Shown piece by piece: positions 1 through 33,806 of a DNA stretch of 33,806 nt. Source of the DNA: a candidate division WOR-3 bacterium (GTDB lineage: Bacteria; Hydrothermota; Tepidihabitantia; Tepidihabitantales; Tepidihabitantaceae); NCBI GenBank assembly GCA_903908785.1, contig CAIVTL010000278.1, positions 1-33,806 on the forward strand, read 5' to 3'. The translations under genes were made by a program, and so were the position numbers. Numbering within the stretch: the stretch's first letter is position 1; every line of letters starts with the position of its first letter. The notes beneath the pieces are model-generated. The model saw only the letters and a program-made list of their open reading frames with translations. It ran no database searches and was not told the origin of the DNA.

Positions 1-1451
1 ATCTTGGACAGCCGGCAGAAATCCTGGAGAGCTTGCCGATTCCCGAGCGAGTCGTGATTCCCATGCTGCAGGGGTTTGGCGTCGTGTTCAAACCGCTGGT
101 TGAGCCGGGCGCGGTGGTTGCTGCCGGCCAGATTATCGGCCGCGACGACGACTCGCTGTCATCGCCGATTCACGCGACCGTGAACGGCAAGGTCGCGGCA
201 ATCGCGCCGATTGCGCATGCCGGCCGCAGCGTTCCCGCCGTCGTCATCGACGGCGACGGAACCGATTCCTGGGCACGGCTCGAAGGGCACTCGGCCCAGC
301 ACCAGAAACTGACAGCGGAACAGATCGAGGAACTGCTCTACCGGTCCGGTGTCTCCGGCCTGGGCAGCGAAGGGATTCCGACCCGGTTTCACACTTCGGT
401 CATCACCCCGGCCGACGTCCGCCACCTCATCGTACACCTGACCGGCTCGGACGTGTTCAACCCGTCGCCGGGCGCGCTGCTTTCCGGCTCGAATCCTGAC
501 CGTTTCATGGCCGGGATTGAGATTCTACAGCGGGTGATGCCCAAAGCCCTTGTCCACGTCGTGCTGAGCCGCCAAGAGTCGGCATTGCTTGCGACCATCG
601 GCAGGCTGGCGGCTGGAAAGCAGGCGGTGAAACTCTATGCGGTGGACGCGAAGTACCCGCAAGCCGCGCCCGAGATGCTGGTCACGACGATACTGGGCGA
701 GGAGTTTCCGTATGGTCTCGCTGCGGCGAACATCGGCGTGGTAATCATCGACGCCCAGGCGGTGCTGCATGCCTACGAGGCCGTGGTCGAGGGGAAGCCG
801 GTCATTGAACGTATGGTCGCGCTGTCCGGGCCGGGCTTCAAGCAGCCCGGGCACGTGCGGGTGCGGGTCGGCACGCCCATCGAGCGCATCGTGGCCGGAC
901 GATTGAAGGATTCGGGCGAAGTCCGGCAGCGGGTCGTGCTGGACAGCCCGCTTTCCGGTCTCCGGGTTGACGATCTCTCATTGCCCATCGACCGCACCGT
1001 GAGCCAGTTGGTCGCCATTCCCGACGACGACCGCCGGCTGCCGTTCGCGTTCGCGCGGCCGGGCCTGCACACCGATTCGTTCTCCCGCAGTTTTGTCCCG
1101 GCGTGGCTGCCGACCGGCAAGGTGGCCGGCACGAACCGTCACGGCGAGGAACGCCCCTGTATCCAGTGCGGCTGGTGTGCCCGGGTCTGCCCCGTGCGCA
1201 TCATCCCGCACCTCATCTACCGGCAGGCGCGGGTCGAAACAAGCGAATTGCTTGTCCGCTACGGCGTCTTCAACTGCATCGACTGCAACCTGTGCAGCTT
1301 CGTCTGCACGTCCAAGATACCCCTGGCCCGGCACATCCGGGAGGCGAAAGAGAAGCTGCTTGCGGTCGGCTGCGACAATTCCTCCTGTGTTGTGTCGAAG
1401 TTCAACCTGAAGGGGGTTGAGGAGTACAGGGGAGTTAAGAGCGTCAGATGA
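1..1451 (+). CDS. RnfC/NqrA-like subunit of an Nqr/Rnf-type oxidoreductase (5'-partial; codon phase begins at nt 3)
   Basis: No in-frame stop lies between nt 3 and TTG-33, so the ORF runs off the window. VVIPMLQGFG...GQIIG...PIHATVNGKV matches the RnfC/NqrA N-terminal barrel-sandwich. GLGSEGIPT looks like a degenerate RnfC GLGGAGFPT loop. Two ferredoxin-type motifs are present: CIQCGWCARVCP and CIDCNLCSFVCT. It is the first gene of an nqrABCDEF-ordered operon. Confidence 0.75.
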   Translation, partial: LGQPAEILESLPIPERVVIPMLQGFGVVFKPLVEPGAVVAAGQIIGRDDDSLSSPIHATVNGKVAAIAPIAHAGRSVPAVVIDGDGTDSWARLEGHSAQHQKLTAEQIEELLYRSGVSGLGSEGIPTRFHTSVITPADVRHLIVHLTGSDVFNPSPGALLSGSNPDRFMAGIEILQRVMPKALVHVVLSRQESALLATIGRLAAGKQAVKLYAVDAKYPQAAPEMLVTTILGEEFPYGLAAANIGVVIIDAQAVLHAYEAVVEGKPVIERMVALSGPGFKQPGHVRVRVGTPIERIVAGRLKDSGEVRQRVVLDSPLSGLRVDDLSLPIDRTVSQLVAIPDDDRRLPFAFARPGLHTDSFSRSFVPAWLPTGKVAGTNRHGEERPCIQCGWCARVCPVRIIPHLIYRQARVETSELLVRYGVFNCIDCNLCSFVCTSKIPLARHIREAKEKLLAVGCDNSSCVVSKFNLKGVEEYRGVKSVR

Positions 1452-1452
1452 G

Positions 1453-1494
1453 GACGAAGTCAGAAGGCAGAGGTCAGAAGCTAGAAGTCAGAAG
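1453..1494. repeat. STR block, 6 x 7 bp (GACGAAG TCAGAAG GCAGAGG TCAGAAG CTAGAAG TCAGAAG)
   Basis: Phase-perfect heptamers read directly. Intergenic, between the first nqr gene and nqrB. Confidence 0.9.
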
Positions 1495-1518
1495 TGTGGG
1501 AGCGGAGGCCGGAGCGGC

Positions 1519-2616
1519 ATGAGCAAACTGCTGCACGCGTTGGTCGCGCGGTTGAACGGGCTGACGGCGAAGGGGCCGCTGAAGCGGCTGCAACCGGTGA
1601 CCGAGGCGCTCGACGAAGCGCTGCTCGGCACGGACAAGACCGCGAAGGCCGCGCCCTTCCTCTCCGACGGCATGGACGTGAAGCGAATGATGTCGCTCGT
1701 CATCATCGGGCTTGTCCCGGCAACGCTTGCCGGCATCTACTTCTACGGCTGGCGCGTGGTCGCGATGATTGTTACTTCATACGCGGTCGGCGGCATGGTC
1801 GAAGTCGCCTTCGCGATGGCGCGCCGCAAGCCGATTCACGAGGGCTTCCTGGTGACCGGGCTGATTTTCCCGCTCATCCTGCCCCCTACGACCCCGCTCT
1901 GGATTGTCGCGGTAGGCGTGTTCTTCGGCGTGTTCTTCGGCAAGGAAGTCTTCGGCGGGACCGGCCGGAATATCTTCAACCCGGCGCTCGTGGGCCGGCT
2001 GTTCATCAGTCTCGCGTTCCCGAGCCACTTCGCGACGATGTGGGGCAAGATGCACTGGGGCGGGGCGGGCGGCTTCGTCCATTGGACCGTTGACGCCGTA
2101 ACCCAGGCCACGCCCTTGATTGACTTCAAGGGCGCGCACATGATATCAACCGACCCGCTGTCGCTGTTTATCGGCCACACGCCCGGCTGCGTCGGGGAGA
2201 CGTTCCGTATCGGTATCATCCTCGGAGGTCTGTTCATCATCGTGATGCGGGCCGGGGACTGGCGGGTGCCGGTCGCGTACCTGGGCAGCGTCGTGGTCAC
2301 GGCGCTCGCCCTGCACGGTATCGTGCCGGACCGGGTCGCGCCGGTCTGGTTTCAACTCCTGTCCGGCGGGCTCCTGTTCGGCGCTTTCTTCATGGCCAAC
2401 GACCCGGTTACATCGCCCTACACATTCACGGGCCGCTGGATTTACGGCATCGCGCTCGGGGTGCTGACCGTGCTGATACGGGCGATATCCGGCCTGCCTG
2501 AGGGCGTGATGTTTGCCATCCTGCTGATGAATGCCGTCGTGCCCCTCATCGACATGATGGTGGTGGGCGCGGCCTACAAGAAGGCGACGACCCGGGTTCG
2601 CCGCTGGGCGGCCTGA
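1519..2616 (+). CDS. nqrB: Nqr subunit B / RnfD-like polytopic membrane subunit
   Basis: Multi-TM protein with RnfD/NqrB-like conserved stretches (GKEVFGGTGRNIFNPALVGR, DAVTQATPL, FFMANDPVTSP). ATG-1519 is preceded by GGAGG at 1504-1508. The ORF-track start at 1417 overlaps the upstream gene and reads through a repeat block. Confidence 0.85.
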   Translation: MSKLLHALVARLNGLTAKGPLKRLQPVTEALDEALLGTDKTAKAAPFLSDGMDVKRMMSLVIIGLVPATLAGIYFYGWRVVAMIVTSYAVGGMVEVAFAMARRKPIHEGFLVTGLIFPLILPPTTPLWIVAVGVFFGVFFGKEVFGGTGRNIFNPALVGRLFISLAFPSHFATMWGKMHWGGAGGFVHWTVDAVTQATPLIDFKGAHMISTDPLSLFIGHTPGCVGETFRIGIILGGLFIIVMRAGDWRVPVAYLGSVVVTALALHGIVPDRVAPVWFQLLSGGLLFGAFFMANDPVTSPYTFTGRWIYGIALGVLTVLIRAISGLPEGVMFAILLMNAVVPLIDMMVVGAAYKKATTRVRRWAA

Positions 2617-3200
2617 TGGCGAAGATGAAACTTGGCCGCAAGCTGCTGGAAATGCTCTTCATCGTCGGGCTGGGACTGGTTTCGGTCGCCATGCTGCTGG
2701 CGGCACAGAGCTATGCCGCCCCGGCGGTCAGGCGCTTCCAAATGCTCCGCCTGCGGACCAGCATCCTTGGGGCCGCGGGTGTCGCGACGGCGCCGGCCGA
2801 GGTGAACGGCATCTTCGAGGCGCGCGTCACGGAGGCACGGGGCAACGGCGCGACCTATTACCGCGTTGACAGTCTCGTTGTGTACGAATTCAAGGGCCGG
2901 GGACTCTGGGGCCCGGTCGAGGGCGTCATCACGCTCGACTCGGGCCTGACCCGTATCAGGAGCGTGCGCGTCCTCGTGCAGGAGGAAACTCCTGGTCTCG
3001 GCGACCGCATCAAGGACCCCGCGTACCTCGTCACCTACCAGAACAAGACCGCGCTTGAACCGCTGGTGCTGGCAATGCGCCATCAAGCGGTCGAGGCCAA
3101 CGAGGTTGACGCCATTTCCGGCGCGACGCTCAGTTCCGAGGCCCTGCTCGTTATTGTCGGCGACGCGGTCGCACAGCTGCGGCAGGCGATGGGAAAGTGA
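2616..3200 (+). CDS. nqrC: Nqr subunit C / RnfG-like FMN-binding subunit
   Basis: N-terminal TM helix plus an FMN_bind domain. Flavinylation motif DAISGATLSS (SGAT codons at 3116-3127). The ATG overlaps the nqrB stop (TGATG). Confidence 0.8.
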   Translation: MAKMKLGRKLLEMLFIVGLGLVSVAMLLAAQSYAAPAVRRFQMLRLRTSILGAAGVATAPAEVNGIFEARVTEARGNGATYYRVDSLVVYEFKGRGLWGPVEGVITLDSGLTRIRSVRVLVQEETPGLGDRIKDPAYLVTYQNKTALEPLVLAMRHQAVEANEVDAISGATLSSEALLVIVGDAVAQLRQAMGK

Positions 3201-3207
3201 GCGGAAG

Positions 3208-3837
3208 GTGAACTTCCGGAAGCTAGCCTACACCCGGCCGTGGCGGGTTTTCATCACCGGCTTCTTCAAAGAGAACGCCGTCTGCTACCAGGTGCTCGGC
3301 CTCTGCTCGACGCTCGCGGTCTCCAACAAGATGGAGAACGCGGTGGCGATGGGCGCGAGTGTGGTATTCGTCATGCTGGTGTCGTCCGCCGTCATCTCCC
3401 TGCTGCGCCGGGTGATCCCGGTCCAGTACCGCATCATCACGTACATGATTGTTACTTCGACTTTCGTCATCATCATTGACCATTTCCTCAAGGCCAACTT
3501 CCCGACAATCAGCGGCCAACTCGGCCCATACGTCGGCCTGATTATCACCAACTGCATCGTTATGGGCCGGCAGGAGGCCTTCGCCATCAAGAACGGTGTC
3601 GGGCTTTCCATCCTCGACAGCCTGGGCGCGGCCCTGAGCTACAGTTACGTACTGGTCGGCATCGCCGCGGTGCGCGAGTTCCTCGGGTTCGGCAGTCTGC
3701 TCGGCGTCAAAGTCACGCCGCCGCACTTCGAGAACTGGGTGGTAATATCCATGGCGCAGGGCGCGTGGTTTGTGATGGCGATTTTCGTCTGGGGCTTCCG
3801 GCGCATAGCGAAGCTGAAGCCCCTGGAACAGGAGTAG
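3208..3837 (+). CDS. nqrD: Nqr subunit D / RnfE-like membrane subunit
   Basis: FKENAVCYQVLGLCSTLAVS...ITNCIVMGR is typical of NqrD/RnfE. GTG-3208 is the first in-frame start after the nqrC stop. The ORF-track start at 3055 would overlap nqrC by 146 nt. Confidence 0.8.
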   Translation: MNFRKLAYTRPWRVFITGFFKENAVCYQVLGLCSTLAVSNKMENAVAMGASVVFVMLVSSAVISLLRRVIPVQYRIITYMIVTSTFVIIIDHFLKANFPTISGQLGPYVGLIITNCIVMGRQEAFAIKNGVGLSILDSLGAALSYSYVLVGIAAVREFLGFGSLLGVKVTPPHFENWVVISMAQGAWFVMAIFVWGFRRIAKLKPLEQE

Positions 3838-3840
3838 AAC

Positions 3841-4431
3841 ATGCACCTGAACCCGCTGGTCCTCCTGGTCGCGGCGATATTCACCCACAACATCGCCCTG
3901 ACCTACCTGCTCGGCATGTGCCCGATGATGGCCATGTCGCGCCGCATCAACACCTCGGTCGGCATGGGCCTCGCCGTCATGTTCGTCACCGCGGTCACCG
4001 CGCCCATCGACTGGGTCATCTACAACAAAGTTCTTGTCCCGACGCACTCCGAAGTCATGATGCTCCTTGTCTTCATCATCGTCATCGCCGCCGTGGTCCA
4101 GTTGCTCGAACTCCTGATGCGCCGGTTCCTGCCCGCGCTGCACGCCGGGTTCGGGCCATTCCTGCCGCTGGTTACCGTCAACACCACCATTTTCGCGGTT
4201 TCGATATTCTCGGTCATGCGCAACTACAACCTCTGGCAGAGCACGGCATTTGCGGTTGGCTCGGGCGCGGGCTGGGCCCTGGCAATCATCCTCATCGCTG
4301 GAGTCAGAAACCGGGTTCAGCTCGTCAGCGACGTGCCGGCGGACCTGCGCGGGGCCGGCATCACGATGATAATCGCCGGCATTCTTGCGCTCAGCTTCAT
4401 CGGTTTCTCGGGTATGGTGGCAGTACAATAG
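3841..4431 (+). CDS. nqrE: Nqr subunit E / RnfA-like membrane subunit
   Basis: 6-TM protein. IFTHNIALTYLLGMCP and LPLVTVNTTIF are NqrE/RnfA-type motifs. It starts 4 nt after the nqrD stop. Confidence 0.85.
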   Translation: MHLNPLVLLVAAIFTHNIALTYLLGMCPMMAMSRRINTSVGMGLAVMFVTAVTAPIDWVIYNKVLVPTHSEVMMLLVFIIVIAAVVQLLELLMRRFLPALHAGFGPFLPLVTVNTTIFAVSIFSVMRNYNLWQSTAFAVGSGAGWALAIILIAGVRNRVQLVSDVPADLRGAGITMIIAGILALSFIGFSGMVAVQ

Positions 4432-4466
4432 GATGAAGGACAAAGGCGGAAGGACCAAGACGGAAG
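4432..4466. repeat. STR block, 5 x 7 bp (GATGAAG GACAAAG GCGGAAG GACCAAG ACGGAAG)
   Basis: Starts 1 nt after the nqrE stop. Intergenic. Confidence 0.85.
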
Positions 4467-4476
4467 GGGCACGGCC

Positions 4477-5580
4477 GTGATAACCATGCTGGTGATGGCC
4501 GGGCTGCTCATCACCGTGGCGGTCGTGCTGCTCGTGGCCGAGCGCATCCTCATCAGCTATGGCGAGTGCTCAGTTACCATCAACGACAAGCAGTGCATCC
4601 AGGTCGAAGGTGGCGAGACCCTGCTCTCCGTCCTCAACCGTCACAAACTCTTCGTTCCTTCAGCTTGCGGGGGCAAGGCGACCTGCGGGTTCTGCAAGGT
4701 CGTGGTAAGGGGCGGGGCCGGCACAATCCTGCCGACGGAAGAAATATTCATCAACAAGGCCGAGCGCGAACTGGGCATGCGCCTCGCCTGCCAGGTCAGG
4801 GTCGAGCGGCCGGTCAGGGTCCAGATGCCGGAGACCCTGCTGGGCGCACGCGAGTATACCTCCGAAGTGCTGGCGGTGGAGCAGCTCACTTATGATACGC
4901 GGCTCATCCGGTTCGGGCTCAAAGGCGGCGATGAAGTCCACTTCAAACCCGGCCAGTACGTCCAACTCCTCGTGCCCGGTACGGACCAATATCGCGCCTA
5001 TTCAGTCGCCAGTCCTCCAAGCCGCGCTCTCGCCTCTCGCCTCTCGTCTCTCGTCTCTCCCGAGTTTGAGCTCATCATCCGTCGCGTGCCGGGCGGCCTC
5101 TGCACCGGCTGGATTCACAGCGCGGTCGAGAAGGGCGACGAAGTGCGATTCACCGGGCCGTTCGGCGACTTCTATCTCCACGAAGACTCGAACCGGGAAA
5201 TCGTGGCCATCGGCGGTGGCTCGGGAATGGCCCCGATGCGGTCCATCATCCTGCACCTGGCCGAGCAGGGCATGCCGCGCAAGGTGACCCTCTTCTTCGG
5301 CGCGCGCCGCCGGCGCGACCTCTTCTACGTCGCGGAGTTTCAGGCGCTCGAACGACTGTATCCGAACTTCCGCTATCTCCCGGCGCTTTCCGAGCCCCGA
5401 CCGGAAGACCACTGGACCGGCGAAACCGGGTTCATTACGCAGACCGTGCAGAAGCACATCGTGCCGGGCAGGGAAAGGGAGGCCGTGCTCTGTGGCCCGC
5501 CGCCGATGATTGACGCGGCCATGCGCGTGCTGCCGCGCATCGGCGTGCAACCCGAGCATACCTACTTCGACAAGTTCTGA
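4477..5580 (+). CDS. nqrF: Nqr subunit F (TM anchor + 2Fe-2S ferredoxin + FAD/NAD(P) reductase)
   Basis: N-terminal TM helix. 2Fe-2S motif SACGGKATCGFCK...ACQ. FAD motif YRAYSVAS. NAD motif GGGSGMAPMRS. GGAAGGGG lies 7 nt upstream of GTG-4477. A heptamer repeat (5028-5062) is inserted in frame just after the RxYS motif. Confidence 0.88.
   Translation: MITMLVMAGLLITVAVVLLVAERILISYGECSVTINDKQCIQVEGGETLLSVLNRHKLFVPSACGGKATCGFCKVVVRGGAGTILPTEEIFINKAERELGMRLACQVRVERPVRVQMPETLLGAREYTSEVLAVEQLTYDTRLIRFGLKGGDEVHFKPGQYVQLLVPGTDQYRAYSVASPPSRALASRLSSLVSPEFELIIRRVPGGLCTGWIHSAVEKGDEVRFTGPFGDFYLHEDSNREIVAIGGGSGMAPMRSIILHLAEQGMPRKVTLFFGARRRRDLFYVAEFQALERLYPNFRYLPALSEPRPEDHWTGETGFITQTVQKHIVPGREREAVLCGPPPMIDAAMRVLPRIGVQPEHTYFDKF
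5028..5062. repeat. STR block, 5 x 7 bp (CTCTCGC x2, CTCTCGT x2, CTCTCCC), inside nqrF
   Basis: Encodes roughly the LASRLSSLVS part of ...SRALASRLSSLVSPE..., between the RxYS motif and the next beta-strand. Confidence 0.9.
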
Positions 5581-5583
5581 GGC

Positions 5584-5617
5584 GGGAAATGGGACAAAAG
5601 GGACCAAAGAGACACAA
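5584..5617. repeat. STR block, 7-9 bp units (GGGAAAT GGGACAAAA GGGACCAAA GAGACACAA)
   Basis: Covers the start codon and the first 10 codons of menA. Confidence 0.75.
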
Positions 5618-6512
5618 GGCAGGCATCTGGCTGCGCGAGTTGCGCGCGCCGTTCTTCGTCGGCACGGTGATGCCCGCGGTCTTCGGCGCGGCCTACGCCC
5701 ACTACGCCGGCGCCGCGTTCAACTGGCCGCTGTTCGGCCTGACGATACTCGGCACCGTTCTCACCAACGCCGGCCTGAACATGACCAATGACTACTTCGA
5801 CCACAAGAGCGGCGATGACGACCTGACCCCGGCCACGCCGGTGTCCGGCGGGAGTAAGGTTATCCAGGAGGGGCTACTGAAGCCGCGGCAGGTACTGGCC
5901 GCCGGTATTGCCTGTCTCGCACTTGCCGCAGTAGTCGGCCTGTATCTCAATGCCGTGACCGGCGGGCGCGTGCTGCTGATTGTTGGCATCGTCGGGATGG
6001 TAATAGCGTGGTTCTATACCGCGCCGCCGCTGAAGTTCGGGCACCGCAGCGGGGTGGGCGAGGTGGTCTGCGTGCTCGGGTGCGGGCCGGTAATTGCGTT
6101 CGGGGCGTTCTTTGTGCAGGCGCGGGTATTTTCGTGGGCGGCGGTGTTTGCCAGTCTTCCCATCGGACTGTTGATGGGTCTGGTGCTCTTCATCAACGAG
6201 TTCCACGACGTACACGCGGACGGGGCCGTGGGCAAGCGGACTTTGGTGGTCGCGCTCGGCACCGGGGCCGCGTCTTTCGTGCTCGCTTTCACGCTGGCGG
6301 CCACCTATCTGCTGACAGTCGTGCTCGTGGTTCTGAATATCCTTGCGCCTGCGTCGTTGTTCGCACTGGTGACCCTGCCGCTGGCTGTATTCGCGGTAAT
6401 CCGGGCCCGGCGCTATCACGCCGAGTCGCCGAAACTGCTGCCGGCGAACTTCGCGGTCATCGGCACGCACCTGCTCTTCGGCGCGATTCTCACCCTGGTG
6501 GCGGCATTATGA
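5589..6512 (+). CDS. menA: UbiA-family prenyltransferase, MenA-like (1,4-dihydroxy-2-naphthoate polyprenyltransferase)
   Basis: 8-9 TM helices. NDYFDHKSGDD and NEFHDVHADGAVGKRTL are Asp-rich UbiA/MenA motifs. The first 10 codons (MGQKGPKRHK) lie inside a repeat block. Confidence 0.75.
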   Translation: MGQKGPKRHKAGIWLRELRAPFFVGTVMPAVFGAAYAHYAGAAFNWPLFGLTILGTVLTNAGLNMTNDYFDHKSGDDDLTPATPVSGGSKVIQEGLLKPRQVLAAGIACLALAAVVGLYLNAVTGGRVLLIVGIVGMVIAWFYTAPPLKFGHRSGVGEVVCVLGCGPVIAFGAFFVQARVFSWAAVFASLPIGLLMGLVLFINEFHDVHADGAVGKRTLVVALGTGAASFVLAFTLAATYLLTVVLVVLNILAPASLFALVTLPLAVFAVIRARRYHAESPKLLPANFAVIGTHLLFGAILTLVAAL

Positions 6513-7387
6513 ACGGTGTGGGTCGGATACTTGCGCCCATCGAGGCCGCTCTGGCCGCGGTCGAAGAGACCATGGCCCGCCGCAATAATCCCGGCCTCGA
6601 AGTGCTTGCCGGGGGGAAGCGACTGCGCCCCGCGCTCCTCTTGTTCGCCGCCGGGGCGGCCGGGCACGGAGAACACGGACGGACACGGACGAACACAGAC
6701 GGACACGGGCAGGCAATGGCCGACGCGGTTTTGCTGGCGGCCGCGGTAGAGATGGTCCACACGGCATCGCTGATTCACGACGACGTGATTGACGAGTCGA
6801 GCGAGCGACGGAAAGGCGCGGCTCTCCACAAGGTCATCGGGACCCGGGCAGCCATCATCCTGGCCGACTATCTGTTCGTGCAGGGCCTGGCATTACTGGA
6901 ATCGGTCAAACGAACCAGCTTGGTTCCCGAGGTCGTCCGCGAGGTCTTGGTGATGTGTGAAGGGCAATGGCTAGAGATGAAAGTCGCGGCGGGCGCAACC
7001 TGTACCGAGCGACAGTACCATGAGGTAATCGAGAAGAAGACCGCGGCCCTGTTCGCGTTCTGCTGCCGGGCCGGCGGGCGGTTGCGGGGAGCCGATGCCG
7101 CGGAGTTGGCCGCGCTGGATGAGTTCGGCCGGAACTTCGGCTTCGTGTTCCAGTTGCTCGACGATGCGGAGGACATGGGGGAGGGAGAGAGGAAGAAAGG
7201 GAGTAAGAGAGTGAGGGCGGAACAGAACAGTATTGAGCGGGCGATTGCCCAATGCGGCGGACGGCGATACCTGCGCCGAAGCGCGCTGGAATTCGCCCGG
7301 CGGGCTCGGACCGCGGCGCGGAAGATCGCCAACCCGGTGGCCCGGCGAGGCATGATCCGGCTACTGGAATCTGTAGCGGAGGGGTAA
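6509..7387 (+). CDS. Polyprenyl diphosphate synthase (trans-IPPS family)
   Basis: KRLRPALLLF, LIHDDVIDES (first DDxxD) and FQLLDDAEDM (second DDxxD). ATG-6509 overlaps the menA stop (ATGA). The ORF-track N-terminus (6008-6508) is an out-of-frame read through menA. Two repeat blocks are inserted in frame. Confidence 0.75.
   Translation: MNGVGRILAPIEAALAAVEETMARRNNPGLEVLAGGKRLRPALLLFAAGAAGHGEHGRTRTNTDGHGQAMADAVLLAAAVEMVHTASLIHDDVIDESSERRKGAALHKVIGTRAAIILADYLFVQGLALLESVKRTSLVPEVVREVLVMCEGQWLEMKVAAGATCTERQYHEVIEKKTAALFAFCCRAGGRLRGADAAELAALDEFGRNFGFVFQLLDDAEDMGEGERKKGSKRVRAEQNSIERAIAQCGGRRYLRRSALEFARRARTAARKIANPVARRGMIRLLESVAEG
6662..6710. repeat. STR block, about 5 x 10 bp (GAACACGGAC GGACACGGAC GAACACAGAC GGACACGGGC), inside the polyprenyl synthase gene
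   Basis: Encodes GHGEHGRTRTNTDGHG, just upstream of the first DDxxD helix. Confidence 0.85.
7177..7230. repeat. Purine-rich degenerate repeat (GGGAGAG/GGAAGAA/AAGAGAG...), inside the polyprenyl synthase gene
   Basis: Encodes GEGERKKGSKRVRAEQN, directly after the second DDxxD motif. The periodicity is weaker than in the other blocks. Confidence 0.5.
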
Positions 7388-7442
7388 GTGAGCGTTGCGA
7401 ACACCGAGGGCGTGCGCCGCGACGCTGTCTTCTCGTTGCCGG

Positions 7443-7471
7443 TTGCCACCAAGTCCAAAGCCGTCTAGACT
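7443..7471 (+). promoter_or_regulatory. Sigma70-like promoter (TTGCCA-17-TAGACT), 11 nt upstream of TTG-7483
   Basis: Read directly from the sequence. It implies a 5'UTR of only about 4-5 nt. Confidence 0.35.
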
Positions 7472-7482
7472 GACAATCTGAA

Positions 7483-7866
7483 TTGAACCGAAACCTCTGC
7501 CGAGTCACGGTCCTTGACCTGCTGCTCATCGCGGGGCTGCTCGGCCTGCCCGGCTGGGCACTGATTGTATCCTGGCGCGCCGCCCGCGAGCAGCCCGTCG
7601 CCTACATCTACGAGAACAACCGGTTGCTCGGCGCCTATCAACTCGACCGCGACCAGCTTATCGCTATCGGGGACAAGGCCCGGCCGGACATGAAGATAGA
7701 AATCAAGGGCGGCGCAATCCGCGTTGCCGAATCGGACTGTCCCAAGGGCGTATGCAAGCAGGCCGGTTGGGTGCGCACGCCCGGACGGTCAATCGTCTGC
7801 GTGCCGAACAAGGTGCTGATTGAACTGCGGGGCGAGCGCAAGGGATATGATGCGGAAAGCTACTAG
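7483..7866 (+). CDS. NusG domain II-containing protein (DUF1312 family)
   Basis: N-terminal TM helix, then the family-typical ...IKGGAIRVAESDCPKGVCKQAGWV...GRSIVCVPNKVLIEL. TTG-7483 is the only in-frame start codon available. Confidence 0.65.
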   Translation: MNRNLCRVTVLDLLLIAGLLGLPGWALIVSWRAAREQPVAYIYENNRLLGAYQLDRDQLIAIGDKARPDMKIEIKGGAIRVAESDCPKGVCKQAGWVRTPGRSIVCVPNKVLIELRGERKGYDAESY

Positions 7867-9142
7867 CGGGAAGTCCGAAGCTCGAAGTCCGAATGACGAA
7901 TGCAGCCCCACGGACAGCATTGTGAGGCTATCGATTCTGGTCGCCGGCGCCTCGGTGCTGCAGGTTGCCGAGTCGCTGCTCCCGCATCCGCTGCCCGGAG
8001 TCAGGCTCGGTCTTGCCAACATCATCACGGTCATCGCGATGGTCTACATCGGCCCGGGCAGCGCGATACAGCTTGCGGTGCTGCGCACGCTCATCAGTTC
8101 AATGGTGCTGGGAACGTTCCTGACGCCGACCTTTGTGCTTTCTTTCTCGGGTGGCGTGGTCAGCGCGGTCGTCATGGTTCTCTTGTATCGTTTCTCGCAC
8201 GGGGGCGGGCCATTCCGTTTCAGCCTCATCGGCATCAGCGTGGGCGGGGCGGTGAGCCACATCCTGACCCAGGTCGCGCTGGTCTATCTGCTCTTCATCC
8301 GCAGTAGCGGCGTGTTGCTGCTCTGGCCGTGGCTTGCGCTGTCGGCGGTAGTCACGGGAGTAGTCACCGGCATGATTGCGGTTCAGGCCGTACGGCGACT
8401 GGACACCGGCGAGGCGAGTGGGGTGGCGCTGACCCCGGCGTCGGACCGGTCGGACGTGTCGGACCGGTCGGACAAGGATTCACTCGTCCGGCGCATTCGG
8501 CCGGAAGTGAAGATTACCACGGTTGTGGTCCTTGGGCTCGCGGTGGTTGTCTTCGCGAACTACGCGCTTTATGCCGCCGTCCTGGTGCTGCTCGCGGCCG
8601 TCACGGTGCTGGCCCGGGTTCGGTTCAGCCGTCTGCTGGCCGGGCTGAAGCGAATCTGGGCGCTGCTCGTTGCCGCACTGGTGATGCCGGTCATCTTCTC
8701 GCCCTGGGGAAGAGTGCTCATCGCAATCGGGCCGGTGCGAGCGACCGACCAGGGCCTTCACGCAGGCGCCAGCTTCGCTGCGCGCATCCTCTTGTTGTTC
8801 TTCGCGACCGCCCTTTTGGCCCAGACGACCGCGCCGGAGGAAATCGCGGGCGGGCTGGAGAAGCTGCTCGGCCCGCTGCGGGTCTTCCGGGTAAGGCCGG
8901 GCCGGCTGGCGCGGTCGCTGAGCCTTTCCTGGTACTACTTCCCCCAGTTCTGGCAGAGCGTTCGGCGCATGGTTGGCGAGAGTCGCGGCCGCAAGGGCTG
9001 GCTGGACCGGACTATCCATCTTCCGGGCGATGTCGTTGCCGACCTGTACTTCGCGGCCGACCGACTTGCCGACTCCGGGTCGGATGGACGCGACCGGCAG
9101 CCGGCGCCTGGCGGGTTTCCGCCACCGCCTGACCAGGAGTGA
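7847..9142 (+). CDS. Fusion protein: Gx transporter family (Hpre_diP_synt_I-like) N-terminal half + EcfT/CbiQ-like ECF T-component C-terminal half
   Basis: N-terminal half: LPHPLPGVRLGLANIITVIAM...GISVGGAVSHILTQV. C-terminal half: IRPEVKITTVV..., LLFFATALLAQTTAPEEIAGGLEKLL, CbiQ/EcfT-like. The halves are joined by the peptide SDRSDVSDRSD, encoded by a 9-bp tandem repeat. The start is uncertain: ATG-7847 or GTG-7922, which lies after a repeat block. Confidence 0.65.
   Translation: MMRKATSGKSEARSPNDECSPTDSIVRLSILVAGASVLQVAESLLPHPLPGVRLGLANIITVIAMVYIGPGSAIQLAVLRTLISSMVLGTFLTPTFVLSFSGGVVSAVVMVLLYRFSHGGGPFRFSLIGISVGGAVSHILTQVALVYLLFIRSSGVLLLWPWLALSAVVTGVVTGMIAVQAVRRLDTGEASGVALTPASDRSDVSDRSDKDSLVRRIRPEVKITTVVVLGLAVVVFANYALYAAVLVLLAAVTVLARVRFSRLLAGLKRIWALLVAALVMPVIFSPWGRVLIAIGPVRATDQGLHAGASFAARILLLFFATALLAQTTAPEEIAGGLEKLLGPLRVFRVRPGRLARSLSLSWYYFPQFWQSVRRMVGESRGRKGWLDRTIHLPGDVVADLYFAADRLADSGSDGRDRQPAPGGFPPPPDQE
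7870..7904. repeat. STR block, 5 x 7 bp (GAAGTCC GAAGCTC GAAGTCC GAATGAC GAATGCA)
   Basis: Lies between the NusG-II gene stop and the conserved part of the Gx-transporter gene. Confidence 0.85.
8438..8473. repeat. STR block, 4 x 9 bp (GCGTCGGAC CGGTCGGAC GTGTCGGAC CGGTCGGAC)
   Basis: Encodes ASDRSDVSDRSD, the linker between the Gx-transporter and EcfT halves. The same unit family occurs at 27262. Confidence 0.9.
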
Positions 9143-9373
9143 CGCCCGCGCCCGACAGCGGAAGCCCCGGATATGCGGTCGGGGCCCATGGCATCAGGCA
9201 GAGCGCCCAGAACCGGTTCCAAACGAGGCGGCGCGCCCGGCTGGCATGAAATGTGATACCTTGCGTAGAGATGGTACTGCGCCTTCAGAGGTCGGTTGCT
9301 GACCGTTCGGACGGGTCGGTCTGGCATGATACCAGCATACGAGGATATGGACGCTTACAAACGAGGAGGTAGA

Positions 9374-10549
9374 ATGACCAAGCACAGAGTGCTGCTGACA
9401 GCAGTACTGGTCGTGGCCCTTGCGGCCGGTGGAGCGGTAGGCGCGCAGCTGAATTTCGGCGGCGACCTGAAGCTGCACCTGTTCGATATGTCCACAGGCT
9501 CGAGCACGATTATGGGCTGGGATTCGCTCGGTAACCCCGTGCCGGTCAAATACGACACGACCGACCGTTGGGACATGGGGTTTGAGCGAGCGTACCTGTA
9601 CTTCGTGGTCCAGATTACCGACCAGGCATCGGTGGACATCGAGCCGGAGTTCGTAGCGCGGAGCGGCGCAACCCCGCAACTGGGTATGCGGATTGGCACC
9701 CAGCGCGCGTCAAACGAGTCCGGCTTGGGCGTCGCGTTCAACGCGGCGAAGCTGACCCTGGCGGTCCCGTGGAACCTGCAGGTCTCGGGCGGAATCTTGC
9801 GGCCGCTTTTCACCGAGGACTACGGCGACATGAAGGCGTTTCAGGAGACGAACCGGTACGACAAGACCGGCGCCAACTACTGGTTGCAGGCGTGGCACGA
9901 CATGGGGATCGAGGTCTACAAACCGTTCGAACTGAAACTGGGCGAGGAGTACGTCTCGATTCCGACGTATCTCTACCTGCTGAACGGCGCGCCGAACTAC
10001 ATCGATATCCCGGCATCCGACAACAACAGCAACAAGATGGTGATGTTGCACGTCGCGCCGGAGTTCTGGAAGATACGGGTGATGGGTTCGTACGGGTTCG
10101 GAAAGTGGGACGATGAGGGCAAGTACAACGTGATGCGCTATGCCGCCGGGCTGAGCGCCGCGTTCGGGCCCGTGTGGCTGCGGGCGGAGTACATGGGCGG
10201 TCGGTGGGACAACGAGATGTGGCAGCAGTCCGGGGAGCCGCTGGTCATCGACACCTTTGCCGCGAAGCCGTTCGGCTACTACGCCAAGCTCGGGGTGAAC
10301 ATCGTGCCTGACCGGCTCCGTTTCATCCTCGACTACGACTACGCGGAACACAACTTCAACGGGTTCCTGTCCATCGGGAACCCGGCGGTGAAGCAGCAAT
10401 ACACAACCGTGTCCGGGACACTGGGGTGGACCGTGTTTACCGGGTCGCAGGTGATGCTCGGCGTCGAGAAGGCGATGTGGAAGACGAGCGACGGGAACAC
10501 CAAGCTCGACTTCCTGCGGCCGACCCTGGGCTGGCGCACGGTCTTCTAA
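9374..10549 (+). CDS. Outer-membrane beta-barrel (porin-like) protein
   Basis: AGGAGG lies 5 nt upstream of ATG-9374. Signal peptide MTKHRVLLTAVLVVALAAGGAVGA. Alternating amphipathic beta-strand pattern rich in Y/G/W. C-terminus ...LGWRTVF has the terminal Phe typical of OMPs. Confidence 0.6.
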   Translation: MTKHRVLLTAVLVVALAAGGAVGAQLNFGGDLKLHLFDMSTGSSTIMGWDSLGNPVPVKYDTTDRWDMGFERAYLYFVVQITDQASVDIEPEFVARSGATPQLGMRIGTQRASNESGLGVAFNAAKLTLAVPWNLQVSGGILRPLFTEDYGDMKAFQETNRYDKTGANYWLQAWHDMGIEVYKPFELKLGEEYVSIPTYLYLLNGAPNYIDIPASDNNSNKMVMLHVAPEFWKIRVMGSYGFGKWDDEGKYNVMRYAAGLSAAFGPVWLRAEYMGGRWDNEMWQQSGEPLVIDTFAAKPFGYYAKLGVNIVPDRLRFILDYDYAEHNFNGFLSIGNPAVKQQYTTVSGTLGWTVFTGSQVMLGVEKAMWKTSDGNTKLDFLRPTLGWRTVF

Positions 10550-10561
10550 GAGGATTCCGTC

Positions 10562-11650
10562 GTGATGAGAGCCCCAGTCAGACTGCCGGCTGCGCCTCGC
10601 CGGTGGTCAATTGCTCGGGGGCTCCCCGACGGATTGTCTCCGCTGCGGCTGCTCGCATTCGCCTCGGCAGTCGTTTTGCTGGCCGCGGGGTGCCGCCATT
10701 CGGGCGCAGCGGTGCTGCGCAAGCAGACCCGGCTGATGATGGACACCTACGTGACAATCCAGGCCACGGGCCCGGCGCAGACGGCGGACAAGGCAATTGA
10801 GGCGGCGTTCGGACGACTGGAGGAGATCTCCCACAAGTTCAACTTCCTCGACTCGACCAGCCCGGTCCACGCGTTCAACGTCAACAATGCGCCCATCACC
10901 GACCCGGAACTGGTCAAGGTAGTGCAGGCCGCGGTGGCGGTGAGCGCGGCCTCGGGCGGTGCGTTCGACATCACGGTGCGGCCGCTGGTCGAGCTCTGGG
11001 GCTTCTACGGCGACCACCCGGCGGTGCCGTCGCAGCGGGCGATTGACTCGTGTCTCAGGATGGTCGGCTATAAGAACCTGGTGGTCGAGCCGGGCCGCGT
11101 GACGAAGCTCCGGCCGGACGTCACTATTGACCTCGGCGGCATCGCCAAGGGCTATGCCCTCGACGAAGCGGCGCGGGTGCTGCGGGCGGCGGGCATCGAT
11201 TCCGCGCTCATCGACCTCGGCGGGGACGTGTTCGCCATCGGCAGGAAGGGCAACCAGAACTGGAAGGTCGGCATCCGCAACCCGCGGAAGGATGGCGTCA
11301 TCGGGGTGGCCGCGGTGTCGAACCTGGCGGTGGTAACCTCGGGTGACTACGAACGCTTCTTCTTCGGCCCGGACAGCGTCCGCTACTGCCATATCATTGA
11401 CCCGGCAACGGGCTGGCCGCCGCGCGGCCTGATAAGCACGACCGTGGTGATGCGCGACCCGCTGACGGCGCAGGGCTGGTCCAAGGTGCTGTTCATCCGC
11501 GGCACCGACGCGCTGCCGCTCATCGAGAAGACCGGCGGCATCGAGGCGATTCTGATTACCGACAGCATGAGGGCAATCTGTACGCCGGGCCTGGTCAGCG
11601 CGATGGATACCACGCGGCTGAACGGAGTGACGAATTCCGCAGGCCGGTAG
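10562..11650 (+). CDS. apbE: FAD:protein FMN transferase (ApbE/Ftp), probable lipoprotein
   Basis: MMDTYVTIQA, DITVRPLVELWGF, IDLGGIAKGYALD, DLGGDVFAIG, VVTSGDYERFF and HIIDPATGWP are classic ApbE motifs. LLAAGC is a lipobox-like signal. Confidence 0.88.
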   Translation: MMRAPVRLPAAPRRWSIARGLPDGLSPLRLLAFASAVVLLAAGCRHSGAAVLRKQTRLMMDTYVTIQATGPAQTADKAIEAAFGRLEEISHKFNFLDSTSPVHAFNVNNAPITDPELVKVVQAAVAVSAASGGAFDITVRPLVELWGFYGDHPAVPSQRAIDSCLRMVGYKNLVVEPGRVTKLRPDVTIDLGGIAKGYALDEAARVLRAAGIDSALIDLGGDVFAIGRKGNQNWKVGIRNPRKDGVIGVAAVSNLAVVTSGDYERFFFGPDSVRYCHIIDPATGWPPRGLISTTVVMRDPLTAQGWSKVLFIRGTDALPLIEKTGGIEAILITDSMRAICTPGLVSAMDTTRLNGVTNSAGR

Positions 11651-11686
11651 ATAAACGGGTGTGTTCGAAATGAAAGGAGCTTTGGA

Positions 11687-12274
11687 ATGAAGAGACTTAC
11701 GTGGCTGCTGGTGGCATTCCTGCTTATCGCGCTGGTGCGAACGGCCGGCGCGGTGGTCCTGTTGAACCACGAAGCGGCGCTGAAGGCGATGTTTCCCGAT
11801 GCCGATAAGATAGTGACCGAGGAGGTGAGCTTGACGCCGGACCAGGTTACCGCGGTCAAGAGCCACCTCGGCGATAAGTGGACGCTCTACCAGGCCGGCG
11901 GACAGTCTGAGGAAGAGAAGGAAGCTGACACGGCGGTGTTCTACTTCGGCACCAAGGCGGGCGAGAAGACCGGCGTAGCCCTGATTGAGGTTCAGCCCGG
12001 CAAGTGGGGCCCGGTGAAGTTCATCGTGGCAATGGACCTCGCGGGCAAAGTCAAGGACCTGGCGGTCATGTCCTACGTTGAGCAGCGGGGCCGCCCGATT
12101 TCGACCAAGCGGTTCCTCGGCCAGTTCGTCGGGAAGACCGGCAAGAGCCAGGTTACCGTCGGCAAGGACGTCGACGCCATTTCCGGCGCAACCATCTCCT
12201 CACGCGCGACGGCCTTCGCGATCAAGAAGGTAATCGCCCTGTACGACGCGGTCTACCTCGAGCCCGAGAAGTAA
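11687..12274 (+). CDS. Secreted FMN-binding domain protein (NqrC/RnfG/PplA-like flavinylation substrate)
   Basis: GGAG RBS 8 nt upstream of the ATG and a signal peptide. FMN_bind-type C-terminus with DAISGATISSRA (SGAT codons at 12182-12193). It lies directly downstream of apbE. Confidence 0.75.
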   Translation: MKRLTWLLVAFLLIALVRTAGAVVLLNHEAALKAMFPDADKIVTEEVSLTPDQVTAVKSHLGDKWTLYQAGGQSEEEKEADTAVFYFGTKAGEKTGVALIEVQPGKWGPVKFIVAMDLAGKVKDLAVMSYVEQRGRPISTKRFLGQFVGKTGKSQVTVGKDVDAISGATISSRATAFAIKKVIALYDAVYLEPEK

Positions 12275-12293
12275 CAGCGGGAAAGGAGCGATA

Positions 12294-12785
12294 ATGAACG
12301 GATTGTCTCTGCCGACACTGCCGAAGTACGCCAAGGTCACAATCACCTTCTTCCTGCTGCTCATCGGCCTGACGTATCTTGTGGGAGTTCTCAACATCTA
12401 CCAGAAGACGAAGTTCACGGTCCAGGGCGCAATCGAAAACGAGCGGGGCTCGGAAGAGAAGATGATTTACCCCAAGGAGTTCGGGGACATGGTCAGCGTC
12501 ACCCATTTCCACCTCGGCGGCTGGGCGATGATGTTCATGTGGGTGCTGCTGTTCTTCCTGTTCTCCACTTATGGCCCCAAACTCAAGGGCGTGCTCGGGA
12601 CACTGCCTTTCCTGCTGGCACCGCTTGACGCGGGCAGCATGTGGCTTACCCGCTATGCGGCGCCCGGTTTTGCCTACCTCCTGATGGCCGTGGGCTTTCT
12701 GATGGCCGCGATATTCGGGCTGGTTCTCGTGCTCGACCTCATCAACTTTTGGTGGGGCAGGAAACCGGTGACGCAGTCGGCATGA
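12294..12785 (+). CDS. Hypothetical 4-TM membrane protein
   Basis: AAAGGAG RBS. Four predicted TM helices. It has a THFH His pair. No family was recognised. Confidence 0.5.
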   Translation: MNGLSLPTLPKYAKVTITFFLLLIGLTYLVGVLNIYQKTKFTVQGAIENERGSEEKMIYPKEFGDMVSVTHFHLGGWAMMFMWVLLFFLFSTYGPKLKGVLGTLPFLLAPLDAGSMWLTRYAAPGFAYLLMAVGFLMAAIFGLVLVLDLINFWWGRKPVTQSA

Positions 12786-13129
12786 CCGCTAACCCGCGGG
12801 CGTGCCGTCCCCGGCCCGCCCGCAAACGTCGCTCGCCACCGGCCCCGCGCAAGCTCAATTGCTGGGAGTACAAGAAATGCGGACGGGGACCGGGCAATGA
12901 GCCGAAGTGTCCCGCGGCGACCGACGTTCAGGCCGACGGTATCAACGGCGGCATCAGGGGCGGCAGGGTCTGCTGGGCGATTGCCGGCACCATGTGCGGC
13001 GGCAGGCAGCAGGGTACTTACGCTGTCAATATCGAGACCTGCCTGCGGTGCGACTTCTGCCAGATGGTGCTCAGAGAGGAACAGGCCGAGACCTGCGAGG
13101 ACTTCGTTCCGCCCCGCCCGGGCCGCTAG
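12782..13129 (+). CDS. Two-CW domain protein (Cys-rich, stand-alone)
   Basis: LNCWEYKKCGRGPG...KCPA...GGRVCWAIAGTMCGG...TCLRCDFC matches the two Cys-Trp signature of the two-CW domain as I recall it. The ATG overlaps the upstream stop (ATGA). The ORF-track start at 12641 is an overlap artefact. Confidence 0.6.
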   Translation: MTANPRACRPRPARKRRSPPAPRKLNCWEYKKCGRGPGNEPKCPAATDVQADGINGGIRGGRVCWAIAGTMCGGRQQGTYAVNIETCLRCDFCQMVLREEQAETCEDFVPPRPGR

Positions 13130-13165
13130 TCGGTTTCGACGCCGGCAGGTGTGCAAACCCGTTGC

Positions 13166-13193
13166 TTGACAGCAGCGGGTTTGTCTCTATCTT
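13166..13193 (+). promoter_or_regulatory. Sigma70-like promoter (TTGACA-16-TATCTT) upstream of the ECF sigma gene
   Basis: Consensus -35 box and a good -10 box in the 13130-13261 gap. Confidence 0.5.
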
Positions 13194-13261
13194 GGGGAAG
13201 TGGTAACCCGAGCCAGAAGCTGCTTGCCCCCGGCCGCTTTCGGGGCCGAAGGCGGTCCCCG

Positions 13262-13834
13262 GTGAGCGACGACCGTTCGACCCCTTCGGCCGGCGACGAC
13301 CGGGAGTTGGTTGTGCGTGCTCAAGCCGGAGACATGGCCGCGTTCGAGGAGTTGGTGCGGCGGCACCAGCAGGGCCTTTTCTCGTACCTTTACCGGATGT
13401 GCCGGAACTCAAGCGACGCCGAGGAAGTGGCGCAGGCCGCAATGATCCGGGCCTGGGAGAAGCTCGCCGGGTTTCGCGGGGCATCGAGTTTCAAGACCTG
13501 GCTATACCGCATCGGTACCAATCTCTGCCTCAACCTGCGCACCCGGAGAAAGCCGGTCGAGGAACTGCCCGAGACCCTGGCCGCGCCGGATTCAGAACGG
13601 CCGGAACAAGCCTATCAACAGAAGATGCGCGAGGATGCCGTGCAGGGCGCGCTCGCCGAACTCCCGGCCGACCAGCGGGCCGCGCTGGTGCTTTCGGTCT
13701 ACCAGGACATGAGCTACAAAGAGATTGCCGAGACCATGGGCAAAACGGTGCGGGCGGTGGATTCGCTGCTGTTTCGCGCCAAGACGAACGTACGCAAAGC
13801 GCTGGCCGAAGACCGCGCGAAGGGAGTCATCTGA
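13262..13834 (+). CDS. ECF-type RNA polymerase sigma-70 family factor
   Basis: Region 2 (FEELVRRHQQGLFSYLYRMC...AEEVAQAAMIRAW) and region 4 (LPADQRAALVLSVYQDMSYKEIAETMGKTVRAVDSLLFRAK). GTG-13262 was chosen as the start. The longer 13151 start would begin upstream of the predicted promoter (13166-13193) and read through it. Confidence 0.85.
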   Translation: MSDDRSTPSAGDDRELVVRAQAGDMAAFEELVRRHQQGLFSYLYRMCRNSSDAEEVAQAAMIRAWEKLAGFRGASSFKTWLYRIGTNLCLNLRTRRKPVEELPETLAAPDSERPEQAYQQKMREDAVQGALAELPADQRAALVLSVYQDMSYKEIAETMGKTVRAVDSLLFRAKTNVRKALAEDRAKGVI

Positions 13835-13843
13835 GCAGGCAAT

Positions 13844-13916
13844 GGGTTCTGGGGTTCGGGGGTTCACGGGTTCGGGTTCCAAACCAGAACCCCAGAACCC
13901 GGGAACCCCTGACCCC
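13844..13916. repeat. Inverted pair of GGGTTC-type STR blocks forming a long imperfect hairpin
   Basis: GGGTTCTGGGGTTC (13844-13857) is the exact reverse complement of GAACCCCAGAACCC (13887-13900). It lies between the sigma and anti-sigma genes. Confidence 0.85.
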
Positions 13917-13952
13917 TCCAACTCTCTTGGGCGCAGGATTCAGGAGGATATA

Positions 13953-14396
13953 GTGTCTAATAAAGCGATGAATTGTAGACAGGTGAAACGGCTGCTGCCT
14001 CCTTACCAAGACAAAGAGCTGTCGGGCAGGGCGCCGGACGAGATAGCTGCCCATCTGGCATCCTGCCCGGCCTGTCGCTCCGAACTGGAGGCGCTGACGG
14101 CGGATATCGGCCTACTCCAACAGGCCGGTGCGCCTGAGGTTACGCCGTTTCTTGCCACGCGGGTCATGGCCGAAATCCGGCAGCGGCATGTCGCGCCGCG
14201 CCGCGCCTTCCGGCCCGGCTGGGTGCTGAGTGTGGCGGCCGGCGTCATGCTGGTTGCTCTAAGCCTTGGCGTCGGCACGCTGGTCGGCTCGGGCCTGGCC
14301 CAGGGCAGTACCAGCGCTACCGGCGACGACATCTATGCTACCGCGACCGCCGACCCTTCGCTTGATACCTACCAGTCCCTGATGGGAGGCGAGTAA
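13953..14396 (+). CDS. Anti-sigma factor (zf-HC2, single-pass membrane)
   Basis: AGGAGG lies 5 nt upstream of GTG-13953. Has the H-x3-C-x2-C motif (AAHLASCPACRSEL) and one TM helix (VLSVAAGVMLVALSLGVG). It directly follows the ECF sigma gene. Confidence 0.75.
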   Translation: MSNKAMNCRQVKRLLPPYQDKELSGRAPDEIAAHLASCPACRSELEALTADIGLLQQAGAPEVTPFLATRVMAEIRQRHVAPRRAFRPGWVLSVAAGVMLVALSLGVGTLVGSGLAQGSTSATGDDIYATATADPSLDTYQSLMGGE

Positions 14397-14875
14397 TGCG
14401 CGGCCGATGGGTGGCCCTGGTTGCCGTGGCGTCGCTGGCGCTGAACGTGGCAGTGGTCGGGACCTACGCCTATCGCACCGCGCGGTGGCACGAGCGCCAC
14501 TCTCGATTCCCGGGCGTCAGGCGCGAACTCCGGGATAGCATCGGCGGCATGATGCGCCAGGCCGCGCCCCAAATCGAGAGTCTGTCCGGCGAACGCGAAC
14601 GGCTCCAGGCCGCGGTCATGGAGCTTGTTGGAAAGCCGGAACTGGACGAACCGAAGCTCGATTCGCTCTGCCGCGAGCAGGGACGGCTTGCGGCGGAATT
14701 GGCAATGGTGGTCTCCCGGAACATGCACCGCGTCGTGCAGGTGCTGCCGCCGGCAGAGCGCGAGCAGTTCCTGCGCGGGCCCGGGTCGCACCGGCGGCAC
14801 GGTTTGCACATGATGGGCGGCTTCGGCTCGCGCCGCGGCGTACCGGAAGCCCGGCCGGGACCAGATGGAGACTAG
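14396..14875 (+). CDS. Periplasmic Spy/CpxP-family-like protein (heavy-metal/envelope-stress sensor type)
   Basis: The start overlaps the anti-sigma stop (TAATG). It has a signal/anchor helix, then a helical, Arg/Glu-rich domain with an LPPAEREQF LTxxQ-like motif. Confidence 0.5.
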   Translation: MRGRWVALVAVASLALNVAVVGTYAYRTARWHERHSRFPGVRRELRDSIGGMMRQAAPQIESLSGERERLQAAVMELVGKPELDEPKLDSLCREQGRLAAELAMVVSRNMHRVVQVLPPAEREQFLRGPGSHRRHGLHMMGGFGSRRGVPEARPGPDGD

Positions 14876-14902
14876 AAGTTGAACCTAACCTGGAGAGATT
14901 AC

Positions 14903-15505
14903 ATGAAGAAAACAACACTGACTGCGATTGCGGTAGTAGCGCTTGCCGGCCTGATGTGGGCGCAACCCGGGCCGGGACCGGCGGCCGGCGGCCCGATGGG
15001 CGGACCCGGCATGCCGATGATGGAAAGGCCGGACCAACCGGCAATGCCCGGCATGGGCGGTCCGATGGGCATGATGGCCAACATGCCTGACATGACGCCG
15101 GAGCAGATGGAGAAATGCGACGCCATGCGGGTGGCGCACATGAAGACCGTACTGCCGATTCAGACCGACATCCAGGTCGCGGAAATCGAGCTGGACGCGC
15201 TCTGGCGCGCCGAGAAGCTTGACGCCAAGAAGATTGTCGCCAAGGTGAGCGAAATCGGCGGGCTCCGGCAGAAACTGGAACTCGCCATGGTCAACCACCG
15301 GATTGACATGTACAACCTGATGACCCCGGACCAGCAAAAGGCGATGCGCAAGATGCACATGGGTGCCGGCCGTGGTATGATGCGCGGCCAGGGCAAGGGT
15401 CGCGGCATGGGCCACGGCATGAAGGGCGGAATGAAAGGTGCCGGGCAGCAGGGACAGATGGGTCAGTGCGACCCGCAGAACTGCAAAGATTGCATGATGC
15501 ACTAG
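14903..15505 (+). CDS. Met/Gly/His-rich periplasmic CpxP/Spy/ZraP-like protein
   Basis: Signal peptide MKKTTLTAIAVVALAGLMWA. Two LTxxQ-like motifs (MTPEQ, MTPDQ). The Met-rich N-terminal tract and the Met/His/Cys-rich C-terminal tail (GMGHGMKGGMKG...CDPQNCKDCMMH) suggest metal binding. Confidence 0.55.
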   Translation: MKKTTLTAIAVVALAGLMWAQPGPGPAAGGPMGGPGMPMMERPDQPAMPGMGGPMGMMANMPDMTPEQMEKCDAMRVAHMKTVLPIQTDIQVAEIELDALWRAEKLDAKKIVAKVSEIGGLRQKLELAMVNHRIDMYNLMTPDQQKAMRKMHMGAGRGMMRGQGKGRGMGHGMKGGMKGAGQQGQMGQCDPQNCKDCMMH

Positions 15506-15540
15506 CTTCTGACTGGGGCTAGTGGTTTGGCTCGGTCAAT

Positions 15541-15568
15541 GCCGGGGCCTTCGGGCCCCGGCTTCTTC
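15541..15568 (+). terminator. Rho-independent terminator
   Basis: GCCGGGGCC-TTCG-GGCCCCGGC perfect 9-bp GC stem followed by TTCTTC, about 36 nt after the stop at 15505. Confidence 0.75.
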
Positions 15569-15573
15569 GAGAG

Positions 15574-15627
15574 GGCAAAGTCAGAGGCTAGAGGCTAGAG
15601 TGCAGAAGCTAGAACTGAGACTGGAAG
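15574..15627. repeat. STR block, about 7 x 7 bp (GGCAAAG TCAGAGG CTAGAGG CTAGAGT GCAGAAG CTAGAAC TGAGACT...)
   Basis: Same unit family as 1453-1494. Intergenic, just after the terminator. Confidence 0.85.
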
Positions 15628-15643
15628 TGCCCAAGTGTTCGAC

Positions 15644-15676
15644 GTTTAGGGTTTAGAGTTTGGGGTTTAGAGTTTG
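15644..15676. repeat. STR block (GTTTAGG GTTTAGAG TTTGGGG TTTAGAG TTTG)
   Basis: T/G-rich heptamers. Roughly the reverse-complement flavour of the CCCAAAA block at 27865. Confidence 0.8.
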
Positions 15677-15680
15677 TCCC

Positions 15681-15709
15681 TTGCTCTTGCGCCTGTGCTG
15701 CCGTAAACT
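15681..15709 (+). promoter_or_regulatory. Sigma70-like promoter (TTGCTC-17-TAAACT), 5 nt upstream of GTG-15715 (leaderless arrangement)
   Basis: Read directly from the sequence. No SD sequence lies between the -10 box and the start codon. Confidence 0.4.
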
Positions 15710-15714
15710 GGGAC

Positions 15715-16596
15715 GTGGCGGAAGCGATAGTCACCCTGAGGCCCGTGCTGCAGCTCGCGCTGCTCGTGGCGGTAATCTGGTTTGCGGCCCGGGTTCTGCG
15801 CTGGTTGCTGCTGGGCCGGGTCGGCCAGTTCGGCAAGCTGCTGATTTTCGGCGGGCTGGTTGGCGTCTATGCGCTGACAGTGGTGCTGACGGCGACGGGC
15901 GGACAGACGCCGTGGGCGCCGGTCATGTTCCTGCTGCTGCAGTTCTCGCCGATGAAGGCGCTGATAGTGGTGGTTTCCGTGCTGATGGTCTGGCTGATTG
16001 CCCGCGAGTCATTCATGCCGATGCCGCACCAGCTTGGATTCCTGCTTGATAGCCCGGTTCGGCGGCTGCTTGCCCCGGCTGACGCGGTCTTTCACCGGAT
16101 GGCGCTCGGGCCGGGCATGCGCGTGGTCGAAGTCGGGTGCGGAACCGGGCATCTTTCCGGCGACGTGGCGCGCAGAATCGAGCCGGGCGGCATACTCTTC
16201 TGCGTTGACATCCGGCCGGTGATGGTTGACAAGACCCTGGAACGAGTCGAGAAACAGGGCCTGCACAACGTCCTCGGCTTTGCCGTCCCGGCCGACAAGC
16301 TGCCGCTCGACATCTACGACATTGACCTCGTGTTCCTCGTGCACGTGCTGGGCGAGATTTCGGGCCGGCTGCCCGCCCTGCGTGAGGCGTTGCGGGTCCT
16401 GCGACCCGGCGGCGCGCTCTCCGTCACCGAGGCCATGATTGACCCGCACTACCGATTCCGCAACGACGTTGTGAAACTCTGCCGGCAGGCCGGGTTCGAG
16501 CCGGTCTCAATCGAAGGCAGCCTGTTCTACTATACGGCCACGTTCCGCAAGCCGCAGGCCAAGGAACCGCTCGGCTATGCTCCGCGGTTCGACTGA
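15715..16596 (+). CDS. Class I SAM-dependent methyltransferase with N-terminal 3-TM anchor
   Basis: VVEVGCGTGHL (motif I), LFCVDI and LRPGGALSV (post-I/II motifs). The hydrophobic N-terminus spans about 100 aa. Confidence 0.7.
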   Translation: MAEAIVTLRPVLQLALLVAVIWFAARVLRWLLLGRVGQFGKLLIFGGLVGVYALTVVLTATGGQTPWAPVMFLLLQFSPMKALIVVVSVLMVWLIARESFMPMPHQLGFLLDSPVRRLLAPADAVFHRMALGPGMRVVEVGCGTGHLSGDVARRIEPGGILFCVDIRPVMVDKTLERVEKQGLHNVLGFAVPADKLPLDIYDIDLVFLVHVLGEISGRLPALREALRVLRPGGALSVTEAMIDPHYRFRNDVVKLCRQAGFEPVSIEGSLFYYTATFRKPQAKEPLGYAPRFD

Positions 16597-16602
16597 CGGG
16601 CG

Positions 16603-17556
16603 ATGATGCGAGCGACTAACCACAGATGGACACTGATGCGCTGTCGGACAGGGGCCGCAGCGGCCAACACAGATGGTTCTCCCGGGGACATCTGCCCGGT
16701 TATCCGTGTTTATCGGTGGTTCACCCTGTCCGTTTCGTGTCTTCGTGGCGTCCATGTCGGTCTTTGGGTCGCGTTGGCAGCAGCCTGCACGTTCGGGGCC
16801 GAGGCGCGGGTGAAGGTGCGCGTGCGCGACGGCGACACCGGGCAGTGGCTCGCGAACGCCAAGGTTAAAGCCGGGGAGCGAGTCTTCTTTACCGACAGCC
16901 TCGGCGAGTGCATCATACCGGCACTCGCGGGCCAGCGTCTTCTCCTGACGACCTCGATTGGAAACGGCTATCCCGCCACCGACTCGGTGCTTGCCACTGT
17001 CCCGGACGCGAGGCTGGTGGTCAAGCTGTATGGCAGGCAGCCGCGCACCGCGATAGGATTCGTCAGGGACGGCAGCACCGGCAAGCCGCTGGCAAGGGCT
17101 TTGGTCAGAATCGAGGGCGCCGCGGCGACAGCAAAGGCCGACTCGGCGGGCATGTACGTCATTCCCTTTCCACCGGGCGACCGTGAACTCATTGCCGCGC
17201 TTCCGGGCTTTCGCGGATTCCCGAGGAACCTGTCGGTCAAGGCCGGGGACACGCTCGCGGTTGACCTGCCGCTGTACGATACTTCGCTCGCGGTCGGCGA
17301 GATTGCGGGTCGGGTGGAGGTGCAGGGCCTGGGCGCGGCCTGCGGGGCGAATGTAACGGTCGAAGGCACGCGGCTCGGCACCGCCTCGGACCAGAACGGC
17401 GACTACATCATCACCGGCGTGCCGGCCGGCTCATACCGCGTCGTGTTCTCCTACGCGGGGTGCAAGAAGGCGATGAAGGTCGTGAGCGTCATGGCATGGG
17501 AATCGCTAGTCCTGAATGTCCAGCTTGAGCAGCGCCTGCCGACGACCAAACGCTGA
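16603..17556 (+). CDS. Carboxypeptidase-regulatory-like (CarboxypepD_reg) repeat protein
   Basis: Three repeats of the type G.V.D..TG.PL..A.V...G....TD..G.Y.I..L..G.Y, for example GRVEVQG...VTVEGTRLGTASDQNGDYIITGVPAGSYRVVF. The N-terminal 40 codons, including all ATG starts, lie inside the 107-bp mosaic element, so the start is uncertain. Confidence 0.6.
   Translation: MMRATNHRWTLMRCRTGAAAANTDGSPGDICPVIRVYRWFTLSVSCLRGVHVGLWVALAAACTFGAEARVKVRVRDGDTGQWLANAKVKAGERVFFTDSLGECIIPALAGQRLLLTTSIGNGYPATDSVLATVPDARLVVKLYGRQPRTAIGFVRDGSTGKPLARALVRIEGAAATAKADSAGMYVIPFPPGDRELIAALPGFRGFPRNLSVKAGDTLAVDLPLYDTSLAVGEIAGRVEVQGLGAACGANVTVEGTRLGTASDQNGDYIITGVPAGSYRVVFSYAGCKKAMKVVSVMAWESLVLNVQLEQRLPTTKR
16617..16723. 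repeat. 107-bp mosaic palindromic element, copy 1
   Basis: Ends TAACCACAGAT...ATCGGTGGTTCA form an imperfect terminal inverted repeat. Internal palindromes CTGTCGGACAG and GGCCGCAGCGGCC. It shares all modules with 27903-28009. Confidence 0.85.
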
Positions 17557-17702
17557 CGCTACCCGCGGCGCGCGCTCAAGCCGCGAAAGCTCGACGCAAA
17601 ATTCCTCTGGAAACTCGCCGGAATGTTACTTCCAACGCGTTCTAGATTAGAAGTTCAAGAGTGTGCTCAAGTGTGTAGACAAATGGACCGGCAAATGTAT
17701 GT

Positions 17703-17880
17703 TCAAGATGGTACGTCATCGGTTCGCGACAAGGACGCGTGCTTGCTCGCGTCGAAGTTTGCGGCGTCGTTCGGTTCGAAGTTCGTGGAAATGTTCTCCT
17801 CGATGCTCTTCGCAAAATATGCTAAGAAGTCTCGTTCAAGGTCTGTTTGGCAGGCATGTCGAAACCAGCCTAGGGAGTAG
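17703..17880 (-). pseudogene. Possible gene remnant in a low-GC spacer
   Basis: The minus-strand frame reads ...QTDLERDFLAYFAKSIEENISTNFEPNDAANFDASKHASLSRTDDVPS*. The composition is protein-like, but no start codon lies between the neighbouring gene end and this stretch. Local GC is visibly lower than the surroundings. Confidence 0.2.
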
Positions 17881-17935
17881 GGGAGGGTAGAAGGCGGGAA
17901 TTGTGAATAGTGAATTGAGAATAGGGGAGTTAGGA
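17871..17935. repeat. STR block, about 9 x 7 bp (TAGGGAG TAGGGGA GGGTAGA ... AATTGTG AATAGTG AATTGAG AATAGGG)
   Basis: Intergenic, in the low-GC spacer. Confidence 0.75.
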
Positions 17936-17956
17936 CACTCCTCGGCAGGCGAAGGA

Positions 17957-17976
17957 ATATGTAGTATACTACATAT
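17957..17976. repeat. Perfect 20-bp palindrome ATATGTAGTATACTACATAT
   Basis: Read directly. AT-rich, about 34 nt beyond the 3' end (plus-strand nt 18010) of the minus-strand gene. Confidence 0.9.
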
Positions 17977-18009
17977 ACGGAGGCCGGGAATGAGCCGCGA
18001 ATTCCGCGC

Positions 18010-19812
18010 TTACCGCTGCTGCCTTCCGGCCCAGCCGGACCGGGCGTTGTCGTGGTTGTAGGTTGGCCAGGCGGTGTTGGCCAAGTGCGCCTTGCCGATG
18101 GCCACGCAGTAGACGGAGAAGAAACCGGCCAGGTAGACGTTCCCGTCAGGCCCGACCAGCGGAGTCGTGTCGTCGTCCCCTTCGTCTCTGGGCGCGCGGC
18201 CGCGCGGCGTCTCCCCGACGGAGTCTTCGATGCTGAACGTCCAAAGAACGTCGCCATTCCACGAGAAACAGGTGAGCTCGTCGACCTCACTGCAATAGGT
18301 CAGCACCGTGCTGTCGGACAGAGCACACGGCGATGACATGCTGGCATTGCCATAGGGAATCCCTGCTGCCCAGACCCAGTGTCCGTCGGAATCATAGCAG
18401 TAAAGCCGTCCGTCGTCAGACTGGAAGTAGACACGGTCGTCATATCCGACCGTGACCCCGCCTTGGTACATCAAGACCGAGACGGACGCGCTCCACGCTA
18501 ACGTCCCATCCTGGTTGAAGCAGAGCAAGTGGCCGTCGTTGTCCGCGATTATCACGCGGCCGCGACTGTCTATGACAGGTGCGTAAAGCCAATCAGTACG
18601 TCCTATGTGAGTCGTGTCCTGCCATAGCACGGTGCCGTTGGTGTCCAACGCCGTGATGCCAGCCCGTGACGTGTAGCCCTTGGTGCAGCCAGCGTAGATG
18701 GTGCCGTTTGCACCGACAGCCACGCCGTATCCAGGTTCTGATGGCACGAGCGACAGTGGCACGCGCCATTGGATGTGCGCGGAATCGCCGCAGTCCTGCA
18801 ACTTGAGTACGAACGTCGTGTCCTGAGTGAAATAGGGCGTCGCCACGTACAGCGCACCATCGGGCCCGATCGTCGGTGTGCAATTACAGACTCGCAGTTT
18901 GATGCTCCAGACCCGGCTACCGGTCCGCGTGTCGAGACAGTAGATTTGACCGCTGTCGTCCGTCACTTGGTACAGTCTGCTGCCATCGATACCGAGGCTT
19001 GGTCCAAAGAAGATGGCTTGATTCGACTCCGAAGTCCATCGGGACATGCCGTTCGTCCAGATGCAGGCTGTACGGTCGTATGCACCCAAGTAGAGGACAC
19101 GCTCGCCGTCCAACTCGCCCATCGCCGGCGAGCCGGTGGAGCCGAGTTCCTCCGAATCCGGCGTGTACCACAACACGGCGACCGGGCTGACGTTGACGAA
19201 CTTCGCACCGGCGATTGGGTTAACCATGCTGCCCTTGTCCTTCAGTAGGACGTGGATGACATGGCGGCCGGTGGTTTGCCACTTCACGGAGTCTGTTACC
19301 GTGCTGCCGCTGGCGACGAACGGGGACCAACCCGAGGTCATGCTGTCGCCCCATATGAACTTCACGCTCACGCTGTCGCCGTCCGGGTCCATAACCGTAA
19401 CTGAAGGCCGATACCAACGGTCAACTGCCCAGCGCGCGAAGCCCGTGACCGTGTCCGCCAGTTGCGGCGGCGTTGAGGCGTGGAACAGGCATTCGTCCGA
19501 CCATTTGGAGACGCGGCCGGCTTCGTTGCGGGCCTTGACTCTGATGTGAAAGGTGCCGGTATCAGGGAAGGAACGAGGATAGCAGGCAGTGTCGCCGCTC
19601 GCGAAGTAGCCGGTCGTTGTCGAGTCGCCGTTGCCCCAGTCGAAGATGTACTGCACCTTCAGGCCGTTCGGGTCGGTCGCGGCGGTGAAGAAGCAGAGCG
19701 AGTCGTCGAGGATATCGGCCCAGGGCGCAGCCGGCGTCAGCGGAGCCTTCTTTGCACAGCCGACGAGAGCGACCAGCGCGCCGGTCAGAATCAGGAGCGC
19801 GTATTTGGACAC
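18010..19812 (-). CDS. PKD-like + PQQ/BamB-like beta-propeller lipoprotein (paralog 1)
   Basis: GGGGAGG RBS and a GTG start. Signal peptide with lipobox LVGC. Two PKD-like modules (YIFDWGNGDSTT, DPDGDSVSVKFIWGD). Repeated 'DG.L.W' propeller blades. C-terminus WPTYNHDNARSGWAGRQQR. Confidence 0.75.
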   Translation of the reverse strand: MSKYALLILTGALVALVGCAKKAPLTPAAPWADILDDSLCFFTAATDPNGLKVQYIFDWGNGDSTTTGYFASGDTACYPRSFPDTGTFHIRVKARNEAGRVSKWSDECLFHASTPPQLADTVTGFARWAVDRWYRPSVTVMDPDGDSVSVKFIWGDSMTSGWSPFVASGSTVTDSVKWQTTGRHVIHVLLKDKGSMVNPIAGAKFVNVSPVAVLWYTPDSEELGSTGSPAMGELDGERVLYLGAYDRTACIWTNGMSRWTSESNQAIFFGPSLGIDGSRLYQVTDDSGQIYCLDTRTGSRVWSIKLRVCNCTPTIGPDGALYVATPYFTQDTTFVLKLQDCGDSAHIQWRVPLSLVPSEPGYGVAVGANGTIYAGCTKGYTSRAGITALDTNGTVLWQDTTHIGRTDWLYAPVIDSRGRVIIADNDGHLLCFNQDGTLAWSASVSVLMYQGGVTVGYDDRVYFQSDDGRLYCYDSDGHWVWAAGIPYGNASMSSPCALSDSTVLTYCSEVDELTCFSWNGDVLWTFSIEDSVGETPRGRAPRDEGDDDTTPLVGPDGNVYLAGFFSVYCVAIGKAHLANTAWPTYNHDNARSGWAGRQQR

Positions 19813-19824
19813 GGTTTCCTCCCC

Positions 19825-21546
19825 TTAGTGTCTTCCCGCCCAGCCGGAGTGGGCATTGTCGTGGTTGTAAGTCGGCCAGGCGGTCGGGGCGAGACCAGAA
19901 TTGCCAATGGTCAGGCAGCAGAGCCCATAGTCGTAGCACAGGTAGACGTTCCCATCCGGAGCGACGGCCGGCGTCGGTGCTTCGTCGCCTTCGTCATGCC
20001 CGCCTTGCCTGCGGCCGGCAGTTTCCAGCGAATCCCAGATGGAGAATTCCCATGCGACCAGCCCATTCCAGCCGACGCAGGTTATGTAGTCTTCACTGTT
20101 GATGGACAGCACCGAGCTGTCTGCCAGCACGCAGAGGTTGTCCTCGTAGCCAGGGAAATTCTCCGTCTGGACATCCCAGACGAATCGGCCGTCGGAGTCG
20201 AGGCAGTACAGCGAATAGTCGGATTCGCTCTGGATGTAGATTCGGTCGTCATAGCCGACCGAGATGCCTCCACCGTACAGCAGCGTGGCTTCGGCTGCCC
20301 AGGCCAGCGAACCATCCGGGTTGATGCAGACCAGCGAGTCCATGGCGCTGGCGACAATCAGCCTCTCCCGGCTGTCGAGCGCCGGACAAGACCGGTAGCC
20401 GCCGCCTTTATTCATGTGGCTCGTATCCTGCCAGAACAGCGCCCCGGCAGTGTCCAACGCGAACGCCCCTGCATCGCGTCGGCCCTCGCCTCCGTAGTTG
20501 ACGCCGTAGACAGTGCCGGCCGCGCCCAGCACGACACTGGTGCAGGAACCGCGCCCTGCGTGGTATGTCCACTCCACGCGCGCCGAGTCTCCCAGGTCTC
20601 GAACTCGGGTCAGGTCGCCTTCCCGGGTGACATATACCTGGCCGAACGGGCCGAGGACGGGCGTACAGTCGCCCGGTTGCTGGTCCAGGCGCCAGATGAC
20701 TGCGCCGGTCCCAACATCGAAGCATGTCAGCCCGCGGTTGTCGTCCGCGACGTACAGGCGCGAGCCGTCGGCGCTGACCGACGGCGCAAAGCGCGCGGAC
20801 ATCGGGTCGAGCGGGAGTTTCCAGCGCGTGGTTCCGTCCGCATTGACGCACCAGACATAGTCGTAGTACACACCGCAGACCACGAGATGGCCGTCGGCTG
20901 TGCCGAGCACCGGCGAGCACTCGCTTTCGACCTCCGAGTTGGTCCACAGCACGGCCATCGGGCTTACGGTTACGGTCTTGCGGAGGTCCGGGCAGGCAAC
21001 CATCGAACCCCGGTCCTTGACCACGACCCTTACTGACTGTGGCCCGGTTACCGTCCACTTGCATGAGTCGGTGACGGTCGTACCGGTGGGTACAAAGGGG
21101 GTCCAGGTTGCGCCGGGCAGGTCGCCCCAGATGAACTTCACGCTCACACTGTCGCCGTCCGGGTCCGTGACCCTGACCGATGCGCGGTACCAGCGGTCAA
21201 CGGCCCAGCGCTCCGGGCCGGCGATACTGTCCTCGGCCGTCGGTGGTTGAGAGGAGCGAAACGACAACGGCGCCGACCAGGAGGAATAGAAGCCCTTGTC
21301 GTTGATGGCTATGGCCCTTACCGAGTGAATCCCGGTCACGGCGAACGCGTGCGTGCCGTAGATGGTTTCGCCGCTCGGGACGGCGGATGTCGTCGTCCTG
21401 CTCCCGTCACCCCAGTCGAACACGTATTTCACCTTTAGGCCGTTGGGGTCGGTCGTCGTGGTGAAGAAGCAGAGCGAATCGCCGTATACGTCGGCCCAGG
21501 GCTGAACCGGCGTGAGCGGATACCGCTTGGAACAGCCGGCGAACAC
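19825..21546 (-). CDS. PKD-like + beta-propeller lipoprotein (paralog 2); true start probably upstream at about 21585
   Basis: Same architecture as paralog 1, with stretches nearly identical at the nucleotide level (19355-19390 vs 21131-21166). The GTG-21546 model starts at MFAGC, in the middle of a lipobox. The signal peptide IKYLVPFTLALLAVFAGC is encoded upstream in frame, after AAGGAGG. Confidence 0.7.
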   Translation of the reverse strand: MFAGCSKRYPLTPVQPWADVYGDSLCFFTTTTDPNGLKVKYVFDWGDGSRTTTSAVPSGETIYGTHAFAVTGIHSVRAIAINDKGFYSSWSAPLSFRSSQPPTAEDSIAGPERWAVDRWYRASVRVTDPDGDSVSVKFIWGDLPGATWTPFVPTGTTVTDSCKWTVTGPQSVRVVVKDRGSMVACPDLRKTVTVSPMAVLWTNSEVESECSPVLGTADGHLVVCGVYYDYVWCVNADGTTRWKLPLDPMSARFAPSVSADGSRLYVADDNRGLTCFDVGTGAVIWRLDQQPGDCTPVLGPFGQVYVTREGDLTRVRDLGDSARVEWTYHAGRGSCTSVVLGAAGTVYGVNYGGEGRRDAGAFALDTAGALFWQDTSHMNKGGGYRSCPALDSRERLIVASAMDSLVCINPDGSLAWAAEATLLYGGGISVGYDDRIYIQSESDYSLYCLDSDGRFVWDVQTENFPGYEDNLCVLADSSVLSINSEDYITCVGWNGLVAWEFSIWDSLETAGRRQGGHDEGDEAPTPAVAPDGNVYLCYDYGLCCLTIGNSGLAPTAWPTYNHDNAHSGWAGRH

Positions 21547-21623
21547 GGCGAGCAGGGCGAGCGTGAACGGAACCAGATACTTTATCGCGGCCTCCTTGGT
21601 GACCAGGGTATCATCTATGCAAG

Positions 21624-21652
21624 GTTCTAACTGAAACAGGGGAAGAAGTCAA
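21624..21652 (-). promoter_or_regulatory. Weak sigma70-like promoter on the minus strand (TTGACT-17-TAGAAC) for paralog 2/1
   Basis: Located in the divergent intergenic region 21547-21744. The -10 box lacks the final T. Confidence 0.25.
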
Positions 21653-21668
21653 GGGAGACAGCCGCCGC

Positions 21669-21697
21669 TTGACATCCGTGCCGGGCTGCCGCATTAT
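21669..21697 (+). promoter_or_regulatory. Sigma70-like promoter (TTGACA-17-CATTAT) for paralogs 3-5
   Basis: Consensus -35 box, about 47 nt upstream of ATG-21745. Confidence 0.45.
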
Positions 21698-21744
21698 GTT
21701 CTAGCGGCCAGGGGTATTCTCCGGCCGCAGATTGCGAGGCGAAC

Positions 21745-23304
21745 ATGAAGTCACGATTCGTTGTCCTCATCGTTCTGGCAGCGGCTTTGCTGCTCTCCAC
21801 CGGCGCGGGCTGCGGCAGGAAGCAGTATGCGCCGGTAGTGGACTCGGCCGTGGTCGCGCCGTATTACCCCGACTTTGACAGCGCAAGGCTTACCGTGTGC
21901 GCGCACGACCCGGACGGCGACAGCATTCGGCTGCGCGTCGAGTGGGGTGACAACAGCGACACACTCACGGCTCTCTACGCCAGTCCGTGCCGCGCCGAAT
22001 TGAAGCACGGGTATTCGGATGCAAGTCGGGCCACGGTGATTGTTGCGGCCCTCGACATGAACAACGTCTCCATTCCGGAAACGACGACCGTGCCGGTCGA
22101 GCCGTTTGGCATAGTACAGTGGTGGTGGAAGAGCACTGACCCCAACAACGGGGACGTGGGGTTCATCACGTCGCCGGTCGTAGCCAGTGACGGCATCGTC
22201 GAGCGCGTGTATGCCGGCTGTGATGACTACAAGTTCTACTCCAGCCGGACCAGTGACCGCAGGGGCGAGAAGAGCGCAACCACCAAAGAGCCCGAGTGTC
22301 TATTCAACGGCCATCCCGGCCTCTGCGCCGCCACCGGCCATATCATCGTCGGCAGCGAAGAAGGTGAGCTTTATGCCCTGGAAATCGACGGACTGGCTAA
22401 GGCATGGCAGTGGCCGGATAGCGCCTCGGAGCACGGGACCGGCCTCCAGTGGGGTGCGCCGGCGTTCAACGGTAACAGGATCTACATCGGCCACGAAGGC
22501 CCCCAGGGCTACGACAGCCTGCTCCTGTTTGAGGATGCCGGTGCGCAGGGTAACCGGGTTGCCGCCTATAGCGTCCACGCCGTGGTGATTGACGCGCCGG
22601 TAATCGACGCCGCCGGCAACGTCATCTTCGGCAACGACTCCGGCTACCTCATCAAGATTGACGCCAACCTCAATTCGCCCATCTGGCGCTCCAAACTGCT
22701 GCCTAACGGCGAGGTCCACGGCCCGATTATCGGCGGCGACGGGACCATCTATTGCGCCTCCGATTACTTCCATCTCTTTGCGATTGACCCGGCGACCGGC
22801 ACCGTGAAATCGGGCTGGCCACTGACGCTGAACGGCGACGTGTTTCGACCGGTACTTGGCCAGTCGGCCATCTTCGCCGGCAGCGGCTTCGGCGAGGTTT
22901 ATTCCATCAATCCGGCAACCGGCGGCATCAACTGGACGGACCTGCTCAGTCCGTACCACGGGTTCAGCACTGCCCCAGTCGTCGCGGCCAATGGCTACGT
23001 GTACTTCCAGGACGACGCCGATGTGCTCTACTGTGTGAACCAGGCCGACGGCACGCTCATCTGGTCCTGCAACTGCCCGCTCTACCTCCCACGCGCCGGC
23101 GACTCACACCGACCGAGGAGGACGGGGCTGACCGACTACCGCCCGAACCTGTCAATCTGCGCCAACGGTAACATCATCGTTATAGGCGCTGACGCCTGCT
23201 ACTGCGTCGCCGGCTATCCCGAAGGTCCGCTCGACCCGCTCGCGTCCTGGCCCAAGTGGCAGCACGACTTGTACAACACCGGCAACGTGGACGGAGGAAG
23301 GTAG
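21745..23304 (+). CDS. PKD-like + beta-propeller lipoprotein (paralog 3)
   Basis: Signal peptide ending in ...STGAGC. Has DPDGDSIRLRVEWGDNSD. Propeller repeats (ADGTLIWS etc.). C-terminus WPKWQHDLYNTGNVDGGR. Confidence 0.75.
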   Translation: MKSRFVVLIVLAAALLLSTGAGCGRKQYAPVVDSAVVAPYYPDFDSARLTVCAHDPDGDSIRLRVEWGDNSDTLTALYASPCRAELKHGYSDASRATVIVAALDMNNVSIPETTTVPVEPFGIVQWWWKSTDPNNGDVGFITSPVVASDGIVERVYAGCDDYKFYSSRTSDRRGEKSATTKEPECLFNGHPGLCAATGHIIVGSEEGELYALEIDGLAKAWQWPDSASEHGTGLQWGAPAFNGNRIYIGHEGPQGYDSLLLFEDAGAQGNRVAAYSVHAVVIDAPVIDAAGNVIFGNDSGYLIKIDANLNSPIWRSKLLPNGEVHGPIIGGDGTIYCASDYFHLFAIDPATGTVKSGWPLTLNGDVFRPVLGQSAIFAGSGFGEVYSINPATGGINWTDLLSPYHGFSTAPVVAANGYVYFQDDADVLYCVNQADGTLIWSCNCPLYLPRAGDSHRPRRTGLTDYRPNLSICANGNIIVIGADACYCVAGYPEGPLDPLASWPKWQHDLYNTGNVDGGR

Positions 23305-23310
23305 GCGAAG

Positions 23311-25050
23311 GTGAAATTACGGCTGCGTTCCTTGTCAGTCCTTGCCGCAGCCTTGGCGCTCCTGTGCGCCGGCTGCGACGAGCACGCGCGTCTCGGCGTT
23401 TGGATAGTCTCCGGGCCGACCCAGGTCGCCCGCGGCGCCATGGCGACCTACGTCGTAAGAAGCGGGTATAGTGGATTCTTCTCGTCTGGTGGAACACTCC
23501 GCTACCGTGTGGAATGGGGCGACAGCATGACCGCGACCAGTGACCCTCGCTCAATTGGTGACACGGTCCTGTTCACTCACGCGTGGCGCAAGTCAGGGAC
23601 ATACACAGTGACGGCTTTGGCCTACGGCATCCCTGATTCGCGTTCGTACCCGCGGTACGTTGTCGTGTCGGATTCCAACGACCCGGTGATTGACTCGGCA
23701 CAGTTCTACTCCGACTGGCGGCCGGCAGAACTTGTCGCCGTCGCGCACGCCCCGGCCGGTGAGAGCCTCAGGCTTGCCGTAGCGTGGGGCGACGGCCAGA
23801 ACGAAACGACCGGGTTCCTGCCCAGCCCCTGCCGACTCAGCGCAATTCACCGCTATGCAGACGCCGCGCACGTGCAGGTCGTGGTCAGGGCCCTGGACGA
23901 GTCCGGCAGGATGTCATTTCCGGACACTCTCTCGGGCTCGGTCTCGACGTATGGGGAGGTCACAAGCTTCAACCTCGGCGACTACTCCGGCTCGCCGGTC
24001 ATCGCTCTCAACGGCTCCGATGAAAACGTCTACCTCATCGGTTCAGACGGTTTCTACGGCCTGCGCCCCGGAGGAGCTAAATACATCTGTCTTGGAGCTT
24101 TCGTTGGCCATCCTTCGTTCTCCAGTCTGACCGCACACGTCTACATCGGCTCGGACGATGGCCGGCTGCATGCTTTTACCCCGACGCTCGGGCTTGCCTG
24201 GAGTTACCCGTCCGACGAATCGATTACCGGCCCGGAGTGGGGGGCGGCCACGGTCAATGGCAGCGCGCTGTATGTGCCGTGCGCGAACGAGAGCATCTAC
24301 TATCTCATTGACAATGGCGCGTCGGTCATCCGTGGGGCTGTGTTCGGCGCTCAGGCTGCGCTGGTTGACGCCCCGGTGATTGACGCCGGTGGCAACGTCT
24401 ACTTTGGGACTGACTCAGGTTACCTGTACAAACTGACCAGCAGCCTTTTCTTCCTCTGGCGCGCACGCCTGCAGGCGGGCGGCGTTATTCACGGCCCGGT
24501 GCTCGACGCCGACGGCACGGTCTACTGTTCATCAGACTCGAACCGGCTCTTTGCCGTGAACCCGGCCGACGGGTCGGTGAAATGGACTGCGGCGCTGGAT
24601 GGTGCCGGCCCGCGACCTGTCGTCGGTTCCGACGGCGTCTATGTCGGCACTTCGACCGGCCATTTCTACCGGCTCGACAAGACCACCGGCGCGATAGCCT
24701 GGGAGAAGCAATTCGAGGGTGCCGAGTTTGCCTCCTGTCCGATACTCGTCGCCTATAGCGTCTACGCGGTCACGACGAGCGACGTTCTCTACTCTCTCTA
24801 CCGGCAGGATGGCTCCACTAGCTGGGTCTGCAATTGCCCGAAGTACCTGCCCAGACAGGGTCGCTACAGGCCACTGCATCTGACCGACTACTACCCAAGC
24901 CCGACCGTGAACTCGTCCGGCGAGGTGTACGTGGTCGGCTCAGAAGCCCTCTACAAGCTCAACACCTACGGCCAACTCGACGCCGCGTCCCCCTGGCCCA
25001 AGTGGCAGCACGACCGCTATAACACCGGCCACGTCGGCGGAGGAAGGTAG
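23311..25050 (+). CDS. PKD-like + beta-propeller lipoprotein (paralog 4)
   Basis: The GTG start lies 6 nt after the upstream stop. Signal peptide LLCAGC. YRVEWGDSMT and LRLAVAWGDGQNETT modules. Propeller repeats. C-terminus WPKWQHDRYNTGHVGGGR. Confidence 0.75.
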   Translation: MKLRLRSLSVLAAALALLCAGCDEHARLGVWIVSGPTQVARGAMATYVVRSGYSGFFSSGGTLRYRVEWGDSMTATSDPRSIGDTVLFTHAWRKSGTYTVTALAYGIPDSRSYPRYVVVSDSNDPVIDSAQFYSDWRPAELVAVAHAPAGESLRLAVAWGDGQNETTGFLPSPCRLSAIHRYADAAHVQVVVRALDESGRMSFPDTLSGSVSTYGEVTSFNLGDYSGSPVIALNGSDENVYLIGSDGFYGLRPGGAKYICLGAFVGHPSFSSLTAHVYIGSDDGRLHAFTPTLGLAWSYPSDESITGPEWGAATVNGSALYVPCANESIYYLIDNGASVIRGAVFGAQAALVDAPVIDAGGNVYFGTDSGYLYKLTSSLFFLWRARLQAGGVIHGPVLDADGTVYCSSDSNRLFAVNPADGSVKWTAALDGAGPRPVVGSDGVYVGTSTGHFYRLDKTTGAIAWEKQFEGAEFASCPILVAYSVYAVTTSDVLYSLYRQDGSTSWVCNCPKYLPRQGRYRPLHLTDYYPSPTVNSSGEVYVVGSEALYKLNTYGQLDAASPWPKWQHDRYNTGHVGGGR

Positions 25051-26907
25051 ATGAACATGAAGTCACGACTTGCGGCTCTCACCGCAGCGGCCGCGACGCT
25101 TCTGATTATCGCAGGCGCAAGTTGCCAACGGACGATTAGGCCACCTGTGTTCGTGTCAGTCCCGGAGACTGTCTTTGCCGGTGAAGTCGCGCATCTGCGC
25201 CTCGTGACGTACGTGCTCGGCTACCAGAGCACCGGCTACGTCATGGACTGGGGCGATACCGTTGAGACTGACTCCGGCCGGTTCCCGCTCGGCGACACAG
25301 GGACCGTCTCCCACGTGTGGTCTGCGCCCGGCGTCAAGCAGGTGCGGGCGCGGGCATTCCCTTTCGCCGACCCGACGCTGCTGACGGACTGGTCTGAACG
25401 TGAAACCGTAGTCGTCGTTCCGGGCGGTGAAGGTGCGCCGGTGATAGACACTGTCTTCGTCGACCCGCCGGTCGCGGTAAGAGGCGTGGAAGGGTCCCTA
25501 ACCGTCGTGGCTCACGACCCAGGCGGCGACAGCATCAGGATAATCCTTGACTGGGGCGACGGCACCGACACGACGACTAACTTCTTTCCCAGCCCATGCA
25601 GCGTCGTGGTCGGTCACACATTTGGACAGGTTGAGACCGCCAGGGTTCTCATTATCGCCCAAGACTGGAAGGGTGCGTCGTCATTGCCCGAAACCGTCTC
25701 TATCCCGGTCGGCACTGCCGGCGGCGTCAACTGGTGGTGGCAGAGCAGCGACCCCGAGAACCCGGGCGAGCCATGCACGACTTCGCCGCTCATTGTCACC
25801 GTCGGCGGCGACGAACGCCTGTTCTTTAGCGACGAGGGCGACGGCAAGTTCTACTCCATCCGTGCTAGCGGCTTTGGGGGTGAGAAGTCAGCGACCACTC
25901 GCTGGCCGGGAGGCACTTTCTCCGGCCATCCGGCGTTCTGCGAGGCGACCCAGCACATCATCATCGGCAGCGACGAAGGCGAACTCTACGCCCTGAAGGT
26001 CGACGGGCTTGGCAAGGACTGGCATTGGCCGGACAATCCTGAATCGCTACTGACTGGTCTCGAATGGGGCGCACCGGCAATCAAGGGCAACCGGCTCTAC
26101 GTCCCGCATGAAGACGACAGCCTGTTTCTATTCGAGGACGTCGGCCTACAGGGCAACCGCGTTGCCGCTTACCCGGTCAACGCCTCGGTGGTTGATGCGC
26201 CGGTGATTGACGCACAGGGCAACGTCTACTTCGGCACGGACTCGGGCTACCTGTACAAGATGGGCCCGGAACTGGACACCGTGTACTGGCGTACGCGCCT
26301 GCTGGCCAACGGCGAGATTCACGGCCCGGTCATCGGCGGTGACGGGGCCGTCTATTGCGCGTCCGACCAGTCCCGCGTCTACGCGATTGACCCAGTGAGC
26401 GGAACCCCGCTATGGACCGCAACACTGGACGGCGACGTATCACGCTTGGCCTTGGGCCAGTCGGCCATCTTCGTCGGCAGCGGCTCCGGCCACGTCTATT
26501 CCATAGACCCGGCAACCGGTGAAAAGAACTGGGAGAAGCAGCTCACCCTGACCGCAGGGTTCAGTACAACGCCCATCGTCGCGGCTAACGGCTATGTGTA
26601 CTTTCAGGATGACGACGACGTGCTATACTGCCTGAACCAGGCCGACGGCACCATCATCTGGTACTGCAAGTGCACGGACTACCTGCCGCGCGCAGGTGGC
26701 GGCGGTCCACACCGGCCGAGAAAGACACAGTTGTTCGACTACGCGCCGAACCCGACGATTCTGGCCAACGGCAACATCATTGTCTGCGGTGACGATGCAC
26801 TCTACTGTGTGGCCGGCTATCCCGAAGGTCCACTCGATGGTGCCGCCCCTTGGCCCAAGTGGCAGCATGACGTGTACAACACCGGATACGTGGGCGGAGG
26901 AAGGTAG
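25051..26907 (+). CDS. PKD-like + beta-propeller lipoprotein (paralog 5)
   Basis: The ATG abuts the upstream TAG. Signal peptide ...IIAGASC. YVMDWGDTVE and IRIILDWGDGTDTTT modules. It is the closest paralog of 21745-23304. C-terminus WPKWQHDVYNTGYVGGGR. Confidence 0.75.
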   Translation: MNMKSRLAALTAAAATLLIIAGASCQRTIRPPVFVSVPETVFAGEVAHLRLVTYVLGYQSTGYVMDWGDTVETDSGRFPLGDTGTVSHVWSAPGVKQVRARAFPFADPTLLTDWSERETVVVVPGGEGAPVIDTVFVDPPVAVRGVEGSLTVVAHDPGGDSIRIILDWGDGTDTTTNFFPSPCSVVVGHTFGQVETARVLIIAQDWKGASSLPETVSIPVGTAGGVNWWWQSSDPENPGEPCTTSPLIVTVGGDERLFFSDEGDGKFYSIRASGFGGEKSATTRWPGGTFSGHPAFCEATQHIIIGSDEGELYALKVDGLGKDWHWPDNPESLLTGLEWGAPAIKGNRLYVPHEDDSLFLFEDVGLQGNRVAAYPVNASVVDAPVIDAQGNVYFGTDSGYLYKMGPELDTVYWRTRLLANGEIHGPVIGGDGAVYCASDQSRVYAIDPVSGTPLWTATLDGDVSRLALGQSAIFVGSGSGHVYSIDPATGEKNWEKQLTLTAGFSTTPIVAANGYVYFQDDDDVLYCLNQADGTIIWYCKCTDYLPRAGGGGPHRPRKTQLFDYAPNPTILANGNIIVCGDDALYCVAGYPEGPLDGAAPWPKWQHDVYNTGYVGGGR

Positions 26908-26982
26908 CGAGTAACGGAACCTGAGGGACTGCTTCCGCCTCACGGCGGGTATCGGAAGCTGCGGAGCTTCCAGGCCGCGCAG

Positions 26983-27483
26983 TTGGTCTACGACGCCACG
27001 GTGCTGTTCTGTGACAGATTCGTGGACAAGCGCTCACGCACGCATGACCAGATGGTGCAGGCGGCGCGAAGCGGCGTGCAGAATATCGCGGAGGGCAGCA
27101 TGGCTTCGGCGACGTCGAAGAGGACAGAGCTGAAGCTGACCGGCGTTGCGCGGGCCAGCCTGGAGGAGTTGCTCCTGGACTTCGAGGATTTCCTGCGCCA
27201 GCGCGGGCTCAAGCTCTGGAGCAAAGATGACCCACGCGCTTTGGCAGTGAGGCGGCGCTATCAGTCAGACCGGTCGGACTTGTCGGACAGAGAGGCGCAA
27301 GCGCAAGCGAGGAAGCGCAAGCAGAGGCCAAGAATCCGATGCTTGAGCTTGGGCTTGAGCTTGGGTAAGCAGCCCCCGCTGCTGCACCGGCAGATGCAGC
27401 AGTTGGAGCAGGCGTTCCTCGCCGAGGGCGGGTTCACCGAGCGGCTGTACCGCGAGCGACGGGCGCGTCGGCAGAACCAGTAG
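26983..27483 (+). CDS. Four-helix-bundle protein with 'suffix' domain (formerly '23S rRNA intervening-sequence protein' family); N-terminus lacks a canonical start
   Basis: VYDATVLFCDRFV...MVQAARSGVQNIAEGS and the C-terminal QQLEQAFLAEGGFTERLYRERRARR are family-like. Conserved-looking residues (PPHGGYRKLRSFQAAQL) continue upstream to the TAG at 26905-26907 with no ATG/GTG/TTG before TTG-26983. Three repeat blocks are inserted between the two domains. Confidence 0.55.
   Translation: MVYDATVLFCDRFVDKRSRTHDQMVQAARSGVQNIAEGSMASATSKRTELKLTGVARASLEELLLDFEDFLRQRGLKLWSKDDPRALAVRRRYQSDRSDLSDREAQAQARKRKQRPRIRCLSLGLSLGKQPPLLHRQMQQLEQAFLAEGGFTERLYRERRARRQNQ
27262..27365. repeat. Three abutting STR blocks: 3 x 9 bp (CAGTCAGAC CGGTCGGAC TTGTCGGAC), GCGCAA-type hexamers, and 2 x 12 bp (GCTTGAGCTTGG)
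   Basis: All lie in frame inside the four-helix-bundle gene and encode QSDRSDLSDREAQAQARKRKQRPRIRCLSLGLSLG. Confidence 0.85.
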
Positions 27484-27497
27484 CCACGCGCGCTTGG

Positions 27498-27525
27498 TTG
27501 AAAGCCGCCGCGTGGCGGCTATTCT
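27498..27525 (+). promoter_or_regulatory. Sigma70-like promoter (TTGAAA-16-TATTCT), 6 nt upstream of GTG-27532; its spacer is also a terminator-like hairpin
   Basis: AGCCGCC-GCGT-GGCGGCT (27503-27520) is followed by ATTCTTTT, which reads as a terminator for the four-helix-bundle gene. The same bases provide the -35/-10 boxes for a leaderless PP-loop ATPase mRNA. Confidence 0.4.
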
Positions 27526-27531
27526 TTTGCC

Positions 27532-28704
27532 GTGACTGAACAACATAAGCCGGTCGCCGTTGCCCTGCTTTCCGGCGGGCTGGATTCGACGCTGGCGGCA
27601 AAGGTGATTCTGGAGCAGGGTATCACGGTTATCGGTATCAACTTCGCCGGGGCATATTGCCCGCGGCCGCTTGCGGGCAAGAGCCGCGCGGAGAAGGCGG
27701 CGGAGAAGCTGGGCATCGAACTCGTGACCCTGCCGATTGACGCGGAGTTCATCGCGATGGTAAAGAACCCGCGACACGGCCGGGGCAGGAACATGAACCC
27801 GTGCATTGACTGCCATACGTTGATGATACGCAAGGCGTGGGCATGGGGACAGACCGAGCCGGAATCCAAAACCCAAAACCCAAAACCTAAGAGCCAGAGA
27901 GATGAACCACCGATGCACTGTCGGACAGGGGCCTCGGCGGCCAACACGGATAACCGGGCAGATGTCTCCGAGAAAACTATCTGTGTTCATCAGTGTCCAT
28001 CTGTGGTTAGCTGGTATGACCGAGCGGATTTCGTCATCACCGGCGAGGTGCTGGGGCAGCGGCCGATGTCGCAGAACCGGAACGCGCTTAACACAGTGGC
28101 CAGCTGGTCCGGCGTGGGAGAGCGGCTGCTTCGGCCGATGTCGGCGAAACTGCTCAACCCAACTGCGCCTGAGCAGGAGGGCCTGGTTGACCGCGAACGG
28201 TTGCTGAACATCGAGGGCAGGCAGCGGAATCGCCAGATGGCGCTGGCCGAGAAGTATGGCATCAAGGACTACCCGTCGCCGGCCGGCGGGTGTCTCTTGA
28301 CCGAGAAGGTCTATTCGAAGCGGCTGGCCGAGGCGTTCGACCACGGTGAGGATTCGCTTGAGATAGTCGAACTGCTTTCACTGGGCAGGCATTTCCGCCT
28401 GCCTTCCGGCGCGCGGTTGGTCGTGGGGCGGGACGAGAGGGAGAACGACGAACTGCTGCGGCGTAAACCGGCGGGCGCGGTCGTGATTGACGCGGGCGAT
28501 TTGCCGGGACCAGTGGGAATACTCGCGAAGGGATCAAGGGATCAAGGGATCGAGGGATCGAGTGACGAAGCGTTGGCCGCGAGGATTTGCGCGCGGTTCA
28601 GCGACAAGCGGAAAGAGAAACTCGCGCGGGTCGTGATTGCGGGCGAGGCGGTTGACGTCGAGCCCGCGAGTGAAGAGGAATCGGCCCGGCTACTGATTGC
28701 GTGA
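27532..28704 (+). CDS. PP-loop (adenine-nucleotide alpha-hydrolase) ATPase, MnmA/ThiI-like thiolation-type enzyme
   Basis: VALLSGGLDST PP-loop close to the N-terminus. NPCIDCH, FVITGEVLGQRPMSQ and YPSPAGGCLLTE are also present. An in-frame foreign segment of about 50 aa (repeat block plus the 107-bp mosaic element, 27865-28009) and an octamer repeat (28530-28561) interrupt the protein. Confidence 0.6.
   Translation: MTEQHKPVAVALLSGGLDSTLAAKVILEQGITVIGINFAGAYCPRPLAGKSRAEKAAEKLGIELVTLPIDAEFIAMVKNPRHGRGRNMNPCIDCHTLMIRKAWAWGQTEPESKTQNPKPKSQRDEPPMHCRTGASAANTDNRADVSEKTICVHQCPSVVSWYDRADFVITGEVLGQRPMSQNRNALNTVASWSGVGERLLRPMSAKLLNPTAPEQEGLVDRERLLNIEGRQRNRQMALAEKYGIKDYPSPAGGCLLTEKVYSKRLAEAFDHGEDSLEIVELLSLGRHFRLPSGARLVVGRDERENDELLRRKPAGAVVIDAGDLPGPVGILAKGSRDQGIEGSSDEALAARICARFSDKRKEKLARVVIAGEAVDVEPASEEESARLLIA
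27865..27899. repeat. STR block, 5 x 7 bp (TCCAAAA CCCAAAA CCCAAAA CCTAAGA GCCAGAG)
   Basis: In frame in the PP-loop ATPase gene (SKTQNPKPKSQR). It directly abuts mosaic element copy 2. Confidence 0.85.
27903..28009. repeat. 107-bp mosaic palindromic element, copy 2 (inverted, with one module transposed)
   Basis: The reverse complement aligns to copy 1 end to end. The exception is the 27-bp module CGCTGTCGGACAGGGGCCGCAGCGGCC, which sits on the other side of the 45-bp AACAC...GTGTT module and is flipped. Confidence 0.85.
28530..28561. repeat. STR block, 4 x 8 bp (GGGATCAA x2, GGGATCGA x2)
   Basis: In frame in the PP-loop ATPase gene, encoding GSRDQGIEGS. Confidence 0.9.
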
Positions 28705-28725
28705 AGCAAGCAGGTTGGAGGAGAG

Positions 28726-29133
28726 ATGGCCCGGACAAAGGTTGAGACCCTTGGATACTGCGGGGCGCGGTGCTTGATGTGTTTCGCCTATAAGAGGACC
28801 GTGTCCGAGGCGGCGAAGGCGCTGCGGCGCGAGTTGCGCGCGGAGAAGCTGAAGGATTCGTGGAAGGAGTTTCCCTTCCTCGCGGACTACGCGTCGTTCA
28901 AGAAGTCGCTGGATGGTCTCGCGGCGCTGCGCTGCACCAAGATGTGCCGGGGCGGCGGCGGGAATCCGTGGTGCAAGATTCGGCGCTGCGCCCAGAAGCG
29001 GAAGCTTGCCGGCTGCTGGGAGTGCGAAGATGCCGACGCGTGCAGTAAGCTGCTCCCGGCCTACCGGCCCAACCTCGACAAGATTCGCCGCGTCGGCCTG
29101 GACCGTTTTCTGGCAGCACGGCCGCGCGCGTAG
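28726..29133 (+). CDS. DUF3795-like Cys-rich protein
   Basis: GGAGGAG RBS. Cys pattern CG.RC..C ... C.K.C.GGGGNPWCKIRRCA....L..CWECED...C, as in DUF3795. Confidence 0.55.
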   Translation: MARTKVETLGYCGARCLMCFAYKRTVSEAAKALRRELRAEKLKDSWKEFPFLADYASFKKSLDGLAALRCTKMCRGGGGNPWCKIRRCAQKRKLAGCWECEDADACSKLLPAYRPNLDKIRRVGLDRFLAARPRA

Positions 29134-29160
29134 GCCATCGGCCGCGACGCGCGTCCGGTA

Positions 29161-29195
29161 ACTGCAAACTGCAAACCGGTCACTGCAAACTGGCC
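29161..29195. repeat. STR block, 5 x 7 bp (ACTGCAA ACTGCAA ACCGGTC ACTGCAA ACTGGCC)
   Basis: Intergenic, immediately upstream of the smc promoter. Confidence 0.85.
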
Positions 29196-29200
29196 TCTGC

Positions 29201-29228
29201 TTGACTTGCCTGTGTCCGCTTCTATAGT
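29201..29228 (+). promoter_or_regulatory. Sigma70-like promoter (TTGACT-16-TATAGT), 10 nt upstream of the smc GTG
   Basis: Near-consensus boxes and no SD sequence. It implies an mRNA with a leader of about 3 nt, effectively leaderless. Confidence 0.5.
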
Positions 29229-29238
29229 TTAGCCCGAA

Positions 29239-32200
29239 GTGCGAATAAAAGAGCTCCAGCTCATCGGTTTCAAGTCTTTCCAGGACAAAGCGACGCTGCG
29301 TTTCTCGCCGGGCCTGAACGCGGTCATCGGGCCGAACGGCTGCGGCAAGACCAACATCCTCGACGCATTGCGCTGGGTGCTGGGCGAGCAGTCGTTCACC
29401 ATGCTCCGCTGCGCGAAGAACGAGGACCTGATATTCGGCGGCACGGCCACGGTAGCGCCGGTGAACTACGCCGAGGTGAAGTTGGTGATGGATGACGTGG
29501 AACAGGGGTCAGGGGTCAGGGGTCAGGGTCCAGGGATGACAGAGGTGGAGATACGGCGCAGGTACTTCCGGTCGGGCGAGAGCGAGTACTACCTGAACAA
29601 GCAGCCGTGCCGGTTGCGTGACATCCAGGAGGTCTTTTTCTCGGCCGGGGCCGGCACCAAGGCCTATTCGATATTCGACCTGCGCCAGATGCGCGAGATT
29701 ATCTCCGGCAACATCCGGAAGATGTTCGAGGAGGCGGCGAGCCTGGCGAAGTACAACGACGCCAAGGCCGACTGCCGGCGCAAGCTCGAACTGACCGCGG
29801 GCGACCTGATGCGCCTCGATGACATCATCGCTGAGCGCGAGCGGTTCGTGCGCAGCCTGCAGCGGCAGGCCGGCCGGTTGCGGGCGTTCGACAAGCTGAA
29901 GACCGAAGAGAAGGGACTGCGGCTGCTGGAATTGAAGGCCGACTACGAGGCGATGCAGCGGGACCTCGGGCGGGCTCAAGCCGACACCGAGGCGCTGGAG
30001 CAGGCCGAGGCCGCGCGGGTGGCGGACATCCGGCGGCTGGATGAGGAGCTTAAGATTCAGCGCGGCCGGGTGCGCGACCTGCAGGCGCTGAAGGATGAGC
30101 TGGCCGCCAAGGTGCAGGCCCAGCGGCAGGTGTTGTCCGACCTCGAAGGTCGGGACCTGCTGGCGCGGCAGCGGATAGAGTTTCTTGCCAGCGCGACCGG
30201 CCAGGCCGAGACCGAGCGCGCCGCGCTGGCGGAGAGCGTGCTCCAGATGGAGCAGACGTTTGAGCAGACTCTTGCTCGACTGGCCGAGGCGAACGAGCGC
30301 CAGGCGCGGGCGCAGGAGCAGCTCGAACGCCAGCGGGCGCTGGTGCAGTCGCTCGAGGAGCAACTGTACGGACTGCGCAGCCACGAGACCGCGCTTCGGC
30401 AGCAGGTCCAGGAGCGGCAGGAACAGGAGCAGGGCGGCCGGCAGGAACTGGCAAGGCTCGATGCGACGATTGACAACCAGCGCGAGACCGTGGAGCGGCT
30501 GGCCGGAGAGGCGAGCGCGGTCCGAGAACGAAGAACGAGGAACGAAGAACAAAGAACGGAAATCGGGCTGAAGGTCGCGGCGGCGGCCGCGGCCATCGAG
30601 ACGGGCCGGAAACGACTCGAAGCATTGCGCGCCGAGTTCGTCCAGGCCCGGGACGACCGGAACCGGCTGCGCGCGGATGATGCCAGGCTGCGCGAGGAGC
30701 GGGCCGGGCTGGAAACCGATTTGGCGGTGCTGCGCGCCGGGATTGCGAGCGAGCAGGCGGAGGTGAGCCGAGCCGCGCTGGCCGAGGCGTTGCGCGGCGA
30801 GGCGGGCGCGTTTCTCGACGTGACGTCCGGGTGGGAGCGGGCGTGCGAGGCAGCGCTGTACGCGGTGGTTGATTTTCTGGTCGCAGACCTGCCCGGGCCG
30901 GACAAGCTCGGGGAACTGGCCGAGAAGCGCCCGGACCTGCGGTTCGGCTTCCTAGTGGAAGAAAGGGTTCAAGGGTTCAGGGGTTCAGGGGTCCAGGCGG
31001 AGGAGCCCGGAGACCTGCCCTCAGACCCGGCCGTCATTGGACCACTGTCGGGGTTTGTGAAGGTGAAGGCGGAGGCGCCGGCCGCGCTGCACGAGCTGGT
31101 CAATGGGTGCCTCGTGGCCGCGAGCGCGGGCGAGCTGGGCCGGCTGGCGCAGCAGTTCCCGGGCTGGTCGTTTGTGACGCAGGACGGCGTGTGCCGGTTC
31201 TCGGACGGGCGGCTGGTAATTGAAGGGCGCGAGAGCGGGCGGCTGAGCGCGGGGCGGGCGATTCACGACAAGAGCGAGCGGCTCGGCGCGGTCGATGCGG
31301 AACTGGTCGGGATTGCGACGAGCGAGGCTGCGTTGGCCCGGCGCCGCGAGGAGCTGGAAAAGGAAATCGGGCAGGTTGAGTTCGAGGTCGGCGAGACCGG
31401 GCGGGAGAAGGCTTCGCTCGATGCGTCGCTGGAGCTGATTGCCGCGACCGGCGAAGATATGGGCCGAGACGTGGAACGGCTCAGGGCCGCGCAGTATGCG
31501 GCCGCGGCCCAGAAGCGGGCGGTCGAGGAGAAGCGGGCCGCGCTCGCCGCAGCGGGCGGCGAGCTTGAGACCCGGACCCAGGCCGGCACCGGCGCGCTCA
31601 AGCAGGCCGAGGAGGAAGCACGCAAACTCGAAGAGCAGGTCAAGGCCGGGCTGGATTTGTCGTCGCAGGCGCTGGCCGAGCTCTCCGACGCGCGGCAGGC
31701 CGGATCCCGGCTTGAGGCCGAGAATGCGTTCGCCAAGCGCCAGATTGACGACGGCCGGCGCCGGCTGCACGAGTACGCGGCGGCAGCGGAGCGCAACCGC
31801 GATGAGAGCGCGGGGCTGGAGAAGGAAATCGGCGACCGGGCCGCGGAGATTGAGCAGGCGCGTTCCATCCTGACCGACCTTGACGCGGAAACCGGGAAGC
31901 TGCACATCGGCGAACTGGCACGGGCCGAGGAGGCGCTGGAGGCCAACCTCGCCGAACTGCGCCAGTCGCAGGAGCGAAACCAGAACGTCTTGATGGAGCA
32001 ACGGCTGAAGCTGTACGAGCTGAACCAGCGGTTTGCCGCCATCAGCGAAGAGGCGAAGTCGAGCTATGGAACCGACATCGCCGCGTTCCAGCCCGAGGCG
32101 GCGGAGGGCGCCGAGGAACGGCTGGCACAAGTGCGGCAGCGGCTCGAAGCGCTCGGGCAGGTGAACCCGCTGGCCGCGCAGGAGTACGCGCAGGAGAAGT

Positions 32201-32781
32201 CGGACCTGGAGAAACTGACGGTCCAGCGCGAGGACGTAGCCGCGGCCAAGGTGAACCTCGAAAGCACCCTGACCGAGATTGACCGGCACGCGCAGGAGCA
32301 ATTCGCCGTGACCTACAGCGAGGTGCGCGGCCACTTCCGCGAGATATTCCAGGCCCTGTTCCTCGAGGGCGAGGCGGACCTGGTGATGACGAACGAAGCC
32401 AACCCGCTGGAATCGGAAATCGGCATCATCGCCAAGCCGAGAGGCAAGACCCCAAAGCGGCTCGAACAGCTCTCCGACGGCGAGAAGGCGCTGCTCGCGG
32501 TGTCACTGTTGTTCGCGTTCTACCGGGTGAAGCCCGCGCCGTTCTGTTTTCTCGACGAGGTGGACGCGCCGCTGGACGACGCCAACGTCGGCCGGTTCGC
32601 CGACTATCTCAAGGGGATATCGGACAAGACCCAGGTGGTCATCATTACGCATAACCGGCTGTCCGTCGAGCGCGCCGACGTCGTGTTCGGCGTCACCGCG
32701 GAGCAGCCCGGCATCTCGACGCTCGTGTCGGTCAGCCTGGCTGAATACCGCCGGCAGGCACAGCCGCCGACTGCGAGCTAG
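29239..32781 (+). CDS. smc: Chromosome partition protein SMC
   Basis: Walker A GPNGCGKTN, long coiled coils, a hinge region, signature LSDGEKALLAVSL, and Walker B FCFLDEVDAPLD. 1180 aa with a GTG start. Three repeat blocks lie in frame. Confidence 0.92.
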   Translation: MRIKELQLIGFKSFQDKATLRFSPGLNAVIGPNGCGKTNILDALRWVLGEQSFTMLRCAKNEDLIFGGTATVAPVNYAEVKLVMDDVEQGSGVRGQGPGMTEVEIRRRYFRSGESEYYLNKQPCRLRDIQEVFFSAGAGTKAYSIFDLRQMREIISGNIRKMFEEAASLAKYNDAKADCRRKLELTAGDLMRLDDIIAERERFVRSLQRQAGRLRAFDKLKTEEKGLRLLELKADYEAMQRDLGRAQADTEALEQAEAARVADIRRLDEELKIQRGRVRDLQALKDELAAKVQAQRQVLSDLEGRDLLARQRIEFLASATGQAETERAALAESVLQMEQTFEQTLARLAEANERQARAQEQLERQRALVQSLEEQLYGLRSHETALRQQVQERQEQEQGGRQELARLDATIDNQRETVERLAGEASAVRERRTRNEEQRTEIGLKVAAAAAAIETGRKRLEALRAEFVQARDDRNRLRADDARLREERAGLETDLAVLRAGIASEQAEVSRAALAEALRGEAGAFLDVTSGWERACEAALYAVVDFLVADLPGPDKLGELAEKRPDLRFGFLVEERVQGFRGSGVQAEEPGDLPSDPAVIGPLSGFVKVKAEAPAALHELVNGCLVAASAGELGRLAQQFPGWSFVTQDGVCRFSDGRLVIEGRESGRLSAGRAIHDKSERLGAVDAELVGIATSEAALARRREELEKEIGQVEFEVGETGREKASLDASLELIAATGEDMGRDVERLRAAQYAAAAQKRAVEEKRAALAAAGGELETRTQAGTGALKQAEEEARKLEEQVKAGLDLSSQALAELSDARQAGSRLEAENAFAKRQIDDGRRRLHEYAAAAERNRDESAGLEKEIGDRAAEIEQARSILTDLDAETGKLHIGELARAEEALEANLAELRQSQERNQNVLMEQRLKLYELNQRFAAISEEAKSSYGTDIAAFQPEAAEGAEERLAQVRQRLEALGQVNPLAAQEYAQEKSDLEKLTVQREDVAAAKVNLESTLTEIDRHAQEQFAVTYSEVRGHFREIFQALFLEGEADLVMTNEANPLESEIGIIAKPRGKTPKRLEQLSDGEKALLAVSLLFAFYRVKPAPFCFLDEVDAPLDDANVGRFADYLKGISDKTQVVIITHNRLSVERADVVFGVTAEQPGISTLVSVSLAEYRRQAQPPTAS
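29505..29535. repeat. STR block (GGGGTCA x3, GGGTCCA, GGG), inside smc
   Basis: Encodes GSGVRGQGPG in the N-terminal head domain. It has five G-runs. Confidence 0.9.
30526..30560. repeat. STR block, 5 x 7 bp (GAACGAA GAACGAG GAACGAA GAACAAA GAACGGA), inside smc
   Basis: Encodes ERRTRNEEQRTE in the coiled coil. Confidence 0.9.
30965..30996. repeat. STR block, 4 x 8 bp (GGGTTCAA GGGTTCAG GGGTTCAG GGGTCCAG), inside smc
   Basis: Encodes RVQGFRGSGVQ in the hinge-proximal region. Confidence 0.9.
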
Positions 32782-32784
32782 TCC

Positions 32785-33666
32785 GTGAATCCATTCGCTA
32801 GAATCGGGGCCGGCTTCAAGAAGCTGGCGAGCGGCCTTTCCAAGACCCGCCAGGTGTTCCAGCGGCTGCTGGTCGCGGCCAATACCGAGGAACTGGAAGA
32901 GGCTTTGCTCGCCGCCGATGTCGGGGTCAAGGCTACTGAAATCCTGGTAGACAAGGTGAAGCGTGCGTCCGGCGACCGGCGCCTGGTCCTTGAAGCTGAA
33001 ATCGCCCGCCTGCTTTCCCCACCCCAATCCCTAGCCCCCAGTCCCCAATTCCCTCCTTTGGTGGTCATGATTGTCGGCGTGAACGGGTCGGGCAAAACCA
33101 CGACCGTGGGCAAGCTCTGCCGGCTGTTTGCCGACCAGGGGCAGCGGGTGGTTGTTGCCGCGGCAGATACGTATCGTGACGCTGCGGCCGAGCAACTCGG
33201 GATTTGGGCAACGCGCGCCGGGGTCGAGATTGTCTCGTCCGTACAGGGGCAGGACGCGGCCGCGGTTGCGTTCGACGCGATTCAGAAGGCGGCGCTGAAG
33301 AAGATGGATGTCGTGCTGGTTGATACCGCGGGCCGGCTCCACACGCGCAAGGACCTGATGGACGAGGCCGTGAAGATAAAGCGGGTCTGCGCCAAAGTGA
33401 AGGCCGGGGCCCCGGACGAGGTCTGGCTGGTGCTCGACGCAACCGTGGGGCAGAACGGCCTGCGTCAGGCCGCGGCGTTCAACGAGCAACTCGGGCTGAC
33501 CGGCCTCGTCGTCACCAAACTCGACGGCACGGCCAAGGGCGGGGTGCTGATTCCGATTGTCATGGAACTGGGCGTGCCCGTGAAGTTCATCGGTACCGGC
33601 GAGACTCTCGAAGACATCGAGCCGTTTGAGCCGGAAGCCTACGCGAAGGCGCTGTTTGAGGAGTGA
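32785..33666 (+). CDS. ftsY: Signal recognition particle receptor FtsY
   Basis: NG domain motifs GVNGSGKTTT, DTAGRLH, TKLDGTAKGG and FIGTGE. The GTG lies 3 nt after the smc stop. A C-rich heptamer repeat sits in frame just before the P-loop. Confidence 0.9.
   Translation: MNPFARIGAGFKKLASGLSKTRQVFQRLLVAANTEELEEALLAADVGVKATEILVDKVKRASGDRRLVLEAEIARLLSPPQSLAPSPQFPPLVVMIVGVNGSGKTTTVGKLCRLFADQGQRVVVAAADTYRDAAAEQLGIWATRAGVEIVSSVQGQDAAAVAFDAIQKAALKKMDVVLVDTAGRLHTRKDLMDEAVKIKRVCAKVKAGAPDEVWLVLDATVGQNGLRQAAAFNEQLGLTGLVVTKLDGTAKGGVLIPIVMELGVPVKFIGTGETLEDIEPFEPEAYAKALFEE
33017..33056. repeat. C-rich STR block (CCCCACC CCAATCC CTAGCCC CCAGTCC CCAATTC CCTCC), inside ftsY
   Basis: Encodes PPQSLAPSPQFPP, directly before the G-domain P-loop strand VVMIVGVNGSGKT. 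Confidence 0.85.
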
Positions 33667-33778
33667 GGAGTAGGTAGTAGGTAGGAGATAGTAGGTAGGA
33701 CGAGGAGTGTCCCTCCTACCTCCCACCTCCTACCTTCTACCTTCTACCTCCTACCTCCTACCTCCTACCTCCTACCTG
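33666..33778. repeat. Inverted pair of GGTAGGA / TCCTACC heptamer arrays (long imperfect hairpin) after ftsY
   Basis: Left arm GAGGAGTAGGTAGTAGGTAGGAGATAGTAGGTAGGACGAGGAG. Right arm CTCCTACCTCCCACCTCCTACCTTCTACC(TCCTACC)n. Probable terminator-like structure. Confidence 0.85.
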
Positions 33779-33806
33779 CTAACTCTCGTCGGTTTTCTCC
33801 GGCGGC

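Follow-up and report, generated by a model that had tools for sequence, protein, structure and literature searches.

Three in-frame repeat blocks in the smc gene of a candidate division WOR-3 bacterium probably belong to a lineage-wide population of 7- to 8-nt tandem arrays

The smc gene of a candidate division WOR-3 bacterium was found to contain three in-frame blocks of short tandem repeats. These blocks are best read as heptamer-type SSR arrays, a kind of repeat known from Xanthomonas, Nostoc, and Beggiatoaceae. They are probably ordinary members of a lineage-wide SSR array population that is shaped by slippage and homogenisation and filtered by selection. The DNA analysed was a stretch of 33,806 nt (hereafter the window), and the arrays were identified by running TRF (tandem repeats) over the whole 33.8 kb. 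A preliminary description of this DNA had reported three repeat blocks in smc together with their positions and peptides; the TRF arrays and an smc ORF that is open and continuous across all three of them agree with that report (Table 1).

Table 1. Positions of smc, its three repeat arrays, and neighbouring arrays and hairpins in the window.
Feature	Position	Strand	Description	Basis
smc gene	29239..32781	+	GTG start; 1180-aa product	TIGR02168, Pfam SMC_N, AlphaFold
Site 1	29503..29535	+	(CAGGGGT), ~4.7 units; residues 89-99, QGSGVRGQGPG	TRF
Site 2	30525..30558	+	(AGAACGA) x4.9, 85% matches; residues 430-441, ERRTRNEEQRTE	TRF
Site 3	30965..30997	+	(GGGTTCAG) x4.1, 92% matches; residues 576-586, RVQGFRGSGVQ	TRF
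ftsY array	33020..33055	+	CCCCAAT-type heptamers forming the N/G domain linker PPQSLAPSPQF; gene after smc	Read from sequence
Intergenic array	29160..29200	+	AACTGCA x4.7, just upstream of smc	TRF
Hairpin	33669..33785		3' of the ftsY stop; array (AGTAGGT) x4.3 and inverted array (CCTCCTA) x10.6	TRF
Intergenic hairpin	13844..13916		(GGGTTCNG)n and inverted array; fold -52.8 kcal/mol	TRF
MnmA-like/NFACT-R_2 gene arrays	27866..28559	+	In-frame CCAAAAC x3.1, ATCTGTGTCC x2.7, and AAGGGATC x4; plus a 123-nt in-frame insertion	TRF, Pfam

The smc product is a bacterial SMC with a split ABC-type head and, between its two long antiparallel helices, a central hinge. It matched TIGR02168 (SMC_prok_B) at 728.9 bits, above the curated cut-off of 567.35, with residues 2-1167 corresponding to model positions 1-1181, and its Pfam match was SMC_N. 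The head aligned with the B. subtilis Smc head 3zgx (E=5e-47), and the ABC head motifs Walker A (GPNGCGKT, residues 31-38), signature (LSDGEK, 1078-1083), and Walker B (FCFLDEVDAPLD, 1102-1113) were present in the translation. When the hinge was compared with PDB by sequence, no match was obtained, and the hinge was therefore placed from the AlphaFold model. The secondary structure of this model divides the protein into a head (residues 1-168 and 1041-1180), a coiled coil formed by the helices 169-502 and 668-1040, and, between these helices, a globular hinge (503-667).

Each of the smc blocks measures about 33 nt (range 31-35 nt) and is built from units of 7-8 nt. Exactly three 35-nt segments of the real gene reached a period-7/8 match of >=0.75 (values 0.82-0.93), and 2000 codon shuffles of the gene yielded not a single such segment. 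In the window as a whole, 38 non-overlapping tandem arrays were found, compared with 8.2 expected from 50 dinucleotide shuffles; at a TRF score of >=50, the window held 11 arrays of the period-7/8 type and the 50 shuffles held none. The repeat blocks in smc are genuine and lie far above chance expectation. Coiled coils favour E, R, Q, and A in their composition, and low complexity might on that account arise by chance in a GC-rich coiled-coil gene; given that neither kind of shuffle matched the observed periodicity or arrays, the probability of this explanation is negligible.

Comparison with relatives separated the three blocks into two groups. The preliminary description had regarded all of them as insertions, which held for sites 1 and 3, both lineage-specific length gains, but not for site 2. 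In a codon alignment with 22 relatives, site 1 was longer by 5 aa (15 nt) than in most close relatives, where the ancestral loop has 11 aa, and also longer than in B. subtilis Smc, which shows a 5-residue gap at this position. One GGGTCAG unit is already present in the ancestral site 1 sequence. In the AlphaFold model, site 1 forms the loop of a head beta-hairpin, between strands 77-85 and 102-110, and the same loop bears unrelated insertions in relatives P0127 and P0033 and in one Solibacteraceae SMC. Site 3 had been described as near the hinge; it is indeed in the hinge region, but the model puts it within the hinge domain, in a loop between strands 571-574 and 599-602. It is longer by 7 aa (21 nt) than a short C-rich allele and by 8 aa (24 nt, or three 8-nt units) than the allele of P0004/L116, with a single 8-nt unit in L116 and four in both the window and L001. 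The G-rich and C-rich alleles of site 3 are patchily distributed on the SMC tree. A plain inversion of the C-rich allele was rejected as the origin of the G-rich one: each inverted GGGGTYCA unit brings in a TGA, which would interrupt the reading frame, and the G-rich allele is 21 nt longer. Both site 1 and site 3 are missing in many close relatives, including P0001 (93% identity).

Site 2 aligned with zero gaps to 54 WOR-3 orthologs and to 15 SMCs from other phyla; the latter were taken from a contig scan with the SMC alignment, in which the patterns were generic and the matches mostly from other phyla. Unrelated phyla thus have residues in the same alignment columns, and the view of site 2 as an insertion had to be given up. 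Site 2 is a repeat-like coiled-coil stretch of equal length. It lies inside the continuous helix 169-502, in the N-terminal coiled coil, with pLDDT of about 85-88. The array itself was present only in the clade formed by the window, P0001, P0002, and P0003. In the window, unit 2 has been homogenised further (GCC AAG to ACG AGG) by three changes that lie close together and bring it nearer the unit consensus. Outgroup sequence contained no recognisable seed for this array, and a frameshifted reading of the ancestral sequence was ruled out as its source, as the nucleotides are unrelated. The suggestion that the blocks are tolerated surface loops fits sites 1 and 3, each of which lies between two beta strands and coincides with one of the only internal segments of the model with pLDDT <50 (residues 89-99 and 576-590), but does not fit site 2 in its confidently modelled helix.

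Within the smc clade of the window, nearly all indels fall at sites 1 and 3, where relatives were seen to differ in length only by multiples of 3 nt. The frame is kept and stops are absent in every allele seen, and none of the smc genes in the DNA of close relatives was broken at an array; the only frameshifted smc, that of L013, owes its frameshift to an 11-nt deletion away from the arrays. The earlier proposal that only frame-preserving changes are retained is borne out by these data, and the frame argument is supported by the step between L116 and the window at site 3, which amounts to 24 nt, or three whole units. The smc array segments are probably translated. The alternative that they are removed or skipped (by an intein, an intron, or ribosomal bypass), leaving a mature SMC without them, was also raised in the preliminary description and is extremely improbable. 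All that speaks for it is that relatives can do without sites 1 and 3. At 31-35 nt, the segments are far below intein or intron size, and a search of the whole window against Rfam gave no match, which ruled out a known RNA element, intron, or riboswitch. Moreover, removal or bypass is unsupported because frame and freedom from stops are kept, which bypassing would not need. Read in reverse complement, GGGGTCA and GGGTTCAG each include a TGA, and smc has only the stop-free orientation of both; without site 2, the coiled coil would no longer match all orthologs in length.

The arrays are not particular to smc, as they had at first been treated, but probably occur genome-wide, and they are likewise found in close WOR-3 relatives. 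Most arrays of the window have a period of 7-8 and a length of about 33 nt. Strong 7/8-nt arrays occurred at 4.4 per 10 kb in the window and 2.1 per 10 kb in close relatives, compared with 0.24 per 10 kb around smc in other phyla, and this clade is the only one in which 7 is the commonest period. In 249 kb of the clade, array density per 10 kb was ~1.7 in coding and 6-10 in non-coding sequence (4-6x the coding value); this split rests on crude gene calls, and the counts cover ~250 kb of largely orthologous loci from the window and its relatives. The same crude gene calls placed 39 of 60 strong arrays in coding sequence, and in genes other than smc the coding arrays lie at N-termini and inter-domain linkers. 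Arrays had a median size of 33 nt (about 32 +/- 4 nt) and a mean of 4.5 copies, and were made of 47 different canonical units. Selection for unit degeneracy as a guard against slippage, another earlier suggestion, found no support: unit matches were 89.2% in coding and 88.1% in intergenic arrays, and at site 1 the CAGGGGT unit is 100% perfect over 3.7 copies, with only the remainder degenerate (TRF).

Could the arrays be kept for a function at the level of the nucleic acid, with the peptide incidental? Under this explanation, G4 or another structure, or binding sites, would act in transcription, in translation pausing at domain boundaries, or in replication. Canonical G-quadruplex motifs are present on the sense strand of site 1 (29505-29528) and site 3 (30965-30991), as motif matches only, and the window array at 28528 (AAGGGATC) shares this G4 potential; each of the six canonical G4 motifs in the window is an array, smc sites 1 and 3 included. 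Array length is narrow, the related repeats of Xanthomonas and Nostoc form G4 in vitro (PMC4692102), and the ftsY linker keeps its periodicity and length across lineages as its peptide changes. However, G3 or C3 runs occur in only 19 of the 60 strong arrays, and the two-thirds that have no such run share the same length distribution. Site 2 has no G4 potential, and the absence of sites 1 and 3 from many close relatives, P0001 among them, makes them dispensable. The study of the Xanthomonas and Nostoc repeats likewise identified no function (PMC4692102). Concerted evolution, moreover, is possible without selection. In the ftsY linker, which has the same length in most of 20 aligned relatives, the homogenised unit differs by lineage, and unit identity is 0.62 within an array compared with 0.42 between orthologous units, a relation that holds in 89/105 pairs. 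We consider a nucleic-acid-level function quite improbable.

Neighbouring loci were compared with relatives as well. At the position of the intergenic array upstream of smc, alignment of the window with L114 revealed an unrelated unit. The hairpin 3' of ftsY has 32-nt arms that are 88% complementary (fold -69.6 kcal/mol) and is likely a terminator; at its position, relatives have (TTAGGAG)n. The product of the MnmA-like/NFACT-R_2 gene, which lies two genes upstream of smc, has 390 aa, compared with 328-353 aa in 11 orthologs, and at one of its loops close relatives have units unrelated to one another: AAGGGATC, CAGATTG, and T-rich ones.

Variation of this kind also bears on an alternative that treats the arrays as mobile or templated elements of miniature size. 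Array cassettes would be copied between loci into preferred sites, as would hairpins in which an array is joined to its inverted copy, and the smc blocks would be insertions or half-sites. The unrelated units in one loop and the patchy alleles on the SMC tree both speak for it, although patchy alleles may also arise through homologous recombination between lineages. An identical unit order, AATAGTGAATTGAGAATAG (19/19 nt), was found at two non-orthologous loci, namely at intergenic position 17906 of the window and in a 129-nt hairpin element of L114, L001, and L013. That element lies in the last smc codons of these relatives, where it changes the C-terminus to ...EIVN and the old gene end persists downstream. 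In L013, a 63-nt in-frame insertion provides the site 3 array with its inverted arm. Furthermore, the intergenic hairpin at 13844-13916 is built from the unit families of smc sites 1 and 3, with a 13-nt identity to site 1 and 21/24 to site 3, and palindromic in-frame insertions have a precedent in Rickettsia (PMC10969869). Against this alternative, a search of the window for an inverted partner of any of the three smc arrays found none, neither a target-site duplication nor a terminal consensus was seen, and the units are numerous (47 canonical ones) instead of falling into a handful of conserved families. Local seeds exist for sites 1 and 3. The only nearby transposase, a Y1_Tnp next to smc in L116, has its own 28-nt REP-like inverted repeats, which are non-array in nature and absent from the window, and a REP/RAYT link was rejected on these grounds. 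Taken together, these observations leave the mobile-element account unlikely.

According to the explanation that we favour, in which slippage and homogenisation act under a selective filter, arrays of 7-8-nt units, in 4-5 copies and ~33 nt long, would arise and turn over quickly throughout the WOR-3 genome. An array may be born when a local seed is copied through strand slippage or templating, as the GGGTCAG of ancestral site 1 and the single site 3 unit of L116 suggest, and may then be homogenised internally. Ongoing homogenisation is supported by the unit identities in the ftsY linker and by the clustered changes at site 2. The pattern of survivors shows that selection then acts as a filter, such that an array within a gene persists only if the net change is a multiple of 3, if its orientation is stop-free in any frame, and if the site tolerates a low-complexity peptide. 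Between genes, arrays are 4-6-fold denser, and there they often face an inverted copy with which they make a hairpin. In smc, the suggested outcome is two Gly/Ser/Arg/Gln-rich extensions of disordered loops (+5 aa in the head beta-hairpin, +7-8 aa in the hinge) and, at site 2, a coiled coil turned periodic at constant length, so that its two arms would still match. The array segments probably have little effect on SMC function, that is, they would be neutral at the protein level. Some observations do not sit well with this explanation. Local slippage does not easily account for unrelated units at one loop, for the split of site 3 into G-rich and C-rich alleles, or for the shared 19/19-nt unit order; the equal-length replacement at site 2, which has no seed, fits a pure expansion model awkwardly; and the constant 33 nt for periods 7 and 8, with or without G runs, also counts against this explanation.

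Several known systems resemble these arrays in part. In Xanthomonas (GGGAATC) and Nostoc (GGGGA(C/T)T), heptamer arrays show a four-unit preference and frequent convergent inverted pairs, with 89-93% of the arrays between genes and 7-11% within them (Rehm et al. 2015, PMC4692102). Like the WOR-3 arrays, they comprise about four tandem 7-nt units, are dispersed over the genome with intergenic enrichment, lie near gene ends with a minority in ORFs, include hairpin-capable inverted pairs, and vary widely in length and sequence among close relatives (PMC4692102). Convergent array/inverted-array pairs in WOR-3 include 13844-13916, 33669-33785, and the hairpin elements of L114 and L013. The G4 potential of the Xanthomonas and Nostoc arrays is common to smc sites 1 and 3 and array 28528, here as a motif match only. 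However, WOR-3 has dozens of units, most without G runs and with no single dominant G-rich consensus, and uses both 7- and 8-nt units at the same ~33-nt total; about two-thirds of its strong arrays (by crude gene calls) are coding. The idea that G4 causes the four-unit preference is weakened, since the 33-nt size is shared by units that have no G run. The cyanobacterial STRR heptamers and the TAACTGA arrays of Beggiatoaceae and cyanobacteria, the latter limited in orientation by stop codons (MacGregor 2015, PMC4679880), share with WOR-3 the format of 2-6 heptamer direct repeats that are mostly intergenic, the rare in-ORF copies being stop-free and at the protein periphery (PMC4679880). Unlike the WOR-3 arrays, those of TAACTGA have a single unit and lie a short way before start codons, and heptamers related to it seldom form arrays (PMC4679880), whereas WOR-3 uses many units and also occupies internal loops and linkers of conserved proteins. 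Rickettsia palindromic elements likewise place repeat DNA in frame, at fold-compatible positions of conserved housekeeping genes, but they are ~150-bp palindromes of ten conserved families, each with a conserved peptide (PMC10969869); the smc blocks are direct arrays of 33 nt that lack both an inverted arm and a conserved peptide. Finally, phase-variable contingency loci also carry in-ORF units that are not a multiple of three, so that a one-unit change shifts the frame. The smc arrays differ from them in residing in a housekeeping gene, with 4-5 units and variation in multiples of 3, and no frameshifted array alleles were seen.

The WOR-3 arrays fall in the same general class as the long SSRs surveyed by Mrazek and colleagues in 2007 (cited in PMC4692102), which have 5-11-nt units and are reportedly found in large GC-rich free-living bacteria, with heptamers over-represented and a tendency to expand by slippage said to be favoured over a specific function. 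To our knowledge, that survey did not include WOR-3 and described neither the in-frame occupation of loops in housekeeping proteins nor a set-point for length.

It is also conceivable, though rather unlikely, that the arrays are the output of an unrecognised and still-active process that writes ~33-nt cassettes of 7-8-nt units, sometimes with an inverted copy, at recurrent sites, swapping unit families and spreading identical unit orders between loci. If so, a micro-mobile or templated-repair system would be remodelling the loops and linkers of hundreds of proteins, essential ones included, and building terminator hairpins.

Under the favoured explanation, heptamer repeats, which are known from Xanthomonas, cyanobacteria, and Beggiatoaceae and are still poorly understood, also occur in an uncultured phylum. 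The arrays enlarge and diversify loops in many WOR-3 proteins and mark recombination and indel hot spots, which are useful for strain typing and call for care in annotation and alignment. They also give a view of a high birth rate of heptamer repeats as filtered by selection within an indispensable, length-constrained protein, where the survivors in smc are only those that are in-frame and stop-free and that form either disordered loops or an equal-length coiled-coil replacement.

Tandem Repeats Finder and translation bore out the positions and encoded peptides that a preliminary description had given for three repeat blocks (sites 1, 2 and 3) within smc. The product of this gene matched TIGR02168 at 728.9 bits (cut-off, 567) as well as Pfam SMC_N, and its head aligned with that of B. 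subtilis Smc (3zgx; E=5e-47). Judged by its homologues, the gene belongs to candidate division WOR-3. When 35-nt windows were scored for period-7/8 match, exactly three in the real gene reached at least 0.75 (values, 0.82-0.93), compared with none in 2000 codon shuffles of smc. Because the shuffles never attained the observed periodicity, a chance origin of the arrays is excluded. As read from the sequence, neither GGGGTCA nor GGGTTCAG contains a stop triplet in any frame, but TGA occurs in the reverse complement of each; arrays of either unit can therefore be translated in the observed orientation only. Such a stop-codon limit on array orientation was argued earlier for TAACTGA arrays (PMC4679880).

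Coordinates of smc, its arrays and related features (window positions unless a locus is named)
Feature	Position	Strand	Details
smc	29239-32781	+	full-length bacterial SMC, 1180 aa
Site 1 array	29503-29535		unit CAGGGGT (Tandem Repeats Finder)
Site 2 array	30525-30558		AGAACGA x4.9 (Tandem Repeats Finder)
Site 3 array	30965-30997		GGGTTCAG x4.1 (Tandem Repeats Finder)
MnmA-like/NFACT-R_2 gene	27532-28704		390 aa; 328-353 aa in 11 orthologues
Array/inverted-array hairpin	13844-13916		intergenic
Array/inverted-array hairpin	33669-33785		3' of ftsY
G-quadruplex motifs	13844, 13890(-), 28530, 29505, 30965, 33029(-)
smc of relative L013	L013 3001-6583 (Ga0315284_10012957)		corresponds to window ~30405 and ~31018; 89% identical

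SMC was aligned with 54 WOR-3 orthologues (38-93% identity), and codons were threaded for the 22 relatives with fetched DNA. Site 1 comprises 16-18 residues in the window and in the relatives' proteins P0002, P0003 and P0004, and 11 residues in nearly all others, B. subtilis and P0001 (93% identical) among them; on balance the window has gained 15 nt. One GGGTCAG unit is already present in the ancestral CAG GGN GAG GGT CAG. Unrelated insertions were found in the same loop of P0127, P0033 and a Solibacteraceae SMC. P0127 (NCBI MCX6840834.1), which clusters with P0003 at 90% identity, carries ~36 Pro/Glu/Ser-rich residues there, quite unlike the insertion of P0003, so the loop is hypervariable even among near-identical genes. 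Site 3 occurs as a long, G-rich allele (GGGGTYCA units; peptide GVQGFRGSGVQ) and as a C-rich allele that is 21 nt shorter (GTCCCYA-type units; peptide VPSPQSPAPRP). Moreover, the locus of relative L116 has exactly one GGGGTTCA unit at site 3, compared with four in both the window and L001. Within the smc clade of the window, sites 1 and 3 account for nearly all indels. The polymorphisms of these two sites are patchily distributed over the SMC tree, with sister sequences differing, a pattern indicative of allele exchange or of repeated turnover. At site 2, a gap was found in no orthologue, including 15 SMCs of other phyla; its periodicity arose at the base of the clade of the window, P0001, P0002 and P0003 with length unchanged, and in the window three clustered substitutions (GCC AAG to ACG AGG) brought one unit nearer the consensus. 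All three blocks had been presented as insertions, which holds for the length gains at sites 1 and 3 and fails for site 2.

In an AlphaFold2 model of SMC built from a 55-sequence alignment (mean pLDDT, 78), the only internal segments with pLDDT below 50 were residues 89-99 (site 1), predicted to form a loop joining head strands 77-85 and 102-110, and residues 576-590 (site 3), predicted to join hinge strands 571-574 and 599-602. Site 2 (430-441) was placed within an uninterrupted helix (169-502) at pLDDT of about 85-88. The proposal of tolerated surface loops thus fits sites 1 and 3, and not the confident helix of site 2. The reading frame is indeed preserved at the arrays, in one case across a three-unit step (24 nt, L116 compared with the window and L001), and no smc broken at an array was found among the smc genes recovered in DNA of close relatives. 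The sole broken copy, in L013, has an 11-nt coiled-coil deletion, away from the arrays, that shifts the frame and leaves 19 stops in frame 0; P0036 (785 aa; a cluster with 6 member sequences) is the C-terminal part of its product. This gene may be split or decaying, or may reflect an assembly error. Selected degeneracy of coding units found no backing, as the match was 89.2% in coding and 88.1% in intergenic arrays and 3.7 units of site 1 are free of mismatches. Removal or bypass of the blocks was likewise unsupported: they belong to no Rfam family, measure 31-35 nt, and keep frame and freedom from stops in every allele. Taken together, the original observation is real, though partly mis-described, and its interpretation is right in part.

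Arrays are a genome-wide trait, not peculiar to smc. In total, 38 non-overlapping tandem arrays were counted in the window (8.2 in dinucleotide shuffles), 20 of them of period 7, 8, 14 or 16 (2.3 in shuffles), and 11 of these scored at least 50 in TRF (0 in shuffles). They lie within and between many genes, including the Rnf/Nqr operon, a UbiA-family gene, a heptaprenyl-synthase/CbiQ fusion, the MnmA-like/NFACT-R_2 gene and ftsY. Per 10 kb, the window has 4.4 strong 7/8-nt arrays, close relatives have 2.1 and distant WOR-3 have 1.3 (two loci only); the surroundings of smc in 79 genomes from other phyla have 0.24. Outside WOR-3, they were densest on the smc contigs L046 (Desulfobacterales) and L092 (Thiomargarita sp.); Thiomargarita belongs to a family with known heptamer repeats. 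By crude gene calls made in this analysis, array density per 10 kb was ~1.7 in coding and 6-10 in non-coding DNA, and intergenic arrays often stand opposite an inverted copy, yielding long hairpins. Across ~250 kb from the window's clade, the modal period was 7 and array length peaked at 30-34 nt. Total length was 31.8 +/- 3.6 nt for period 7 and 31.7 +/- 3.9 nt for period 8, and the median was 33 nt for units that contain G or C runs and for units that lack them. In the window and loci L001-L033 and L114-L116, the quantity held constant thus seems to be nucleotide length rather than copy number. Canonical G-quadruplex motifs (G3+N1-7 x4) number just six in the window, and all coincide with 7-8-nt arrays, those of smc sites 1 and 3 being on the sense strand; most arrays lack such potential.

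In the linker that joins the N and G domains of ftsY, length is unchanged in most of 20 aligned relatives, each with its own unit (AGCCCCA, AGTCCAA, AGYCCGA, TCCNGAG or CCCCAAT). Identity was 0.62 among units within an array and 0.42 between orthologous units of different lineages (89/105 pairs), which makes homogenisation within the array visible. The surplus length of the MnmA-like/NFACT-R_2 gene consists of three in-frame arrays and a 123-nt in-frame insertion (especially 27866-28021 and 28528-28559). In one loop, the unit is AAGGGATC in the window and CAGATTG in L114 and L116; L004 and L016 have T-rich units there, and more distant relatives have no array. A 166-aa 'four helix bundle protein' gene (26916-27483; TIGR02436 with a TIGR04258 suffix domain), missing from the 86%-identical contig L114, has arrays and inverted arrays (AAGCGCAAGC / GCTTGAGCTTGG) between its two domains (27299-27411). 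Five consecutive paralogues of ~600 aa each, PQQ_2-type beta-propeller proteins, occupy 18010-26907 (two on the minus strand, three on the plus).

The closest described system is the heptameric arrays of Xanthomonas (GGGAATC) and Nostoc (GGGGA(C/T)T), which prefer four units, are 89-93% intergenic, include about 70 convergent inverted pairs and differ greatly among close relatives; no function was found for them, and polymerase slippage was suggested as their origin (PMC4692102). The TAACTGA arrays of cyanobacteria and Beggiatoaceae are likewise close (PMC4679880). Unlike both, the WOR-3 arrays use many unrelated units, combine periods of 7 and 8 nt within a single total length, and lie far more often in coding loops. 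Rickettsia palindromic elements are also in-frame repeat insertions within housekeeping genes (PMC10969869), whereas the smc blocks have neither palindromic structure nor a family consensus. No relevant paper emerged from a literature search on tandem repeats in WOR-3.

Hairpin elements bear on whether arrays are mobile or templated cassettes. At L114 7214-7342, and also in L001 and L013, a 129-nt hairpin of (GAATAGT)n and (CACTATT)n lies in the last smc codons, changing the C-terminus from PPTAS* to ...EIVN* and leaving the old terminal codons downstream; an identical 19-nt unit order is shared by this element and the intergenic window array 17898-17924 (at 17906). In L013, a 63-nt in-frame insertion after site 3 supplies that array with an inverted arm; its CCTCGAAT units and the array upstream pair into a hairpin of about -79 kcal/mol. 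These two observations, together with the equal total length regardless of period or G/C runs and the unrelated units in one MnmA-like/NFACT-R_2 loop, are unaccounted for by array birth and filtering, and they keep the cassette model alive. We nevertheless consider it unlikely. Neither a transposase nor a template or target duplication was found. A Y1_Tnp (IS200/RAYT-like) gene does lie directly upstream of smc in L116 (5380-6045), with a perfect 28-nt inverted repeat (CCAATAACTAGGGACGCTACCCATTTT) on either side and a second copy downstream; these REP-like repeats are its own, unrelated to the arrays and missing from the window, and were rejected as an array source. The best-supported account is array birth and turnover followed by a selection filter. 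We infer that arrays of 7-8-nt units would arise and turn over at a high, lineage-specific rate, by slippage or by templated copying from local seeds; their filtering by selection is shown by the places where they survive.
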